IMG/VR virus record: IMGVR_UViG_3300023179_000059 | Span: 25,759 to 89,758 of that record | Length of the DNA: 64,000 nucleotides | Origin: a virus | Taxonomy: Duplodnaviria > Caudoviricetes | Reading direction: 5' to 3' (one strand) | Shown: in pieces, positions 1 to 64,000 of the stretch | Layout of the letters: every line of letters starts with the position of its first letter | Position numbering within the stretch: the stretch's first letter is position 1 | Program-made: the position numbers and the translations under genes | The notes under the pieces: generated by a model | What the model was told of the DNA's origin: nothing | Database searches by the model: none | The model's input: the letters and a program-made list of their open reading frames with translations, nothing else

Positions 1-1
1 T

Positions 2-1657
2 AATTCTATACAACAACTATTACTAGAAATTAGTGGAGTTAAAGCTGCTTTCAAATCAACATTACCATCTTGGGGAGCATACACCAAATTCGCTGGAACA
101 ATAGAAGGTAAATACTACGAAGATGCTGGCCCATTTGGTGGCATACCAGAAATCATGAAAGATACTGGATATGATTACTTGGACTTTGATAGATTTCCAT
201 CTGGATATCCCGGTGATCTATTTGGATATTCCATAGATATATATAAAAATAAAATTTTAATTGGCGCACCATTTGCTGCGTATGAAAAAGAAGCTATTAC
301 AAGTTGGAATGATGTTATAGCTAATACACCAGCATATACTACTCCATCTGGAACAAAGATAGGATTTAATGGTGGTGCGGGATCTGTATATTTATATGAA
401 AAATCTGCTAGTGGAGTTACACCATTCAATAGAACAATTGGTTGGACATGCATAAGAAAATTTAGACCTAACACTATTAATATTGGACAAGACACAAATG
501 ATTTAGAATTATTTGCCTCTGGATATATTTTTGGTAATCATAATTATAAAGCCGATGATTTAAATCTTAGTATTGTTGCTGATCAGTTTGGACACAGCGT
601 AAAGATAGAAAGTGATTTAATTGCTATAGGTGCGCCGGGTCATGATTTTGATAATTATGTAGAAACTATTTTTAATAGTGGAGCATTTATTAAAAAAGAA
701 TTTGACTTATCTTTAGATATTCCCAAGAGAGTAATATATGATCTTGGTGAATCTGGCGTAAGAAATGAATTGACAACTAGTGGTATTCCTATATTAAATA
801 ATGGTGCTATATTTATTTATGAAAATAGATTAATAGATTGGCAAAATAAAAAACAAGAATGGAAACCAATACAAAAAATTGTTTCACAAGGATATAATTC
901 CAGAGAACAAAAAACTTATGTTGGATCTAGTGAAATACCAGTATCTGGATCAGAAAATGACAGATTTGGAAAAATCATATCTTTAAGTAGGGTGCGTAGA
1001 AGTGATTCAGACTATATTTTAGTTGGAGGAACAGATACTCACTTATTTGAAAATAGTGGCGAAGCATTACTTAATGCTGGTGCTATATATATTTATGATG
1101 GTATTTTAAGAAAAATGCCAGCGTCTACTGTTGGCAGTGGTGGCTTTTTACACGCAAAAGTCTTTGGTGATACCGATTCTTCTGGAAATCCTTATATTAG
1201 ACTAGGATTTAGTAATGATATACCAAATACAATTTATAGTGCTACTGGAATAGTATATAGTAATAATCAAGGTGAAATATTCTTAGAAGCATCTGGACAA
1301 GATGTAGTAGAAAAAAGCTACATAAGACATAGGCCATATATAGAAGCAATAAATGGTCAATATGTTTTTGGAACTGGGGAAAATGGCAGTATATCAATGT
1401 TTATTGACGGGCAACCATTTATAAATAGCGGTAATATAAATCTATTTTCTAATGCCGCAAATTCAGCAATTGTGTATAATAATTTAGGATTGTACCAAAG
1501 CGCTGTTTTAGGTATTGCTTCTGGTGTACCATCTGGATTATTCCTATATACGGATTGTCCAAGTGGAATAACAATATCAGAATCTGGTTTTGCATTATAC
1601 GCTAGTGGGACAGGATTTTCTCCCGAAACATTAACTTTACGGGTTAGAGGAAAATGA
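2..1657 (+). CDS. 5'-truncated large virion/tail protein with FG-GAP (integrin-like) beta-propeller repeats
   Basis: Frame is open from base 2 with no stop before ATG 155, so the gene starts upstream of the window. Repeats FGYSIDI..ILIGAPF, FGHSVKI..IAIGAPG and FGKIISL..NAGAIYIY. Confidence 0.65.
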   Translation, partial: NSIQQLLLEISGVKAAFKSTLPSWGAYTKFAGTIEGKYYEDAGPFGGIPEIMKDTGYDYLDFDRFPSGYPGDLFGYSIDIYKNKILIGAPFAAYEKEAITSWNDVIANTPAYTTPSGTKIGFNGGAGSVYLYEKSASGVTPFNRTIGWTCIRKFRPNTINIGQDTNDLELFASGYIFGNHNYKADDLNLSIVADQFGHSVKIESDLIAIGAPGHDFDNYVETIFNSGAFIKKEFDLSLDIPKRVIYDLGESGVRNELTTSGIPILNNGAIFIYENRLIDWQNKKQEWKPIQKIVSQGYNSREQKTYVGSSEIPVSGSENDRFGKIISLSRVRRSDSDYILVGGTDTHLFENSGEALLNAGAIYIYDGILRKMPASTVGSGGFLHAKVFGDTDSSGNPYIRLGFSNDIPNTIYSATGIVYSNNQGEIFLEASGQDVVEKSYIRHRPYIEAINGQYVFGTGENGSISMFIDGQPFINSGNINLFSNAANSAIVYNNLGLYQSAVLGIASGVPSGLFLYTDCPSGITISESGFALYASGTGFSPETLTLRVRGK

Positions 1658-3405
1658 TTACAGTATATTATAAAAATGATTTAGATCAAGGTTGTGTTAT
1701 TAGGCCAACTCCTCTTATTTCTATATCTCATACTCCAATTAAAAATAAAATTGGAACTATGGGTTCAACATATAATATTACATTAAATGGAACCATTATT
1801 GCTGATGAAGGATCTCCAATATATACATCTAATTCTAGTTCTGTTTTTGGACCTAATGGAAAATTTAATCAAATTGGTCCAAATTATGACGGAAATATAC
1901 CGGGAAATTATACAAGACCGCCACATGAAAGTGTCAATTATGGAGATAAATTATCTGCAATATTTACAAAACAACAGGCAATACGTGAATTATTTGCATT
2001 AGATGGTCAAAAAATGGAAATTTTGCCAATTACTGGCGATGAACCAATTTTAATATTATATCCTAAAGTTGAATCTATTAATTTTGAAGAAGGTATTTAT
2101 GTTGATATATGTAAATATACAATAAATTTAGTTGCAGATAGAATTTTAGATAATGATAAAAAAACATTTATTGAAGGTAGTATTTTTTCAACCTCTCCAA
2201 GTGGATCCAATACTGAAGGATCTACATTTTATAATACCGAAAGAAAAACAGAACTTGAATTAATTAATGAGTTTGGTGGTTTTGTTGAAGATTTTACAGA
2301 TAATTGGGCAATAGAAGTTGATGAATCTACTGGAGAAACCCCATTAACTGTAGATAATAATACTAAAAATATTCCAAGATCTTATAGAATTACTAGAAGT
2401 ATTTCTGCTACCGGCAGAACAAGTTATATACCAAGTGGTAATTCTGTAGTTAGACTTGAAGCTTGGGAACAAGCTAAAAATTTTATCAAAAAAAATATAT
2501 TTAAATCTACTACTGGTGGATATAAAGATTATCCCGGCTATGAATTAGCAAAAAAATATGGAGAAAGTTTTTTAAATATACCAGATATATACAGAGGATA
2601 TAACCATATAAGAACAGAAAATATTGATAAAGCAAATGGTTCCTATAGTATTAATGATACTTGGTTAATGGCTTCTGGAAGTAAAGCTCTTGAAACATAT
2701 AATATGTCTGTTCAATCATCAATAGATGCTCCATTTGTTAGAGTCTCTATAGATGGAAATATAAAAGGTTTAAGTAGTATTGAAGCAAGTGGATATATTG
2801 GAACAATATCACAAACACCATATGAAAAAGCTTTAGAAAAATATAATGAAATATCTAATAATAAACAGTTTGGAATTAATTCTAATTTATATAAAAGAGC
2901 TAATAACTTAGTTGTTCAAACATTAAATTCACAACCAGTATCCATAACTTTAGGTACAAATGAATTTACTGGTGAAATAACTTATAATTTAGAATTTAAT
3001 AATAGACCTACTAATTATTTTATTGGCGTTTTAGGTGAAAATATATCTGTAAACGATACTTATCCCGGCGATGTTTTTGCTGTCATACCAGTTATCGGAA
3101 GAACAACTGGTCCAATATTACAATATATTGGAGGAAGAACAGAATATAGAAGAGATGTAACTATAGAAATTGTTTTAGACTATACCAATATTGGTTATAA
3201 CAATGATAGAGAATCATTTCTTTTAAAAAAACCAAGTTTAAACGAACCATTAAGATCACAAATATTAAACTTAATTAATTCTTTAAGTCCAGCATCTGAA
3301 CCGGGTATTAGAAAATATTTTTTAAATCCTCCATCAGAAAATTGGTCACCAAAAGAAGGAAGATATTCATTAAGTTTAAGTTGGATTTATGAATTGAGTT
3401 ATTAA
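1654..3405 (+). CDS. Putative virion structural (tail/baseplate) protein, 583 aa
   Basis: Long beta-rich ORF coupled to the upstream stop, within a run of large + strand genes; no catalytic motif recognised. Confidence 0.5.
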   Translation: MITVYYKNDLDQGCVIRPTPLISISHTPIKNKIGTMGSTYNITLNGTIIADEGSPIYTSNSSSVFGPNGKFNQIGPNYDGNIPGNYTRPPHESVNYGDKLSAIFTKQQAIRELFALDGQKMEILPITGDEPILILYPKVESINFEEGIYVDICKYTINLVADRILDNDKKTFIEGSIFSTSPSGSNTEGSTFYNTERKTELELINEFGGFVEDFTDNWAIEVDESTGETPLTVDNNTKNIPRSYRITRSISATGRTSYIPSGNSVVRLEAWEQAKNFIKKNIFKSTTGGYKDYPGYELAKKYGESFLNIPDIYRGYNHIRTENIDKANGSYSINDTWLMASGSKALETYNMSVQSSIDAPFVRVSIDGNIKGLSSIEASGYIGTISQTPYEKALEKYNEISNNKQFGINSNLYKRANNLVVQTLNSQPVSITLGTNEFTGEITYNLEFNNRPTNYFIGVLGENISVNDTYPGDVFAVIPVIGRTTGPILQYIGGRTEYRRDVTIEIVLDYTNIGYNNDRESFLLKKPSLNEPLRSQILNLINSLSPASEPGIRKYFLNPPSENWSPKEGRYSLSLSWIYELSY

Positions 3406-3406
3406 T

Positions 3407-3745
3407 ATGACATCTATTAATATAGATAATAGTTCATTAGATTTATCACAAAATATTACGAATAATACAGCAGTTGATTTATCTTTACAAAATCCAATAT
3501 ATAGTGGTGGACAAGTTAATGATATAAATAGTAATACATCTATCGTATCACCAAATGGATTAAATTTTAATATAGAATTATCTAATGCAAATTTATCTAG
3601 TCAATATGCAATAACAGATTTTACCATTTTTAATCCATATATACACAACACTTCGTTTTATACTTTTAGTACATCTAATTTATTACAAGTTGCTACAAAT
3701 AGATTTAATATTTATTCTCAATCATTTAGGACATGGTTGTCATGA
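3407..3745 (+). CDS. Hypothetical Asn/Ser-rich protein, 112 aa
   Basis: Fills the gap between two large genes; its stop overlaps ATG 3742 of the next gene (ATGA). Confidence 0.55.
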   Translation: MTSINIDNSSLDLSQNITNNTAVDLSLQNPIYSGGQVNDINSNTSIVSPNGLNFNIELSNANLSSQYAITDFTIFNPYIHNTSFYTFSTSNLLQVATNRFNIYSQSFRTWLS

Positions 3746-6700
3746 CAAGACCCGTTGGAAATTTATCTATTAATCCAGCATCTGGATATTGGGGTGCTAA
3801 TTTTAGTCAAGAATCTTTTTCTATTCCAGAATCATTCTCAAGTGCTAAAGATGGTTTTGAACAACAAACATTTTTAGGCGCTTCTATACGAAATTTTGGA
3901 ATAAGCGCTGGTTATGGTGACAGTACAAGTAGTTTATCTGTTGAATTAATTAATGATGAATTTAATAAATCAGACAATACAAGATATGGTGATCCCATTG
4001 GTGACGACGTATATCACGATGGACAATTTGATAGATTTTCTCCACCGCCAGTTGGATCTCCAGTATTTTTTAAATTTGGACAAAAAAAAGCAAATATAAA
4101 TGAAGCATATAAATCAATGTATGATAGTTTATATGGAACTAATGAAGCTATTGGATCTATTGGTCAATTCCATTTATGCTTTGGTGGAATATTACAAAGT
4201 TATGTTCAAAATCGTGGACCGGGTGGGAATCCACTATATTCTGTACAAGTAGTAGATCCAAGAGAAATATTATCTAATGTAACATTGATTTTAAATAATT
4301 ATGCCGGTACAACATTTAATAATGCTAATATGTATAATCTATATGGATTTTTAGAATATAATCCTACTCAAGATCTTAAAACACAATTAGATGAAGCATA
4401 TGCAATTAAAGATATCTTTAGAAAAATAATAAATCCAGATGGTAGTTATAGATTTTTAGGTTATGATTTATATGCGATTAATCCAAACATCCCACTAGAT
4501 AGAGAACAATTTAATATAACTACAACAGTTGATTGGACATCTCTTCCAGTTAAATTTCCAATGACGGGAACCGGTTTTTCTAGGAGAGGTCCACAGGGAA
4601 TGCCGTTCTATAGAATTAAACAATCTTTTTCTGCTTTATTAGGACTCAATGGTGCTTTACCACAAGAATATATAGATGCAGGATTTGGCGGCTTTGTTAA
4701 TTTTCGTGGACATAATTATATTGTTGATCTTAGTGGTCTTAAAAATGTTCCTAACTATTATTTCTTTGATTTTGATCAGATAAATTTATTAGATTTTTGT
4801 TTAGAAGTTTGTGATATTACAAGTAGTGAATTATTTGTTTCTTTATTACCAATTATTCCTCACGCAGCCTGTGCAAGATTTCAAAGTTGGAATAATTCTT
4901 ATGGATCTGATCCAAAAAAGTTAATTTCTGGAATTATTAGAGTTGATAGTATTGATAAATCTTTTAAGCCACAATATGGAGCTATTAAAAATTATATAGA
5001 TAAATTAAGACTATCTGGTACTCCAGTTGAAAATCAAGATGTTGGATTTGAATTATCTAATGTTACTACAGATAAATTTATTGTTGGCGCACAAGAAGTC
5101 GATATGTATTATTTTTCTAATAATAATGATAGAGATAATTTAACTGTTAGAGAAGTAAGTGCTGGATATGGTAGTGTTGATAATGCGAAACAATGGAGAT
5201 TAAAAACAGCACTTGAACAACAAATATTACCATATTATGGACTTTTGGGAAATCGTGCAGTAACTATACCAAAAGGATGGGGTGCATATCAACAAATATT
5301 ATTAGATTCATCATTACTAAATGCTAAAGGTGTTGGTAATTACTATGTTGCAACAGAAATAGAATTAAGAGCGGCACTTATTTCATATGAAAGATGGTGT
5401 GAATTTCTATTATCATATAATGATATATATATGGAATCTGTAGAACTCGGAGATGATGTAGAAGGATCTTTAATATCACAACAGCCATCACGATTTGATA
5501 ATGATATAGTTGAATTATCTAAAAATTATGCTGTCACAGTTCCTAGATCTGTTTTTGATTCAGAAGATATAAGATATGGAACAGATGGGCTTCCTTTAAG
5601 TGCATGTAATCCTCCATATGGATATCCATTATATTACAAACGTGCTACTAGAATAGGAGTTCAAGGTGCTGGTTTATCAAACTTATATTCAAGATATAAT
5701 GGAATAATAACATCTTTAGCAGAAATTAATGGAGCAGCAAATAGCGAACAACTAAAAACTATACTTGGTAATGTTTGGGATGATTTAACATCTTCTAGTG
5801 TTGGTGATATAACACAATTTGAAAGAGATCTTATAAATAGAATTAATATATTAAAACAAAATATTGATTTAGTTACAAAAGCTGATGTTATTGGTCTTAT
5901 ACAAGAATTTGAAGCTGGATTAGAATCTTCATTTAAAATAATGAATAGACTTACGAAAGATACAAAAGAAAATTCATTAAAAGTCTATAATTTTATTAGA
6001 GCAATTGCAGAAGAATGTTTAGGTAAGAAATTTTTAGTAAAAATTCCAAAATATGTAAATGTATTTTATAATCCTACTGGTATTACTGTAGATAATAATA
6101 CTTTAAAATATACAAGTGGTCCATTTGGATTTAAACCAAGGGCAACAAAAAGTATACCACCAAATTATGAATTTAGTTCAGAATTTTTAGATCAAGTTAA
6201 AGAAGCAAGAGACTCAATAGAAACTCATATGTTTACTTCATATGAGACTGTCACACAATTTAAAGGTGCTTTAAATCTAAACTATAATCCAATAACAGAA
6301 CAATATGAATATAATTATTTACCAGAAAAACAGGGTGGCTATACTAATTTTGATTTATTAACAAATATTTCTCAAAATAAACCAGTAGGCGTATTATATG
6401 GATTAATTCCACAAGATTTAACAAATTTTTTGCTTGAAAATTCTCGCACATGTTCATATGTAAGATTTGATAATAGTCAATATCTATCATTTAATGGTAT
6501 AGATTCAAATTCTTTTACGCAACAAGTTGTGATTGGAAATAATTTTATTCCAGATCTAACTAATCAGTTAAATAATGTTGGAGAAGATTCTACAACATTT
6601 ACCAGTTTTCAAGAAAATGATACAAACCCACCGCCACCTAAGTCTATTGCTTTCGTTAAGTGTGATATAGATGATAAATTTTATATGCCACCAAGAGTAT

Positions 6701-8208
6701 CAATTAGTGGAATTGGTGGTGAGAATAATGATGGATATAATGGTTTATATAATGTTACTGTGCATGGAACAAATGTAGTTGATATTGGTAGAGCATCAAG
6801 ACCTAGAAAACTATTTACATGCGATATACCACCAAGTGGTGGATGGATATTATCAAGAAGATATTTTATATCTCATTATGTTCCAACTAGTACAGCCTCA
6901 GAAAATGTTGCACAAGATAAATTTTTTGAAAGAGAAATTGTTAATAATAAATGTATAATTAAAACAAAAAATGAAAATCTAGATACAAATAATGTATATG
7001 CTTTAATTACATTGCCGGGTAGAATTGTAGCAACAAAAGATGCTAGATATAGAGATTCAATATTTCAAACTATTAATACTGCTGTCATTAAACACGCTTT
7101 AACAATGGATGTTGTAAAGATACCAGAATTTTCTGCTCCAAATTTTATTGGTGCGCCTCCAGACGTTGCTATTGGAGAAGACGTTGGGGCTATAGCACAG
7201 GCAACAGCCGCATATAATCAAGCATTAGAAAAAAGTATTAATTTTTCTTTACATAATAGAATTCAATTTGCTGCACCGTCTCCAATATATCCAGATTTAG
7301 TTGTTTTACCATTAATGTCTAAAGAACGATGTTATGGCCCTTGGATTTCTTCATTATTAGATTCACAAGCCAGTGTATATCAAAACATTGGTGGAAAAAT
7401 AGAATTTATTAAAGATGAAAATTTATCTCCTTGGAATTATCAAGGTTATGATTTAATGAATCAAGCTGGAATAACACAGGCACAATTTGCAAATAGTTTA
7501 TTATTACAATCAGAACGTGGTGGCTTTGTGGTTCCAGCAGCACCTAGCGGTGTTTCTATTGGTAGAGCTTTAGCTAACTTAGGCCCACTAATTACAAATA
7601 TATCAGTAGATATATCAGATAATGGTATTAGAACAACATTTAAGATGGATCTATATACATCAAGTTTTGGAAAATTACAAAAACAAAAACAAGACGCTAT
7701 AGCTAATATAAGTAGAGAAAGACAAAAACTTAAAGATGAAAGAAATACTTTGATACGAAAAGGATTAAGTAAAAATCAAACAAATGTAAATTATAATTTA
7801 ATATATAATTATATTAGAAATCAAAGTATATATGGTAACTACTACACTAATTATCAAACTAATAGCCCATCTATGACACAGCTTGTGGTTTCTGTTGATC
7901 CAAACAATAATACATTTGTCAATGAACAAAATTCAACTATGTTTGGAAGTACATCGAATAGTCAATATAATACTTTATATTCCTCATCTGCCAGTGTGCA
8001 GAGTAATGATCAACTAAGTGATACTATTAATAATTTACCAAATACTATAGGAACCTCAAATAAATATTATAATTCTGCTGGAATATCTTTATCTGAAATG
8101 TTTGTAGCTTTTTCTAAAGAACCTCATCCAAATATGCCATATCTTGTTGATAATAATTTAAATTCATCACAATCTTTATACGATCAAATTAGTTCAAAGG
8201 AAATATAA
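3742..8208 (+). CDS. Very large putative virion/baseplate protein (~1490 aa)
   Basis: Uninterrupted ORF. ATG 3742 preferred over 3733 (ATGA coupling, AGGA at 3728-3731). Function inferred from context only. Confidence 0.5.
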   Translation: MTRPVGNLSINPASGYWGANFSQESFSIPESFSSAKDGFEQQTFLGASIRNFGISAGYGDSTSSLSVELINDEFNKSDNTRYGDPIGDDVYHDGQFDRFSPPPVGSPVFFKFGQKKANINEAYKSMYDSLYGTNEAIGSIGQFHLCFGGILQSYVQNRGPGGNPLYSVQVVDPREILSNVTLILNNYAGTTFNNANMYNLYGFLEYNPTQDLKTQLDEAYAIKDIFRKIINPDGSYRFLGYDLYAINPNIPLDREQFNITTTVDWTSLPVKFPMTGTGFSRRGPQGMPFYRIKQSFSALLGLNGALPQEYIDAGFGGFVNFRGHNYIVDLSGLKNVPNYYFFDFDQINLLDFCLEVCDITSSELFVSLLPIIPHAACARFQSWNNSYGSDPKKLISGIIRVDSIDKSFKPQYGAIKNYIDKLRLSGTPVENQDVGFELSNVTTDKFIVGAQEVDMYYFSNNNDRDNLTVREVSAGYGSVDNAKQWRLKTALEQQILPYYGLLGNRAVTIPKGWGAYQQILLDSSLLNAKGVGNYYVATEIELRAALISYERWCEFLLSYNDIYMESVELGDDVEGSLISQQPSRFDNDIVELSKNYAVTVPRSVFDSEDIRYGTDGLPLSACNPPYGYPLYYKRATRIGVQGAGLSNLYSRYNGIITSLAEINGAANSEQLKTILGNVWDDLTSSSVGDITQFERDLINRINILKQNIDLVTKADVIGLIQEFEAGLESSFKIMNRLTKDTKENSLKVYNFIRAIAEECLGKKFLVKIPKYVNVFYNPTGITVDNNTLKYTSGPFGFKPRATKSIPPNYEFSSEFLDQVKEARDSIETHMFTSYETVTQFKGALNLNYNPITEQYEYNYLPEKQGGYTNFDLLTNISQNKPVGVLYGLIPQDLTNFLLENSRTCSYVRFDNSQYLSFNGIDSNSFTQQVVIGNNFIPDLTNQLNNVGEDSTTFTSFQENDTNPPPPKSIAFVKCDIDDKFYMPPRVSISGIGGENNDGYNGLYNVTVHGTNVVDIGRASRPRKLFTCDIPPSGGWILSRRYFISHYVPTSTASENVAQDKFFEREIVNNKCIIKTKNENLDTNNVYALITLPGRIVATKDARYRDSIFQTINTAVIKHALTMDVVKIPEFSAPNFIGAPPDVAIGEDVGAIAQATAAYNQALEKSINFSLHNRIQFAAPSPIYPDLVVLPLMSKERCYGPWISSLLDSQASVYQNIGGKIEFIKDENLSPWNYQGYDLMNQAGITQAQFANSLLLQSERGGFVVPAAPSGVSIGRALANLGPLITNISVDISDNGIRTTFKMDLYTSSFGKLQKQKQDAIANISRERQKLKDERNTLIRKGLSKNQTNVNYNLIYNYIRNQSIYGNYYTNYQTNSPSMTQLVVSVDPNNNTFVNEQNSTMFGSTSNSQYNTLYSSSASVQSNDQLSDTINNLPNTIGTSNKYYNSAGISLSEMFVAFSKEPHPNMPYLVDNNLNSSQSLYDQISSKEI

Positions 8209-11200
8209 TGTCTACATTTAAAGGATCTTTGACTTCAAGAGTTCAAGAAAATCATCAATTTTTTAGTAAGAATAAATTTTTAGAAAGTATAGGATTATGT
8301 TCTTTTACTAAATCTTCATGTGAAATTATTTATAAACAAAATAGAAAACTATTAAATAATAGTTCAATTTTTAATAGCTTACCAACTCAACTTAATAATA
8401 ATACAACAATTTTAGATCTATTGTCTAATTTAAATTGTACATATACTAAATTTAGTATTGGATCTCAAACATTTGAAGCTTCACCAACATCAATATCATT
8501 ATTAGATTTATATAATTTAATTACATATCATGAAAATAAAATTTTTAATGGATCTGCACAAGTTGTAATAGAACAATATGATAGTCAAATAAAAGATATT
8601 AATAATAGTTTAGAAAAATCTGTTAAGTGTGTTGGTACATTAACTCTTGGTCAACTTAATGAAGAAATAGTTATTAATTTGACTTTTCAAGAACGGGGAA
8701 ATAGAAGCAACGAAAGAAGCGTTGCATTTAAAGAAATAATGATTGCTGCTCCACCAAGAATGGCAAGTGGTCCACAGTATGGATTTGGTACAACGGATGA
8801 TCATCAAAAATCATCAACTTCTAATATAAATACAGTTATACCACCAACACAAGGTGGTTTTGGTCAAGATTCAATTGCTGCACCATTAAAAGTATATTAC
8901 GATAATAATACTGGACAATGGAAATCTGGAAATATTCAAATATTAGCTAGATTACTTACTGATATAGATCCAGCAGATATTCAACCAATTCCAGATTCGG
9001 ATTTAACTAATTTATCTCCAGAACAAATTGCTGAAATATTTTCGGGATCACCAAAAAAAGGAAAAGCATTACCATTATCTATGCAAGGTGGTAATCCACA
9101 CACATATGGACCAAATTTTATAGAATGTATTACAAAAAAAACAGTAGAAGTAGAAGTTATTAATAGATCATTAAAAGCTTTTAAACAGGGCGAACTTGTA
9201 ATGTTGACCGATATTAATGGTGAATGGATACCACAGCCATTTGGAGAAGATCAGCCAGCAACATCTCCTATAAAGTTTGGTGATTGGTCATTTGTAAAAT
9301 TAATAGCAAATACAGATAGTTATTTTAAAGACGATAGATTTTATAAAGATGGATCTACAGAATTTGCGACAGATATCAAACCAGAAGATTATGAAAATGC
9401 GTCTAGATTTAAATTTTATACAAATATATTAAGTACTTGGATTAATAGAAAAGATTTTATAGAAGATAATATAAAAAGACCGGCCTTAACAACCGTATAC
9501 CCCGGATCATTGCTTAGAGAAATACAACAATTAAATCTTAAAAATATTGAATCCACAAATTTTATTCCAAGTAAAAGATATTATATTTGTAGTATTTTTG
9601 ACCAATTAAATGAAACAATAGGTGGATTCCAAAAAAAAACAATATTAACTTCTACAAATGTAGAAGCTAAAAATACATTTATTTCAGCAAATGATCAATT
9701 TAAATATGCTGAAGAAATTCCTCTTTTTTGGGGTCCAGTATATTTAGATGGTGTTATGGATATAATATATAATAATAATCCATTACCAGAATATAATGGT
9801 CCAGATAAAAATTTTAGTCAAATATGTGAATTTTTCAGATTACCAAAATCATCTAATGATATATCAAGTTTTCCGGCCAGTGACAATAAAGACAATGAAC
9901 AATTATTACATGTACCAGCAGAATGCGTTAGTAAGTTTATTAATCCATATAGTGTTTTTATTGGGTGGCCCCTACTTGGATCTGAAAATTTTACAATATA
10001 TACACCACACGTTCCAGCACCATATTATGGGACATCTATACCAAAAAGCAAAAATAGAATTCAATTTTCTCCACTACAAGCAGAATTTGCAGGTGGAGAC
10101 GATATGTTATCAAAATTTTCTAATGATCAAAATAATAGAAATTTCTATACCATTGTAAGAAAACTTATTAATAAAAGATCAGCACAGGTAGAAAATATTA
10201 TACCAGATAATTTTACTGGATATTTAATGGGAAATACTTATGAAAGGTCTGCAAAATTAGGATATATTGAAGCAAATAAAAATATATTATTATCTGAAAT
10301 AAATGATAGTATTTTACCAAACTGTAGTTTAATATATGATATATCAAAATATAATCAAGGATCATTTTTAAATACGATTAGATATCAATGTTATGTAGCA
10401 CAACAACCAATTGATACTGGATTAGTTGGCGCGCCAAGATTATTTAGAGATGGATTTTCATCTTCTGCCGTTGGCGCACAATGTGTTGGAATAATATCTG
10501 CTAAAAATACAATTTCTAAATCCGGTGGTGGAAAAATTAATTATTCTCTTATTCAAGATTTTGGACTTAATCAACAAAGAGCTGCTACAGCAACACAGAC
10601 ATTTTTTTCACAACTTATGGGTATAGCATTTGGTGGTAGCAGTGGGGGAATTCAAACCGGAATTCCACAGTGGGGTTCAAATACAGATACTATTGACAGT
10701 TTTGGAACAACGGCACTACATGTAAAAATTTATGACTATTGGCCCGAAGAACAAACATTATTTGATCCAAGATATTTTGGCGTATTACATTTTAATGCTG
10801 GTAGTTATTGGAATACCGAATCTTTAAATAATACATTGGCAATTGTAGCTGGAGAAACTACGCAGCAAACACAGCAAAGAATAGAAAATAGTAAAAAACT
10901 AGACTTACCAATTCCAACATATTTAGATGATAATATTATTCAAGTTGGAGAATCAATAGATAGAAATATAGCATTTAAACCAAAAAATCAATGGAAATTA
11001 AATCCAATAAGAAGAGGCGCTTTATTAACTGGTGGTGGATTTACTTATAAGTATCATGTTATTGGATTATCTGATACTGCAACTATACTTTCTGGTGGAA
11101 CGGGTTTTACATCTTCTTTTGAGCATACAATTGCTTCTAGAAATTTAAAAATTACCGTATTAGTAAGTAATGGTTCTGTTACTGGAATAAAATTTGAAAA

Positions 11201-11630
11201 AGATACTTTTGGAAATGATATGCGTGGTGACGATTTTATTCCGAACGATTTTAATACAGATTTTCCAAAATATGTAAATGGAGATGTAAATGGAACAACT
11301 GACCAAAAAGGATTTGTTTTAAACTTTAGATCTCCTACAGCAAATGGAAAACAGGCTAGTATAGGATTTATAAATGGTATATGTTGGCTAAAAATAGCTA
11401 AAGATTTACCACCTGTACAACACGGTCCAATCACTAGATTAACCAGTAGCAGCAAGCGTGGAGAGGGATTTATAGAGGAAACTAGAGATACTACATTAGA
11501 TTTAGGAACAAATTCTAGTGGAAAATATGACTGTTTTTATCACTTTCATAACGATATTACTCATACACTTATTTTGGCACAGCCATTTACAGCCGGATTT
11601 GCCCAATATGTCAGTATGACAATAACATAA
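8208..11630 (+). CDS. Large putative virion structural protein, 1140 aa
   Basis: TAATG coupling to upstream gene; Gly/Thr-rich C-terminal segments (ILSGGTGF); structural context. Confidence 0.45.
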   Translation: MSTFKGSLTSRVQENHQFFSKNKFLESIGLCSFTKSSCEIIYKQNRKLLNNSSIFNSLPTQLNNNTTILDLLSNLNCTYTKFSIGSQTFEASPTSISLLDLYNLITYHENKIFNGSAQVVIEQYDSQIKDINNSLEKSVKCVGTLTLGQLNEEIVINLTFQERGNRSNERSVAFKEIMIAAPPRMASGPQYGFGTTDDHQKSSTSNINTVIPPTQGGFGQDSIAAPLKVYYDNNTGQWKSGNIQILARLLTDIDPADIQPIPDSDLTNLSPEQIAEIFSGSPKKGKALPLSMQGGNPHTYGPNFIECITKKTVEVEVINRSLKAFKQGELVMLTDINGEWIPQPFGEDQPATSPIKFGDWSFVKLIANTDSYFKDDRFYKDGSTEFATDIKPEDYENASRFKFYTNILSTWINRKDFIEDNIKRPALTTVYPGSLLREIQQLNLKNIESTNFIPSKRYYICSIFDQLNETIGGFQKKTILTSTNVEAKNTFISANDQFKYAEEIPLFWGPVYLDGVMDIIYNNNPLPEYNGPDKNFSQICEFFRLPKSSNDISSFPASDNKDNEQLLHVPAECVSKFINPYSVFIGWPLLGSENFTIYTPHVPAPYYGTSIPKSKNRIQFSPLQAEFAGGDDMLSKFSNDQNNRNFYTIVRKLINKRSAQVENIIPDNFTGYLMGNTYERSAKLGYIEANKNILLSEINDSILPNCSLIYDISKYNQGSFLNTIRYQCYVAQQPIDTGLVGAPRLFRDGFSSSAVGAQCVGIISAKNTISKSGGGKINYSLIQDFGLNQQRAATATQTFFSQLMGIAFGGSSGGIQTGIPQWGSNTDTIDSFGTTALHVKIYDYWPEEQTLFDPRYFGVLHFNAGSYWNTESLNNTLAIVAGETTQQTQQRIENSKKLDLPIPTYLDDNIIQVGESIDRNIAFKPKNQWKLNPIRRGALLTGGGFTYKYHVIGLSDTATILSGGTGFTSSFEHTIASRNLKITVLVSNGSVTGIKFEKDTFGNDMRGDDFIPNDFNTDFPKYVNGDVNGTTDQKGFVLNFRSPTANGKQASIGFINGICWLKIAKDLPPVQHGPITRLTSSSKRGEGFIEETRDTTLDLGTNSSGKYDCFYHFHNDITHTLILAQPFTAGFAQYVSMTIT

Positions 11631-11644
11631 TTTATGTGTATAAT
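11613..11644 (+). promoter_or_regulatory. Promoter: ATGACA-N17-TATAAT with extended -10 (GTGTATAAT)
   Basis: atgacaataacataatttatgtgtataat, followed by RBS GGGAGA before ATG 11676. Confidence 0.55.
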
Positions 11645-11675
11645 AAATTAGAAACCTTCAATATGGGAGACTTTC

Positions 11676-12383
11676 ATGGCTCAAATCGAATTTTATGCTA
11701 ATATTTTAAATGGTGCAAATACACTAATTAACCATTCTGCTGGTTCTGGATTAGGTTTTTATGGTTCTAGCTTTGGTGTTTCTGTCCCAGTAAATGCCAA
11801 GCAGACAACCACATATGTTACAGACGCTAATGGTGTAAATCAAGGCTCACAATTAAATAATACATCAATGAGTACTCTTGGTAATGGCGCAACAGCCGGA
11901 ACAGTTTCCATAAATTCAAATACAGCCATAAATAATAATAATCTCCCTAATTATTTATGCCCACTAAATGTCAGATTTACACACAACGAAGCTGTTCGTG
12001 TTCAAAACTGTAAGTTAAGAATATTTGATAGAAGTAATATAAACAATCCAGCCAGTGGCGTAACTACATATGTATATGAAGCTAGACATCCATCTTCATT
12101 ACAAAATAAAACAAACTTATCACATCGAGGTAGAAACGATAATAGTTGGGTTGAATTTGATCCAGTTACAAGCGTAACAGATATGATATTTACAAGTTCA
12201 CCCGGTATAAGTGGAACAAATACAAATACATCTGATACAGATACATCTTTAGGATATTTAACACAAAATGGTTCTTTACACTCTAGCACAAGACACGATT
12301 GGTATATAGCACTAAGTTCAGAACCAGAAAGTATTGGAAGTAAGACACAGTACGGTCTTTACTTCTCAGTAGAATACCTATAA
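11676..12383 (+). CDS. Putative abundant virion structural protein, 235 aa
   Basis: Has its own promoter, RBS and terminator; Asn/Ser/Thr-rich beta-type sequence. Confidence 0.5.
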   Translation: MAQIEFYANILNGANTLINHSAGSGLGFYGSSFGVSVPVNAKQTTTYVTDANGVNQGSQLNNTSMSTLGNGATAGTVSINSNTAINNNNLPNYLCPLNVRFTHNEAVRVQNCKLRIFDRSNINNPASGVTTYVYEARHPSSLQNKTNLSHRGRNDNSWVEFDPVTSVTDMIFTSSPGISGTNTNTSDTDTSLGYLTQNGSLHSSTRHDWYIALSSEPESIGSKTQYGLYFSVEYL

Positions 12384-12438
12384 AAATAAAATACCCCCAA
12401 GATAACCAATAATTGGATTTACCTTGGGGGATTTTTTT
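12384..12438. terminator. Bidirectional rho-independent terminator between convergent gene blocks
   Basis: Stem CCCCCAAG (12394-12401)/CTTGGGGG (12423-12430) with inner CCAAT/ATTGG; T-tract on the right, A-tract on the left. Confidence 0.8.
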
Positions 12439-12772
12439 ATTCAGACTGTTCAGTCTTTGGATTCCATTTTACCCAACCACCATCTGGTAGCCACTTTCCA
12501 TCGTTATCCTTCCTCTTTGGAAATAATCCACCGCCCTTCTTGTTGACACCAAAAGAAAGTCTAGCACCACAATCTAGGCATCGTAATTCATAATATAGAT
12601 TATCATCTACATTTCTAACTACAAATCTTAGATTTTCTGAACCACACTTTCCACAGGCTGTTTCATCAAATACTTCTTGAAACTTGCTAATAGCTTCAAA
12701 TAAGTCCTTTTGTGACTCACCCTCTAGCTCTACTTTTAGTCTACCATTTTTTGTTGTATATGTTAATCTCAT
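12437..12772 (-). CDS. Zinc-ribbon protein, 111 aa
   Basis: CGKCG...CLDCG motifs. Confidence 0.6.
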   Translation of the reverse strand: MRLTYTTKNGRLKVELEGESQKDLFEAISKFQEVFDETACGKCGSENLRFVVRNVDDNLYYELRCLDCGARLSFGVNKKGGGLFPKRKDNDGKWLPDGGWVKWNPKTEQSE

Positions 12773-13527
12773 AAATTACGCCACTCCTGTTGGTATCCAA
12801 CTATAGACTCTGGAATTAAATTCTTATCACGCTGAAAATCATTCAGCTTATCAATTATATCACTAGCGATCTTTTTTGACACCTTTTTATTAATATCAGC
12901 AGAAAATATATCCTTAAATAGTTTTTGTCCATTGATATTTAATTGCTTACACTTTACGTCAATAAAATTAAGTTGGGCATCACTCATTCTACTCTGATCA
13001 TTATAATCACTATCTGTACTAGTCTTTGTAGAAGATATATCTCTAACAATCTTAGCAGTGTCTTTCTTTGTTAATTCTTCGGCTGCAACGGCCCTAATCT
13101 TTAATGCTTTTCTCAAGGCTCTTGCTTCTGCTCTTGTACTTGCTATTGCAACAGCATAGGCACAGAATGTATCATCTGTGTTACCCTCCCAGCAGTCTGC
13201 CACTTCTGAATATTTCATTCCACTGCTAAACTCTACAGTAAAAACAACGGTAGCACGACCATGATGATCATCGCGTTGAACTGGAAACACTTGCGTTGGG
13301 CCACTAAAAATAATTGGCCCAATTACAAGTTCTGCCACCCTTCTCAATCCATGAACAAGTGGATTTCCATCTACCATTTCTGATTCTGAAAACAATCCCA
13401 TTACATAATCATTCCACTCTGGAGAAAGTGGATGTGGACCATCTACAGCAACTACATCTTTTACAGAAGTATTTGTATTGCTTGGTGTTGCTAGTTCAAC
13501 ATTATCAAATAACTGTTCCTCTTCCAT
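12769..13527 (-). CDS. Rad52/Sak-like single-strand annealing protein
   Basis: Beta-beta-beta-alpha core ending AIASTRAEARALRKALKI and a C-terminal SDAQLNFI motif, typical of phage Rad52-like SSAPs. Confidence 0.55.
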   Translation of the reverse strand: MEEEQLFDNVELATPSNTNTSVKDVVAVDGPHPLSPEWNDYVMGLFSESEMVDGNPLVHGLRRVAELVIGPIIFSGPTQVFPVQRDDHHGRATVVFTVEFSSGMKYSEVADCWEGNTDDTFCAYAVAIASTRAEARALRKALKIRAVAAEELTKKDTAKIVRDISSTKTSTDSDYNDQSRMSDAQLNFIDVKCKQLNINGQKLFKDIFSADINKKVSKKIASDIIDKLNDFQRDKNLIPESIVGYQQEWRNL

Positions 13528-13538
13528 ATATTATTCCT

Positions 13539-14306
13539 TTATACTTGTAGTTCAATTAATCTATTAGACTTGTCTGGAAAACGTGTATTAATCTTATTTA
13601 AGATATCAATAATATTATTCTTTAGCTTTTCTTGTTCGGCCAAAGATACATTGTCAGAAAGATTTTTAACTCTAATAATCGCTAATCCTTTCCCTAAAAT
13701 TAATCCTGTTTTATGCTCATCTGCTTTTATTTGTTTATGTAGCTTTTCTTCTCCCCATATTGGCAAGAAATGAGATGGGCCGTCTATCTCTATTATAGTC
13801 CGCAACTTGGGTATGTACATGTCTATTTCAAGATTTTGATTTGCGATGAGATTGGTCTTGTGATATTCTACCACAAAGCCAGCCGTTGTCAATTCCTTAC
13901 GTAGAAATTTCTCAAGTTTAGAACCTTCTTTACCAGCGGCTTGAATTGCTTTAATCGCTAAAGCCGCCATATTTTGTTTTTCTAATTCTGTCATATTTTT
14001 CCATCTATCTTTTGCAATTTGTACTCTAGAATTATATTCTTCATCAGATAGATTATCCCAAGTCTTTTTTAAACTTGCACTAATCTTTAGCTTATCTTCT
14101 TTAGTTCTTTTTTTACCTTTAGTTGGAATAATAGCTGTGCCATTATTAATAGCATTTCTTTGTGCTTCACTTTTACTTTTAAGCTCTACGCCATTTTTCA
14201 CTAATATTCTTCTAACCTTATTTGGATACGTATTTAATATTTCTGCTATTTCATACGTGCTTTTTTGATCTTTTGTATATAAATCAATAATCTTTTTTTC
14301 ATTCAT
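13539..14306 (-). mobile_element. Free-standing homing endonuclease-like gene (HTH/NUMOD N-terminus + Vsr/DUF559-type EDxHD nuclease)
   Basis: KSTYEIAEIL HTH; SKLE...EIDMYIP..IIEIDGPSHF nuclease motif. Confidence 0.65.
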
Positions 14307-14749
14307 TATTTCACCGATAATAGAAAGTCTACTATTTCATTAGAGTCAGATATAACTTTTGTTTTTATTCCAGTAACTCTATACAAATATTTTGCATCCT
14401 GCTCCGTCTTTGATACTATATTTACATTAGCATTAATAATATTTAACAGTTGAAATATTGAAACAGCTTTTTCCCATCCATAGTAATAAAAAATATCAAT
14501 ATTATTAACTATACTAAATGTAGATTTTAAACAATCCATATTGAATATTAATAATTTTCCATTAAAGTTCCATAGATCTGTTGAATTAAACATCCCGCAT
14601 GGTATGTCAAATGGTATAAATCCAACACCGTCATAAAAAATGCTACAATCTTTTAAATTATTATTATCTACTGCGGAATTGATAATATTTGAAACAAAAG
14701 ACATTTCACTTTCATTCGACAAAGTTTTAACATAAATACCTAAATTCAT
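14306..14749 (-). CDS. Hypothetical protein, possibly an isolated glycosyltransferase-like domain
   Basis: Start 14749 has an AGGA RBS; last gene of the glycan cluster; alternating alpha/beta pattern. Confidence 0.4.
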   Translation of the reverse strand: MNLGIYVKTLSNESEMSFVSNIINSAVDNNNLKDCSIFYDGVGFIPFDIPCGMFNSTDLWNFNGKLLIFNMDCLKSTFSIVNNIDIFYYYGWEKAVSIFQLLNIINANVNIVSKTEQDAKYLYRVTGIKTKVISDSNEIVDFLLSVK

Positions 14750-14757
14750 ATAAAATC

Positions 14758-15492
14758 CTATATAAAAATATTGTGATAGCCTAAACATTCGGATACATAA
14801 AAATAAAAACGTTCTAGTCCATGTGAAACCTCTCCATCTGTTCTATAAACATTCTTATTAAAAAAATCTTCATATATACAGCTATGAGTTGTTTCAATAA
14901 TATCTCTTTTTGCTAAAAATATATTACCAGAACAAAATCTTGGGTATAGTGATTCTTCTTTTATTAATTGATGTTTTTCTAATAAAATTCTTTGAAGTTC
15001 TTTTAGCCATATTACAGTGTGAATAGATTGTACTAAGTTTTTTCTATATTCAAATGGCATAGATCCATAATTATTTAATAAAGAATTTATGTCTTCAACT
15101 TTATTCACATACTTTAAAGATGAAATCATTCCACATTTTTTATTTAATAAATAATCATCCTCTACATTTGTTAATATTTCTATTAATTCAATCATCCAAG
15201 TTTTTTTATTAATATGTTTATCATGACAAAAAAATACCCAAGGTTTTTCTGATAAATCTTTTTTAAATGAATAGAAAAATCCATATTGGTCAGTACCAGC
15301 ATTATCTACATATGTAATATCTAAATCGAAAAATTTTCTAGCATGTTCTATTAATAATTTATTATTTGGATTATTTATTATTAATGATAGAAATATTTTT
15401 CCAGAACAATAATCTTTAATTTGATTGATTAATTCTACACCTGTGTCTTTGTAATATAAAAATACATGTGTAGATACTATTTTATTATTCAT
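14758..15492 (-). CDS. RgpF/rhamnan synthesis F-like glycosyltransferase
   Basis: HVFLYY, NAGTDQYGF, CHDK, FCSGNIF and DGEVSHGLER match RgpF motifs (HLYY, NRGRD, HTKK, FPAGSMF, DGTLAHAIER). Confidence 0.7.
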   Translation of the reverse strand: MNNKIVSTHVFLYYKDTGVELINQIKDYCSGKIFLSLIINNPNNKLLIEHARKFFDLDITYVDNAGTDQYGFFYSFKKDLSEKPWVFFCHDKHINKKTWMIELIEILTNVEDDYLLNKKCGMISSLKYVNKVEDINSLLNNYGSMPFEYRKNLVQSIHTVIWLKELQRILLEKHQLIKEESLYPRFCSGNIFLAKRDIIETTHSCIYEDFFNKNVYRTDGEVSHGLERFYFYVSECLGYHNIFI

Positions 15493-16130
15493 ATTTTAGA
15501 CCAGTAATGACCAAGTTCCATTGGCACTTTAGTTGTTACGCTGGTTCCGTTATAATTAAAATTATCTAATTTAATTAATCTAAAGTCAACGCTTACTCTA
15601 CTTACTCCAGTTTTATTTTCTTTATTTCCATGCAATAGATTTGCACCATTCCATATATAATATTCTCCAACATTTGCTTCCATCGGAATATAATCACCTT
15701 TATCTTCTTCTGTTTCTGCCCATATAGTATTTGTATCAAACGCATCTGTTAGTGGTAAAAATATATTCACTTCATTAGATGAATGATTATATGCCTTATC
15801 TTTATGCCATTTAGCAACAGCTATATTATCTGGTGTTTGTACTCTGAAAGTTGGTTTGGTTTGATATACCATATTTTCTGCACTAAAATGCTTATCTATT
15901 AAATATTGTACAAATTGCTTATATATAATTAGAAACTCGCTATTTTCATCTTCATATATTGGATAAAACATTCTATGAAAGATTGTTTTTTGATCTTTTG
16001 ATGGATCGTCTGGAATTTCTAATCTTTCTTTGGCTACAGTGTGAATTTGATCTAATCTATCTATATTAAATCTTTTTTGTACAATATCACTAAAATTAAA
16101 TACTGATGTATCATATGAATATTTTTTCAT
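15489..16130 (-). CDS. 2OG-Fe(II) dioxygenase, StrG-like
   Basis: QTKPTFRV..WHKD (HxD), NIFLPLT, distal LHG and RVSVDFR. Confidence 0.7.
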   Translation of the reverse strand: MKKYSYDTSVFNFSDIVQKRFNIDRLDQIHTVAKERLEIPDDPSKDQKTIFHRMFYPIYEDENSEFLIIYKQFVQYLIDKHFSAENMVYQTKPTFRVQTPDNIAVAKWHKDKAYNHSSNEVNIFLPLTDAFDTNTIWAETEEDKGDYIPMEANVGEYYIWNGANLLHGNKENKTGVSRVSVDFRLIKLDNFNYNGTSVTTKVPMELGHYWSKI

Positions 16131-16132
16131 TA

Positions 16133-16813
16133 TTAATTCTCCAATAGTTTCATAGCAGCAACATTAAACGTACCATGAAAGCCAAACGAGTTATATGTTT
16201 TAATATTTTGTCTATCATAAAATCTATGAATAGATGGATGCTCTACTGAAAACTTATATGCTAAATCTACACTTGGGAAATTTATACCCATTTCTATCAT
16301 TGCGTTATATGAATAACTACATGCAAACCAATCTTCTGGAGTTATTAATTTACCCGCTGGAATATGTGGTTGAAACTGTATTTTACTATTATAGTTAAGT
16401 GTCTTAGCCGATTGCAAAAATTTCTGACTTCTTAATGAGAATCCGCCATTTCCAATATTATTATTTTTTTCGCTTATCCACGGCGCACCTATATAATCAT
16501 ATTGTAAAAATTCTTCTCTCCATAAGTGTGAATTAATAATAAAACCATCACCTTGAAATGTTAAACAATATTCTGTATCGATATAGTTTGGTAAATCATA
16601 TAAACAAAATAAAGCATATTCTTCTTGATTTAATGGTGATATTTTAATCATATCAATATTATCACAATCAACAATAGTATCTGATAATATTTTTGTAGAA
16701 CCAAACTCAATATCTTTAATACAATATTGTGCAGCTTTTATTATGCCATTTAAAAATTTATTATTACCACATACCGATACTAGGGTTATATTTTTTAATA
16801 TCATTGATCCCAA
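16133..16813 (-). CDS. DUF5672-like GT-A fold protein
   Basis: FQGDGF, YDYIGAPW, GNGGFSLRS, EDWF and FGFHG motifs. Confidence 0.75.
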   Translation of the reverse strand: MGSMILKNITLVSVCGNNKFLNGIIKAAQYCIKDIEFGSTKILSDTIVDCDNIDMIKISPLNQEEYALFCLYDLPNYIDTEYCLTFQGDGFIINSHLWREEFLQYDYIGAPWISEKNNNIGNGGFSLRSQKFLQSAKTLNYNSKIQFQPHIPAGKLITPEDWFACSYSYNAMIEMGINFPSVDLAYKFSVEHPSIHRFYDRQNIKTYNSFGFHGTFNVAAMKLLEN

Positions 16814-17544
16814 GCCCCAACCATGTTTGAAAAATAATTATTTCCTAGATAATAATCTCTCTTAAAAGCTTCTGATTGTAACCAAGGATTTAATGTAGAT
16901 CCAATGTCTAAATAAGTATTATATGGACAATCTTTAGTTAATTCATATGCTAAAATATTTCCAAATGGTCCACAGCAAAAAAGAACTAATAAATCTTCTA
17001 CACCTTGTGATTTAAGATTTGTCAGTAATATCTTTGCACTATCTATATAATCCCAGTTATATTGCCAAGCATTATTTTCAACTGGAAATATAACATATGG
17101 AACAAATGGTAAATTTTCTATTTTACCACGTTTATTACAAAATAATACAACATCTCTATTTTTAAATAGTGGAACAATTTCGTTTATAAAATAAATATAG
17201 TTTGAATTAACCCAAATATCGGCCCAAGTTAATCTATCTTCTGGAAGGCCCGATATCATCTTCATTCTTCTATGTGTTTCAATTCCAAATACATTGACAC
17301 ACGTTATACCAACAAAATATCTATCATTATTATACTGAAACGCATCTAATAATTTTTTTCTTTTAAATGTATCTGTCGATGGGTCAAAATTAAATTCTTT
17401 ATTATCTATATGATTATTTTGAAGTACAGCCCATTCGCCATCACAAAATTTAGAAAATGTTATTCTTTCTCCACTTTGTATAGCTTCTTTTAAAATTACT
17501 ATATCTTGTTGATAATTTTTATTCGGTGGTGTTGTAAATTTCAT
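16801..17544 (-). CDS. GT-D fold-like glycosyltransferase
   Basis: FSKFCDGE, LFCCGPFG and YLDIGS correspond to the RYGDGE / ALGP / IDIG motifs. Confidence 0.6.
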   Translation of the reverse strand: MKFTTPPNKNYQQDIVILKEAIQSGERITFSKFCDGEWAVLQNNHIDNKEFNFDPSTDTFKRKKLLDAFQYNNDRYFVGITCVNVFGIETHRRMKMISGLPEDRLTWADIWVNSNYIYFINEIVPLFKNRDVVLFCNKRGKIENLPFVPYVIFPVENNAWQYNWDYIDSAKILLTNLKSQGVEDLLVLFCCGPFGNILAYELTKDCPYNTYLDIGSTLNPWLQSEAFKRDYYLGNNYFSNMVGAWDQ

Positions 17545-18302
17545 GTTTTATCTGCCAGTATTTTATATCCATTGTTTCTGATAAAATTCCAATATTGATT
17601 CATTCCCATGTTTGCTTGATTATTCCAAGATATTGCAGAGGCATCTGTTCCATATTTATTAGCTGTATCTGGCATTGATCCCCACAATTCTTTTTCGTTA
17701 ACTGGATGTGGTGCAACATATGTTCCCATGTCAAAATACTTTTGTGCTATATAAGATAAGTGCATATCTTCACCATAATTCATTGGTATTGTTTCTGGCA
17801 TTTCTGCCCAGTATGCTCTTAAAATATTTTTTGGAAAAAACCAACAATGACATCCCATATCAACTTGCATTACTTCTTCATTTGGAGAACACCATCCATA
17901 TGCTTTATAACTTTGTGGCATAGGATATGTATTATTATGTTCCTTATCCATAACAACCCCCCTAGTTGTTATAACCCCATTATGTTTTGATATTGTATCT
18001 AGGCAGTTTTCTATCCACCTAGAGCCGGGAATAGTGTCATCGTCAATAATACATATATATGGAGTTTGGGCATTTATAGCTAATGTGAATCTACCCCAAA
18101 CACCAAAATTAGTATTAGATATTACACTGTGGCATTCGTTTATTATATTTTGTGGAATATTACCACTATGTTCATTATTTACTAAATTAACCCAAAAGAA
18201 GATATCAATATCTTTGAAAGATTGATTTTTAATAGCTGCTAGCTGTTCTTCTAAAACATATATTCTTTTATATCCACTTAATATAACTGTTACTAGATTC
18301 AT
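17541..18302 (-). CDS. GT-A (family 2-like) glycosyltransferase
   Basis: TVILSGYKR, CIIDDD (DxD) and GED motifs. Confidence 0.75.
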   Translation of the reverse strand: MNLVTVILSGYKRIYVLEEQLAAIKNQSFKDIDIFFWVNLVNNEHSGNIPQNIINECHSVISNTNFGVWGRFTLAINAQTPYICIIDDDTIPGSRWIENCLDTISKHNGVITTRGVVMDKEHNNTYPMPQSYKAYGWCSPNEEVMQVDMGCHCWFFPKNILRAYWAEMPETIPMNYGEDMHLSYIAQKYFDMGTYVAPHPVNEKELWGSMPDTANKYGTDASAISWNNQANMGMNQYWNFIRNNGYKILADKT

Positions 18303-19153
18303 TTTTTTGTCCTTATATTTGAAAGCAAAGTTTTAACTCTATTTTTGCTTGTATGTTTTTCTAATATATATGTTTTTAACTCTGAAAAGTCTATCAATCT
18401 ATCATTATCATTTATATCTAATGTTTTAGATGTCTTTAATATTTTTGAAACAGTATCATTCATTTTATTAAGACTATCTTTATTGTCTAAATCAAAATAA
18501 ACACTACAATCAAAAATAATTGCATCAAATAATGATTGTGGTAAATATCCATTAAATTCTCTTAATACAATAGTTTTATAAGACTTATATAGTGGTGCTA
18601 ATAAAAGCTCTGGCAAAACAAAATCTACATCATCTTTTAGAGATTCATAATTTGATATGTTATGATAGATACCATCATATTCTTTAATGTTGTTTTTAGT
18701 TTTTACTAAAACACCAATGTCAACATTAAATTTAATTGTATTTTTTCGTTGTAGTAAATTAAGATCTGCTGCGTTACATAAACTAATAATATTTCTATCT
18801 TTTATTTTTGGCAAATTGTCCGAATCTAAATACGAAAAGAATAATGATGATGTTATATTATTTGCAAAAAAGAACTGAGATAATTTTTGTACATCTTCGT
18901 TGCTCATAGCACTTATATTTATTAACACATCAATCTTATTTTCATTATTATTTATATAATGAATTACATCTTGAGATATTTTATGACCATGTGTAATATA
19001 AACATCTGGTTTATATCTATCAAATATGTCATATACGCTTTCTTTTGAGCTATCACACAAGTATGATTTATGGTCCATTTCTATTAGAGTTTGATGAAAA
19101 TACATTGGCTGTGTATCTTCTGATGTTGTATAATTATCTATTACAAAGTTCAT
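18299..19153 (-). CDS. Hypothetical, GT-B-like protein of the glycan cluster
   Basis: YDIFDRYKPDVYIT resembles CgeB/GT-B N-terminal motifs; position inside the cluster. Confidence 0.4.
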   Translation of the reverse strand: MNFVIDNYTTSEDTQPMYFHQTLIEMDHKSYLCDSSKESVYDIFDRYKPDVYITHGHKISQDVIHYINNNENKIDVLINISAMSNEDVQKLSQFFFANNITSSLFFSYLDSDNLPKIKDRNIISLCNAADLNLLQRKNTIKFNVDIGVLVKTKNNIKEYDGIYHNISNYESLKDDVDFVLPELLLAPLYKSYKTIVLREFNGYLPQSLFDAIIFDCSVYFDLDNKDSLNKMNDTVSKILKTSKTLDINDNDRLIDFSELKTYILEKHTSKNRVKTLLSNIRTKK

Positions 19154-19914
19154 AGGTGATCCTTTAAATTTTTATAGATTTTGATATTATTTAGTTTTTG
19201 TATGGTATGTTTATTTTTTATATAGCATATTTCATGATTTAATTTTAGTAAATCATTAAATAACTCAAATATTAATTTATTCTTGTATTCCTCATTATAT
19301 AATAATCTTCTCAAAGCGTCTAACACTTCCTTTTTTGTAAAATATATTATTTCTGACCAAATTTTTTGCGCTCCATAAGAAAAGTGTTCAATAATATTGA
19401 TTTCGTTTACATTAACACCTATCTCTAGATTTTCTGATGGTTTATCTTCTATTAGTAAAAAATCACGATTTAAATCTACAGTATTAAAAATATTTGCTGT
19501 AAAAAATAGACTACCATCAATTATAAATATTTTTGAATTATTAATATTATTTAAGCACAGCCTCAAGCTTTCACAAGAATTGCATGTACTAAAAAGTTGA
19601 TTTTCTACTATTCTAATATTATATTGACTATATTTGTTCTTAATATATTTACATAGATTATGAGCATCAAAACCAGTACATATAATAATTTCATTTTTCT
19701 TAAAAGATTGATTGATTGCCTCTATTTGAAAATCAATAAGTTTTCTATCTTTAATATTTATTAGTGATGTAGATCCATATGATTTCATTCTATATCCCGG
19801 CATGTCACATAATAAAATAAATGTAACAAATGTTTCAGTTTTTTCTATTACTTTATCTTTTGGGATAAGTGCTGAAATAGATTTGGTAGATGTTATAAAT
19901 TTTTTTCTATTCAT
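19150..19914 (-). CDS. Sugar/choline-phosphate nucleotidyltransferase-like (LicC-type), degenerate signature
   Basis: ILL..PGYRMKSYG..SLI.I..RKLID.QI, IIICTGF and NSCESL; canonical LAAG replaced by LCDM. Confidence 0.65.
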   Translation of the reverse strand: MNRKKFITSTKSISALIPKDKVIEKTETFVTFILLCDMPGYRMKSYGSTSLINIKDRKLIDFQIEAINQSFKKNEIIICTGFDAHNLCKYIKNKYSQYNIRIVENQLFSTCNSCESLRLCLNNINNSKIFIIDGSLFFTANIFNTVDLNRDFLLIEDKPSENLEIGVNVNEINIIEHFSYGAQKIWSEIIYFTKKEVLDALRRLLYNEEYKNKLIFELFNDLLKLNHEICYIKNKHTIQKLNNIKIYKNLKDHL

Positions 19915-19915
19915 A

Positions 19916-20680
19916 CTAAATCTCTACATAAAAATCTTCTTTAGCATAATTAATTATATTTTGTAATGATTGTTCTAGATCTGGATTAATTTTTCCATCG
20001 TTTTCTATTTTATATGATAAGTTAGATATTATATATGTATTTCTATTTTTACATACCAATATCTTTTTTAAATCATTATGTATGATGTCATTTAGTTTTT
20101 GAAAAATATCAATATCTACGATATGATCATGATCAATTTTTATGTGATATGAATTTCTTGATTTTGATATTACGTTATGTTCCAAAACCGATTTGTTATA
20201 ATATATACTTAAATCTGATTTCTTAATACCCTTTTTAAGATTTAATAAATTTTTTCTGCTATCTTTATCTAATGACTGATTGTGATATAAGTGTATGTTA
20301 AACTTATTTTCTCCATAGAAGATTGCTTCTATTAATAGTCTTTGGACATATTGATAATATTCGATATTGTCTATATTATCGCAGTTTATTAGTAGATCAA
20401 AACTAATCTTAACTTCTTCTAAAGCCTTTTCAACATCAACATTCCCATTATTCCAACTATCTTTATCTCTATATAGTGTGCATAATCTATTAACTACAAA
20501 AAATTCTTTTTCATCATCATATGCCTCTGTTATATAAGAGAAATCATTAGTAGACAGATTTTTAAACTTATCTATTCTTCCATGAGCGCAGCTAATCTGT
20601 GTATTATCTTTATATTCTGCAAACACGCAGTTTTTACAACTAGTCCTTATTATTTTACTATCTTGTTGCAATGATTTCAT
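19916..20680 (-). CDS. Hypothetical protein with N-terminal Cys cluster
   Basis: CKNC..C..C motif; coupled inside the cluster. Confidence 0.5.
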   Translation of the reverse strand: MKSLQQDSKIIRTSCKNCVFAEYKDNTQISCAHGRIDKFKNLSTNDFSYITEAYDDEKEFFVVNRLCTLYRDKDSWNNGNVDVEKALEEVKISFDLLINCDNIDNIEYYQYVQRLLIEAIFYGENKFNIHLYHNQSLDKDSRKNLLNLKKGIKKSDLSIYYNKSVLEHNVISKSRNSYHIKIDHDHIVDIDIFQKLNDIIHNDLKKILVCKNRNTYIISNLSYKIENDGKINPDLEQSLQNIINYAKEDFYVEI

Positions 20681-21071
20681 AAATATTTCCCTTTGTAGTA
20701 GAAGATTGTATCTTTAAGTTTTTTCCACTTAATAGATCAAACATATATTTTCTTGAATGTATTGATTTTATATTTTGTATCATTTGATTAAATTCTTGCT
20801 CAGATAATGTTCCATTTACTATATTTCTAGCAACAATATCTAGATTAATGCAACTTATAAATAGTGTTCCGCCAAGTCTTAGCTTTGATATTAATAAATT
20901 AATAAAACCATCTATATTTTTTTCATCTATCAGATCTAATATATTTGCAACTAAAATTTCTGTACAGGAGTTATTTATTATGCTTTGATGCTCACTTGGT
21001 AGCTTTTCTAATAATACATTAGAATATCCAGATATAAATCTATCTTCTGTTAATGCTATGTTTAATTTCAT
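20658..21071 (-). CDS. Degenerate class I SAM methyltransferase-like protein
   Basis: MKLNI....GY.NV, EILVANILDLI and KLRLGGTLFI follow the Methyltransf_11 layout, but the GxG motif is lost. Confidence 0.5.
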   Translation of the reverse strand: MKLNIALTEDRFISGYSNVLLEKLPSEHQSIINNSCTEILVANILDLIDEKNIDGFINLLISKLRLGGTLFISCINLDIVARNIVNGTLSEQEFNQMIQNIKSIHSRKYMFDLLSGKNLKIQSSTTKGNIYEIIATR

Positions 21072-22066
21072 CTGTTAAATACCTCATAAGTTTCGTTAAA
21101 AATAGTATTCCAATTATTGATAAATACTATTTCTGAAAATTTCTCTAATATGGTTGCTCTTGCATTATTTCCAACAGTCTTTCTTAATTCTTTATCCTTT
21201 AGTAATATTTCTAAATATTTTCTTAGTTCTGACTCATCATTTGATATAAAGCCATTCACACCATTCTGTATAACAGATGGTATCATACATGTGGCAGTTG
21301 ACACAACCGCACACCCACAACTCATTGCTTCTAATAAAGACGTAGGAATTGGACTTAATGTAGAACTATTAAAAAATACAGAACACTTATTATATTCTTC
21401 TATTAACTCTTCTGTAGATTTTGCAGCTTCCGATAAGCCCTCGGTATCTCCAATAACTTTTCTATTTAAGCCGTCTGTAACTCTTTTCCATCCAGAAAAA
21501 TTTAAACAATAATCTCTATTTATAAAATCATTTGCGACAGATAATATATGATTCTGTTTTTCTATTTGTAGCGGCTTAAAAGATTCTATATCTATTCCAT
21601 GATGTATAACGTGAGAATCTATACCAATATTCCAAGCATTTTGTGAAAATTCAGATATAAATATATTAACATTCCCAATCATTTTTTGCATTTGGATAAT
21701 TTGTTCTTCTTTTTGAACGCCATACAATGGAAGGGTATGTTCCAACGAAATAACTGGAATATTAAGCATTGGGGCTATTTGTGAAGCAATCTGAAATTGA
21801 CCAAACTTACTTTGAGATAATATAAAATCATAATTTAAATATGAAGCTAGTTCATTATCTGGTAATATATGATAATTTTGTGGAATTGGACATTGTTTTT
21901 CGTTCCACTTCTTACGCCCCTGTACATTAAAAGAATAGAACTCATGTCCTGTCTTACATAATTGAGTTTCATATCTTTCATGCGTTGGGAAGGTTAAAAT
22001 ACGATATTTATCTCTTCTACTTTCGTTTGACAAAGATATTATTCTTTTTACTGAGTTATTAATCAT
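21068..22066 (-). CDS. GT4 (GT-B) glycosyltransferase
   Basis: VIHHGID, PTSLLEAMSCG and IQNGVNGF. Confidence 0.85.
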   Translation of the reverse strand: MINNSVKRIISLSNESRRDKYRILTFPTHERYETQLCKTGHEFYSFNVQGRKKWNEKQCPIPQNYHILPDNELASYLNYDFILSQSKFGQFQIASQIAPMLNIPVISLEHTLPLYGVQKEEQIIQMQKMIGNVNIFISEFSQNAWNIGIDSHVIHHGIDIESFKPLQIEKQNHILSVANDFINRDYCLNFSGWKRVTDGLNRKVIGDTEGLSEAAKSTEELIEEYNKCSVFFNSSTLSPIPTSLLEAMSCGCAVVSTATCMIPSVIQNGVNGFISNDESELRKYLEILLKDKELRKTVGNNARATILEKFSEIVFINNWNTIFNETYEVFNR

Positions 22067-23198
22067 TTAGTTTTGTCCTTATTAAATTAGCAATATTTTG
22101 ATAGCTAAACTGTTCTGCCTTTACTAATCCGGCTGTTCTATCTATCTTGTTCTTTTGATTTAGTACATATCTCATAGCCTCTTTAGTCATACTTTCACTT
22201 GGGCAAAACCACTCTTCTCTTCCAGTAAATAGTTCTGGAAATGCTGGATCTGAATGATTACATATATTATAAACACCATCAATTAATATCCCATTTGAAA
22301 AACTGTCTATATATTGTGATGGACCACCCTCATTACTGCATATTGGAATTTTACCAAAACACATAGCATCAAAAGTAGGTATAGACCAAGCTTCACCGTG
22401 AGAAATCCCAACAAAGCAATCGCACGAATTATGTAATGCAAAAACCTGCTCTTCTGTAAAATTAGAAGTAATAATAATTTCTTTTGGATATTTATTTATA
22501 TCCTTATGAATTTTTAGCTCTTTTTTAATTGATTGACACATTGCTTGAATATGGTCATTTAGTTCTTTTTGTCCAACACCATGTTTTCTTAACTTTAATA
22601 CAAATATTACATTATCTTCTAATGTAAATTCAGAATAAAAACATCTTAGTATTGATGCTATATTTTTTCTATCACTTAATTCACCTATGTAATAAAATTT
22701 AAAAGCATTATTATATTCATTAAAATTAATAATTGGATATTTTGCTTTATATTTTTCTAAATTAAATGTGTGTGGTACACATTCTACATTATTTAATCCA
22801 TCTATATATAATATAGATTTATAACATTCGCTTGGAACCCAAACCTCGTCCATATTTTTTAATTGTTCAAACCAAGATAAATGTTTTATAGTATTTGTTT
22901 CACCAACAAAATATGAAACATTTTTTCTAAACTTAGATGTTGAAACTAAGTGGTGTGGTAAAACATGTTGTATACAATAATCTACATCTTGTAAATTTTT
23001 TTGTTCTAATTCTAATATTCTTTCTGGAATAACTGCGTCAATATTAGTTAATTTTACATTCCTACAAACAACATCTATTCCAATACTATCTAAAGCTAGG
23101 ATGTAATCCATAGCTGCTTGCGACCAACCAGAATTTTCTTTATAATGACCTATATATAGTATTTTCATTTTATTGTATTTATCCTTCTGTGTTCCCAA
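22059..23198 (-). CDS. GT4 glycosyltransferase
   Basis: DRKNI, HGEAWSIPTFDAMCFGKIPI. Confidence 0.8.
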   Translation of the reverse strand: MGTQKDKYNKMKILYIGHYKENSGWSQAAMDYILALDSIGIDVVCRNVKLTNIDAVIPERILELEQKNLQDVDYCIQHVLPHHLVSTSKFRKNVSYFVGETNTIKHLSWFEQLKNMDEVWVPSECYKSILYIDGLNNVECVPHTFNLEKYKAKYPIINFNEYNNAFKFYYIGELSDRKNIASILRCFYSEFTLEDNVIFVLKLRKHGVGQKELNDHIQAMCQSIKKELKIHKDINKYPKEIIITSNFTEEQVFALHNSCDCFVGISHGEAWSIPTFDAMCFGKIPICSNEGGPSQYIDSFSNGILIDGVYNICNHSDPAFPELFTGREEWFCPSESMTKEAMRYVLNQKNKIDRTAGLVKAEQFSYQNIANLIRTKLND

Positions 23199-24817
23199 TA
23201 ATTTCTTTTATTGCATAGATTAACCATATGATCATATGCTATATCAAAATTAAATGGATTTCTTGATGTTCTTTGATCAAACGCAGCAGAACTTTCATTA
23301 AAATACATTCCTCCAGTTACAGAGGTTGAACTTTGATACATTAAATCTCTAATAAGTCTTGCTTCCATAAATGAGTTTAATCTTTCTGGCTCGCACAATA
23401 CTTCTGCAATTAGCCATTTTGCTAATTCTTCGTGCTTAACATTTTCTGGTAAGTTTGGTTTTGATTTAGGTTGTTTAATTCTTGGCTGAGATTTCCAAGT
23501 TTGTTCTATTGGTAATATTTCTTGACTATCAAAATAATTTTCCCAAACTCTTCCACTTTTATACCACTGAAAATGTTCAAGGAACTTTTGCCTTGTATTA
23601 AATCCCATCATCTTTCTTATTTCTTGTGGCTTATCAAAAAATTCCTTGAATAATGAAGCTGCCAAGGAATTATCTGGAACCGCTCTAAAACATCCAGTTT
23701 CTAATTCTTTGTACAGTGCCTTTGGTTTAATTGGAATTCCATCAAGCTGTCTAAGTACACTTTCCATCGCAGAATAGTCTGTACCAGCAACGGGGACTCC
23801 GCAAGCCGCAGCTTCCACCTGTGGAAGACCAAATCCCTCACAGTTTGCATACTGTACATATAAATCAAATAAGTTAATTATTTTAGCTAGGTCTTCATAG
23901 CTTAATCCTTGACGAACATTAGATAATGTCGCACCATATTGACCGCTATATGGTGATTGAATTATAGCCCCTTTAAATAATGAAGGAAACGGCTTCCCAG
24001 TTTGTGAACATATATAAGTAAATAAAACGTGTGAAGATAATTGATATTGATGTAGAAGTTCTGGTATGTCCCATCCCAAATCTGGATAACTTGTATGGCA
24101 ATATAGTATATATTGATTTTTATTTTCTACCATATCCAGAAATTGTCTGAATGCATTAAATAGATCTGGATATAATTTTCTTCTTTGATTTCTCATAACA
24201 GTCCCAATTATTTTAATACTGGGATCTAATCCTAAAGAAGTTTTTAATAAAGTTTTATTTTCAATTGGTTGATATGCTGGGTGTGCGGATGGCGGTGAAC
24301 TACCTAAATAATTAATTTTTCCACCAGACTGTTCCATTAAAACTCTACCAGCCCAATCAGAATATGTCAAGCAAGCATCAGCAGATTGATATGTTGCTAT
24401 CCACTGTCTTGCTTGTGGATAAGCATCAACAGTTGGCATTATTACCCAGCGAAAATAATTTCTAAATGGAGATCTCTCAACGAAATCTAACATCCAGAAA
24501 TCTCGTATATCACAAACAAAATCTGGTTGATATTCTAAGCAAACTTCTTCAAATCTAAATTCACCAAATTGATTGGTTGGCATAGATGCATACATTTGCT
24601 TTTCTTGATCACTGTCATTTTGATTTGGCATTACGCCATAAAATTTCCAAGGTATATTTTTTGCTCTTGTATCATTTTTTTCGCCATAAGAGGCAAGTTC
24701 AGCCAACTCATATTTATTTGTGCTATGAAGATAATTTAATATCTCTCTTGTGTATGTGGCATATCCAGTATTTAAAAATGTAGCTTCACTACAAAATAAA
24801 ATTCTTTTTTTTCTCAT
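23165..24817 (-). CDS. GT4 glycosyltransferase with C-terminal extension
   Basis: TGYATY, RNQRRK, EGFGLPQVEAAACGVP. Confidence 0.85.
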   Translation of the reverse strand: MRKKRILFCSEATFLNTGYATYTREILNYLHSTNKYELAELASYGEKNDTRAKNIPWKFYGVMPNQNDSDQEKQMYASMPTNQFGEFRFEEVCLEYQPDFVCDIRDFWMLDFVERSPFRNYFRWVIMPTVDAYPQARQWIATYQSADACLTYSDWAGRVLMEQSGGKINYLGSSPPSAHPAYQPIENKTLLKTSLGLDPSIKIIGTVMRNQRRKLYPDLFNAFRQFLDMVENKNQYILYCHTSYPDLGWDIPELLHQYQLSSHVLFTYICSQTGKPFPSLFKGAIIQSPYSGQYGATLSNVRQGLSYEDLAKIINLFDLYVQYANCEGFGLPQVEAAACGVPVAGTDYSAMESVLRQLDGIPIKPKALYKELETGCFRAVPDNSLAASLFKEFFDKPQEIRKMMGFNTRQKFLEHFQWYKSGRVWENYFDSQEILPIEQTWKSQPRIKQPKSKPNLPENVKHEELAKWLIAEVLCEPERLNSFMEARLIRDLMYQSSTSVTGGMYFNESSAAFDQRTSRNPFNFDIAYDHMVNLCNKRNYWEHRRINTIK

Positions 24818-25128
24818 TATTCATAATCCTGTTGACAGAAATCAAACTCATTAACTCTAAAAATAACTGATTTATTATCCTTGGAGTAATTTTTAGCAGA
24901 AGCACTTACTGTTATTTTTGTTCCCTTTTGAGCAAACTTTTCTATTGTCTCTGCTCCAGTGTGCCAAGCTTCACATTGTATAAATGTTGGAATTCTCGTC
25001 TTTTCGCCAGTATTTTTTGATCGCCTATATGTATAGACGACGATTGTAAATTCTGCTAAAACTACATCGTCAACAACTGAAACATGAGGATTATCTGTTA
25101 GATATCCAGTAAAGCAACAAATATTCAT
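24817..25128 (-). CDS. ssb: SSB-like OB-fold protein
   Basis: MNICCFTGYLTDNP, FIQCEAW and KGTKITV match the SSB OB-fold; GGAG RBS. Confidence 0.7.
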   Translation of the reverse strand: MNICCFTGYLTDNPHVSVVDDVVLAEFTIVVYTYRRSKNTGEKTRIPTFIQCEAWHTGAETIEKFAQKGTKITVSASAKNYSKDNKSVIFRVNEFDFCQQDYE

Positions 25129-25178
25129 TTTATCTCCTATCTTAGTATATTAGGTGTTTCACTATTAAAAAAACAATA

Positions 25179-27539
25179 TTAAATTTCATGTATTGCGTCA
25201 ACAATAAAAGAATCATCTTTTCCAGAAACGCTACCACAAAAAATTAGATTATTTCCTTCATATAATACATATTTATACTTCTCTTTAACAGAAGGAAAAA
25301 CTATAACGCTATCTATAGAACATGTGTCATCTTCTAGTGTTAAAAATGACATCATTTTACCCTTTGATTCGCCCTTTGTTATCTTATAATCTGATAGTCT
25401 TTGTATGTTAGCCACAATACATATGTCTTTTCCACGTTTGCCATTAATAATTTCTTTACATGTTGTATTTGCAGCAGACGTATCAGAAACCTCAATTTTA
25501 GATAATGAAACTGGACATCCTAAAAACTTTGTTTCTTGATCTATTATCCAAGCTGGATCATCTTCTAGATCATATGGTGGATCTATTAATAATTGTATTT
25601 CATTTTGAATAATTTGTTTGCGTTCTACCTTACTTGTGCCACCGCCCTCTTTTTTGGTTGGTGCAAGAGCTTTTAAAGCATCAATTAAACTGGGCCACTT
25701 ATGATTATTATAGTTTTCAAATAACCAGTTCTTTTCACTATTGGTTAGATTTTTAAAGATATCATAGTCATAAAGTGCCTTATTTCTACTAATAATTTCT
25801 GAAAATCCCTTAATAAAACCTATTGATGCCAATGTTTTAAATGCAGAGGAATTTACTTTTGGAGATAAAAATAATAAGATTTCTAGCCAAGTAAATGACG
25901 TAATTTTTTTATTTAATTCCTTTTCTACTTCTTGTATGGATTCTATTAACTTGTCTCCAGTATTGCCAGTTAATGATTTTATATCTTTTATACCAAAGAA
26001 TATGGTGTTACCCTTTATATTAAACTTGATATTATAATTAGATAAATTTGGCGCTTTTACCTCTATATCAAAAAGCTTTGCTTCAGAAATTAATTCATAT
26101 ATTTCTCTATGTGGATCTTGCTTTTCTGTAGCATGATATAAATATGACAAAAAGAATTCTTTAGGATAATGTGCTTTATGATATGCACTTAGATAAGAAC
26201 ATACAGCATAACTAACGCCGTGAGACTTATTAAAAGAATATCTTGAAGACTTTTCAATCCATTCGAAGATTTGTTCTGCCTCTTCCTTTGTTACTAATCC
26301 AATACGTATAGAACCCTCAATGAATGCCTTTTTAACTTCATTCATAAGGTCGGCTTTCTTTTTTCCAATGGCTTTACGCAACGTATCTGCTTCTTGTAGA
26401 TTAAATCCAGCAATTTTTTGTGCTATACGCATACTCTGTTCTTGATAAATTAAAACTCCATAAGTTGGTTTTAATATATCTTCTAATGCTGTATGAAAAT
26501 ATGTTACATCTTCTTTACCATGTTTCCTATCTACATAATGTTGAGTCATAGATTTACCATCTGCATAAGCTTTTAAGCAATTATGAACAATAAAATTTCC
26601 TGCTATAAAATTATGATTAGGAGAAAGCATTGATATGTCATAAGTATCTTTTACTCCTACGGATTCTTTTCCAAGATAGGTTACCCATTCAATGTCATTA
26701 GATTCTGGTAATATATATTTATTTCTATGTAACATAATTTCTTCTCTTGATAATTTATTATTATTATGTAGCCTATGGCAATTTGGACATAAATACACTA
26801 GATTACTAAAATGATTGCTTGTGTGTCTATTACCATCAATATGATGAACATCTAAAGTTGTTTCTTTCCATTCACACACAACACATTGCTCTTCATAATG
26901 TTTATAACATATTTCTGAAAAATATCTTGTTCCAGAAATATTTTTCATTCTTGGGCCATCTTTTGTGTGTCTATTTGAAATGGTATTTTGCCTAATGTCT
27001 CTGTTATTTTGTTTTTTGAAACAAGCTATTCTATCGCCACATTGTAAATCTTTTAATTCTACCCATCCTTTATTTGTAAGTAATTTGTGATCAGAAGTAC
27101 ATTCTAAATCATACCAACTTGGATGAAGTTTGTGCGAAATATTCTGAGATGACATTGAATATTTTCTTATTTTTACCTTAAAACATTCTTTTTGTCCACT
27201 ATAAAAAATATGTAATATTTGGTTTTTTACTACGGTCATATCAGATTCATTTAGTGAAAATATTTCTGTTGGTTTATTTTTAGAATTATATATGTCTCTT
27301 ATTTTTTGTCTTATAAATCTATTTTTACCATCTTTGTGAATATATTTCGATATGGTTATAAGAGTATCTCCAGAAATACATCCCGGCCTAATAATACTTA
27401 TTAATGCACATAACTCTTCAATATTTTTAGGTTGTAACTTTTTTGCCCATGATTTACCAAGATTACTTTCTAGTTGAAAAATGCCCTTGGTTTTTCCATC
27501 GGCAAACAGTTGCCAAGTTTTTTTATCGTTATATTCCAT
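25179..27539 (-). CDS. dnaE: DNA polymerase III alpha, C-terminal half (fingers/HhH/OB), with intein
   Basis: GIFQLES, IRPG, TYGVLIYQEQ, LRKAIGKKK, YSFNKSH, FGIKDIK and a C-terminal OB fold. Confidence 0.9.
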   Translation of the reverse strand: MEYNDKKTWQLFADGKTKGIFQLESNLGKSWAKKLQPKNIEELCALISIIRPGCISGDTLITISKYIHKDGKNRFIRQKIRDIYNSKNKPTEIFSLNESDMTVVKNQILHIFYSGQKECFKVKIRKYSMSSQNISHKLHPSWYDLECTSDHKLLTNKGWVELKDLQCGDRIACFKKQNNRDIRQNTISNRHTKDGPRMKNISGTRYFSEICYKHYEEQCVVCEWKETTLDVHHIDGNRHTSNHFSNLVYLCPNCHRLHNNNKLSREEIMLHRNKYILPESNDIEWVTYLGKESVGVKDTYDISMLSPNHNFIAGNFIVHNCLKAYADGKSMTQHYVDRKHGKEDVTYFHTALEDILKPTYGVLIYQEQSMRIAQKIAGFNLQEADTLRKAIGKKKADLMNEVKKAFIEGSIRIGLVTKEEAEQIFEWIEKSSRYSFNKSHGVSYAVCSYLSAYHKAHYPKEFFLSYLYHATEKQDPHREIYELISEAKLFDIEVKAPNLSNYNIKFNIKGNTIFFGIKDIKSLTGNTGDKLIESIQEVEKELNKKITSFTWLEILLFLSPKVNSSAFKTLASIGFIKGFSEIISRNKALYDYDIFKNLTNSEKNWLFENYNNHKWPSLIDALKALAPTKKEGGGTSKVERKQIIQNEIQLLIDPPYDLEDDPAWIIDQETKFLGCPVSLSKIEVSDTSAANTTCKEIINGKRGKDICIVANIQRLSDYKITKGESKGKMMSFLTLEDDTCSIDSVIVFPSVKEKYKYVLYEGNNLIFCGSVSGKDDSFIVDAIHEI
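26580..27380 (-). mobile_element. Intein (267 aa) with HNH endonuclease in DnaE-C
   Basis: RPG|CISGD start, CTSDHK block B, TYDI..HNFIAGNFIVHN|C end; internal CVVC..DVHHIDGN..N..N..LCPNCH. Confidence 0.9.
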
Positions 27540-27993
27540 CGTTATTTTTCTTATAAGATTGAGCTTTTTTGCTATTAAACCCGTTTGTTACCCATTGTAA
27601 GTTATTTACTCTAAAATCTGATTTATCATCATTTATATGATCTACCTCTAACTTTTTATTTGTATCATCATTTTCTATAAATGCTAAAGCAACCAATCTA
27701 TGCATCGCAATAACAATACCACCGATTCCAATACAAGGATATTGATTTCTTGTAGTATTTACGGTTAGCTTATTGTTTTTAGGACCAATTACATATGGAA
27801 AACCACCAACATTTTTATGCAGAAAATATTTACCTTGTTCAATAGAATTTAATTTACTTATCATTATATTTGATTTTCTATGCATTTCTTTTTCGCCAAT
27901 AAATTTAACATTGATTTTGCTTACATCTATAAAGTCTAAATCTAAAATTTTTGGTTCGTCATTTTCGAATAATTGTAATTGTTTATTTGACAT
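27529..27993 (-). mobile_element. Free-standing HNH homing endonuclease
   Basis: MHRLVALAFI..EVDHINDDKSDFRVNNLQWVT; AAGGA RBS before ATG 27993. Confidence 0.8.
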
Positions 27994-28678
27994 ATAATTC
28001 CTTATTTGCGAAGGCTTTTTCAAAATTCATGTTTTGGTAAACGGCTCTATGTGTTTTCATTAGCTTTATAAAAATATTAGCTTCATCTTTAACGTCTTGC
28101 AATGCATCGTGTGCATTTTCTTTTGACAATCCCATTATATCTCTTAATGAATCCATGCTTATAGACTTGATTGATGGATCACCTTCTGTCCATGCAAAAA
28201 TATTATCCATAATATCAAATTTATAAACACGACTAAATAGTTTTTGTTTTTCTCTATCTTTATCCCAAGGACCATATTCTCTACATAAACGATCAATGAT
28301 TATCATATCAAATCCAAGAATATTAAATCCAACAGGTATTGGTGCATAAAATGGATCATTTTTCCAATTATATTGCCCAACAAATTTAATAAACTTATTC
28401 CAAACTACTTTTAATGTTGGGGCATTTTCTAGCTGTTCTCTAGTTTTATGTGTTATCTTTAGTGCTTCATCTTCTATTGGGTCTAACCCAAGACTGATTG
28501 CTTTTTCATCATCAAGCACAGGCTTAATTTCACTATTAAATTGTCCCTTGAGCTTAAGATTTCTACCATCTAATGCTAGTGCGGCAATTTGAGTTGGCTG
28601 TGTTTTATTTGGATTACGAGATCCCGTCTCCCAATCAAATATTATATAATCACGATTTGCCATAAATATGTTCTCCAT
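27983..28678 (-). CDS. dnaQ: DEDDh 3'-5' exonuclease (DnaQ/epsilon-like)
   Basis: FDWETG (ExoI), GFNILGFD (ExoII), HDALQD (ExoIII). Confidence 0.85.
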   Translation of the reverse strand: MENIFMANRDYIIFDWETGSRNPNKTQPTQIAALALDGRNLKLKGQFNSEIKPVLDDEKAISLGLDPIEDEALKITHKTREQLENAPTLKVVWNKFIKFVGQYNWKNDPFYAPIPVGFNILGFDMIIIDRLCREYGPWDKDREKQKLFSRVYKFDIMDNIFAWTEGDPSIKSISMDSLRDIMGLSKENAHDALQDVKDEANIFIKLMKTHRAVYQNMNFEKAFANKELYVK

Positions 28679-28733
28679 GTGAAGTAGAGCTATATAGTGT
28701 CTTAAAAATTGTTTGATCTTTATGATTTTAAAA

Positions 28734-30362
28734 CTAGATTAAGTCTTTTGTGTGCATTATTTTATCTAATAATGATAAGCCTAGAATATCAAATTTTACA
28801 TGACCCAAGGCTTCCAAGTCTGACATTTCTAATCCAGCAATTTTTTCATTAGATCCCTTTTCTTTAACCATTGGACATGCTTTATATAATGGTTCTGCTG
28901 AAATTACAACTCCAGCCGCATGTTTTCCTTGTGTTTTAAAAGTACCTTCTATTGCTATTGCTTGTTTAAAGTATTCTGCATATTCACCATCTAATTTACC
29001 ATCATCATTAATATAACAAAAGTCTCTTAATTCTTTGGAGTTATTTATTAATGCCCAACGAATAATTGATCTTTCGTCATCATCCATATCCGCAAGTTGA
29101 TCTGATATTTCTGCCTCATTTGGAATATATTTTGTAATCGTATTCATTTCTGCAAATGAACATGCTTCGTACACTCTCAATACTTCTTTAATAGCACTTC
29201 TACCCTGCAATCTACCAAACGTTAACATTTGACTCACATGATCATTGCCATATTTTGTTTTTAGATATTCAATGACATTATCTCTTTTCTTACTTGGAAC
29301 GTCCATATCTATATCTGGTAGTGATATATGATCTTTAGAATTTCTTCCGTCGTTATAAAATCTACTAAATAATAGATCATATTCTAATGGGTCTATTTGT
29401 GTAATACCAAGAAGATAAGATATTAAACATCCAGCGGCACTGCCTCTGCCGGGACCAGATAACCACCCTTGATTATTAACATATCTAATAATATCTTGAA
29501 CTATTAGAAAATATCCGAACAAGTTTGCTCTATTAATTACGCCAAGTTCTTCGTTAAATCTGTCTCCATACAATTTTTTCGAATCTGGAGAATTAACTTT
29601 ATTTGTAGCTATTAATAATCTTCTCCATCCATCACGACATAATTCTTTTAAGTATTCTTCTTCCGATATACCATTTGGACAATCAAATCTTGGAAGCATT
29701 GGTTGATTTAATATATTATATTCTTCGCACTTACTTAGTATTTCTTCCAAGTCTTTTGCCTGTTCTTTTGAATACTTTACATTTTCTAAATCTTTAGAAG
29801 ACCATAAATATTTATTGTCTTTTATGAAAAAGTCTTTTATGTCTTCTGGTAATTCTTCTTTTCTAATTTGCTTTTGTACCTTTGGTAATGTCGTTTTCAT
29901 GTTTGAACAAAGTAATATTCTATGCAATTCTACATCCGATTGATCTATGTAATAACTTTTTGGAGTTAATATAGAATATGCATAAGAGTCCTCACCAAGT
30001 GCGGTATACTTTTTATCAGATAGGCAAATGAGATTTTGTTTTGCAAATATTTCTTTACACAATTCAGACGGAAGATTTCCATCTTCATCTAATGATGAAA
30101 CTAATTCTATTAAATCTAGCCAGCCATTTTTATTCTTTGCAAATAAAATATAATTATCAAATGAACATCCAATTATTGGCTTAATGCCAGCGTCTTTACA
30201 AGCCTTGAAAAAAGATATTGCACCAGAAATAGTCTTATAATCAGCTATTCCACATGCTGAATATCCATTTTCTTTACACTTTTTTGCAAGTTCTTTTGGT
30301 TTAGAAAAACCACGCAAAAGACTATAATGAGTATAATTTATCAAAGGCGACCAATTCAACAT
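28734..30362 (-). CDS. dnaE: DNA polymerase III alpha, N-terminal half (degenerate PHP + palm/thumb)
   Basis: GPGRGSAAG, LLFSRF, LPDIDMD, GKHAAGVVI and KFDILGL. Start at 30362 (AAGGA RBS), not 30467. Confidence 0.9.
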   Translation of the reverse strand: MLNWSPLINYTHYSLLRGFSKPKELAKKCKENGYSACGIADYKTISGAISFFKACKDAGIKPIIGCSFDNYILFAKNKNGWLDLIELVSSLDEDGNLPSELCKEIFAKQNLICLSDKKYTALGEDSYAYSILTPKSYYIDQSDVELHRILLCSNMKTTLPKVQKQIRKEELPEDIKDFFIKDNKYLWSSKDLENVKYSKEQAKDLEEILSKCEEYNILNQPMLPRFDCPNGISEEEYLKELCRDGWRRLLIATNKVNSPDSKKLYGDRFNEELGVINRANLFGYFLIVQDIIRYVNNQGWLSGPGRGSAAGCLISYLLGITQIDPLEYDLLFSRFYNDGRNSKDHISLPDIDMDVPSKKRDNVIEYLKTKYGNDHVSQMLTFGRLQGRSAIKEVLRVYEACSFAEMNTITKYIPNEAEISDQLADMDDDERSIIRWALINNSKELRDFCYINDDGKLDGEYAEYFKQAIAIEGTFKTQGKHAAGVVISAEPLYKACPMVKEKGSNEKIAGLEMSDLEALGHVKFDILGLSLLDKIMHTKDLI

Positions 30363-30395
30363 ATTCAATTCCTTAATAGTGTAATGCAACACTAT

Positions 30396-30424
30396 ATTAT
30401 AGCAACGTAGAACCAAAAATGCAA
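30396..30424 (-). promoter_or_regulatory. Sigma70-type promoter of dnaE-N: TTGCAT-N17-TATAAT with TG extension
   Basis: Minus strand ttgcat ttttggttctacgttgc tataat. Confidence 0.7.
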
Positions 30425-30434
30425 GATGGACACG

Positions 30435-30458
30435 CTGCGGAAATATTTCATTCCGCAG
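30435..30458 (-). terminator. Hairpin CTGCGGAA-N8-TTCCGCAG (possible terminator or processing site)
   Basis: Perfect 8-bp inverted repeat in an intergenic gap; no clear U-tract. Confidence 0.4.
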
Positions 30459-30473
30459 AGTGACCAATATAAA

Positions 30474-30775
30474 TTAACTCTTTATATCAAGTTTATCTTT
30501 TGTTGCTTTTGGCAAAGCTGCAACAAATTCTGGACCTTTTCTTTTAGCCATTTTATATAACTTATTTAAAAACTCATCATAACTCGTCTTGCCTTTCATT
30601 CTTCCAAAATTGCTTATAGCATCTGGAATATCTTGTGGTGTAACTATGGAAATGATCTATCTTCTGGAAAAAGAAAGTCACTATCTTTTAGCTCACTACG
30701 TTTCTTTCCTTTATATGTTTTTTGATATGCATGTATATTATCTAGTTCTTCGCTTAAATTAAAATTTTCTAACAT
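30474..30775 (-). pseudogene. Frameshifted ~100 aa gene (DUF6582-like), missed by the ORF track
   Basis: MLENF..KRSELKDSDFLFPEDRSFP* continues in the -1 frame as IVTPQDIPDAISNFGRM..KLDIKS*; GGAG RBS. Confidence 0.65.
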
Positions 30776-30783
30776 TATTACTC

Positions 30784-31206
30784 CTATTTTATTGGACCAC
30801 CAGTTATCCAAGCGTCACATGTTCTTTCGCCAGCACATTTAAAATCGAATAATTCACAATATCCTAAATTAGATGTGTCTACTATTTCTTTGGCTATGTC
30901 TTCTTCTTGTATAGATATTGATGCTATTCCTTTTTCTATACATTGTTTCATCTTTTCTTTCACAATAAAAGCCGCACAATTACCACATCTCATAGTTTTT
31001 ATTTCTTCTATTGATGTTTTAAATAAGTCAGCTTTTTTTTGCCAAAAGTCATCGTTATCTAATTCTGGATTAGCTGGTCCATAATTAGCTTGTTCTACGC
31101 ATTTTTTTCTATTAGCTAAATTTAATACAATATCCTGCGTTGCTGGAGGACATTCTATATAATTTTGAATAGATTCTATTATTTCTTCTGCTCTAAACTT
31201 ATTCAT
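30784..31206 (-). CDS. Cys-rich conserved phage protein
   Basis: CPPAT, CGNC, GYC..FKC..TC pattern; AGGAG RBS. Confidence 0.6.
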   Translation of the reverse strand: MNKFRAEEIIESIQNYIECPPATQDIVLNLANRKKCVEQANYGPANPELDNDDFWQKKADLFKTSIEEIKTMRCGNCAAFIVKEKMKQCIEKGIASISIQEEDIAKEIVDTSNLGYCELFDFKCAGERTCDAWITGGPIK

Positions 31207-31217
31207 ATTTTTTCTCC

Positions 31218-32225
31218 TTACCAGCTTTTACAGGCCCAATAACGAGCTTTCCATTTTGGACCGGGATTATCACAATTATGTCTTGCTCTAAAGCTCTTTC
31301 TTCTTTCTGGTATATTTTTTTTGATTTTCATATTTGGATCACCAAAACGAACGATAACAACATTGCCACTTTCATTTTTTGTATATACAGCAAATTTCTT
31401 TGGACCATTTGAGGTTCTAAATGGTTTATTTAATGTTACTTTACGTCCTTGATATTCTGCTGCTTTACCAACAAATATTAAAGAATGACCATTTTTTTCA
31501 TAAACTCCACGCCTATTATATGTATAGACTTCTTGTGTAATAGGATCTTGATACTGGAATTTTGATTCTGTATCTTCCATTTCATCTTCAATATCATCTA
31601 CTTCAGATGGCTCGTCTATATATTCATCTTCATATTTACTAGGTTCATAATATGTAACAAAGTCAAATACATTTTGTACATATATTTCTGCTTTAGAAAT
31701 CATATCTTTAGTCCAATCTTGAAATTCTATTTCCATTAATTTCAGCTTCATGATAACTGACATTAACTGATCATGCATTTTTTGTATTTGTTCTATAGCC
31801 ATCTCGTCTCCGCTACCAGACTGAGCCTTTTTCCAAGCATCTTTGCTTGGTCTATCTGGATCTCCCGGTTTTGCTGGCTTATAATTTTTTCCCTCACGCT
31901 CCTTTTTCTTACGAATATTCTCCCATAGACCGGGCTTTTCTGCCGCACAGTCCCATTCTTCTATTGTTTCTCCAAAGTCTACATATTCTGCTGCTGTTGG
32001 AACATAAAAATTATCTTCATTTAATTCTTCTTCATATCCATATGCTTCGATTTGCATTTGAAAATCGGCGGCTTCTATACAATTGCAATCTGCTGTTGCT
32101 TGCTGTATGCAAATAGCCACTCTTTGTTTTTCATCTGGATATTCTTTCTTCATTGTTTCATTACTCATACAACGAGAAACAAAATTATCTTTTTGTTCAT
32201 CTTTTTTTCTTGATGGAATTGGCAT
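31218..32225 (-). CDS. Modular basic/acidic protein with C-terminal DUF6321-like module (possible head internal protein)
   Basis: FVSRCM..EYPDEKQRVAIC; GLWENIRKK; VRFGDPNM..RRKSFRARHNC..ARYWAC..W. Confidence 0.55.
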   Translation of the reverse strand: MPIPSRKKDEQKDNFVSRCMSNETMKKEYPDEKQRVAICIQQATADCNCIEAADFQMQIEAYGYEEELNEDNFYVPTAAEYVDFGETIEEWDCAAEKPGLWENIRKKKEREGKNYKPAKPGDPDRPSKDAWKKAQSGSGDEMAIEQIQKMHDQLMSVIMKLKLMEIEFQDWTKDMISKAEIYVQNVFDFVTYYEPSKYEDEYIDEPSEVDDIEDEMEDTESKFQYQDPITQEVYTYNRRGVYEKNGHSLIFVGKAAEYQGRKVTLNKPFRTSNGPKKFAVYTKNESGNVVIVRFGDPNMKIKKNIPERRKSFRARHNCDNPGPKWKARYWACKSW

Positions 32226-32234
32226 AATATTCTC

Positions 32235-33092
32235 CTATTTAAGTATTAAATTTTTAGCTTGTGAAAAAATATTCTCTATACTACCTTCTGGTATTTTTGG
32301 CTTGAAGTAACTAAAAATTTGCTTTATCATTTCATGTTCTGGATCTTGTGTTATTTCAAGCCATCCAACAAAATAGTTCCATATTCTATCTTCTAGAATA
32401 AGTGGATATTTTACACCAAGCGGTCTTCCAAATCTATGCAACCATCCCAGCTTTGGTAGACATATATTCTTTCCACCATTTCTTCTAAATTTCTCTGCTA
32501 TATATCCTTCTTCTCCACCAAATCCTCTAAAGTGTTCACATATACCCGGCCAATTCTTTTTTTCAAATGAGCATAAGCCCATACCTTGCATTAGTATTTC
32601 AAATGGTTTATTTAATTTATATTTTTCATGATCTGTTCCCCATGTTCCATACATATCTCCACTCCAATTTGGATCAAAATGTGTAGAAACATTGTTTAAA
32701 TCATCATATACTAATGGTCCCTGTACTAAATCCTTACAATTTTTATTTTCTAAATAATAATCTAATAATGAATTAATGGCGTTTTGTATTAATAAAACGT
32801 GACAATCTAAAATAACAACATATTTTCCAATTGCGTGTTTTGCTATTTCATATTTATTAAAGCTAGAACATTTATCTTCTTTTGGTATATATCTACCAAG
32901 CTTATTTAATCCACCCTCGATAAATCTTTTAGTCGCTTTACCGCTTTCACTATTTGGATTATTATCTAGAACAATATATTCTACCATGTCTGTATTACAT
33001 GCTTCATGGTACATTCTTAAGCCTTGTATGGTAAAGAATACACCATCATAATCGTCATAAGTTGCCATTCCAATAGTTAATAATTTTTTCAT
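32235..33092 (-). CDS. GT2 glycosyltransferase
   Basis: TIGMATYDD, ILDCH, GFGGEEGY. Confidence 0.75.
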   Translation of the reverse strand: MKKLLTIGMATYDDYDGVFFTIQGLRMYHEACNTDMVEYIVLDNNPNSESGKATKRFIEGGLNKLGRYIPKEDKCSSFNKYEIAKHAIGKYVVILDCHVLLIQNAINSLLDYYLENKNCKDLVQGPLVYDDLNNVSTHFDPNWSGDMYGTWGTDHEKYKLNKPFEILMQGMGLCSFEKKNWPGICEHFRGFGGEEGYIAEKFRRNGGKNICLPKLGWLHRFGRPLGVKYPLILEDRIWNYFVGWLEITQDPEHEMIKQIFSYFKPKIPEGSIENIFSQAKNLILK

Positions 33093-33102
33093 TTTTCAAT
33101 AC

Positions 33103-34122
33103 TCAACCGGGGGATTCATAAAAACCTATGTCGAAATCTTCTCTTTTACAATCGTTGACAGTCTTTTGCATACCATTTTCTTGTAAATATCTATCTATAT
33201 ATACACACATACTTTGATCTGTGTCTTTCCAGTTGTTTTTACAAAAATGGCATAATTTAGTGCATTTCCAGTTACTTCTATCATCAGAAATGGGTTTTGG
33301 CTTGTTATTTCTCTGTATTTCCTTAAATCTATCTTTAAGCATATTTAAGAATATTGTCTGATCGTTTTGATCAAAACATAGGGAAAATGGCCCACCGTCC
33401 TTAATGAAAAATATAGACATAATTGACTGTTTATATTCTGGAAAAAGTTTAGATATTGCATAATTATATAGTAATAATTGTGGATCTTTGCCTAATTTAG
33501 CATATGTTTTTTCTTCTCCAGTAGCCCAATCTAATCTTCTTCCTGTTTTCCAATCTACTACTTCTATAATTCCCGGCTCAGATTCTGTTACAAGATCTAT
33601 TGTGCCTTTTATTGCCAGTTGTCCCTTTATCTTTTTACCGTCTATTTCGTATTCGTATTTTGCCCAATCTTCTTCTATTGGAATATCAAAGTGTGGTTCT
33701 GCGGCAATAATATTTCTATTTCTTGGATCAAATTGTCCATTATTAAAATTTAGTGCATTAAAGCATAATTCTAGACAATCATTTTTATCATATTTTGAAA
33801 ATGTATTATGAGACTTATTAGTATAAAAATCAAAGCTTTTTTCTAGTAATTGACTCACAATTTCTTTTTTAAATAATGCTGCTGAACCAACAGATATACT
33901 TCCTACGGCATCGTCATTAATAGTTATTTTTTTGCTCTTTGGATTATCTTGTAATTCTTTTTTAAGCTTGGCTAACGACTCCATTACCTTATGAATAATT
34001 GTGCCAAGGTCTGCTTTTTTTCCACTTAAAGATTGATATCCAAGAACATATGTAATAAAGTATTGCATCTCACAATAAGCATAGTTATTATAACTAGAAG
34101 ATCTAACGTATGTTACAATCAT
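33103..34122 (-). CDS. PD-(D/E)XK RecB/Cas4-like exonuclease
   Basis: N-terminal Cys, GTIIH, GTIDLV, VVDWKTG, QLLLY and C-terminal C..LCHFC Fe-S ligands. Confidence 0.8.
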   Translation of the reverse strand: MIVTYVRSSSYNNYAYCEMQYFITYVLGYQSLSGKKADLGTIIHKVMESLAKLKKELQDNPKSKKITINDDAVGSISVGSAALFKKEIVSQLLEKSFDFYTNKSHNTFSKYDKNDCLELCFNALNFNNGQFDPRNRNIIAAEPHFDIPIEEDWAKYEYEIDGKKIKGQLAIKGTIDLVTESEPGIIEVVDWKTGRRLDWATGEEKTYAKLGKDPQLLLYNYAISKLFPEYKQSIMSIFFIKDGGPFSLCFDQNDQTIFLNMLKDRFKEIQRNNKPKPISDDRSNWKCTKLCHFCKNNWKDTDQSMCVYIDRYLQENGMQKTVNDCKREDFDIGFYESPG

Positions 34123-34123
34123 A

Positions 34124-34876
34124 TTAATTCCATATAAAGTTTAATTTTTGTAGTTGAGAACACAAATTACTAATATCTCCTTGGCTATTGTTTACTATAA
34201 AATCAAAATTTGACCAATCATAATTATTTTGATCTAAAATACATTCACTTTCATGATCGCTATTATATATATCTCTTGTTAATCTTAAAACAATGCCATT
34301 ATTTTCTTTTATGGCAGATATTTCATTTGGAAATCTAACATCTGGTATGATAGCAACTTCTGGCTTTTCCGCTAGAATTGAATTAATTGTTGCATTTACC
34401 CAAGCTTGTGGGTATATTTTTCTAACAATAGTTGTGCCAAAATATTGTAAGAATTCTCTAGATGTCATTAGCCCACTTTTATTTTCATTAAGTGGAATGT
34501 CTTTCCAATCTATATTTATTACAGTATTTTTGTCTTCATTTGTTCCATATACTTGCTTATGATTTAATCCAAATAAAGCTATAGATAATTCCTTTAAAGG
34601 ATCTGCAAAGTGATATATCTTAACATACGGCCAAAGTTCTCTTTCTGCATATTCTATAAAAGTATTGTCTTTTCTCGTTACATCTAAAATTCCATATCCA
34701 CTTTTACCAGAAGAATTTTGTGTTTCTATAACCAAATTTCCAGAAGGGTCAATATAGAAACTTTCTATCATTTGATATTTCTTTAGAATTTCTCCATTTA
34801 TATAATTAGCTGTTGTATTTTTACCAGCTTGTTTTCTTCCAGATATACCAATAATTTTAGTCATGTTAATATGCAC
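34124..34876 (-). CDS. Deoxynucleoside monophosphate kinase
   Basis: GISGRKQAGKNT, FADPLK, REFLQYFGT, DVRFPNE, HESE. Confidence 0.85.
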   Translation of the reverse strand: MHINMTKIIGISGRKQAGKNTTANYINGEILKKYQMIESFYIDPSGNLVIETQNSSGKSGYGILDVTRKDNTFIEYAERELWPYVKIYHFADPLKELSIALFGLNHKQVYGTNEDKNTVINIDWKDIPLNENKSGLMTSREFLQYFGTTIVRKIYPQAWVNATINSILAEKPEVAIIPDVRFPNEISAIKENNGIVLRLTRDIYNSDHESECILDQNNYDWSNFDFIVNNSQGDISNLCSQLQKLNFIWN

Positions 34877-35882
34877 CTTTTAGATTATTTAAGATCTTTG
34901 TTTGTATTTGTTCTACTGACATATCTCCAATATCTTTACCATATATTTTTGGAAAAGATAACTTATACATCCTATTGAATTGTCTTTTTATTTGTATTTT
35001 AGATTCTCTTCCAGCTTGATCATTGTCTGTTAATATTATTAAATGTGTAATTGGTAATTTATATAATATATCTTCTTGTTCTTTTGCTATTGTTTTACCA
35101 AAAATACTAACAGCATTCATAACTCCAGCTTCATATAGTCTCCAAACATCACCCTGTCCTTCTGTAATAAACAAGCAGGATGTTTCCGACGCTCTTTGTA
35201 CTGCTCTGTGATAATTATAGAGATAATGTCTTTTGTCAAAACCTTTTGGATACAATAAAAATTTTGGTAACTTATATTCTTTTACCGATCTTCCTATAAG
35301 TCCCACAATATTTTGTCCATCCTTATCATGTATTGGTACTATAACTCTATCTTTCATAGATGTTATTTTAGTGTCTGTACCAACGCTAAAGTGTTTTAGT
35401 GTATCTATCTTAAATCCTCTTTGTGTAAAATATTCATGTGCATAATTTGGATTATATTCTATATTAAGATTTTGTTGTTTGTGTGTTTCACTGTGACAAA
35501 AAATAGATAAAATTTGATCTGTTATATCGTCGGATACCGTAATATCCTGTATTTTATTTTGCTTTACCTTTTTTACCTGTAATAAGTCACAAGACCACTT
35601 TAAGACATCAGAAAATTGTAAATCTTTACCATTCTTTTCTGATAAAACTCCTTTAATCAATCCAAAAATATCATTCTTATGATCACACTGACAATCTCTA
35701 GTCCAACATTTCCAGTATCCTTTTTGAATGGAATATGAGAAAGCTCTTGGATTATCACTTCCATGATGAATAGGACATGTAGAATATAAGTTATCACCAA
35801 TAACTTCATATTTCATATCTAGTCTATCAAAAACTAACTGATAATTATTCTGTAGCTGAATCTTGATCTGATTCAAGTCCAT
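34866..35882 (-). CDS. dnaG: DNA primase (Zn finger + TOPRIM)
   Basis: CPIH..CW...C; ITEG; DNDQAG. Confidence 0.85.
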   Translation of the reverse strand: MDLNQIKIQLQNNYQLVFDRLDMKYEVIGDNLYSTCPIHHGSDNPRAFSYSIQKGYWKCWTRDCQCDHKNDIFGLIKGVLSEKNGKDLQFSDVLKWSCDLLQVKKVKQNKIQDITVSDDITDQILSIFCHSETHKQQNLNIEYNPNYAHEYFTQRGFKIDTLKHFSVGTDTKITSMKDRVIVPIHDKDGQNIVGLIGRSVKEYKLPKFLLYPKGFDKRHYLYNYHRAVQRASETSCLFITEGQGDVWRLYEAGVMNAVSIFGKTIAKEQEDILYKLPITHLIILTDNDQAGRESKIQIKRQFNRMYKLSFPKIYGKDIGDMSVEQIQTKILNNLKGAY

Positions 35883-37320
35883 CTCTTATCCTTTGAATAT
35901 CATTATTGTCAACTAGACCGGTATCACCAATTGGTTGATTTTTAAATTCATTTCTAGTTCTTAATTCTATTAGTTTAGAATGAGAACCTTGCATTACCAT
36001 ATTTATATAATCACCATCATTTAGTCCACCGCCATGCCTAGTTACAACTGGAACTAATTTCCTATTTCCAGCATTTGGACCATCTTCAGCCAATTCTTCT
36101 GGTGATTTTAATTTAAATATGGAAAAAGATGTACATAGCCATATCAATCTATCAGATCCACTAACTGCGTCAGTACTTTCTCTCGTTATACCATCTCTAT
36201 TTAACTGGACAAATGATAAGCATGGAATATCAAGTTTAACACATAAATTATGTAATGAAGTAATTTGAAATCCAAGAGCTTGATATTCTTGTACATTATT
36301 TGTGATAGATTCTGATGACATTAATTTTAGATAATCATATATAATTAAACAGTCATTTGTTTTACCGGTTTCATCGGTTTTTACCTCTTGAACAACCCAT
36401 CGCTTTATTAAATTTAGAATTTGTTCAAATGGCTTACCAGCGACACTAACATAATTATAAGATATATTTTCTAGCTTTTTACATGCTAATACTACCTTTT
36501 CATATTTTTCTTGATCATCTGTAAATTTACCAGTTGCAATTTCATTGATTGGAACACCGCTGATATTAGATAGTAGTCTATTTAGATGATCTTCTTTACT
36601 CATTTCTGTATCAAGCATTAATACTGGAATTTGTTTTGATGCAACATTTAATGCTACATTATCAGCAAATACGCTTTTACCAACCTTTGGCCTTGCTGCA
36701 ACCAGATCAACACACTTCCTTCTTAATCCGCCACCAATGGCTTCATCAAATTTATTAAATCCTGTTGGTATTCCAATGATATCGCATTTGTTTTCTACTA
36801 GAAACTCTATATAATTATTGATATCTGAACCAATCTTTGTTGGTCTTTCTCCACCATCATCTTCTCTCAAAAAATCTACTACTGGATTTTCAAGAATTCC
36901 AATAATATCATTAATTGATTCTGTACCATTTATGGTATCAATATCTTTATTAATCTTATGAGTTAGCTGTTTTATCTTGCGGGCAAACTCAAACTTCTTA
37001 ATTTGTGCAGCAAAACTCAGTATATTATCTTTATTTACTGGAAAGTCAAATAGAGATTTAATGTACTTTAATTCTTGTGGCGTATTTATAACATCAATTA
37101 CATTTAATTGTGTGGCGGCTGATAGTAAAGATGTTATGTCTACTTTCTGCTCGTTTGATATAATACGTTCTATACATTTATATAGAATTTGATTATTTGT
37201 ATTACCAAAAGTATCTGCACTAATAAGATCAGATATTACAATATAGGAATCTATTCCGTTCTGAACTAGAATAGATAATACTGCTCTTTCAGATCCAATA
37301 TCTAGCAACTTATCACTCAT
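35845..37320 (-). CDS. dnaB: Replicative helicase
   Basis: AARPKVGKS, DTEM, IYDYLK, QLNR. Confidence 0.9.
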   Translation of the reverse strand: MSDKLLDIGSERAVLSILVQNGIDSYIVISDLISADTFGNTNNQILYKCIERIISNEQKVDITSLLSAATQLNVIDVINTPQELKYIKSLFDFPVNKDNILSFAAQIKKFEFARKIKQLTHKINKDIDTINGTESINDIIGILENPVVDFLREDDGGERPTKIGSDINNYIEFLVENKCDIIGIPTGFNKFDEAIGGGLRRKCVDLVAARPKVGKSVFADNVALNVASKQIPVLMLDTEMSKEDHLNRLLSNISGVPINEIATGKFTDDQEKYEKVVLACKKLENISYNYVSVAGKPFEQILNLIKRWVVQEVKTDETGKTNDCLIIYDYLKLMSSESITNNVQEYQALGFQITSLHNLCVKLDIPCLSFVQLNRDGITRESTDAVSGSDRLIWLCTSFSIFKLKSPEELAEDGPNAGNRKLVPVVTRHGGGLNDGDYINMVMQGSHSKLIELRTRNEFKNQPIGDTGLVDNNDIQRIRDGLESDQDSATE

Positions 37321-37322
37321 AA

Positions 37323-37718
37323 TTATTTTCTTCCAATGCACCTATTACAACGATGATATTCTCCATACACAAATCTTTGATCTAATTTAAAAGACTTGCC
37401 ACACACATGACATTCCACTTCTGTCTTATTTTGCTGTGGTCTACGTCTTGGGGTTCTTTCATATTCTGGAGTAGTAATATCTCTAAGTTCTCCAGTATCT
37501 TCCCACTCATTTTTTCTAGCCTTCACCGGTTCTCTCCTTTTATGGTTTTGGATATTTGGTTTACTCTCTGTAATAAAATTTTGATTAATAGCTTTCTTTG
37601 TTTGCTCATTGACTTCTTTTGGCACTGACTGTATTGTTGGTGAATTTTCATTTAGAGCTTTTAGTAATGCCCTCTTTTGATCGTCATTAAGTGTATTAAC
37701 AAAATCTTCCATACTCAT
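37323..37718 (-). CDS. Hypothetical protein with C-terminal Zn ribbon
   Basis: CHVCG..CNRC. Confidence 0.55.
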   Translation of the reverse strand: MSMEDFVNTLNDDQKRALLKALNENSPTIQSVPKEVNEQTKKAINQNFITESKPNIQNHKRREPVKARKNEWEDTGELRDITTPEYERTPRRRPQQNKTEVECHVCGKSFKLDQRFVYGEYHRCNRCIGRK

Positions 37719-38197
37719 GATCTTTTTCCTTTTTCTAATAAAATATCTGCTTTTCTTTTTATTTCATAAACTTTACCATCTAATGCTTGTAGTCTTGATT
37801 CAGCAACTAATCTCATTTGATCTATTTTTGCTGCATAAGTATTATCTTGTGCTATAATTTGTTTCTTTGATTCATGCTTAGTATACTTATCAAAAGAATC
37901 ATTATGTTTTACGATTAACTTTTCTATCTGATCATTGCACCAATCTAACGCAATTTTATTTCTATTAATATCATCTTGAATATAAGAAGCATAACTATAT
38001 AAAATATACGCATTATCGAATAGCTCATCCTTTGTCAATTTTTTGAGCGTATCTAATGGTAAATCAGCTACTAATAAAAATTCTTCTCTAAAAGATGAGA
38101 ACTTTGTATTGTGACTATTTATATAGTCGTCAATATCTTTTATGTGTTGTTCTAGATTTTCTTTAGCGGTTGACAATTTGTTGTCTCCAATCTTCAT
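37715..38197 (-). CDS. Helical coiled-coil protein, possibly UvsY-like recombination mediator
   Basis: All-helical pattern, size and position next to recA; weak call. Confidence 0.35.
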   Translation of the reverse strand: MKIGDNKLSTAKENLEQHIKDIDDYINSHNTKFSSFREEFLLVADLPLDTLKKLTKDELFDNAYILYSYASYIQDDINRNKIALDWCNDQIEKLIVKHNDSFDKYTKHESKKQIIAQDNTYAAKIDQMRLVAESRLQALDGKVYEIKRKADILLEKGKRS

Positions 38198-38585
38198 TTG
38201 AGTCAGAATATTTTAATGTAATTATTTTAATTCCATTCAATCTGCACCATTCTATTTTATCACAATCTTTGGCTTGTGCAAGCACAAAATCAGCTTTGGT
38301 TTTATGAAAGAATGGACAAAATTCATAATGTTGTTGACCATGAACTTCAAATGCAGATTTTATTTGTGGTATATAAAAATCAAGATATAACACACCTTTT
38401 CTATGTAACGCTGTGCTTCCGGGTAATTTTACTTCTTCAAGTATTCTATAGCTATGATATATTTCTTTTAATAGTTTTCTTGCCCTAAGATGATATTTTG
38501 ACCTAGCACGTTTATCGTCGGCCTTTATATCATAACTTGACAAATTCCAAATATATTCTTTACCATTAATTCCTACTATTTTCAT
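38163..38585 (-). CDS. PD-(D/E)XK (Vsr/DUF559-like) endonuclease
   Basis: EEV..LYLDFYIP..AFEVHGQQHY..DKIEWC. Confidence 0.65.
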   Translation of the reverse strand: MKIVGINGKEYIWNLSSYDIKADDKRARSKYHLRARKLLKEIYHSYRILEEVKLPGSTALHRKGVLYLDFYIPQIKSAFEVHGQQHYEFCPFFHKTKADFVLAQAKDCDKIEWCRLNGIKIITLKYSDSNEDWRQQIVNR

Positions 38586-38613
38586 TTTATATTTTTTTCT
38601 TTTTAATTACTTA

Positions 38614-39720
38614 TTAATACAATTCCTTAATTTTTTGAAATACAAACTGTGCTATATCTTCATGTGCGGTGAGAAATTCGCACAGATTATTAGAACCTTG
38701 AAACTTTAATGCTCTTTCAATATCATCCACGGATGAAGCATTGTTTTCATTTAGATATTTGGCAATAACTGGATTTGAAGCATCGTCAACGGCACATTGT
38801 ATTGTATACCAAGCACCACTAGCTTTTATTAACCTAAACTCACAAGCAATCTGTATTACCTCTTGTACTTCATCTATTCCTATTCCATATCGAATCCAAC
38901 TTTCTGCTGTGCTATTTGGCCTTCCTCCAGCGTTTGATGTTTTAATAGACCAATTAGCAATTTGTCCAACGTGTTCACCAGTATCTTTTGGGACTTGCCA
39001 TTTGCCACGATGTGTTATTACCATGTTTGTTCCAGCTTGATACTGTAACATATTTCCACAGTCTGCCATTTTAGATGGTGCGTATGGAGAACCACCAGTA
39101 TTAGCAATATTATGTGTGATACATATCAACATTGTTTTATTTTTCATCAGTGTCCCACTAATACGTTTGAAAAACATAGACAATAATCGTGGCAAAGCAT
39201 TTCTTACTCCGGTTCTTACTTCTCCTTCTAATTCACATGCTGGAACCATATTGGATAAAGAGTCTGCTATTATCAAACAGCCGGGATCGTTATTAATATA
39301 ATATTCTATAATATTAAGAAAATCTTCTGCGGTTAAAATGCGATCATCTGTAGATTCAATAATAATAATATTATCTGGATTTAATCCTTTTATACCATCA
39401 AAATTTTGTTTAGATAATCTACCTTCAGTATTTACATAAATAACACGTTTACCCTTTGATTGGCACTTTGCTGCAAAATGTAACGCAGTGGTTGTTTTTC
39501 CACTTTTTGGATCTCCCGTCATAACAATAACAGAGCCTTCCCTTAATCCACCACCAAGTGCAATATCTAATGCTGGAGATACGCCAATTACTTCTAGATT
39601 ATTTATTGACTCAAGAACTTCTGTACCACTTCTTACAACATCTCCATATTTACTAATTACAGAATTGCTTACGTTATCTGTTTCAAACTTGCTAGTAGTC
39701 TTTTTCTTTGTTTTATTCAT
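38614..39720 (-). CDS. recA: RecA/UvsX recombinase
   Basis: ALDIALGGG, GDPKSGKTT, YVNTEG, IIADSL. Confidence 0.85.
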   Translation of the reverse strand: MNKTKKKTTSKFETDNVSNSVISKYGDVVRSGTEVLESINNLEVIGVSPALDIALGGGLREGSVIVMTGDPKSGKTTTALHFAAKCQSKGKRVIYVNTEGRLSKQNFDGIKGLNPDNIIIIESTDDRILTAEDFLNIIEYYINNDPGCLIIADSLSNMVPACELEGEVRTGVRNALPRLLSMFFKRISGTLMKNKTMLICITHNIANTGGSPYAPSKMADCGNMLQYQAGTNMVITHRGKWQVPKDTGEHVGQIANWSIKTSNAGGRPNSTAESWIRYGIGIDEVQEVIQIACEFRLIKASGAWYTIQCAVDDASNPVIAKYLNENNASSVDDIERALKFQGSNNLCEFLTAHEDIAQFVFQKIKELY

Positions 39721-40232
39721 AAATCCCTCAGTTTATTAATCATTGTTTTATTTTTTGATATAGACTGTGTTTTTCTAGATTGTAATTCTTTGTTATCTAC
39801 TTCAATGTCTGCGTCACACTGCTGCCTATTTTGTGCTTCCTTTATCTTACTATCATACATGGCAATTACCTTTTCCGCAAGCGGATTAATTTTGTAACCT
39901 CTACCATTTTGTATTCCTAGAACTAATAGCTTGTCAAATTCTTTAGACTTAATAGCCTGTAATATAGCTTCTTCACTATATTTTTTCTTTAGTTGTCTTG
40001 CTGCACCAAGTTGTTTTTTCCAAATCCAATGATTTGGATCGCCCTTGGTCCAAAATTTATAAGATGGTTTTCCGAGATTTAATTTTTCTGCTCTTCTAAG
40101 AATAATAAATTCTGCAACATAAGCTTCAAATGTGCAATATTCTCCAGTATGAATATGCTTGTACTTATGTGTTTCTGACCACTGTTTTTGGTAGTCTTGA
40201 TTAAACAGTGCTGGTTTTTGACGGTTGTTCAT
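39717..40232 (-). CDS. Hypothetical protein
   Basis: Coupled ORF in operon. Confidence 0.5.
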   Translation of the reverse strand: MNNRQKPALFNQDYQKQWSETHKYKHIHTGEYCTFEAYVAEFIILRRAEKLNLGKPSYKFWTKGDPNHWIWKKQLGAARQLKKKYSEEAILQAIKSKEFDKLLVLGIQNGRGYKINPLAEKVIAMYDSKIKEAQNRQQCDADIEVDNKELQSRKTQSISKNKTMINKLRDL

Positions 40233-40650
40233 AGTGTATTATAGCTTCTTCAAAACAATCTTCAATATTGTCTATAAATGAACTTTCTTCTATCAATTCT
40301 GGCGTTAGCCACATTGTTTTATGTACTTGATTATCAATTATTTTACCAATAGTATAGCATTCTTTTGTTCTTCCGCCAAATTCGCCCTTTATTGAACGAA
40401 CTAAGTATATTCCATCACAATCATGTACTTCTACTTCTATTTGATGAGATCTATACCTAAGTCCAAGCTTTGTTATCTTTTGATTAGTATCTGAAAGCCA
40501 AGACTTAACTTTAAACCAATCATTATATACTCTCAAATAAACATCTTGATTATTTGATATTTGAAAATAAATCCATATATTTTTTTTTAACTCTGGAGAC
40601 TGTGAATATACTTTTCTCCAGTTTTCATATCCAAAAATAAAATCAATCAT
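40201..40650 (-). CDS. Hypothetical protein
   Basis: Coupled ORF in operon. Confidence 0.5.
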   Translation of the reverse strand: MIDFIFGYENWRKVYSQSPELKKNIWIYFQISNNQDVYLRVYNDWFKVKSWLSDTNQKITKLGLRYRSHQIEVEVHDCDGIYLVRSIKGEFGGRTKECYTIGKIIDNQVHKTMWLTPELIEESSFIDNIEDCFEEAIIHYEQPSKTSTV

Positions 40651-40933
40651 GTTTAATCTTAGTTACGCAATCAGATGGTTTTTTAGTTGTCTTTCTTTTT
40701 CCGTCACCTATCATTGACGCAGTTTCTGTCATTACTATAGAACCCTTACTTTTAGCAAAATGATCTCCAGCCCTAATAGTAGTCTTGGAAGATCCAAAAT
40801 TTTGCTTTAGATATTTTCTAATTGTTTCTACTTTTCTATCTAAAACATTTGCTAATTCTTGATCTGTTAATGTTTTGTAATGGTGTTCTATATAAAAAGC
40901 TTCTACTTGTCCTATTGGTCCAGTTTTAGACAT
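40643..40933 (-). CDS. Small HTH protein
   Basis: LTDQELANVLDRKVETIRKYL. Confidence 0.55.
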   Translation of the reverse strand: MSKTGPIGQVEAFYIEHHYKTLTDQELANVLDRKVETIRKYLKQNFGSSKTTIRAGDHFAKSKGSIVMTETASMIGDGKRKTTKKPSDCVTKIKHD

Positions 40934-41261
40934 TGATATAACTCCTTTGTGTCCTAGTCATATATAGAGAATTTTTTGTTCTTAGATATAGAACATAATA
41001 ATCAAAAACAGACTTTGAAACAGACTTAAGATTTATGGTTAGATTAGATTCTCTATGACTATCTATACCATTTGGATCATATGGAATATTATTATTAGTA
41101 GCTATAAGATATTTTGTTTGTTTATTGTTGCTTGTGCTTATTTCAACTATCTTTGCAAAAACCTTTTCACTGTCTGAGCATAGTTCGCCAGACTTATTAT
41201 ATAATTGCTCCGTTGTTTGAGCTTGAAAATCTTTCTTAATATAAGAATCTACAAATTTCAT
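40926..41261 (-). CDS. Hypothetical protein
   Basis: Coupled ORF; AGGAG RBS for the downstream gene lies inside it. Confidence 0.5.
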   Translation of the reverse strand: MKFVDSYIKKDFQAQTTEQLYNKSGELCSDSEKVFAKIVEISTSNNKQTKYLIATNNNIPYDPNGIDSHRESNLTINLKSVSKSVFDYYVLYLRTKNSLYMTRTQRSYINV

Positions 41262-41611
41262 GTATCACCTGTAATAATATATTTTTGTTTTTGTTCAGCG
41301 GTCATTTTATTAATTTGTTTTTTACTTGCTTTTCCAAACTGAGAAAATAGAGATTGATTTTGTGCCTCTTTTTCTTTTTGCTGTGTCTCTATTTCTGATC
41401 TTTTATATGTTCCAATCTTAGACCAATTTTTATCTGCTAATTGACCTATAGTTTTTACATCTTTGACAAAGGCACCAAGACCACCGCTTATTTGCCTCTC
41501 TAAAGAATGTAAACCGCAATTTGGACATAGGGTAATAGGATCATCATGTATTGATTGATAATGGTCTATCACCCTATGTTCACAATTAGTACAGAAATAA
41601 TCGTATAACAT
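41258..41611 (-). CDS. FmdB-family zinc-ribbon protein
   Basis: MLYDYFCTNCEH..Q..D.PITLCPNCG..L.R.IS. Confidence 0.8.
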   Translation of the reverse strand: MLYDYFCTNCEHRVIDHYQSIHDDPITLCPNCGLHSLERQISGGLGAFVKDVKTIGQLADKNWSKIGTYKRSEIETQQKEKEAQNQSLFSQFGKASKKQINKMTAEQKQKYIITGDT

Positions 41612-42330
41612 TATTGCTCCAAAGCGTATAGCACACTGGCTATAATTCCGTTCCTCTGTATATCATGGTAGTCTAATTTACAGATTCCGACACCATTTAA
41701 ACTATTTAGTCTATCTAAGCAAAAAGATAGTCCACTTTTATTAAATAGATCAGTTTGCTTCATGTCACCATTAATAATAACTTTAGAATTTTTACCCATT
41801 CTTGTTATGAACATTTTGATCTGTTCCATAGTACAATTTTGAGCTTCATCTAAAATCATATATGAATTATGAAATGTCATTCCTCTCATAGTTTCAAGTG
41901 GTTCAAATCTAATTCTATTAGTATTTACATAAAGTCCAAATTTATCTCTACCAAGAAAATACTTTAGATTTTCTGTCATAGGTGCTAAATATGGCTTTAT
42001 CTTTTCATTTAGTTCTCCGGGTAATGATCCTATATCCTTACCAGTACACACTAGTGGTCTTGTAACTATAATAGATTCTATTTTATCTTTACATAAATGT
42101 TCAGACGCTATTCCGGCAGCGATAAAAGATTTACCTGTACCAGACGGGCCAATACAAAATGTAATATCATTTTCTATTATAGATAGAATATAGTCTTTTT
42201 GATTCTCCGTTTTTGCTTCTAAGGGATTGGTTTGATTTACGTCTTTTGTTTTTTGCTTTTTTGTTTTTTTAAACGAATTGTTATGCTCCGGTGCTGCCAA
42301 AACCGTTATCTCCCCTTTGCGAAGAGCCAA
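41611..42330 (-). CDS. phoH: PhoH-like ATPase (start uncertain)
   Basis: GPSGTGKS, RGMTF, ILDEAQN, GDMKQTD. Confidence 0.9.
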   Translation of the reverse strand: MALRKGEITVLAAPEHNNSFKKTKKQKTKDVNQTNPLEAKTENQKDYILSIIENDITFCIGPSGTGKSFIAAGIASEHLCKDKIESIIVTRPLVCTGKDIGSLPGELNEKIKPYLAPMTENLKYFLGRDKFGLYVNTNRIRFEPLETMRGMTFHNSYMILDEAQNCTMEQIKMFITRMGKNSKVIINGDMKQTDLFNKSGLSFCLDRLNSLNGVGICKLDYHDIQRNGIIASVLYALEQ

Positions 42331-42784
42331 GCGTTTCTAAAACCCGCATAGTCACGCGAGGAACTTCTTGGAATATAATCTGCGCGATTCTATCCCCGAT
42401 ATTTATTCGTACAGAACTAAAAGAAGTATTGTACAAACATACCATAACTTCCCCTCTATAGCCAGCATCTACGACACCAGCCAATACATCAAGACCATGT
42501 TTTACAGATAGTCCAGAACGGGGCCAAATTAGGCCAGCCATAGTGTCTGGAATTTCCATCATAATACCAGTATTTATTGTTTTTCTTTGTTTTGGTGGTA
42601 TAACAATATCTTCTATTGAGTATAAATCCCAACCAGCGTCCGTTAAATTAGCTTTTGTTGGAACCTTTGCGTATTGGTGATTTAATACAATTCCTACATC
42701 TGGTGATGGAGAAGCAAAATTGCTGTTTAATGTTATTGAATATAATTCTTGATTGTCACCAATACATGTTGGCAAAAAGCTCAT
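42281..42784 (-). CDS. dut: Trimeric dUTPase
   Basis: AGWDL, RSG, GVVDAGYRGE, RIAQII, RGDNGFGSTG. Confidence 0.92.
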   Translation of the reverse strand: MSFLPTCIGDNQELYSITLNSNFASPSPDVGIVLNHQYAKVPTKANLTDAGWDLYSIEDIVIPPKQRKTINTGIMMEIPDTMAGLIWPRSGLSVKHGLDVLAGVVDAGYRGEVMVCLYNTSFSSVRINIGDRIAQIIFQEVPRVTMRVLETLGSSQRGDNGFGSTGA

Positions 42785-43857
42785 AATAGTCCTCCTAAGT
42801 CAATATCCCCTAAATCATTTTTACTAGCACCAATTTTATATGAAGTGATTTCATGTTCTTGTGGTGCAACTTGAACAGATTCACTATTCATCCACGGATC
42901 TGTCCATCCTGCAATTGGATTTTTATATCCTTTTTCATATGGAAGACCTATATTCTTACGCCTTGTCATACATAGCCAATCAATATATTCGCTCATTACC
43001 CTATCATTTAAACCTATGATTGAGCCATCTTTAAATAGATATTGTGACCACGCCTTTTCTTCACTAGCGGCAGAATCAAACATTCTACAAGCCTCTTCTT
43101 CGCATTCTGAGGCTATTTCCACAAAGCCCTCTTCTGGAACAGTGCGTAAGATCTTTATTATTTCTTGTGTGTTATATAGATGTAACGCTTCGTCTCTTTT
43201 GATAAGCTTGATAATATCAGCGTTACCTATCATTTTTTTATTTTCCGCAAAAGCAAACGCACATATGAATGATACATAAAAACGAATTGCTTCCAATATA
43301 TTTACACTTATTAGCGTTAAATATATCTGTTTTTTAAGATCTTTTTTCTTGGTTGAATTACCAAGCTCCCTAAGAGCATTATACTCCTTAATTGCTACAT
43401 CTGCCCTTTTTAAGATCTCTTTATCGGTAAGACAACTATCTAGAATCTCGCTAGGATCGCTATACACATTTTTGATGATATATGTATAACTATAACTATG
43501 AATTTGCTCAAAAAATTGCCAGACGTTCATACATGCCTCTAATTCTGGATTAGAAACATAACTTAGCAATGTTGGTACTCCACGACAAATTACAGAATCC
43601 ATCATTGTCTGATATTTAAGATTAGATGTAAAAATGAAACGCTCATTTGGAGTCATTATATCATCATTCTTAAAATCATTTCTATCCTTTTTTAATTCTA
43701 TTTCTTCTGGCCTCCAGAAAAATTCTAGTTGCTTTTTATATAGGTCAAAAAATACTGGATATTTAAACTTATCATATCTCTGTAGAGATAGATCTTCACC
43801 TAAGAATAATGGTTGCTCTAGATAGTTTACATTTTTTTTATTAAGTATCGTTTGCAT
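42781..43857 (-). CDS. nrdB: Class Ia ribonucleotide reductase beta subunit
   Basis: FFWRPEE, EQIHSYSY (radical Tyr), LEAIRFY, RDEALH. Confidence 0.92.
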   Translation of the reverse strand: MQTILNKKNVNYLEQPLFLGEDLSLQRYDKFKYPVFFDLYKKQLEFFWRPEEIELKKDRNDFKNDDIMTPNERFIFTSNLKYQTMMDSVICRGVPTLLSYVSNPELEACMNVWQFFEQIHSYSYTYIIKNVYSDPSEILDSCLTDKEILKRADVAIKEYNALRELGNSTKKKDLKKQIYLTLISVNILEAIRFYVSFICAFAFAENKKMIGNADIIKLIKRDEALHLYNTQEIIKILRTVPEEGFVEIASECEEEACRMFDSAASEEKAWSQYLFKDGSIIGLNDRVMSEYIDWLCMTRRKNIGLPYEKGYKNPIAGWTDPWMNSESVQVAPQEHEITSYKIGASKNDLGDIDLGGLL

Positions 43858-43858
43858 A

Positions 43859-45103
43859 TTAGCTTGTATACCTCAGAATATTTTTGGCTTTTTCTTGTAC
43901 GAACATCATTGGTCTGTTTTCTATACTATACCAATCTGCATCTTTCTTTACACCCATATGTTCTAAAATTGTCCACTTTAAATCTTCTGGCTCAAATGGA
44001 TGATCTACTGGCCTCTCTCCATTGTTATCAGAAGTACCAATCACTCTATTCATTTCATATGTATCACATGCTATTAATAGTGGAACTAAATGCGGCCAAT
44101 GATCTCTACCAGCATCTTTATTAATTTTTGGTGTTCTTCCAAAGTCACCACTCATTACTAATAGATTTCTATAGTTGATATTTCTTTGTTCTGCTGAATT
44201 AAAATACATTGATAATACATGATCTAATGCTGGTACTTTACTTTTTAGACCATTTAGTATGTTATCATGCATATCCCATCCGCCATAGTTAATTGTAACA
44301 AATTTTACACCAGCCTCTACAAGTCTAATAGCGGTCAGCATATCTTTACCAAGTTGGCTATCTTTATAGCTATCAAAATCTTTATCTTTTTCTATTAAGA
44401 AAGCCTCACCCGCTTTTCCTACTAATACATCTACTGCTTGATTTCTTAATTCAAGCCAAGCGTTAGCGTTACGGTCATCTGGTATTGGACTATGTTTTTC
44501 AAGAACTTCTAACATTTTCATTCTGTCGTTGAACTTCTTTTCATTCTTCATAAATAGATCATTTACACCTTCTTTGTTTGCCGTATAGCCCATATATTTA
44601 GTACCCATCCACGCGGCACCATCATACTGAATTGTATTTAATTTAATATAAGAAGGTAGACCATTTTTTATATTTGTTCCATATTGACCGGCGACAACGC
44701 TACCAAAACTGGGCCACTTTGGTGGGCTATTTGGAGTAGTTCTTTCTCCAGTTAACATCCAATGTGTAGCACTTTCATGGTTTGGGTCAGAATGGTGAAA
44801 ACTATTTACTATAGTTAATTTATTAGTTTGATTTGCTATTTTATCCCACATTCCACCAATAGCAAAGCCCGGTATCTTTGTATGTATATTACCAGTAATA
44901 GATTTTCTATCTGATGGAGCTAGTGGTAGTGGATTAAATGTTTCAATGTGTGTTGGCCCACCGCTAAGATATAGATATATAACGCTATTATCATTTGCAG
45001 TAAACTTAGGATCATTATTATAATTAATAGAAAAACTGATATTATTATATGTTGCAGTTAAACCAGCAACACTTGTCGATAGTAAGAAGTTTCTACGTTT
45101 CAT
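43859..45103 (-). CDS. Tat-exported DUF1501 family protein
   Basis: MKRRNFL twin-arginine signal; YLSGGPTHIETF, GWDMH, GDFGRTP and GRDHWP motifs. Confidence 0.85.
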   Translation of the reverse strand: MKRRNFLLSTSVAGLTATYNNISFSINYNNDPKFTANDNSVIYLYLSGGPTHIETFNPLPLAPSDRKSITGNIHTKIPGFAIGGMWDKIANQTNKLTIVNSFHHSDPNHESATHWMLTGERTTPNSPPKWPSFGSVVAGQYGTNIKNGLPSYIKLNTIQYDGAAWMGTKYMGYTANKEGVNDLFMKNEKKFNDRMKMLEVLEKHSPIPDDRNANAWLELRNQAVDVLVGKAGEAFLIEKDKDFDSYKDSQLGKDMLTAIRLVEAGVKFVTINYGGWDMHDNILNGLKSKVPALDHVLSMYFNSAEQRNINYRNLLVMSGDFGRTPKINKDAGRDHWPHLVPLLIACDTYEMNRVIGTSDNNGERPVDHPFEPEDLKWTILEHMGVKKDADWYSIENRPMMFVQEKAKNILRYTS

Positions 45104-45158
45104 ATTTATTACCTTTTATTAAATTATCTTTTGCCCATAAGGGTTGTAAGTTTGTATT

Positions 45159-47387
45159 TTATATACTACACGATCCACTTTCGCACCCATGATTATTATC
45201 TCCACGCTCACAATCTCCATCTGGAGTGTTACAGTAATAAAAATTCTTAATACCATACTTATAACCGTATATTTGATCTTTAATCAACGTGCTTAATGGA
45301 ATATTTCCATCTTGGAAATGTGAATAATTATAATATAAATTAACACTAATGCTCATATCTACAAATTTTTGTAACACCGCACAAATATTTAAAATAGCCT
45401 TATTATCTTTCATGTCCCAAGCAAGTGTATAAAAATTCTTTCTTGAAGCATAATTTGGCACTAGTTGTTTTAAAACACCATTTTTTGCCTTTTTATAAGA
45501 CATAAGATTTCTAACTGGCTCAATACCATTTGTGCTATTTTGAATAACACTAGAAGATTCACATGGCATTATAGCAGTTAATGTTGAATGTCGCAGACCA
45601 TGTTGTGCTATTCTATTTCGTAAACCCTCCCAATCCATAGTATATTCTGGTTTTACCAGTTCGTCAACTGTTTTTTTGTACCAATCTATTGGTAAAAGAT
45701 TTGTAGAATATTTTGTTTCATTAAATTTATTACATGGTCCAAACTTTTCTGCTAATCTACATGATTCGCTAAGTAAATACCACTGTATTTTTTCCATTGT
45801 AGTATGTACAAACTTTAAAGTATCTGGATCATCATATTTTAATTTATTTTTTGCAAGATATCCAGCAAAGTTTGTTATTCCTATACCAAGTGATCGTCTA
45901 TTTTTTGTAAAATTTTCACCGGCTAATACTGGATAGTCTTGATAATCAATAATTGATTCTAATGTTTTAACGGTTATAGAACATGCTTTTTCTATATCTT
46001 CTTCAGAATCAAATTGTAGTAAATTAAGTGCAGATAATATACAAATTCCAATTTCTCCATCTGGATCGTCTATTGATTTGATTGGCTCAGTTGGATGAAT
46101 AATTTCTTGACAAAGATTGCTCATGTAAACTGGCTTTAACCAAGAACCGTGTTCATTGGCATTATCAATATTCATTACATAAATACGACCAGTTTCTAGT
46201 CTTTCTTTTGCGAATACTTCTGCTAATTTTCTGGCACTGATCTTCTTTTTCATTATGCCTCTAGTATGTTCGTATTTTTCGTATAGTCTTTTAAAATCAT
46301 CATTATCATTCATTGAACTATATAGTCCACCAGTTTCTTCTGGACTAAACAAAGTAATATCCTCATTCTTAATGAGACGTTCATAGAATAATTTATTAAA
46401 CTGTATAGAATAATCCAGCTTTCTAACTCTATTATCGTCAGTTCCAGCGTTATTCTTTAATACCACAATGTCTTCAATTTCATAGTGCCAAAATGGAACG
46501 TGTACCGTTGCAGAGCCACCACGAATACCATTCTGACTTGTGGCCTTTACTGTTGATTCAAATATTTTTAGATATGGTATTAAGCCAGTATGTATAACTT
46601 CACCACCACGAATACTAGAATTAATTGGCCTAATACGACCAACATTTAAACCTATACCAGCCCTTCTTGCGGTATATTTACCAACAGCGTGTACGCTTGA
46701 AAATATTGAGTTTAAATCATCTTCTACATCAACCAAAACACAACTAGCAAATTGTTTTATTTTTGTTCTTACTCCAGCCATAATTGGTGTTGGTAAGTTT
46801 ATTTTATGTGTAGAAAAATATTCATATGCTTCTAAAACTTCTTCAACAGTATTGAATAAAGATAGTGCTATGCAAATATAAGCAAACTGTGGAGTTTCAT
46901 ATATTTTTCCAGTACTTCTATTTCTTACAAGATATTTATCTATCATTTGCTGTAATCCAGCATATGTAAATAAATAATCTCTATCATGATCTATTGACTT
47001 TTCTATTTCATTAATATCGTCTTTTGTCCATTTTGTAAATAAATTACTGTCATATACCTCTTGGCTAGCATTATTACAAATGTGATCATATAAAGAGGGT
47101 GGAGAATCATATCTCTCCCAAAGATCTTTTCTAAGTGACATATTCAATAGTCTAGAAGCGACATATTGATAGTTTGGATTAGTTTTTGATGTTAAATCAT
47201 TTGCAGACTTAATTAATATTTGATGTATTTCTTGTGTAGTTATTTTTTCGCGTAATGAAAGGTGTGCGTTCATTTCAATATCGGAAAAAGATACGTTGTT
47301 TATATCTTTAGTTGCCCACTCCACAACCTTATGTATCTTCTCTACATTGTATTCTTCAAATTCTCCACTCCTTTTCATTACCAACAT
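45159..47387 (-). CDS. nrdA: Class Ia ribonucleotide reductase alpha subunit with ATP cone
   Basis: VMKRSG ATP cone, PTP, ASCVL, SNLCQEI, PCESSS and C-terminal C..GSC. Confidence 0.92.
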   Translation of the reverse strand: MLVMKRSGEFEEYNVEKIHKVVEWATKDINNVSFSDIEMNAHLSLREKITTQEIHQILIKSANDLTSKTNPNYQYVASRLLNMSLRKDLWERYDSPPSLYDHICNNASQEVYDSNLFTKWTKDDINEIEKSIDHDRDYLFTYAGLQQMIDKYLVRNRSTGKIYETPQFAYICIALSLFNTVEEVLEAYEYFSTHKINLPTPIMAGVRTKIKQFASCVLVDVEDDLNSIFSSVHAVGKYTARRAGIGLNVGRIRPINSSIRGGEVIHTGLIPYLKIFESTVKATSQNGIRGGSATVHVPFWHYEIEDIVVLKNNAGTDDNRVRKLDYSIQFNKLFYERLIKNEDITLFSPEETGGLYSSMNDNDDFKRLYEKYEHTRGIMKKKISARKLAEVFAKERLETGRIYVMNIDNANEHGSWLKPVYMSNLCQEIIHPTEPIKSIDDPDGEIGICILSALNLLQFDSEEDIEKACSITVKTLESIIDYQDYPVLAGENFTKNRRSLGIGITNFAGYLAKNKLKYDDPDTLKFVHTTMEKIQWYLLSESCRLAEKFGPCNKFNETKYSTNLLPIDWYKKTVDELVKPEYTMDWEGLRNRIAQHGLRHSTLTAIMPCESSSVIQNSTNGIEPVRNLMSYKKAKNGVLKQLVPNYASRKNFYTLAWDMKDNKAILNICAVLQKFVDMSISVNLYYNYSHFQDGNIPLSTLIKDQIYGYKYGIKNFYYCNTPDGDCERGDNNHGCESGSCSI

Positions 47388-47424
47388 ATATATTACTCCT
47401 ATATTATTTTGTTTTTTAGATATT

Positions 47425-48069
47425 TCAATTACTTAATTTTTTAAAAATACGCTCTATTATCCACTTCAATATTATTGGCAATATGACATATATAAGTATA
47501 AAGCTTATTACAATAGAGCCGTGTTTATTTTCGTTGTTTACTATACTTTCTTTTACAAAACGATAACAATTTTTTTTCGAATCTTTATTTGATACTATTT
47601 CATCTACACTTACACCAGAGGCACAACACATTGTAACCCATTCGTTTGCATAATGCAAACACAAATTAGCAATTTTTCTACGTTCAGCGTCTGGATATTC
47701 TGCATTTATTTCATCATATAATTCTTCTAAAATGATAGGTGACGAATAAAAATTTGTTGTTTCTGATTTAGAATATTGAAATTTTAAATCTGGAAAATAC
47801 TTTATCTTTATAACTCCACCATCATTATCTAATATAATTTCTTGTATTAAAGCAGAAATAGTAATGAACTTTTTCCAGCTAATTTTTGGCAATTGATCAA
47901 CAAACTTTAAAGATATTTTATCTTCTTCAACAATACCAAATGTCATATTTAGTGGTTGTGGAAGTTTAATATATAAATCTTTAAAAGAATAGCCAGTTGA
48001 TGAAAATACTTTATCTAGTATTACTTTTAGATTTTTTATTGGTAGAATAATCATTGAATCAAGCTCCAA
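47425..48069 (-). CDS. Hypothetical protein with C-terminal TM helix
   Basis: IVISFILIYVILPIILKWII. Confidence 0.5.
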   Translation of the reverse strand: MELDSMIILPIKNLKVILDKVFSSTGYSFKDLYIKLPQPLNMTFGIVEEDKISLKFVDQLPKISWKKFITISALIQEIILDNDGGVIKIKYFPDLKFQYSKSETTNFYSSPIILEELYDEINAEYPDAERRKIANLCLHYANEWVTMCCASGVSVDEIVSNKDSKKNCYRFVKESIVNNENKHGSIVISFILIYVILPIILKWIIERIFKKLSN

Positions 48070-48500
48070 GCTAAACCACCAAAAGTATTTTTTAATTTTA
48101 CTTTTTCGTCTTCGCTTAGAACATGGTTTTTATCACCAAGTATATTTTCAAATAATTTTGTTAATTCTTCTCCAAGGCTAGTATATTTACCCTTCATAGT
48201 ATCGCCAAAGTAATACTCAGCGGCTAATACATATACATCATTTAATTTCTGACTATCTATAGTAGAATAATTAGATATTCTTTTGCTAAAACAATAATTA
48301 AATACGGCTAGTTTTGTTCTATCAAAATCATTTGTTACTAATTTGTTAACATGTTCTGTTATTTTTAATATTTCGTCACTTGGCTTATCAACATCAAGAT
48401 TAATACTTGGTTTTGGTTGTGGTTTTACTACTTTAAGTGGAAATAAACCAATTCCAATAAGCACTACGCCTAATACAATACCAAATATTTTTTTACTCAT
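48051..48500 (-). CDS. N-terminally anchored membrane/periplasmic protein
   Basis: MSKK + hydrophobic IFGIVLGVVLIGIGLF. Confidence 0.6.
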   Translation of the reverse strand: MSKKIFGIVLGVVLIGIGLFPLKVVKPQPKPSINLDVDKPSDEILKITEHVNKLVTNDFDRTKLAVFNYCFSKRISNYSTIDSQKLNDVYVLAAEYYFGDTMKGKYTSLGEELTKLFENILGDKNHVLSEDEKVKLKNTFGGLAWSLIQ

Positions 48501-48759
48501 CTGTTGACCTATTATTTAATAGTGGAAATACTTCATCTAATTTGTCACTAGCAGCATCAAAATTGTTTTTAACACATGATTCTTTTAATTTATACCATAA
48601 ATTTATCATTGTCAAAAAATCTTTTTCACTTGTTGTAGATGATTTATTATTCCAAAATAATATTCTAGATAATAAATATGTAATGTCTACGTTCATCATT
48701 ACTATCACTAGCACTCCAGCTAATACAAGTCCAATCCTTGTGTACATATCTAATTCCAT
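48493..48759 (-). CDS. Small membrane protein
   Basis: IGLVLAGVLVIVMM TM segment. Confidence 0.55.
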   Translation of the reverse strand: MELDMYTRIGLVLAGVLVIVMMNVDITYLLSRILFWNNKSSTTSEKDFLTMINLWYKLKESCVKNNFDAASDKLDEVFPLLNNRSTDE

Positions 48760-48763
48760 TGAT

Positions 48764-49045
48764 TTACCTCTTTATCGTTTGTGTAGCTCTACCGTGATAT
48801 GGACATTGTGTAGTGTGACTATCACCTTGGTTAATTAAACCAGTTCCTTTGCATGGACACTTAGCAGGATCTGGATCTGGACGAATAATATTATCTGGTT
48901 TAACATTTAATAATTTTTCTTCTGCTTTAGAAAATGCAGAATTTGCTTCCTCCACCATCGGAGTAACATCACTAAATGCTAAATCTATTTCAGAATTATA
49001 TGTTTGACATCCAGTTAATAAAACTAATAATAATAAATATCTCAT
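48764..49045 (-). CDS. Small lipoprotein with Pro/Cys-rich C-terminus
   Basis: Lipobox LLTG|C; PDPDPAKCPCKG..CPYH. Confidence 0.65.
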   Translation of the reverse strand: MRYLLLLVLLTGCQTYNSEIDLAFSDVTPMVEEANSAFSKAEEKLLNVKPDNIIRPDPDPAKCPCKGTGLINQGDSHTTQCPYHGRATQTIKR

Positions 49046-49254
49046 CAGCCACTCGTTACATTATAGTAATAAATATCATCAAAACGATTTGTTAGTCTTG
49101 CTTCTACTGTAGTGTATCCAATGCTCGTATCTAGAGTTGCATTAATTGATTCATATTCACCAGTACTTAAACAAGAAACTACAGTAGCCCCATTGTTTGT
49201 TACTTCTACTCCAGAAACTACATTTGTGCATACATCTGTTGTTGTAATTGGCAT
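49045..49254 (-). CDS. Hypothetical 69 aa protein
   Basis: AGGAG RBS; fills the gap between genes. Confidence 0.5.
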   Translation of the reverse strand: MPITTTDVCTNVVSGVEVTNNGATVVSCLSTGEYESINATLDTSIGYTTVEARLTNRFDDIYYYNVTSG

Positions 49255-49270
49255 TTTTTTCTCCTATTGT

Positions 49271-51192
49271 TTAGAACACTTTATCTAGTGTCCACTCTAC
49301 TTTCCTTGGTGGAAAGCCTTCTACATCACTAAAAACCCAAGAGCCATTAGCTGAAAGCATACCGGCAGCATCGCTTTCTCTAATCCAAAAACTACCTTCT
49401 GGTTGATCATGTCTAGTAGGCCCATTATTCCAAACTCCCCAACTATTCTGTACTAAAAATAAAGTTTCATTATATATTTCATGAGTATCATCCATTCCAA
49501 CCCATGCCATAGCATGTGACCAAGATCCAGATTGAGAAGCTATACCATATTTATCCCGTCTAGAACTAAATCCAAACATTGAACATACACTAATACAATA
49601 ACCATTGGCTATTGCATCTCTAGCTTGTTCAACTGTATTTATTAAACTTACAGTTTTAACTTTATTTTTCTGAGCTATTTCTATTAGTGATTTTGGTACA
49701 CCCCTTGAACCCCAACTAGCACCAAGTCTTCCTTGATATGATGATAAATCTATATCACCATATTTCTTTCTTAGTAATATACCACCATTTTGATTAACAA
49801 ATCTAGCGGCACCAGAACATGTCATTCCTTCTCCACCATGACCTCTAGATCCATATATACCTTCTGTTGCACCACGGGCAACAAATTCTTCACGTTCGCC
49901 ATTTATTATTTCACAACTACGTGTACAATCTATTGCATTACGAGTAGAGTGTGAAACACAGTTGTGGGCAATACACCCATTTGCTATAAAAGCATGTTCT
50001 TTGCAGTTCACGCCTATATCATAAACAATGTGCGGCCCTTCTTCTATTTTTATTTCACATACTGGTATAAATAATTCATCATTTATGATTATAGAATAAT
50101 TTTTCTGCTTATCATAAATACACACAACTCTATAAGACTGACTTTCTTTATATGCACCCCTTTTAGCTCTATAAAAATAGTTAATCGTTGGCTTGTATCC
50201 CATTTTTAAATATGAATAATACACGCCATATGCTAATGACCTAGAAGTTGAATCAAATATTGTTTTTCCATTTTTAGTAAAACCATCTGCGGATGTTAAC
50301 CCTTGTATTGTTTCTTTTGAACCAATAAACCAATTTGGGAAAGTTTTATTTTTTTGATTGTCATAACATATTGATCTTAACCATGATGCTAACTCTGGAC
50401 AATAACATCTTAATCTAAAAGCGGTTGTATTTTTACTTTTATAATCACATCTACGCGGATTAAATCCAAATTTAGTTAAGAAATTACTGCATTTATTAAA
50501 AAAGTCTACTTGGTGTTCAGCAAAAGTAATTTCTATATTTTTGTTATTACACCAACCATCACCCAAAAAATAACCTAAAAACCAAGTAAAATCTTTATCT
50601 TGAGTAAATCTATTTATTGGAGCATTTTCTACCTGTAAATTAATAGGTGTAATGACATAATCACCCTTTTTAATATCTTGTGCGGCTACCCATTTCTTAG
50701 TAATTACTTTTGTCTGTGTTGAACCATTATCTTGTTCTCTTTTCTTCCAATAAGAACTTGATGATCAGAAGTAACTTTAAGTGGAATACTACCCTTAGTT
50801 TTAATAGTTACCAATGGATTGTTAGATACTTTTACTTGCTTACTAATAACAGTCGTAAAATTACCATTACTTCCGTATATTTTGTCTCCAACTTCTACAT
50901 CCTTAATTTTTTTACAATATGCACTAACCACTATAGAGTTGCCATCAAAACAATCTCCGACTACCTGTCTTTCTGAGGGACCAAAGCCAGAGTCAAATTT
51001 TAATAAATTTTTAAATGGTAAAGCAAGTTTACCTTTACCAGTTTCATATAAGCTGTAAGCTGCCGCACCAAATAATGGGTGCGGCAACTCACCTAATAGC
51101 TTATCTGTATCTTCTGGATCACACCAAGATCCAACAAAGCCATTTTTATAAGCTTTTAGAAGATCAGAAGGTTTATTAAAATCTGTACTCAT
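49271..51192 (-). CDS. Papain-family (C1A-like) cysteine peptidase interrupted by an intein; single frameshift near 50740
   Basis: Exteins rejoin as ERQVVGD|CVSH; SWSHAMAWVG (His) and VQNSWG (Asn) complete the triad. Confidence 0.8.
49961..50952 (-). mobile_element. LAGLIDADG intein (~331 aa if one base is restored)
   Basis: CFDG start, VTSDHQV block B, FLGYFLGDG and QGLTSADG, VYDIGV..AFIANG.IAHN|C end. Span is 992 nt (3n-1). Confidence 0.85.
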
Positions 51193-51398
51193 TTTGTTAC
51201 CGCTGGACCCTTAACCCACTTAATAACAGCATCTAGACCAACTGTTATCACTGGTACTAATAATACTCCAACTGTGCCTAAGTCCACAGTATTTATGTTC
51301 TCCATGACGTATGTAAGAACAGCAGCAGTACCAACAAGAAGAGCATTTTTTGCTAAAGCGACCACATCGTTCATGTTTAGTGAAAATCTATCTGACAT
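51189..51398 (-). CDS. Holin-like 2-TM protein, 69 aa
   Basis: Two hydrophobic segments and a basic C-terminus; AGAGG RBS. Confidence 0.5.
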   Translation of the reverse strand: MSDRFSLNMNDVVALAKNALLVGTAAVLTYVMENINTVDLGTVGVLLVPVITVGLDAVIKWVKGPAVTK

Positions 51399-51400
51399 TT

Positions 51401-51988
51401 TTATACCTCTTTTGTTTCTGAAATGCTTACTAAAAATCCTCCTTGCTCACTATCTGATATCCTATATGGAAACCCCACTATACTAATGTCTTTACCAGTA
51501 TTCGTTTTTGTTTCTTTGTGTAATTTTCTATTTGTATTTAAACAAGACTTAAATTCTATTAGTAATTCTTCTCTATCTTCTTCTTGTATAAAATTTAACC
51601 AATCATATCCTTCTACATTATAAGACCCAACAAAATTAAAAAACAAGCTATTATTCCATACTAATCTTCCATTATTATCTGTCTCAAATAATGGAGTATT
51701 ACTATAATGTAACGCAGCTTTTGTTCTTTGTTCTATTATTTTTTGTCTTATTTCTATTCTATGGCAAGTTTTTCTTAAGTCTATTACAGCGTCCTTTAAA
51801 CTATTTCCACCATTTGTTGTTAATTCGGATTTAATAGTTTTTATTGAATCATTTACATTTTGATGATCGTTGATGAGTTGAATGACAGGTTTTACTATTT
51901 TTACCCAAATTAAACTAAAAAATGTGAATACCGCACCTAAAATACTAACGCTTATTGGTATATATTCTAATATTTCTTTTGATAGCAT
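51401..51988 (-). CDS. TM + coiled coil + PAS-like domain protein
   Basis: N-terminal TM; NGGNSLKDAV; then PLFETDNNGRLVWNN..VEGYDWLNFIQEEDRE PAS signature. Confidence 0.65.
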   Translation of the reverse strand: MLSKEILEYIPISVSILGAVFTFFSLIWVKIVKPVIQLINDHQNVNDSIKTIKSELTTNGGNSLKDAVIDLRKTCHRIEIRQKIIEQRTKAALHYSNTPLFETDNNGRLVWNNSLFFNFVGSYNVEGYDWLNFIQEEDREELLIEFKSCLNTNRKLHKETKTNTGKDISIVGFPYRISDSEQGGFLVSISETKEV

Positions 51989-52013
51989 GTTTATCCTTTC
52001 TTTTAGAATTTAA

Positions 52014-52039
52014 GGATGGCACCCCGAAGGGTGCCACCC
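52014..52039 (-). terminator. 11-bp hairpin with cUUCGg loop
   Basis: GGGTGGCACCC-TTCG-GGGTGCCATCC; weak U-tail (TTAAATT), so possibly leaky. Confidence 0.65.
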
Positions 52040-52057
52040 AAAACACACTACCTAAAC

Positions 52058-52693
52058 TCAGCTTTCGTATGAATCTTTTGCTTGATACTCGTCTGTTGTT
52101 GGCTCACCAAGAGCGCCAAAGTGATATGTTAGTTCACCCGGTACGCTACGTGTTGGGCTTGCAGCGTCGTCTGTGCCAGCGACGTTACCAGTTGTAGCCA
52201 CGTATGTAACGAGATTACCAGCACCAGCACCCTTTGTTCTGCCGGGAACAACACCGCTAGATGGTACAGCCAAGATATTATAAGTAGTAACGCCAAGTTT
52301 TCTTGTTGTTAATAGCTTATGAATTGTTGGTTGACCAACTCCAGCATATTGAGCGCCGGGAACATTTAGTAATGACTCTGAATCATTATTTACTTTACTG
52401 GCACTATCACCAGCAGCTCTCATAATGAAATTTCTTTCACCAGCATTAGCGTCTGGAAAGTATGCTAAACCACCTGTTCCAGCAGATTTAGCCTTTATAA
52501 CACCATGTGGATCAGTAAATTCATTACCAGAAGCATTGTTTTGAACTACTTTTGAGCCATATTCTGAACCAGTTGCTAGTTCGTTTACATTAAGAACCTT
52601 TGTCATTGGACTATCTGACAATGTTCCTCCAGCGACTACTGTGCCGCCATCATTTTTAACAGCATTTGCACTAACAGCTTTAGTTGTGGACAT
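52058..52693 (-). CDS. Gly/Ala/Thr-rich putative virion protein, 211 aa
   Basis: Own promoter, AAGGAG RBS and downstream hairpin. Confidence 0.5.
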   Translation of the reverse strand: MSTTKAVSANAVKNDGGTVVAGGTLSDSPMTKVLNVNELATGSEYGSKVVQNNASGNEFTDPHGVIKAKSAGTGGLAYFPDANAGERNFIMRAAGDSASKVNNDSESLLNVPGAQYAGVGQPTIHKLLTTRKLGVTTYNILAVPSSGVVPGRTKGAGAGNLVTYVATTGNVAGTDDAASPTRSVPGELTYHFGALGEPTTDEYQAKDSYES

Positions 52694-52758
52694 AATTTCT
52701 CCTTTAAATTTAAATTTAGATTATTTCCAAAGTCCTTTGTAAGTCCACTTCCTATAAA

Positions 52759-52767
52759 ATTATACAC
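52759..52767 (-). promoter_or_regulatory. Extended -10 promoter GTGTATAAT
   Basis: Same 9-mer as at 11636-11644; lies in front of an intergenic leader. Confidence 0.5.
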
Positions 52768-52768
52768 T

Positions 52769-53239
52769 TCATGCTAATTTTTTACCTAGATTTGTAATTA
52801 GCTTTTTGATTTTTTTCCTTGTTGTTTCCCTATTACTATTGATTTTTTTGGCTATTTCTTCTATTGTCATATTGCTCAATTTATACATAAATAGCTTTTT
52901 ATCTTCATCAGTCTTTAATTCATCCATAATATCTATCATAAAATATGGATCAGATTTTTTGACAATATTATCATGAAGTTTCTGGCTAAACTTACTATGC
53001 TTTCCAAGAAACTTTATTTCTTTTAAGCACTCAATAAAAACACCATTATATAAATATGTTGTAAATTTAGTGTTCTTTTCTGGCTTAAAATGGAGAAAAG
53101 ACTTCCAAAGAGCATTAAGTTGACAACTATATATAATATCTTTATCTAGTTGATTTGCAAATCTTCTAGAAGCCTTATTCATGATATTGACTATATCCTT
53201 ATTCTTCATAGCTAATTCAATTTTTGTATTTAAATCCAT
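52769..53239 (-). CDS. Phage sigma-70-family sigma factor (regions 2 and 4)
   Basis: LWKS..F.PEKNTKFTTYLY region 2; MTIEEIAKKINSNRETTR HTH. Confidence 0.7.
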   Translation of the reverse strand: MDLNTKIELAMKNKDIVNIMNKASRRFANQLDKDIIYSCQLNALWKSFLHFKPEKNTKFTTYLYNGVFIECLKEIKFLGKHSKFSQKLHDNIVKKSDPYFMIDIMDELKTDEDKKLFMYKLSNMTIEEIAKKINSNRETTRKKIKKLITNLGKKLA

Positions 53240-53240
53240 A

Positions 53241-53690
53241 TTATTTTCCTTTTAGTAATTCATCCTCTATTGTTTTTCTAACATCTCCAAAATCAAACAT
53301 ATTACCTATACCAATAAAAAATCTATATCTACTACAAATTTTTAAAACTTCGATACCCGGTGTACGATTTAACTTTTCTTTTATAATTGGTGTAATATCA
53401 AAATTAGTATGACCAATCCAACAATCATAATTAGATAACATAGTTACATCTTCTAATAATTGTTGAGAAACTGGCAATATGAAGGGCTTATTTATTTCTA
53501 TTCCAGTATTATCATTAAATATACTTTCTTCTTCTTCTTCAATATCTTCAATTTCATCTTCATCTTCCATTTGTGATATAGCATTATTTTTGGCTATTGT
53601 TTTCATTATATTGGATAAAATTGGTGAAGATAGTTGTTTTTCTATTAAGTCTTCATATTTTTGCCAACCTATTTTAAGTTTTTTAGCCAT
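53241..53690 (-). CDS. Hypothetical protein with acidic tract
   Basis: GGAGG RBS; EDEDEIEDIEEEEE. Confidence 0.55.
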   Translation of the reverse strand: MAKKLKIGWQKYEDLIEKQLSSPILSNIMKTIAKNNAISQMEDEDEIEDIEEEEESIFNDNTGIEINKPFILPVSQQLLEDVTMLSNYDCWIGHTNFDITPIIKEKLNRTPGIEVLKICSRYRFFIGIGNMFDFGDVRKTIEDELLKGK

Positions 53691-53706
53691 TATCCCCCCC
53701 TTTATG

Positions 53707-54093
53707 TTATCTTAACATGTCAGATGGTTGTATGCAAGGTTGTGAGCTTATAGAATCTTTATATGTATTTATAAATTTATTGTTTTCGTTTTTTGCTGCC
53801 TGTTTTGCAATATGTTGAATTAGTAAAATAACTAATTTTTCTTGACCGACCTTGATCAAATTTTCTTTAATTATATTTACTGTCTCTACATAACACTTAT
53901 CTTCAGATAAAACATCTAGAATTTGAAATAAAGAATTCATTGATTGTTCATCATATTCTTTAATGGCTATATCAACAACAACAGAACTATCTTTTTTTAT
54001 AAAGTATGTTATATTTGCAATTACTTCTTCTTCTAGATCAATGTGTTCTTTGTTAGTATTATTTATATTTTTAGATTTGAAGAAATTAAACAT
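53707..54093 (-). CDS. Hypothetical protein
   Basis: Coupled ORF. Confidence 0.5.
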   Translation of the reverse strand: MFNFFKSKNINNTNKEHIDLEEEVIANITYFIKKDSSVVVDIAIKEYDEQSMNSLFQILDVLSEDKCYVETVNIIKENLIKVGQEKLVILLIQHIAKQAAKNENNKFINTYKDSISSQPCIQPSDMLR

Positions 54094-55144
54094 ATTTTAA
54101 CACCATTTGTGCAGAGTTTTTCCAAGTATATTTATGTGCCGTCTCTATTCCGTGTTGGTTAATCTTTAGTTCTCCCATATTTTTAAGTTTATAGATATTT
54201 TTCATATGGGTGATTATATTATCTATTTGATTAGATCCTATCTTTGCCCATTTACCTATTTTTCCATGAAACCAAATGCCGTCATAGGCCAAAGTGTCTT
54301 CATCTATATCTATTAGATATGAATTATTATTATTACAAAATTCTAGATGTGCAGAATATTTAGTAGTTATAACACTTTTACCACATGCCATCATTTCCAA
54401 TAATTCTAAATTCCACCCTTCTGCTCTGGCCGGAAATATTCCACAATCTGTTTGGCACATAATATTATACACTTCATTTTGTGTTCTTGTTCTTTTAATA
54501 ATCTTTATTTTATCACCAAGTTTGCTATTTTTATATAGATTTATCCAAGATTTTTCCTGTTCTTCATTTAAAAATGGATTCTCGCACATCATCCATAATT
54601 CAACATTGTCTTGATTTATGAACGCTTTATTGAAAGCTTCTACTATAATATCATGTCCTTTTCTTATTTCCCATTTTCCACAATTAAAAAATATTGTTTT
54701 TTCTGATGCATTTTGTTCTTGAGGTTTAAATATATCAATATCAACGCCAAGTGGAATAACTGATACATTATTATTTGATATAGATATTTGATCTAATACT
54801 ACATCCTTGGCCCATTCTGAAGTTACAAATATTTTATCTAAATAAGAAAGATGATGTTTTTCTATATCGGAAAATTCGTTTAATTCAAAGAACGGAAAAC
54901 CAATTTTATTTCCCTTACCAATAAATTGTGCCATATCATGCTGATGCCATATTCTAATACATGGTGCATTAAAATCTGGCTTGATAGCGTTTGATAATGC
55001 TTTTCTTACTATATTTGCGTCTTCTTCGCTGGTAATTTGTATTTGACCTATAGGCCATAATGATACTTCTGGTAAGTTTTTTATTATATTAAAACCAGCA
55101 ATACCATATCCTAACTGATTTATTGGTGATATTATATTTATCAT
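54086..55144 (-). CDS. GT4 glycosyltransferase
   Basis: LGYG, PLGVD, GKWEIRKG, EGWNLELLEMMACG. Confidence 0.85.
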   Translation of the reverse strand: MINIISPINQLGYGIAGFNIIKNLPEVSLWPIGQIQITSEEDANIVRKALSNAIKPDFNAPCIRIWHQHDMAQFIGKGNKIGFPFFELNEFSDIEKHHLSYLDKIFVTSEWAKDVVLDQISISNNNVSVIPLGVDIDIFKPQEQNASEKTIFFNCGKWEIRKGHDIIVEAFNKAFINQDNVELWMMCENPFLNEEQEKSWINLYKNSKLGDKIKIIKRTRTQNEVYNIMCQTDCGIFPARAEGWNLELLEMMACGKSVITTKYSAHLEFCNNNNSYLIDIDEDTLAYDGIWFHGKIGKWAKIGSNQIDNIITHMKNIYKLKNMGELKINQHGIETAHKYTWKNSAQMVLKYV

Positions 55145-55686
55145 TTTATATCCTTAAAGAATAACCAGCGTTCTAATTGAACAGTTTTTTCTAAACTATC
55201 TATTACTTGAAGATGATTTATTATTTCTTCCATAGAGTTAAAAATATTTTCGTGCGGTAGCATAAAAAATAACCAATTTGGAGCTTTATTTTTTCCCTGC
55301 TCACACCATATTAATACTGGTTTTTTTTGTCTATTTGCAGTTACTATTTCTTCATAAGAGCCACACATATGTATGCTCATATCTATATTTGCTATGATAA
55401 AATCTGAAATATCAACACATCTAAGATCAACATTGCGAATAATACCATATTCTTCTCTAATTTTATCATATTGTCCAGATTGTTTATAAAATTCTATTTT
55501 AGATCTAGTATGTTCATTTTCTTGTATATTATCAATTTGTTTTTTGCATGGATCTAAAACTATAATTCCAAGATCTTCTAGGTGTGGAGTTATTCTTTCT
55601 CTCCATCCTCTACCACCATCTGGTACTCTATCCATAGCACCAACTAGGTAAGTTCTCATTCCACTAAGATTGTTTTTCAAAGCCAT
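55141..55686 (-). CDS. Nucleoside 2-deoxyribosyltransferase / nucleotide hydrolase-like
   Basis: YLVG.M, WRE..VLDP, DLRCVD.SD, GSYEE. Confidence 0.7.
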   Translation of the reverse strand: MALKNNLSGMRTYLVGAMDRVPDGGRGWRERITPHLEDLGIIVLDPCKKQIDNIQENEHTRSKIEFYKQSGQYDKIREEYGIIRNVDLRCVDISDFIIANIDMSIHMCGSYEEIVTANRQKKPVLIWCEQGKNKAPNWLFFMLPHENIFNSMEEIINHLQVIDSLEKTVQLERWLFFKDIK

Positions 55687-56077
55687 TATCTATACTCCAC
55701 CAAATTTTTTTAACACCAAGTGCGTTTAATATATGACTACATTGGTCACAAGGTTTACTACATCGTAATTCTCCACGCTTATTCAATCTAATTATAACCA
55801 TTTTTAGTGAGTCATCTACGTAATATTTTCCCCACAATCTAGAAATTAAATCAGTCTCAGCGTGTAAGTATGGATGATCTGTATCAGCATTAAATCTTTT
55901 AGCTAAAAACAGTGCTTGTGTATGAGTTTTTTCTGGATTATTTTGTCCTATCGCAAGAAGTCTATTCTTTTTATAACCAAATGCAAAGTGAAAAAACTTA
56001 TTCTTTGTTTGTCTAACCTCTTTTGCTTTTGGAAGTAGCGTTAATGCGATTTCAACTGATTCTGATATAATATTCAT
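55664..56077 (-). CDS. Zn-dependent cytidine-deaminase-fold protein
   Basis: LHAE...SKPCDQC. Confidence 0.75.
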   Translation of the reverse strand: MNIISESVEIALTLLPKAKEVRQTKNKFFHFAFGYKKNRLLAIGQNNPEKTHTQALFLAKRFNADTDHPYLHAETDLISRLWGKYYVDDSLKMVIIRLNKRGELRCSKPCDQCSHILNALGVKKIWWSIDNGFEKQS

Positions 56078-56493
56078 TTTATGTATACAAACTTAATAAA
56101 GTCTTCTATCGTTGATGGATTATGCTTAATAAAAATATCTTGTGTAATTCTCTTTGCTTCTGTTTTTTTGGTTCCTAGAGAAACCAATGCTAGAACACAA
56201 TCATTAAAAAGTTCTTGATTTATTACTATTTTCTTTTGTTGCACAACTGGCTTTTGTGTGGGACTAGTTATTTCTAAAGGAACAACACGACTCTTCTTAA
56301 CACTAGTTTTTCTTATTTTTGTATTGTCAACAAATTCAACTGACTTTTGAACATTGTCACTTATGTATCCTATCACATATTCATCGTTAAATGAAATACC
56401 TTTTCTCTTATTTGTAAATGAAAAGTATACAGTTAACAATGCAATAATAAGAACACCAAGTTGACCAACGAATGGATGTGGTTGTGGATTCAT
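56074..56493 (-). CDS. TM protein with C-terminal RuvA domain III-like module
   Basis: TM at aa 9-28; DCVLALVSLGTKKTEAK resembles RuvA EAxxALxxLGY. Confidence 0.5.
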   Translation of the reverse strand: MNPQPHPFVGQLGVLIIALLTVYFSFTNKRKGISFNDEYVIGYISDNVQKSVEFVDNTKIRKTSVKKSRVVPLEITSPTQKPVVQQKKIVINQELFNDCVLALVSLGTKKTEAKRITQDIFIKHNPSTIEDFIKFVYIK

Positions 56494-56512
56494 CTTTTTC
56501 TCCTTTCTAGCA

Positions 56513-56540
56513 ATTATACAAGAAGTATCGTCAAAGTCAA
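56513..56540 (-). promoter_or_regulatory. Sigma70-type promoter TTGACT-N16-TATAAT
   Basis: Followed by AAGGAG RBS; spacer contains TGACGATAC. Confidence 0.7.
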
Positions 56541-56550
56541 GCTTAGACTT

Positions 56551-56591
56551 AAAAAAAATGACCCGACAAGCGTCATGCTCATCGGGTCATT
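56551..56591 (-). terminator. Rho-independent terminator
   Basis: 10-bp stem AATGACCCGA/TCGGGTCATT plus T-tract on the minus strand. Confidence 0.8.
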
Positions 56592-56611
56592 AAATTAGAC
56601 TTAGTTAGTGA

Positions 56612-56947
56612 TCAGTCACTAATCTTTTCCTGTGTAGAGGAATTTGAAGGCCCAAGTGAAATTTCATCTGCCATTACGCATACTGAACTACGTGGATTTC
56701 CTTCCTTATCTTGATAGTCATCTATCTTTATCTTTCCCTGTACACCAACCAGTCTACCTCTTGTAAGATGATCCTTTAGAGCTTCCGCCATCTTACCAAA
56801 ACATAATACGTTTAGGTATAGTGTGTCGTCATTCCTTCGATCATTTACAGCCATTCTAAACTTAGCCATTGATGTACCCTTTTGGGTTACATTAAATTCT
56901 GCATCCTTTGTTAGACGACCACAACCTAGCCATGTATTAATATTCAT
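56612..56947 (-). CDS. ssb: Single-stranded DNA-binding protein
   Basis: GRLTKD, FRMAVN, FGKMAE, RGRLVGVQGKI. Confidence 0.9.
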   Translation of the reverse strand: MNINTWLGCGRLTKDAEFNVTQKGTSMAKFRMAVNDRRNDDTLYLNVLCFGKMAEALKDHLTRGRLVGVQGKIKIDDYQDKEGNPRSSVCVMADEISLGPSNSSTQEKISD

Positions 56948-56950
56948 TTA

Positions 56951-57268
56951 TCATACCTCCAATGCTGAACGAATTCTACCACGCAATACTTGTGTATTTC
57001 CACGATTGTAAGTACCAAGAGTGGCACTATATATTTGCCTAGCAAAATTCCTTGGAATGCCAAGTAGGCTAGCAGCAAATTCTACACCATCTCTTGTATT
57101 TTCAATAAATCCAAATCCAGACTTATGTGCAAGTGCTGTAATTGGGTTTAATGTAAAACCACGGGCTGGACCACTCTGAATAGTTGCCACAACCTTCTTA
57201 CCATTAACATCCCAATGATAAGAATTTGAAAGATTATCAAGCCTGTTATAAAAATCACTTACATTCAT
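56951..57268 (-). CDS. Hypothetical protein
   Basis: AGGAG RBS; coupled ORF. Confidence 0.55.
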   Translation of the reverse strand: MNVSDFYNRLDNLSNSYHWDVNGKKVVATIQSGPARGFTLNPITALAHKSGFGFIENTRDGVEFAASLLGIPRNFARQIYSATLGTYNRGNTQVLRGRIRSALEV

Positions 57269-57271
57269 CTT

Positions 57272-57517
57272 TTACTCTCCTAGATAGGGTTTACTTACAT
57301 TCTTACTAACAACATTATCTACAGAACTAGAGGTATTAAACTGTTGCAATAACTCTATACCATTCTTTAGATATTCTTTTAATCTATTAACTTCTTGATC
57401 AATTTCTAATTTTTTACTTTCAAGATCGTTAATAGTATTTTGCACATTTGCTAAATGTGATTGGCTCATTAAAATTAATTGATTTATTTTTTCTTGCATT
57501 TTATGTCCTTTACTCAT
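57272..57517 (-). CDS. Small coiled-coil protein
   Basis: Heptad pattern; preceded by TTGTTG-N17-TATAAT. Confidence 0.5.
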   Translation of the reverse strand: MSKGHKMQEKINQLILMSQSHLANVQNTINDLESKKLEIDQEVNRLKEYLKNGIELLQQFNTSSSVDNVVSKNVSKPYLGE

Positions 57518-57549
57518 AATATTATAGCAGTCTAACTAAATTACAACAA

Positions 57550-57744
57550 TCAAGTTTCTTCTGTTATATAACGTAAGACTTGCTGATGTGTCCAAGTACT
57601 TGTATATTCTCCAAAGGTCGATAATTCTGCAATTTCTTTATATTCTAGTTCTAGTTTAAGAATTAATTGTATTATTACTTCTTCATTGTGAGATATAATA
57701 CAATCATTTACTAATTTTCTTATTATTTCTGATCTTGTTTTCAT
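57550..57744 (-). CDS. Hypothetical 64 aa protein
   Basis: ATGA coupling. Confidence 0.5.
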   Translation of the reverse strand: MKTRSEIIRKLVNDCIISHNEEVIIQLILKLELEYKEIAELSTFGEYTSTWTHQQVLRYITEET

Positions 57745-58172
57745 ATTTCGTAATAATCTATTTCTATATTTGCTTCATTAAATAATTGTCTAGATAACTT
57801 AAAATCATTTTCCCATCTATCTATTTTATTTATTGGTGCAACAATTCTTTTTATACCAGATTGTATTATAATACCAGCACATCTTGGACAAGGTTCAAAT
57901 GGATAAGTATATAATGTACAATCTTCTAAGTTCCTGTTTGCAAAAGTAATTGCATTTATTTCTCCATGTACGATGATTTTATATTTTGTTTCTCTATCAT
58001 TTAGTCTTTCATCATCCTTTATTCCTTTTGGAAAACCATTATAACCAATAGAAACAACTCTGTTGTGTTTATCAGATATAACGGCACCAACTTTTGTAGA
58101 TGGGTCTAAACTCCAATTAGAAACAAATCTAGCTAATTCTAGAAATCTAACGTCCCACTTTTGTAAACTCAT
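57741..58172 (-). CDS. dCMP deaminase
   Basis: SLDPSTKVGAVI, GYNG, VHGEINAI, PCPRC. Confidence 0.9.
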   Translation of the reverse strand: MSLQKWDVRFLELARFVSNWSLDPSTKVGAVISDKHNRVVSIGYNGFPKGIKDDERLNDRETKYKIIVHGEINAITFANRNLEDCTLYTYPFEPCPRCAGIIIQSGIKRIVAPINKIDRWENDFKLSRQLFNEANIEIDYYEI

Positions 58173-58305
58173 ACCACAATAATCCTAAATTTGCAAATGT
58201 ATATCCTGCCCACATAACACTATGTGGATGATCTTTTTGTATATAACAAGAAATGCTCGTTATTGCATATAAAAATGTTGATATAATCACGCATGGAATA
58301 GCCAT
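58147..58305 (-). CDS. Small 2-TM protein, 52 aa (not in ORF track)
   Basis: MAIPCVIISTFLYAITSISCYIQKDHPHSVMWAGYTFANLGLLWYEFTKVGR*; TAATG coupling to guaC. Confidence 0.6.
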   Translation of the reverse strand: MAIPCVIISTFLYAITSISCYIQKDHPHSVMWAGYTFANLGLLWYEFTKVGR

Positions 58306-59447
58306 TATACACTTTTATCAAAATGAGTTCTATTGACCATAATAAATTCTGCACACTTTGGTAAATCTTTAAGTGATGTTGCTCCTATATAAGCACAGGC
58401 ACTTCTGATACCACCCATTATATCATTCATAATATCAGACGCACAACCTTTATATGGAATTTTAATTACTCTTCCTTCACTGGCACGATAATCTTTTATA
58501 CCACCATATTTTTCCTGTGCCTTATGTGAACTCATCCCATAAAATAGTAATGATATTTTTTTCTTTTCAGTATCATAACCGGGATCAATCGGTTGCCACC
58601 AATTGACAATATCTTTATATGAATCAATATCTGAGTTTGATTTTATGACTGCTGAACATTTGTATTCATATTCCCATTCTCCCTCGCACTGATCAGTTCC
58701 AGCAAGCATACCACCAAGCATCACGAAGTCTGCGTTTGCCGCAAAAGCCTTTACAACGTCTGAGGGTGTTCTACATCCACCGTCTGCACAAATCAATCCT
58801 AGACGCCTGTCTTCACTTTTTAAACCATGAGCAGCGTGTGAACATTCAGATATCGCAGACAATTGAGGAAAACCCACTCCAGTTTTTAACCTTGTTGTGC
58901 AAGCAGAGCCGGGACCAATACCAACTTTAACTATATCTACTCCACCGTGTAAAATAAGTTCCTGCACCATCTCTGGTGTACATACATTACCAGCCATAAT
59001 AATTGGCTGAATACCAAAAGTATCTCTAACTTTCCTACAATAATTCACAAAGTCATCAGTATATCCGTTTGCAACATCTATACAAATATTTGGTATAAAT
59101 CCAACATCGTCTATAATAAATCTTATCTTATCTAGATCTTCATTTTTAATACCAACGCTTAACCATTGAGAATTGACATTACAAAAATGATTTTGATAAT
59201 CCTGTTTAGTATAATGTTTATGTAGACATGTTATAGCTTTATATTCTGATAACTTATCGGCCATTTCAAATGTACCAGTGGAGTCCATATTTGCAGCCAT
59301 TATTGGCAATCCTGTCCACTGCCTTGTAGAGTGATAGAATGAGAACGTTCTATCAATACTTACTTCTTTCCTTGATGCTGCCCTAGATCGTTGTGGAACT
59401 AGTAAAACATCGTCAAAATCTAACTTAATATCATTTTGAATTTTCAT
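58305..59447 (-). CDS. guaC: GMP reductase
   Basis: LDFDDVLL, MAANMD, KVGIGPGSACTTR, ADGG, FYGMSS, YRASEG. Start at MKIQND (59447). Confidence 0.88.
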   Translation of the reverse strand: MKIQNDIKLDFDDVLLVPQRSRAASRKEVSIDRTFSFYHSTRQWTGLPIMAANMDSTGTFEMADKLSEYKAITCLHKHYTKQDYQNHFCNVNSQWLSVGIKNEDLDKIRFIIDDVGFIPNICIDVANGYTDDFVNYCRKVRDTFGIQPIIMAGNVCTPEMVQELILHGGVDIVKVGIGPGSACTTRLKTGVGFPQLSAISECSHAAHGLKSEDRRLGLICADGGCRTPSDVVKAFAANADFVMLGGMLAGTDQCEGEWEYEYKCSAVIKSNSDIDSYKDIVNWWQPIDPGYDTEKKKISLLFYGMSSHKAQEKYGGIKDYRASEGRVIKIPYKGCASDIMNDIMGGIRSACAYIGATSLKDLPKCAEFIMVNRTHFDKSV

Positions 59448-59499
59448 ATCATAGGGTCCATGATGTGTCCAGTGATCCGTATTGTGCGGGTAATACAAA

Positions 59500-59537
59500 T
59501 ATAACTCATGGGGCGATTGCTCACCCCACAAGTTATA
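59500..59537 (-). terminator. 17-bp hairpin with GCAA tetraloop
   Basis: TATAACTTGTGGGGTGA-GCAA-TCGCCCCATGAGTTATA, three G-U pairs, then TTTGTATT. Confidence 0.65.
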
Positions 59538-59543
59538 CTATAG

Positions 59544-60422
59544 TCAAGCACAAATAACATCCCTGTTCTTTTGGATGACAGTATTTACCTTATTGATCTT
59601 TGCAGTAATTTCCTCAACCCATTCACGATTACGCTTCTTTGTATTCATATACTGAATATCTTCTGTCGTAAGATGAACAACCTTATCAAATACAGATGTA
59701 AATTCTGCAACCACTTCATATCGACAGCAACGAAGCTTTTGAAACTTAGAATCAGATGGAACACTCACAACGTCACGCGGATTAACCTTACAAATCATAA
59801 GGCGATTTCCGCCATCATTATCATCATCTTCATCATCAATCTTAATTCCACCATAACTCTTTGCATAATCAATTGCACCAACGTGTAGACCATGACCACA
59901 ACCATTTTCACGATTGCTATCTACCTTACTACGAGGAACAGAACAAACGCTACCAACACTATTATCAAACGTTCCAGAATACATATCTTTATAATCATTC
60001 TTAACAGCCTTATATGCTAGAAAACATCCATCAGATGTAATTGGCATATTCTTATTCTTCATAAAGTCAAACAGTTCAACAATAGCATGATCAGATGGAT
60101 TCTGACTCATATTATCAAGGAAATTAAGCATTGGCTCAAACGGAAATCCCTGCTTAATCATATCAATGATAGTATCACCAAACATATTTGGCATCTTAAT
60201 ACCATCCCACATTAGATTATTACCATCACAAGCAATATATCCTTCGCAGAAATTATTGATATGAGAAACAACATCATAGTAAGCCTCAAACATCTCAATA
60301 TTATTCTTCTTAAGACAATTTACAAGCTTATCATAGTTAGGATGAGACTTACCAAAAAAGTAACTCTGATTACTAACAATCGCACTAACATTACCATCAT
60401 TTGCTATAATATACTTCATCAT
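59544..60422 (-). CDS. rIIB: RIIB-like protein
   Basis: FLAYKAV, GLHVG..Y, KVNPRDVVSVP.D..KLRCCRY. Confidence 0.85.
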   Translation of the reverse strand: MMKYIIANDGNVSAIVSNQSYFFGKSHPNYDKLVNCLKKNNIEMFEAYYDVVSHINNFCEGYIACDGNNLMWDGIKMPNMFGDTIIDMIKQGFPFEPMLNFLDNMSQNPSDHAIVELFDFMKNKNMPITSDGCFLAYKAVKNDYKDMYSGTFDNSVGSVCSVPRSKVDSNRENGCGHGLHVGAIDYAKSYGGIKIDDEDDDNDGGNRLMICKVNPRDVVSVPSDSKFQKLRCCRYEVVAEFTSVFDKVVHLTTEDIQYMNTKKRNREWVEEITAKINKVNTVIQKNRDVICA

Positions 60423-62549
60423 TCACTCCTTATTAAGAACAGAAACTTGTTCAATGCTATCAATATAGTCGGCAATAATTTGCCTATCCTCATCAGAGTA
60501 AGGCACATTACGAATTACCTGCAAAATTTTATACTTAGACATTTCCTTATCAAATCGTGGAGCAAAACGATCATCCACAAAATTACTATCTCTACCGGGA
60601 AACGTAAACCTAAAAGAACTAGCCATTTGCCTTATGACTTCAACCTTCTCACAAATGTTGTCCAATCGAGATACGTATTCATTATACTCAGAAATCACGT
60701 TTTTTACAACAGATGGATTTTTAGTCATATTGATAACCTCTACCCATCTAGTTGAAAACTTATCAGAAAGAGTCTGGCGATTCATTACATCATAAATATC
60801 TTGATGATTGTAAGAAATGATATCAGTCAAAATCTTTCTTACAAATTCATATCCTAAGTGCCAATTCGACCTTTCGTCCAGCTTCCTATTCTTTGCAACA
60901 GATGGCTTGACAATATAAAATGTCTTCCCTTCCACTTCATCATTGTGATTATCGTGTATGTAAGACAAGATCTTTTCAAGATAATAAATCTGTACAACAC
61001 CATAAGATGAAGAAGAAATATGAACCTCACCCTTTGACTCTGTAAAATAATATGCATTTTTATATTTTACACTCATCGCACACTCTTCAAAGCAACCAGA
61101 TTCTTCATTGAAAACTTGGGCTTGAATCATTGGCCCTCCGTTTCCGCCAGAAGAATTACGATTATATTCTACCTTGGGAAGATTAGATGTAAATACAACA
61201 TCGTCCTTTGTCGCTCCACCAAGTATATCATATAGTCTACAGTTATCAACTGTTTCTGAATCCCCCAACTTATAAAAGTAACATGCAACATTATTACTGA
61301 ATTCTTTAATGTATTGCTTTGTGCGACTAATTCCTCCGCGTGGAAGATCATCGACAACAAATTTAACAGCATTTGTAAAGTGTATACGGTTAGTGTCTAT
61401 CTTCATATCAATCTTAGAACGATATGACGACTTCTCAAAAAGTTTAACTGTCATATTTGGAATGTCAATACTTTCAGACACAATATTATCAAACAGTTTT
61501 TGATCATTCCAAACTATTGACTTCATGAGAGATTCCATAGCGGTCTTTACAGACATGCACTGATCAGAAATCTGCACATACTTACTTCGTGCCTTAAACA
61601 GAGTAGGCTGACTTTTAATTTCATGCTCAATCTGTGTTGCAATATCGTCCAATATCTTAGAGATAATATTATTGATATTGATCTTAGTCTGCTTGCTATA
61701 AGAAAGAGACTCACGACTTGGAGTGATATCAACATCTCCAATATTAACAATGATCCTAAGACCACTAGAATATTCAACAAATCTACTGTGCTTCTTAGAT
61801 GAATCAATTCCATCAACTATAATTTGATTATGGTCGATAGGATATGCAATTTGTCCCATGATGATATAGTTCTTATCGTCATTATCATCAAAGTACCAGT
61901 TATCACCATTAAGAGTCTTATTCTCAGCATCGTAATAAATTTCTTCGCCAATAAAATTTGGTCTAACATTGAAGAATTCATAGACCTTACGTGCCTCACG
62001 CACAAAACGATCTATGTCATACTCATTGACACTAATTGAAACCTTAATGCCATTTGCTTCATTGGTTTCGCTGGTATCCATCAAAGAAAATACGGGATTA
62101 CCGTCCTCATTCTTATAAGCATTATAAAGACGGCGAGTACCATCAAGATATGCTTCAACAGTAAAACTATCACCATATGCAAATGGTGCCTTACTGCCAA
62201 GACCCAAGCAACCAACAGCGTCATTACTATTATTACGTGTGCTACGAAAATAAGTAGTATAAAGTTCCATACAATGTTCATGACTCATGCTGGTGCCGTA
62301 GTCACGAATATAAAATATAGGATTAAGCCTAGTTGGAAGATGAACGTCAAATTGAACATCTTTCTTGCCAGCATCTACATGAGAATCGTAAGCATTAGTA
62401 GAAAGCTCACGAACTACTGCAAGGATCTTATTAGAATAAAGACCATCAGAAAGAATAAAGAAAGCCTTGGCAGATGCCTCGATACTAAACTGGCTTTCCT
62501 CAAAATCACCAGACTTTTCAATCGTATTAATACCAGCATGAAGTTTCAT
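60423..62549 (-). CDS. rIIA: RIIA-like protein (GHKL ATPase N-domain)
   Basis: LYSNK..VRELSTNAYD, IRDYG, GCLGLGSKAPFAY; directly upstream of rIIB. Confidence 0.85.
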   Translation of the reverse strand: MKLHAGINTIEKSGDFEESQFSIEASAKAFFILSDGLYSNKILAVVRELSTNAYDSHVDAGKKDVQFDVHLPTRLNPIFYIRDYGTSMSHEHCMELYTTYFRSTRNNSNDAVGCLGLGSKAPFAYGDSFTVEAYLDGTRRLYNAYKNEDGNPVFSLMDTSETNEANGIKVSISVNEYDIDRFVREARKVYEFFNVRPNFIGEEIYYDAENKTLNGDNWYFDDNDDKNYIIMGQIAYPIDHNQIIVDGIDSSKKHSRFVEYSSGLRIIVNIGDVDITPSRESLSYSKQTKININNIISKILDDIATQIEHEIKSQPTLFKARSKYVQISDQCMSVKTAMESLMKSIVWNDQKLFDNIVSESIDIPNMTVKLFEKSSYRSKIDMKIDTNRIHFTNAVKFVVDDLPRGGISRTKQYIKEFSNNVACYFYKLGDSETVDNCRLYDILGGATKDDVVFTSNLPKVEYNRNSSGGNGGPMIQAQVFNEESGCFEECAMSVKYKNAYYFTESKGEVHISSSSYGVVQIYYLEKILSYIHDNHNDEVEGKTFYIVKPSVAKNRKLDERSNWHLGYEFVRKILTDIISYNHQDIYDVMNRQTLSDKFSTRWVEVINMTKNPSVVKNVISEYNEYVSRLDNICEKVEVIRQMASSFRFTFPGRDSNFVDDRFAPRFDKEMSKYKILQVIRNVPYSDEDRQIIADYIDSIEQVSVLNKE

Positions 62550-62594
62550 TAACGCTATCTCCTATACAAGTGCTTGATCGCTGACTGTGCTTTT

Positions 62595-62623
62595 ATTCTA
62601 CACTACTGTATCGTCATTGTCAA
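62595..62623 (-). promoter_or_regulatory. Strong sigma70 early promoter TTGACA-N17-TAGAAT
   Basis: Spacer atgacgatacagtagtg; AGGAG RBS before rIIA. Confidence 0.8.
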
Positions 62624-62642
62624 GTAGCCAACTTGAAAATTT

Positions 62643-62861
62643 TCACAAATCGTACATATCGTCAAATCTATCTTGTAAAAAATTCCGTATTTGTAAAAAT
62701 TCTTTATTTCTTTTTTTTGCACATTCTAAGTTTTTTGATTTATAATGAATTAATTCGACTTGCATTACTTCTTTATATAATGAGATTATATCCTGTATTA
62801 ATTTTTTATTTTCTATATCTAATTCAGTTAAGTTTTTTTCATTAATCATTTTATTTTCCAT
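62643..62861 (-). CDS. Hypothetical 72 aa protein
   Basis: Coupled ORF. Confidence 0.4.
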   Translation of the reverse strand: MENKMINEKNLTELDIENKKLIQDIISLYKEVMQVELIHYKSKNLECAKKRNKEFLQIRNFLQDRFDDMYDL

Positions 62862-63123
62862 CTAAAGGATAATAACTATTTAAATTAGCATCACAATTTA
62901 AGAATGAATATCTTCTTTCTTTCAGAAATTTTATAGTACTTTTAAAGCATGATTCACATAAATGTATTTCATATTCTTTGCCGTCCATAGTTGATCCATA
63001 TCCCCACACCGCTTCTATCGAGGCATATTCGTGACCAAAGTTTTCATACGAGCAAGATCCGCCACAAATATCACAAATTATTTCTGCTAAAACATCAACA
63101 CTTTTCTTTTTGAACCTTTTCAT
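62851..63123 (-). CDS. Small Zn-binding protein
   Basis: CDICGGSC..LCESC. Confidence 0.55.
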   Translation of the reverse strand: MKRFKKKSVDVLAEIICDICGGSCSYENFGHEYASIEAVWGYGSTMDGKEYEIHLCESCFKSTIKFLKERRYSFLNCDANLNSYYPLDGK

Positions 63124-63124
63124 A

Positions 63125-63457
63125 TTACCATACGTTCCTATAAATTCCGGGTTCTAATTTAGGCTCATACGGTTTAATTAACCATCCCAAATTTAGTAAG
63201 TCATTAGATATTTCTGGCGTTACAACACTCTCATTTCCACTACAATAAAAATCCATATAACCTTCACCAATATTTCTTATATCGGCCACTATTCCACCAG
63301 CCTGTCTCCACGAACAAGTCCATTCTTCGTCACTTTTAAAAAATCTATTATTACAAAGAGCAGCATAAAGATTTTGAGCATACTTAGAGTTCTTGCATTT
63401 GGATACTATCCAATCTGTTTTGAATAAATCATACTCTAAATCTGCTTTCATGTCCAT
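63125..63457 (-). CDS. Conserved phage hypothetical protein
   Basis: YAQNLYAALCNN..WTCSWR.AGGIVAD..YMDFYCSGNE; AGGAG RBS. Confidence 0.6.
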   Translation of the reverse strand: MDMKADLEYDLFKTDWIVSKCKNSKYAQNLYAALCNNRFFKSDEEWTCSWRQAGGIVADIRNIGEGYMDFYCSGNESVVTPEISNDLLNLGWLIKPYEPKLEPGIYRNVW

Positions 63458-63999
63458 AAATGACTCCTAATCTTAATTAGTTCGATCAACTTGTCAGTAT
63501 CTTCTCTTTCGTAACTTCTTTCCATATCATCTATTAAACGATAGTAATGTTTACCATGAGTTGTTTTTGTGATAATATCATAAGGATCATCTCGATTGGG
63601 TCTAGTTTTAGTCCACCACTCATACAATTCTCGTATTTTAATTGATGCTTCTGCTTGCGGAGTCAATTTATTATAATCTGGATCATTAGGGTCGCATCCA
63701 TAGTCTTCTTCATTAAATCTTAAATTACTTGACCACTCAAAATAATCGTATGCTGCCTCAACAGATCGGCCATTTTTAAAAGTGTACTTTTTATTTCGAT
63801 CCCATTTGCTTAGGTGGGACAGTTCTTTCTCTACAAATTCTACTAATTCATTAAATAAGCCGTGCAGAATTCGTGTATCAAGATCGTACCATTGTCCTTT
63901 TTTTAGACCTGTTTTTAGATTGTGTGTTTGTGTTATATATCTATTACGAACATAGCATTTTATGCTATAGCAAAGATCAGATGGATAACAAACTAGATT
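63448..63999 (-). CDS. Hypothetical protein, 5' end outside the window
   Basis: Frame is open from the window end through TTG 63666 (..GQWYDLDTRILHGLFNELVEFVEKE..). Confidence 0.6.
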   Translation of the reverse strand, partial: NLVCYPSDLCYSIKCYVRNRYITQTHNLKTGLKKGQWYDLDTRILHGLFNELVEFVEKELSHLSKWDRNKKYTFKNGRSVEAAYDYFEWSSNLRFNEEDYGCDPNDPDYNKLTPQAEASIKIRELYEWWTKTRPNRDDPYDIITKTTHGKHYYRLIDDMERSYEREDTDKLIELIKIRSHLWT

Positions 64000-64000
64000 T

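What the first reader, a model, noticed from the sequence alone, without database searches (positions are those of the whole stretch)
43859..45103. Tat-exported DUF1501 protein inserted between nrdA and nrdB
Seen: an intact ORF with an RRNFL signal and conserved family motifs, splitting the nrdAB operon. Known: DUF1501 is of unknown function, resembles the alkaline-phosphatase/sulfatase superfamily, and is greatly expanded in Planctomycetota. Inserts in phage nrdAB are usually homing endonucleases. Inference: a host-derived periplasmic auxiliary gene, possibly phosphate- or nucleotide-scavenging given nearby phoH and dut, and a host marker.
Basis: partly seen in the sequence, partly recalled or inferred. 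Interest (0 to 1): 0.7.

Follow-up and report, generated by a model that had tools for sequence, protein, structure and literature searches.

The report
Phage DUF1501 gene between nrdA/nrdB
An uncultured ~160-kb freshwater phage carries an intact, strongly conserved gene for an exported enzyme of the unstudied DUF1501 family, wedged between its two ribonucleotide-reductase genes. The gene belongs to an old, virus-only branch of a planctomycete-type subfamily, so it is an optional phage accessory gene rather than a fresh copy from the host.

Summary
ORF 43859-45103 (-) encodes a full-length 414-aa DUF1501 protein (Pfam E 3.5e-59) with an MKRRNFLL twin-arginine motif. It lies 55 nt after nrdA and 1 nt before nrdB.

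- **Not an assembly chimera.** The same gene order occurs in 11 IMG/VR contigs, each from a different metagenome.
- **A true insertion.** In 64 close relatives nrdA abuts nrdB directly or with other cargo between them (HNH endonuclease, FkbM methyltransferase).
- **Accessory.** Four relatives that are 94-100% complete lack the gene.
- **Not recent host DNA.** At least 573 viral contigs carry relatives (39-99% identity), at five or more genome positions. These form a clade (support 100/99) with no named cellular member. The best cellular matches reach only 36% identity. That clade sits in a subfamily whose seven named cellular members are all Planctomycetota.
- **Functional.** dN/dS is 0.02-0.05 and all family-invariant residues are kept.
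- **Fold.** Alkaline-phosphatase superfamily (Z 19-20). It has no sulfatase C/S-x-P-x-R motif and no partner gene.

The link to phoH and dut is positional only. A planctomycete host is plausible but unproven, and the substrate is unknown. This scan has noted phage-borne DUF1501 many times on other DNA.

The parts
43859..45103 (-). DUF1501 coding sequence, 414 aa (P0001), stop TAA at 43861-43859
   Evidence: Pfam PF07394, E 3.5e-59, full-length; dN/dS 0.02-0.05 against close relatives.
45002..45103 (-). N-terminal signal region (about residues 1-34): MKRRNFLL twin-arginine motif, a weakly hydrophobic stretch, no lipobox Cys
   Evidence: In the AlphaFold model the pLDDT averages below 55 over residues 1-30. 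The Tat profile models did not fire, so this rests on the conserved motif only.
45104..45158 (-). 55-nt spacer between the nrdA stop and the DUF1501 start, with a purine-rich AAAAGG before the ATG. It is absent in relatives where the nrdA stop and the DUF1501 start overlap (ATGA).
   Evidence: No terminator-like site.
45159..47387 (-). nrdA, class I ribonucleotide reductase large subunit with ATP-cone (742 aa)
   Evidence: Best named matches are about 55% identical, to Pelagibacter and cyanobacterial myophages.
42781..43857 (-). nrdB, ribonucleotide reductase small subunit (358 aa). Its ATG lies 1 nt after the DUF1501 stop.
41611..42784 (-). Downstream context: dUTPase (42281-42784) and PhoH (41611-42330)

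Best explanation
This is an optional phage accessory gene ('moron' or auxiliary gene).

**Shown**
- It encodes a stand-alone, full-length DUF1501 protein, an alkaline-phosphatase-superfamily fold with a His/Asp/Glu-rich conserved site and a twin-arginine N-terminus.
- In one freshwater sublineage of an uncultured ~160-kb phage group with a DnaE-type polymerase, it was inserted at the nrdA|nrdB junction.
- That junction is a hot spot. In sister phages it is empty or holds HNH endonucleases, FkbM methyltransferases or other small genes.
- The gene belongs to an old clade with no named cellular member. The clade has spread through this phage group at five or more genome positions, always in the replication and nucleotide-metabolism region.
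- It is kept under purifying selection as strong as that on nrdA and nrdB.

**Inferred**
- It is co-transcribed with nrdA and nrdB early or in the middle of infection.
- It is exported folded, and probably metal-loaded, through the host Tat pathway.
- It acts in the host periplasm as a metal-dependent enzyme on a small periplasmic or envelope substrate. A phospho- or sulfo-ester-type hydrolysis is the most likely chemistry given the fold. It would do so without a phage-encoded partner.
- The ultimate donor was a planctomycete-type lineage, long ago.

The confidence of 0.6 is for the whole statement. Identity, insertion, accessory status and selection are near-certain; the chemistry alone would rate about 0.35.
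For: **Identity and integrity:**

**Family invariants.** The residues kept in all or nearly all of the 68 viral and 76 cellular sequences are G48, G49, E54, H104, H109, H114, D277, H279, D294, D/E320, F321, R323, T324, N328, R333, D334, H335 and R397.

**Selection.** dN/dS is 0.022-0.046 for DUF1501, against 0.043-0.121 for nrdA and 0.023-0.030 for nrdB in the same phage pairs.

**Fold.** AlphaFold pLDDT 81.5, pTM 0.85. VIA-align Z 18-20 over residues 33-414 to choline sulfatase, NPP/ENPP, PafA/SPAP phosphatases and phosphonate monoester hydrolase.

**Operon context.** No terminator. The nrdA stop and DUF1501 start overlap (ATGA) in relatives.

**Insertion polarity.** Of the relatives with NrdB 83-92% identical that also showed nrdA in the fetched stretch, 64 lack DUF1501 there. 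Their nrdA-nrdB gap is 0-70 nt, or holds other inserts that include HNH_3 and FkbM domains.

**Accessory status.** 0 of 4 relatives that are 94-100% complete hold the gene, including two with terminal repeats, 161 and 167 kb.

**Spread.** At least 573 IMG/VR stretches carry relatives, at five or more positions.

**Tree.** 27 viral plus 10 unnamed metagenomic rows form a clade with support 100/99. It lies inside a group (100/100) whose seven named cellular rows are all Planctomycetota.

**No partner.** No homologue of any cellular neighbour gene is found in the window or the viral loci. PSD1 and PSCyt2 are absent from five DUF1501-bearing viral records, two of them 99-100% complete. The positive control found 68 PSD1 matches in one Pirellulaceae genome.
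Against: - No DUF1501 member has a known activity, so the chemistry is inference from the fold alone.
- The position where sulfatases and NPPs carry their nucleophile appears to hold an invariant His (H109). This is my motif reading, counted back from the conserved 'TG', and is not confirmed by a residue-level structural alignment. There is no C/S-x-P-x-R motif. The enzyme may therefore not be a classical hydrolase.
- The Tat profile models did not fire. Export rests on the conserved RR-x-F motif.
- Transcription timing was not measured.
Confidence: 0.6

Rival explanations
1. Recent capture from the current host, so the gene is a reliable marker of a planctomycete host.
For: - The nearest named cellular relatives are Planctomycetota, 7 of 7 in the subfamily.
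- A second, independent phage DUF1501 lineage in related phages also groups with planctomycete and verrucomicrobial genes.
- The family is concentrated in the Planctomycetes-Verrucomicrobia group (PMC3542564).
Against: - At most 36% identity to any of the best cellular matches.
- The clade that holds the gene has no named cellular member (support 100/99).
- The gene's GC (33.9%) lies within the window's 1-kb range of 24-37%. The closest cellular loci have 46-71% GC.
- The gene is absent from near-complete sister phages.
- One cluster member is binned in a Crocinitomicaceae (Bacteroidota) MAG.

A planctomycete host as such is not excluded (my estimate is about 0.45). Only the 'recent capture, hence marker' logic fails.
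Confidence: 0.1
2. A phosphate or nucleotide scavenging enzyme, analogous to cyanophage phoA/pstS or to the Tat-exported PhoX/PhoD phosphatases, feeding the nucleotide metabolism encoded next to it.
For: - The alkaline-phosphatase-superfamily fold matches NPP/ENPP and PafA-type phosphatases as well as it matches sulfatases.
- It has a Tat-type N-terminus, like PhoX and PhoD (established knowledge).
- It lies inside the nrd operon, next to dut and phoH.
Against: - The neighbourhood is not conserved: there are five or more other positions in related phages, and the junction takes unrelated cargo.
- No Ser/Thr is conserved where I place the nucleophile position. T51 is Ala in most cellular members.
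- There is no sequence match to any phosphatase family.
Confidence: 0.25
3. A replacement or extra catalytic subunit that docks onto host-encoded partner proteins (PPC-domain and PSCyt/PSD proteins). This would work only in planctomycete or verrucomicrobial hosts.
For: - Many of the closest cellular loci have DUF1501 followed directly by an 800-950-aa PPC-domain protein, as in the four-gene module of PMC3542564.
- The phages carry no partner.
- Earlier follow-up notes of this scan proposed this model for other phages. Those notes are unchecked.
Against: - The cellular rows nearest to this gene's clade (L088-L094) are not next to PPC or PSCyt genes. Their neighbours are a GFO/IDH/MocA oxidoreductase, an FAD oxidase and a gamma-glutamyltranspeptidase.
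- At 36% identity or less, a docking surface is unlikely to be preserved.
Confidence: 0.15
4. A decaying passenger or selfish insert with no function, or an assembly chimera.
For: The junction is an insertion hot spot that also holds homing endonucleases.
Against: - dN/dS is 0.02-0.05 and all invariant residues are kept.
- The same junctions occur in 11 contigs from 11 metagenomes.
- At least 573 viral relatives exist.
Confidence: 0.02

Closest known systems
DUF1501 (PF07394) proteins of Planctomycetota and Verrucomicrobiota (Kamneva et al. 2012, PMC3542564)
   Same: - Full-length profile match.
- The same RR-x-F N-terminus.
- Every family-invariant residue is present.
- Similar length: about 410 aa here, against 430-450 aa in the cellular proteins.
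   Different: - At most 36% identity.
- It lies in a clade with no named cellular member.
- It stands alone, without PPC, PSCyt or PSD neighbours.
- It is encoded in a 30%-GC phage, inside an nrd operon.
Phage auxiliary genes for exported phosphate-acquisition proteins (cyanophage phoA, pstS) and the Tat-exported phosphatases PhoX and PhoD
   Same: A phage-borne, exported protein with an alkaline-phosphatase-superfamily fold (this applies to phoA). It is carried patchily as an accessory gene.
   Different: - No sequence relation.
- The catalytic residues differ.
- No link to phosphate limitation has been shown.
- No activity is known.
Type I sulfatases and NPP/ENPP phosphodiesterases (structural neighbours)
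   Same: The core alpha/beta fold (Z 18-20). The C-terminal D294...(D/E)320-F-G-R-T stretch aligns with the sulfatase ...S-D-x-G metal-ligand strand.
   Different: - No C/S-x-P-x-R formylglycine motif.
- The Asp at the end of strand 1 is replaced by G48-G49.
- An invariant His (H109) sits where I place the nucleophile position.
Homing-endonuclease insertions in phage nrd genes
   Same: The same kind of site. Sister phages carry an HNH gene at this very junction, and one carries an intein plus a GIY-YIG gene in nrdA.
   Different: The cargo here is a 1.2-kb enzyme gene with no endonuclease domain and no flanking repeats.

Membership tests
DUF1501 (Pfam PF07394) | Full-length match to the family profile above the gathering score | tested here: met
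   201 bits against a cut-off of 27; profile positions 2-387 of 390.
DUF1501 (Pfam PF07394) | Family-invariant residues (GG, H104, H109, D277-x-H279, D294, E/D-F-G-R-T, N328, R-D-H 333-335, R397) | tested here: met
   all are present in P0001 and in 68 of 68 viral rows.
DUF1501 modules of Planctomycetes-Verrucomicrobia bacteria (DUF1501 + PPC + PSCyt/PSD) | An adjacent partner gene (PPC-domain protein, PSCyt1/2 or PSD1) | tested here: not met
   no homologue of any cellular neighbour gene in the window or the viral loci. PSD1 and PSCyt2 are absent from five viral records; the positive control was positive.
Tat (twin-arginine) exported proteins | An S/T-R-R-x-F-L-K-type motif followed by a weakly hydrophobic stretch | tested here: met
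   MKRRNFLL; RR is kept in 97-99% of relatives; mean Kyte-Doolittle hydropathy of residues 5-19 is 0.87.
Tat (twin-arginine) exported proteins | A match to the Tat signal profile models (TIGR01409, PF10518), or demonstrated export | tested here: inconclusive
   no match. These are short models that often miss true signals. Export itself cannot be tested here.
Alkaline phosphatase superfamily (fold level) | The core alpha/beta fold, superposable on solved members | tested here: met
   Z 18-20, rmsd 3.0-3.8 Å over 241-251 aligned residues for the sulfatase, NPP/ENPP and phosphonate monoester hydrolase rows cited. Foldseek probability 1.00.
Type I sulfatases (PF00884) | The C/S-x-P-x-R formylglycine motif | tested here: not met
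   the motif is absent; no Pfam Sulfatase match at E up to 10.
NPP/ENPP and alkaline phosphatases | A Ser/Thr nucleophile plus a two-metal site (Asp at the end of strand 1; D-x-x-x-H; D-H) | tested here: inconclusive
   D277-x-H279 and D334-H335 are present. The end of strand 1 holds G48-G49 instead of Asp, and His109 sits where I place the nucleophile (my motif reading). No residue-level structural alignment was available.
Phage auxiliary or 'moron' genes | Patchy presence among close relatives, variable position, purifying selection | tested here: met

The most novel reading that the evidence does not exclude
The virus-specific DUF1501 clade marks a large, uncultured group of ~160-kb aquatic phages with DnaE-type polymerases that infect Planctomycetota, a phylum with almost no known phages. 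Its stand-alone enzyme would alter a periplasmic or envelope process peculiar to those hosts. That would give the first experimental handle on one of the largest orphan families of the Planctomycetes-Verrucomicrobia group.
Probability: 0.35. Interest if true: 0.7.

Novelty: new member of a known kind. Interest (0 to 1): 0.5.

Why it matters
DUF1501 is one of the most expanded protein families of unknown function in Planctomycetota and Verrucomicrobiota. Here a compact version without a partner gene is carried by many uncultured aquatic phages and is under selection as strong as that on an essential enzyme. That suggests it does something useful during infection, and it could be expressed and assayed on its own.

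The case also shows that the nrdA|nrdB junction of this phage group is a general cargo slot, not only a homing-endonuclease site. It is a caution as well: a family typical of one phylum, found in a phage, is not by itself a host marker.

No cultured phage (0 of 50,697 GenBank records) and no paper found in the searched library describes a phage-borne DUF1501. One UniProt entry from an uncultured phage carries the annotation.

Tried and rejected
The genomic contexts of the unnamed metagenomic homologues could therefore not be seen.

**Searches that found nothing**
- tblastn of P0001 against 50,697 GenBank phage records gave no match. PHROGs and NCBIfam gave no match.
- A sequence search of solved structures gave only weak local matches to two sulfatases (E 0.12-0.55).
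- hhalign of the phage alignment against planctomycete NPP and sulfatase alignments built here aligned only the C-terminal metal-ligand strand. My placement of H109 at the nucleophile position therefore stays a motif-based inference.
- No model coordinates are available, so the clustering of conserved residues in space was not checked.
- No direct or inverted repeats of note flank the gene. No tRNA lies in the window. No GC island was seen.
- The literature holds no function for DUF1501 and no paper on planctomycete phages with it.

**Host assignment**
- It could not be done here.
- GC was considered as an argument against a planctomycete host and rejected as weak. Large lytic phages can be 15% lower in GC than their hosts, as T4 is relative to E. 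coli (established knowledge).

Full report
**1. Observation**

The minus-strand ORF 43859..45103 is open for 414 codons. It matches Pfam DUF1501 over essentially the whole profile (E 3.5e-59). PHROGs, NCBIfam and all other Pfam families give nothing.

The N-terminus is MKRRNFLL, followed by a weakly hydrophobic stretch with no lipobox cysteine.

The flanking ORFs are NrdA (45159..47387: ATP-cone, all-alpha and barrel domains) and NrdB (42781..43857). dUTPase and PhoH follow directly downstream. The spacers are 55 nt and 1 nt. No terminator-like hairpin separates the three genes.

The window is phage DNA. It holds rIIA, a DnaE-type polymerase split into two genes with an HNH gene between them, a DnaB helicase and a RecA-like protein. 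No cultured phage is close: DnaB and DnaE match GenBank phages at 34% identity or less. NrdA matches Pelagibacter and cyanobacterial myophages at about 55%.

**2. Not a chimera, and a true insertion**

A search of IMG/VR with the protein found nine contigs at 94-99% identity, from nine different metagenomes. Eight show nrdA-DUF1501-nrdB. The ninth is cut inside DUF1501, which is followed by nrdB. Two further contigs at 65-66% identity show the same order.

A search with NrdB gave 79 further loci.
- Nine show the same order. They are fresh cuts of contigs already found.
- 64 loci, with NrdB 83-92% identical, have nrdA and nrdB but no DUF1501 in the fetched stretch. Their gap is 0-70 nt, or holds inserts of about 440, 650, 1100-1230 or 2559 nt.
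- The other six do not reach nrdA.

Those inserts encode an HNH endonuclease, FkbM-type methyltransferases and Cys-rich unknowns. In one lineage nrdA itself carries an intein and a GIY-YIG gene.

The junction is therefore a cargo hot spot, and DUF1501 is one of several alternative cargos. In some relatives the nrdA stop overlaps the DUF1501 start (ATGA). The window and one relative have the 55-nt spacer instead.

**3. Accessory, mobile, selected**

*Accessory.* Four relatives that CheckV rates 94-100% complete lack any DUF1501. Two of them have terminal repeats (161 and 167 kb). One other relative has only a divergent paralogue (27% identity).

*Widespread.* With an alignment of 27 homologues, IMG/VR returned at least 573 stretches that encode relatives at 39-99% identity.

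*Mobile.* All 64 more distant viral loci examined, except seven, share other genes with the window at 30-90% protein identity. They belong to the same broad phage group. The gene, however, sits at different places:
- after the homologue of ORF 33103-34122, upstream of the DnaE genes (about 35 loci);
- beside the homologues of ORFs 31218-32225 and 54086-55144 (12 loci);
- after rIIA, rIIB and ORF 55141-55686 (10 loci);
- near ORF 57741-58172 (4 loci);
- elsewhere.

*Two lineages.* Nine loci carry a second, divergent paralogue.

*Selected.* Against close relatives, dN/dS is 0.022-0.046, in the same range as nrdA (0.043-0.121) and nrdB (0.023-0.030).

**4. Origin**

*Metagenomic homologues.* In 5.8 billion proteins, the 109 hits at 40% identity or more are almost all unnamed metagenomic sequences, on contigs of at most 172,881 bp. 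That is within the genome size of this phage group. The first named cellular entries (Planctomycetota, Schlesneria) appear at 36-39%. One member of a 50%-identity cluster is filed under a Crocinitomicaceae MAG on a 13-kb contig. This is probably a binned phage contig.

*Cellular genomes.* In one genome for each of 185,579 species, the best 80 matches are 29-36% identical. Nearly all are Planctomycetota or Verrucomicrobiota.

*Trees.*
- A FastTree of 215 sequences puts all 68 viral rows and 55 unnamed rows on one side of a branch (support 97), and all 76 cellular rows on the other.
- A careful IQ-TREE run on 73 rows gives a clade of 27 viral plus 10 unnamed rows with support 100/99.
- That clade lies inside a group (100/100) whose seven named cellular members are all Planctomycetota. 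The order within the group is poorly resolved (support 41-72).
- The second phage paralogue forms its own clade (100/100) in the other main group (97/98), among the genes of Planctomycetota and Verrucomicrobiota, many of which are followed by a PPC-domain gene.

*Reading.* The gene is of planctomycete type by descent. This phage group took up DUF1501 at least twice. The copy in the window is an old viral lineage, not a recent host copy.

*Composition.* This agrees. The gene has 33.9% GC and the window 30.5%, with no GC island. The viral loci have 31-47% GC and the closest cellular loci 46-71%.

**5. What the protein looks like**

*Conserved residues.* All residues invariant across the viral and cellular sequences are present: G48, G49, E54, H104, H109, H114, D277, H279, D294, D/E320, F321, R323, T324, N328, R333, D334, H335 and R397.

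*Fold.* The AlphaFold model is confident (pLDDT 81.5, pTM 0.85), except for the first ~30 residues, as expected for a signal peptide. Foldseek and VIA-align place it in the alkaline phosphatase superfamily. Choline sulfatase, NPP/ENPP phosphodiesterases, PafA/SPAP phosphatases and phosphonate monoester hydrolases tie at Z 18-20. The fold therefore does not choose a chemistry.

*Catalytic motifs.*
- There is no C/S-x-P-x-R formylglycine motif.
- Profile alignment to sulfatases covers only D294...(D/E)320-F-G-R-T, the counterpart of the ...S-D-x-G metal-ligand strand.
- Counting back from the conserved 'TG' that follows the nucleophile helix in sulfatases and NPPs, the nucleophile position falls on the invariant H109. 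The usual Asp at the end of strand 1 is G48-G49. This is my own reading of the motifs and is not confirmed by a structural alignment. If right, DUF1501 has a non-canonical His-rich metal site.

*Viral structure library.* BFVD holds one annotated phage DUF1501 (A0A6J5M742, from an uncultured phage).

**6. Partners**

Many of the closest cellular loci have DUF1501 followed by an 800-950-aa PPC-domain protein. This matches the module described by Kamneva et al. (PMC3542564).

The Planctomycetota rows nearest to the viral clade have unrelated neighbours instead: a GFO/IDH/MocA oxidoreductase, an FAD oxidase and a gamma-glutamyltranspeptidase.

No homologue of any cellular neighbour gene occurs in the window or in the 87 viral loci. 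PSD1 and PSCyt2 are absent from five DUF1501-bearing viral records, two of them 99-100% complete. The same search finds 68 PSD1 matches in one Pirellulaceae genome. The phage enzyme stands alone.

**7. Most likely mechanism**

*Shown:* an intact, selected, optional gene embedded in the nrd operon, with a conserved twin-arginine motif and an alkaline-phosphatase-superfamily fold.

*Inferred:* it is transcribed with the early and middle nucleotide-metabolism genes, exported folded through the host Tat system, and acts as a metal-dependent enzyme in the periplasm. The substrate is unknown.

My estimates for the function, as separate non-exclusive readings that need not sum to 1:
- about 0.25 for phosphate-ester scavenging;
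- about 0.15 for docking onto host partner proteins;
- much of the remainder for some other periplasmic or envelope reaction.

**8. Host**

A planctomycete host is plausible (my estimate is about 0.45). In favour: the gene's descent, the two separate uptakes, and the family's distribution. Against: the low GC (a weak argument) and the Crocinitomicaceae bin (also weak). No direct evidence could be obtained with these tools.

**9. Novelty and prior notes**

Neither of the two paper searches for DUF1501 and related family names (12 and 11 papers, overlapping) gave a paper that describes a phage-borne full-length DUF1501. No GenBank phage record has one.

This scan has flagged phage DUF1501 genes many times on other DNA: 95 notes in at least 72 genomes. 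One note describes the same nrdA-DUF1501-nrdB arrangement in another genome. Follow-up agents there proposed separate captures from planctomycete hosts and docking onto host partners. These are unchecked AI notes. My own tree supports separate captures. For this lineage it does not support recency or partner docking.

**Verdict:** a real, functional but ordinary-in-kind phage accessory gene from an orphan family. It is of moderate interest.

Noticed in passing
L177-L247 (relatives), the junction that corresponds to window 43857/45159: In sister phages the nrdA|nrdB junction holds alternative cargo: an HNH_3 endonuclease (L208 type, 441-nt gap, in about 10 loci), FkbM methyltransferases (L212, L224, L201) and Cys-rich unknown ORFs (L177, L200). 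It is a general insertion hot spot.
   Followed up: partly
L246:2442-5001 and L247: In two relatives nrdA is interrupted. An intein-splicing-domain match precedes the C-terminal barrel part, and a GIY-YIG endonuclease ORF lies in the 2.5-kb gap.
   Followed up: partly
L019, L020, L023, L025-L027, L029, L030, L063, L248: Related phages carry a second DUF1501 paralogue (26-30% identical to P0001, also with an RR motif). It forms its own clade among the planctomycete and verrucomicrobial genes, many of which are followed by a PPC-domain gene. This is a separate uptake.
   Followed up: partly
window 25179-30467 (-): The DNA polymerase is split into two ORFs (577 and 786 aa), both matching the same PHROG polymerase family. 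The 786-aa ORF also carries HNH endonuclease matches. The best GenBank phage matches are only 28-34% identical.
   Followed up: no
window 49271-50566 (-): A 431-aa ORF has a LAGLIDADG_3 match (E 2.2e-5). This is compatible with the intein that a first-stage note reports in a peptidase gene here.
   Followed up: no
window 155-11630 (+): Four large plus-strand ORFs (500, 583, 1491 and 1140 aa) have no PHROG match at E 1e-5. They are presumably divergent structural or tail proteins.
   Followed up: no
protein P0274 (NCBI MAR66913.1): A member of a cluster 50% identical to P0001 is filed under a Crocinitomicaceae MAG on a 13-kb contig. It is probably a phage contig binned with a bacterial genome. 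It is either a weak host hint or a binning error.
   Followed up: no
G002, G003 (records of L196, L215): Two close relatives have direct terminal repeats at 161,058 and 166,604 bp. This gives the genome size of this phage group. Neither has DUF1501.
   Followed up: yes

Follow-up and report, generated by a model that had tools for sequence, protein, structure and literature searches.

A papain-fold cysteine peptidase in a conserved membrane-gene block: a candidate lysis module in uncultured tailed phages

Can a papain-fold cysteine peptidase take the place of the endolysin in a phage lysis cassette? The question is raised by a gene block in a 64,000-nucleotide stretch of DNA (the window) that forms part of an uncultured ~160-kb water phage. 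The block occupies positions 51988 to 47425 of the minus strand and consists of eight co-oriented, mostly overlapping genes lying 3' of a strong hairpin. All of the open reading frames that an earlier note had named in this run were recovered on the minus strand where it had placed them, and the run continues beyond its range to a gene of 214 aa. Because starts and stops overlap or lie 2 to 16 nt apart, the block forms one tight operon, and its eight genes are translationally coupled. The first encodes a transmembrane (TM) protein with a PAS-like domain and the second a holin-like protein with two TMs; after the papain-fold cysteine peptidase and a 69-aa ORF come a lipobox protein, a pair of N-anchored proteins and, last, one with a tail anchor, as follows.

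52014..52039, minus strand: terminator-like hairpin following the upstream gene of 211 aa, with an 11-bp stem, a UUCG loop and a weak U tail
51401..51988, minus strand: membrane protein of 195 aa that has a TM at the N terminus, a coiled-coil stretch and, in the cytoplasm, a PAS-like domain
51189..51398, minus strand: 69-aa holin-like protein with two hydrophobic segments
50953..51192, minus strand: peptidase N-extein, 80 aa, with a pro-region-like segment and the oxyanion-hole Gln, ending in ..QVVGD (junction set by the intein-less allele L001:1261-2187)
49961..50952, minus strand: intein with Hint and LAGLIDADG homing endonuclease, 992 nt, a length that is not a multiple of three
50707..50764, minus strand: zone of a -1 frame break in the loop after block B of the intein, with both frames open, containing the run GGAAGAAAAGAG
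49271..49960, minus strand: peptidase C-extein, 229 aa, whose first residue is the catalytic Cys (CVSH); 98% identical to G001
49045..49254, minus strand: 69-aa soluble ORF lacking a TM, with homologues at 56 loci
48764..49045, minus strand: 93-aa exported protein with the lipobox LLTGC
48493..48759, minus strand: 88-aa protein with an N-terminal TM, N-out/C-in (K/R excess after the TM in 56 of 58 homologues)
48051..48500, minus strand: 149-aa N-anchored protein with a Pro-rich linker and a five-helix domain
47425..48069, minus strand: 214-aa protein with a C-terminal anchor, past the range of the earlier note

The module starts 26 nt downstream of the hairpin (52039-52014), whose folding energy is -23 to -26 kcal/mol (MFE -25.9; z -3.85) and is equaled by none of 200 shuffled sequences; the earlier description of a weak-tailed hairpin is thus borne out. 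The late-type promoter proposed at about 52759 is not confirmed: its motif is present once, and promoter-like matches are no commoner than expected from shuffled sequence.

The 195-aa protein is oriented N-out/C-in by the positive-inside rule, with a K/R excess after the TM in 34 of 38 homologues. Its PAS domain, also claimed earlier, goes undetected by Pfam, and its match to PHROG 1009 is weak; the assignment draws its support from protein-language-model neighbors, the nearest Atlas clusters being viral and carrying PAS Pfam families (scores of 0.95-0.99). The protein is a candidate timing regulator for the holin-like protein. The latter has a weak, Ala/Gly-rich first TM and a basic C terminus, its stop codon overlaps the peptidase start by 4 nt, and it has homologues at 92 loci, distant clades included; it matches no Pfam or PHROG family, and its Atlas neighbors bear the name "holin family." The 93-aa protein combines a Pro-rich linker with the cysteine motif CxCxGxG...CPYH. 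Only 11 of its 70 distinct homologues have a lipobox, those of other lineages being TM- or signal-anchored. The lipobox is thus not a conserved feature and does not establish a two-component spanin, and the spanin-like pair suggested earlier is further undermined by the modeled 149-aa protein, a compact helical bundle with no extended coiled coil. The 214-aa gene overlaps the 149-aa gene by 19 nt and accompanies the module at 75 loci.

The peptidase has a C1 fold with intact Q/C/H/N catalytic residues. An uninterrupted gene of 309 aa occurs in a relative and is 98% identical. Across 45 diverse homologues, C81, H229 and W254 never vary and Q76 and N252 hardly do (motif N252-S-W254), and the C-extein carries the His (SWSHAM), the Asn-Ser-Trp-Gly motif and a C-terminal tail with a predicted docking role. 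Profile searches return weak matches to papain, cathepsin K and xylellain, and Pfam PF00112 scores 20.6 bits versus a cut-off of 20.7. The AF2 model (pLDDT of 93), a check that the earlier note had proposed, shows the papain fold; its best Foldseek match is xylellain of Xylella fastidiosa (PDB 3OIS; E value of 1.6e-10), with a VIA-align Z score of 21.4 and an rmsd of 2.9 over 232 residues, and the C1A zymogens (procathepsins B, K and L and propapain) follow at Z scores of 17-20. Zymogens align from about residue 7 of the model and mature enzymes only from about residue 51, the N-terminal ~50 residues matching the cleft-covering part of the pro-region. These enzymes share the Q/C/H/N set and NSWG motif of the phage peptidase but are only 13-18% identical to it, and, unlike them, it is phage encoded, lacks a Sec signal, sits in a holin-like membrane operon, and has both an exported partner dedicated to it and, as predicted, a docking tail at its C terminus. 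No signal peptide was found on the peptidase in the window's clade. Its homologues fall into 1306 clusters at 90% and 1535 at 50%; identity among phages is 65-89%, against just 30-60% for the adjoining genes. Phage proteins in which a C1-fold domain is fused to a peptidoglycan-binding or muramidase domain exist.

Both of the genomic checks proposed for a lysis cassette, conservation of the synteny and a search for a canonical endolysin, favored that reading, the block being conserved in related and distant phage contigs and the complete relatives lacking every canonical endolysin family tested. The module is kept in well over 100 viral contigs from several phage clades. The same neighboring genes recur in two arrangements at 81 close loci, and the holin-like, 93-aa and 214-aa proteins all have homologues in a second clade, whose phages are also ~160 kb long. 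Across several unrelated phage architectures, the peptidase gene is always found among membrane and exported proteins and never within the structural module. Lambda-like phages have the block immediately ahead of a gpA-type terminase and portal, and a site just upstream of the terminase is the classic position of a lysis cassette.

No canonical peptidoglycan hydrolase was detected in 14 genomes, i.e., two complete relatives (genomes with terminal repeats) and twelve further ones. PF00959, PF01510, PF01520, PF01464, PF13539, PF01551, PF00877, PF01183 and PF05257 were absent from five relatives, two of them complete, in searches whose controls worked; neither CHAP nor NlpC/P60 was detected in the five, and PF00182 and PF05838 had no match there, nor did their controls. 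In the complete genome G002, ORFs of 80 aa or more, apart from two boundary ORFs and about 20 presumed-known ones, were scanned against Pfam; no peptidoglycan hydrolase was among the matches listed, which leave out ten weak families, whereas a ClpP-type prohead protease was found, in the structural module. PF00959, PF01510 and PF01464 were absent from G001, and the four main endolysin families from nine distant-clade genomes.

Complex prediction suggests how the peptidase may be positioned. Its C-terminal tail (residues 297-309) is predicted to dock on helices 83-125 of the 149-aa protein, within an apparently exported, signal- or anchor-bearing domain, with an ipSAE of 0.76 against 0.10 for the best control; 58 of 80 solved complexes scored this high, as did 2 of 110 mismatched pairs, a calibration that is approximate because the present runs relied on in-house alignments. 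At least 93% of contacts are common to the runs, the partner has a pLDDT of 88, and the model supports, without demonstrating, binding of the two proteins. The 149-aa protein is homologous (hhalign, 94%; E value of 1.2e-7) to an exported protein encoded directly upstream of distant-clade peptidases, and its homologues bear signal peptides or lipoboxes; within the window's clade, its topology by the positive-inside rule is ambiguous (24 versus 26). Some distant family members open with Tat-type motifs (L121, RRNFLK; L117, RRDFIK), for which the Pfam TAT_signal match is subthreshold (E value of 0.1). With such a signal, the enzyme would enter the periplasm without a holin.

The block resembles lambda S-R-Rz/Rz1 and the pinholin S21 plus signal-anchor-release (SAR) endolysin in that a small two-TM protein with a basic C terminus is translationally coupled to an enzyme. 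As in these canonical holin-endolysin-spanin cassettes, membrane, lipoprotein and exported genes come next, no second endolysin was found, and the terminase adjoins the block in lambda-like relatives. It differs in that its enzyme is a C1 protease rather than a glycosidase, amidase or M15, M23 or NlpC-CHAP peptidase, its holin-like protein falls outside the described holin families, and it has additional PAS and tail-anchored proteins. The export signals of distant family members recall Sec-signal and SAR endolysins, which reach the periplasm before the membrane is permeabilized, but they are of Tat type (RRxF[LI]K), seen only in distant clades and absent from the window. Of the lysis cassette as originally proposed, a peptidase beside a holin-like gene in a conserved membrane block stands, whereas the spanin, host and promoter parts are not supported. 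As to the Planctomycetota host, the window has about 30% GC, and since the family spans phage contigs of 30-72% GC, it has no tie to one unusual envelope.

The papain protease was correctly recognized by its fold, but its gene is not one ORF: the two exteins are off by one base. The intein has Cys1, block B (TSDH), two LAGLIDADG motifs and a terminal HN followed by Cys+1; LAGLIDADG_3 scores 25.1 bits, above its cut-off, and Hint and Intein_splicing fall below theirs. It is inserted directly before the catalytic Cys, which also serves as the +1 nucleophile, and splicing would therefore have to precede any peptidase activity. Inteins in the family recur at two sites, the catalytic Cys and near the catalytic His, and P0123 carries an intact intein (53-58% identical) at the same site as the window. 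Like the inteins of phage core genes (terminase, DNA polymerase, ribonucleotide reductase [RNR] and helicase), the element pairs Hint with LAGLIDADG at a catalytic motif of a conserved host protein and has an intein-less allele in a sister genome; it differs in its host, a papain-type peptidase of a lysis-like module whose own nucleophile is the +1 Cys, in the two recurrent sites and in being frameshifted. The intein frame is broken once, the upstream frame stopping at 50706-50704, so that, as assembled, the gene yields two fragments and cannot give a whole active enzyme.

It is accordingly an appreciable possibility, if one we lean against, that the window's copy is a pseudogene killed by intein invasion and frameshift, the contig standing for a variant that is defective or dying. 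At 992 nt, the intein is out of frame, the downstream part has no start codon until an internal TTG at 50566, the frameshifted 162-aa product is recorded on one contig only (identical copies of two neighboring proteins occur on 30 contigs for the 149-aa one and 46 for the 69-aa one), and IMG/VR holds no close copy of the intein. Against this, the lesion is single; all splicing and endonuclease motifs are intact, as are both exteins, which match the intein-less allele at 98% identity; and some -1 slippage on A-AAA-G, at a low level, is possible. The break also falls at a short run of A, the kind of place where assembly or sequencing errors typically arise, and it is either an assembly error there or a lesion acquired very recently by a rare allele.

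Two other explanations concern the module's function. We regard as quite improbable a cytoplasmic protease that matures phage proteins, with the membrane genes as unrelated neighbors or a tether. The missing signal peptide, the ambiguous partner topology, and the very high conservation and intein hot spot of the peptidase would suit it, and a candidate substrate is a giant tape-measure-like tail protein with repeated [FYM]-A-x-G-G sites: 7 of the 9 motifs in the G002 proteome lie in one 2256-aa tail protein, with similar clustering in G003 (6) and G007 (5), and papain-like viral proteases classically cut at Gly-Gly sites. The P2 preference of C1 enzymes is, however, usually hydrophobic, which Gly does not suit; G010, whose peptidase ORF was not cleanly called, has no protein with at least two such motifs; and the ClpP-type prohead protease already present, the consistent location outside the structural module, the Tat-type signals and the partner's exported homologues all argue against this role. 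An envelope function other than lysis is unlikely, if somewhat less so: protease and adaptor would trim host surface or periplasmic proteins, which could serve receptor destruction (superinfection exclusion), transport takeover or processing of exported phage proteins, while an unrecognized enzyme cuts the wall. To our knowledge, C1 enzymes act on proteins only. CHAP and NlpC/P60 endolysins, with which phages cut stem peptides or cross-bridges, are likewise papain-like cysteine peptidases, but these and the amidases cluster apart from papain and cathepsins (JBC 2023, PMC10318531), and the block's enzyme has the full two-lobed C1 architecture; this protein-directed class counts for trimming and against lysis. 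The S-layer-processing C1 enzyme Cwp84, a structural neighbor (Z score of 17.3), the predicted periplasmic partner and the Tat-signal relatives likewise count for trimming, and, given the many unannotated ORFs in the relatives, a novel endolysin could be hidden. Conversely, the tight coupling to a holin-like gene, the adjoining terminase in lambda-like phages and the consistent lack of canonical lysins in 14 genomes oppose it, and an accessory role would not normally be so universally conserved or harbor inteins.

Lysis is itself only partly supported, by fold, conservation, synteny, endolysin absence, periplasmic evidence, terminase-side position and fusion precedent. Pinholins, which the weak first TM of the familyless holin-like protein resembles, do not release folded 35-kDa enzymes; high conservation with inteins at both catalytic motifs is a better fit to a core enzyme of replication or assembly than to an endolysin; and partner topology, the broken gene and the fact that Pfam nondetection is no proof of absence also weigh against it. 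On balance, we give an even chance that the block is the phage's envelope-opening module, in which a latent papain-family cysteine peptidase replaces a muralytic endolysin. The peptidase would build up in the cytoplasm with its cleft covered by the pro-region-like N-terminal ~50 residues until the holin-like protein, possibly timed by the membrane-anchored cytoplasmic PAS protein, opens the inner membrane. Once freed, it would attach through its C-terminal tail to the 149-aa partner, at the helical domain facing the periplasm, and may there cleave peptide bonds of the envelope, whether in peptidoglycan cross-links or in proteins linking the outer membrane and the wall.

The window, an AT-rich stretch (GC content ~30%) of the genome of a large uncultured phage, codes for rIIA/rIIB, a class I ribonucleotide reductase, a split DnaE-type polymerase, a helicase, a UvsX-like recombinase, a sigma-like factor, and numerous glycosyltransferases, and the module considered here lies on the minus strand between the sigma-like gene and nrdA. 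This region had been read in an earlier note as a co-oriented gene run preceded by a hairpin and a late-type promoter. The run is confirmed as eight minus-strand genes, which we treat as one unit because neighbors overlap or sit no more than 16 nt apart, and the hairpin is indeed present upstream; the promoter is unconfirmed, motif repetition being no higher than chance.

Features of the module and the region directly upstream of it
52058-52693, minus strand: 211-aa Gly/Ala/Thr-rich protein with a strong ribosome-binding site, directly 5' of the hairpin
52039-52014, minus strand: UUCG-loop hairpin with an 11-bp stem (z -3.85)
51988-51401, minus strand: 195-aa N-anchored (PAS-like) protein, first module gene after the hairpin
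51398-51189, minus strand: 69-aa membrane protein with two hydrophobic segments, second module gene
51192-49271, minus strand: peptidase (interrupted), third module gene
Fourth in module order, minus strand: 69-aa soluble ORF, after the peptidase
48764-49045, minus strand: 93-aa lipobox protein, fifth in module order
Sixth in module order, minus strand: 88-aa N-anchored protein (ORF)
Seventh in module order, minus strand: 149-aa N-anchored protein (ORF)
Ending at 47425, minus strand: 214-aa tail-anchored protein, eighth and last of the module

The placement of the 211-aa gene beside the sigma-like gene is kept in 121 loci, and the hairpin after it is very stable. A Pfam Mtd_N (tropism determinant N-terminal) match occurs among the neighboring ORF sets and is not assigned to this gene.

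Phage lysis is thought to require a peptidoglycan hydrolase, and the earlier note had seen no muramidase or amidase in the window; canonical endolysins went undetected in the relatives searched as well. With working controls, nine families (Phage_lysozyme, Amidase_2, Amidase_3, SLT, Peptidase_M15_4, M23, NlpC/P60, GH25, and CHAP) are absent from five relatives, which include two complete genomes with terminal repeats (166.6 and 161.1 kb), the one exception being a sub-threshold NlpC/P60 match in a 592-aa ORF; searches with PF00182 and PF05838, whose controls were silent, are not counted as absences. When the ORFs of 80 aa or more in the complete relative G002 were scanned with Pfam, the matches listed included no wall hydrolase (the scan left out two fetch-boundary ORFs and ~20 presumed-known replication or glycan-operon ORFs, and one scan gave the best 25 of 35 families); among them are, in the structural module, a ClpP-type protease, and further a trypsin-like peptidase, a terminase, and a tape-measure domain. 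The three main endolysin families are likewise absent from G001, the nearest virus record, whose peptidase gene is uninterrupted, as are Phage_lysozyme, Amidase_2, SLT, and M15_4 from nine distant-clade genomes. Judged on the genomes of these relatives, the peptidase is the candidate lysis enzyme, no other endolysin being recognized in them.

The assignment of this peptidase to the papain fold, also proposed in the earlier note, holds for both the modeled structure and the catalytic residues. In an alignment of 45 diverse homologues (residues numbered on the 309-aa intein-less peptidase), three residues never vary (C81, H229, and W254) and three more are at least 90% conserved (Q76, N252, and S253); the papain-family set is thus found, with an oxyanion-hole Gln ahead of the catalytic Cys, a catalytic His, and the Asn of N-S-W-G. 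Similarity to known sequences is slight: the intein-less allele scores at the border of Pfam Peptidase_C1 (PF00112; 20.6 bits versus a cut-off of 20.7, E 5e-4), and a profile of the peptidase reaches papain and cathepsin K in the PDB at E values of 1e-4 to 1e-3. A phmmer search of the PDB gives no match, nor does the part downstream of the intein (the C-extein) with PF00112 or, by tblastn, with GenBank phages; the family is without a match in 50,697 GenBank phage records or in PHROGs. The AF2 model is a two-lobed papain fold (pLDDT 93), whose best Foldseek match is xylellain (3OIS; E 1.6e-10), with 232 residues aligned at an rmsd of 2.9 and a Z of 21.4 by VIA-align. Because zymogen chains align to the model from residue ~7 and mature chains from residue ~51, the N-terminal segment looks like a pro-region over the cleft. 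The family comprises 1306 clusters at 90% identity and 1535 at 50%, and within the phage group of the window the peptidase is 65-89% identical, a conservation that matches that of NrdA and is far above that of its module neighbors. The N-terminal extensions of longer homologues contain no Pfam domains and so provide no informative fusion. In a 2023 classification (PMC10318531), papain-like enzymes that cleave peptidoglycan form an NlpC/P60-CHAP cluster apart from the papain/cathepsin (C1) cluster, whereas the window peptidase has the C1 fold. It lies outside every known muralytic family, and fusions of a C1 fold to peptidoglycan-binding domains occur in other phage proteins.

In the window itself the protease gene is split by a frame-broken intein. 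The first ORF (162 aa) consists of 80 peptidase residues followed by CFDGNS..., a Hint N terminus, and the second carries the intein end ...AHN and then CVSH..., running into 229 peptidase residues. All module proteins of G001 are 97-100% identical to those of the window, and since its uninterrupted 309-aa gene reads ..VVGD/CVSH.. (the slash marks the junction), the intein sits directly ahead of the catalytic Cys, and this Cys also serves as its +1 nucleophile. Splicing features are present (Cys1 of CFDGNS..., block B TSDH, and the terminal ...AHN/C), as is a Pfam LAGLIDADG_3 match (25.1 bits versus a cut-off of 22.5). The intein is 992 nt long, no multiple of three, and the frames of the exteins differ by one base: the upstream intein frame stops at 50706-50704, the downstream frame is open from 50764, and no continuous frame passes through intein and exteins in the window sequence as assembled. 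An intact intein, 53-58% identical, occupies the same site in the family member P0123. Comparison with it shows the two frames meeting in the loop that follows block B, so that one -1 shift in or close to the run GGAAGAAAAGAG is enough to account for the break; the remaining splicing and LAGLIDADG motifs are all intact. The frameshifted product is found on one contig only, with identical neighboring proteins on 30 and 46 contigs, and IMG/VR holds no close copy of the intein (best relative, 23% identity); the intein-bearing allele is therefore a rare one, and its frame break is either an error of assembly or a recent lesion. Across the family, about one in five cluster representatives (31/150; P0121-P0270) carry one or two inteins, recurrently at two sites, around C81 and around H229. 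An intein at the catalytic Cys would make peptidase activity hinge on protein splicing.

Gene order around the peptidase is conserved in related contigs, both in 81 close loci and in more distant groups. The close loci fall into two arrangements. Type A, that of the window, has the PAS protein, the holin-like 69-aa protein, and the peptidase in fixed order, and tolerates 0-9 kb of inserted genes before the block of 93-, 88-, 149-, and 214-aa genes; type B has the peptidase, a 93-aa homologue with a transmembrane (TM) anchor in place of the lipobox, a 62-aa two-TM protein, and then the 88-aa and 149-aa homologues. Type B loci are without the 69-aa holin-like family, and their different 62-aa ORF (..SRRFW..; L076:11351-11539), placed between the Cys-motif protein and the 88-aa homologue, looks like a non-orthologous replacement of the small membrane protein in the same block. 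A second clade of ~160-kb phages, whose peptidase is ~40% identical, keeps the holin-like, 93-aa, and 214-aa homologues and has, directly upstream of the peptidase, an exported 140-156-aa protein homologous to the 149-aa protein (hhalign 94%, E 1.2e-7). Weaker matches, with signal peptides or lipoboxes, suggest that the same partner precedes the peptidase in still more distant phages, and the block of small lambda-like phages immediately precedes a gpA-type terminase and portal. Thioredoxin-family genes account for 3 of 142 neighboring ORFs in distant loci (L099-L137), and one occurs in the early region of G002; speculatively, they could supply the reducing power for a cysteine protease to stay active in the periplasm.

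In the model of the 149-aa partner (pLDDT 87.7), a Pro-rich linker leads into a compact domain of five helices; Foldseek returns nothing at E <= 0.001, its nonsignificant rows including the type VI secretion immunity proteins Rap2a/b (E ~3). Complex prediction with the peptidase and partner residues 35-149 gives a score of 0.76, versus 0.10 for the best control, a mark reached by 58/80 solved complexes and 2/110 mismatched pairs; these two counts apply approximately, as the alignments were custom-made. At least 93% of contacts agree between runs (partner pLDDT, 88), and the last 13 peptidase residues, disordered in the monomer model, occupy a groove of partner helices 83-125. The prediction supports binding of the peptidase tail by the partner but does not show it.

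By charge, the orientation of the partner is ambiguous in the clade of the window, and its distant homologues have short signal-peptide-like or lipoprotein N termini. Two distant peptidases carry RRNFLK (L121:7244-8266) and RRDFIK (L117:7899-8912) at residues 3-8, followed by a hydrophobic stretch, and are predicted from these motifs to be forms of the peptidase that Tat exports. One shares 34% identity with a window-type peptidase (E 7e-49); Pfam TAT_signal (PF10518) gives E 0.1 and 13 bits versus a cut-off of 22.7, and the twin-arginine motif is absent from the window peptidase and its 270 closest homologues. Together, the predicted docking, the exported-type partner homologues, and the Tat-type family members suggest that the peptidase acts in the periplasm. 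Each of the two Tat-type genes has a signal-peptide protein before it and a gpA-type terminase after it.

Beside the peptidase, the 69-aa membrane protein has a basic tail and overlaps the peptidase start by 4 nt. Its reading as holin-like agrees with the usual traits (small size, 1-3 TMs, a charged C terminus, and a position adjoining the lytic enzyme) and with its holin-like neighbors in Atlas, the protein-language-model clusters (feature similarity to Phage_r1t_holin, 0.88), but no holin HMM fits. Across 11 related genomes the HMM of Phage_r1t_holin (PF16945) gives no hit with E <= 1, and membership in that family was rejected. The PAS domain ascribed to the 195-aa protein fares similarly: its ten best Atlas neighbor clusters with families all belong to the PAS clan (0.92-0.99), but Pfam finds no PAS-clan match at E <= 0.1. 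This protein and the 88-aa protein are N-out/C-in, which places the PAS-like domain in the cytoplasm.

The proposal that the lipoprotein and an N-anchored protein form a spanin-like pair fails on the lipobox. The 93-aa protein of the window has a lipobox (LLTGC), but only 11 of 70 distinct homologues do, the rest having a TM anchor or signal peptide, so the conserved lipobox of an o-spanin is absent. The i-spanin of a two-component system has an extended coiled-coil periplasmic domain; the domain predicted for the 149-aa protein is compact. At the end of the 93-aa protein, the conserved motif PDPDP-x-K-C-x-C-K-G-T-G ... C-P-Y-H resembles a DnaJ-type CxxCxGxG zinc knuckle, which is unusual for a periplasmic or lipoprotein domain.

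As for the host, the suggested Planctomycetota are without any evidence and conflict with the low GC content of the window and with the spread of the family over contigs of 30-72% GC. An archaeal or wall-less host was also considered but dropped, given the sigma-70-type factors, DnaE, and lipoprotein or Tat signals that these genomes encode. Structural proteins of G002 (L086-L090) show weak matches to Por_Secre_tail (a T9SS sorting domain; E 5.5e-4), DUF285, and BspA-type LRRs, which may hint at a host in the Bacteroidota.

We give an even chance to the reading that this is a lysis module with a latent C1 protease in the place of the endolysin, in which case candidate substrates would be wall cross-links or proteins that tether the wall to the outer membrane. 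That the protease instead processes phage proteins is quite unlikely: the [FYM]-A-x-G-G motif is found mostly in a single giant tail (tape-measure-like) protein of G002 (L087-L088; record positions 92836-99606), which holds 7 of the 9 occurrences in a proteome of 53 kaa and whose counterparts in two other relatives hold 6 (G003, 52600-59004) and 5 (G007, 50868-58262), a concentration that suggests repeated processing sites or a structural repeat, but the gene context of the peptidase, its Tat-signal relatives, and its exported partner all speak against such a role. Remodeling of the envelope for ends other than lysis is unlikely as well. Somewhat short of an even chance, we would place the broader proposal that lysis by this module represents an undescribed class that takes over from muralytic endolysins across a very large, worldwide set of aquatic phages, with hosts of 30-72% GC; literature searches found no description of the module. 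Such a class would combine a papain-family (C1) protease in latent form, a holin-like protein for its release (or Tat export in some lineages), and a dedicated periplasmic adaptor that catches it by its C-terminal tail, with a peptidase gene so constrained that inteins would home repeatedly into both catalytic motifs.

No peptidoglycan hydrolase is seen in this abundant group of uncultured phages from lakes and oceans, which keeps a papain-type protease in a holin-like operon. If this protease opens the envelope, it would represent either an endolysin of a new kind or a new target in the envelope, lysis control would gain a protease-plus-adaptor logic, and the failure of annotation pipelines to find lysis genes in such phages would be explained.
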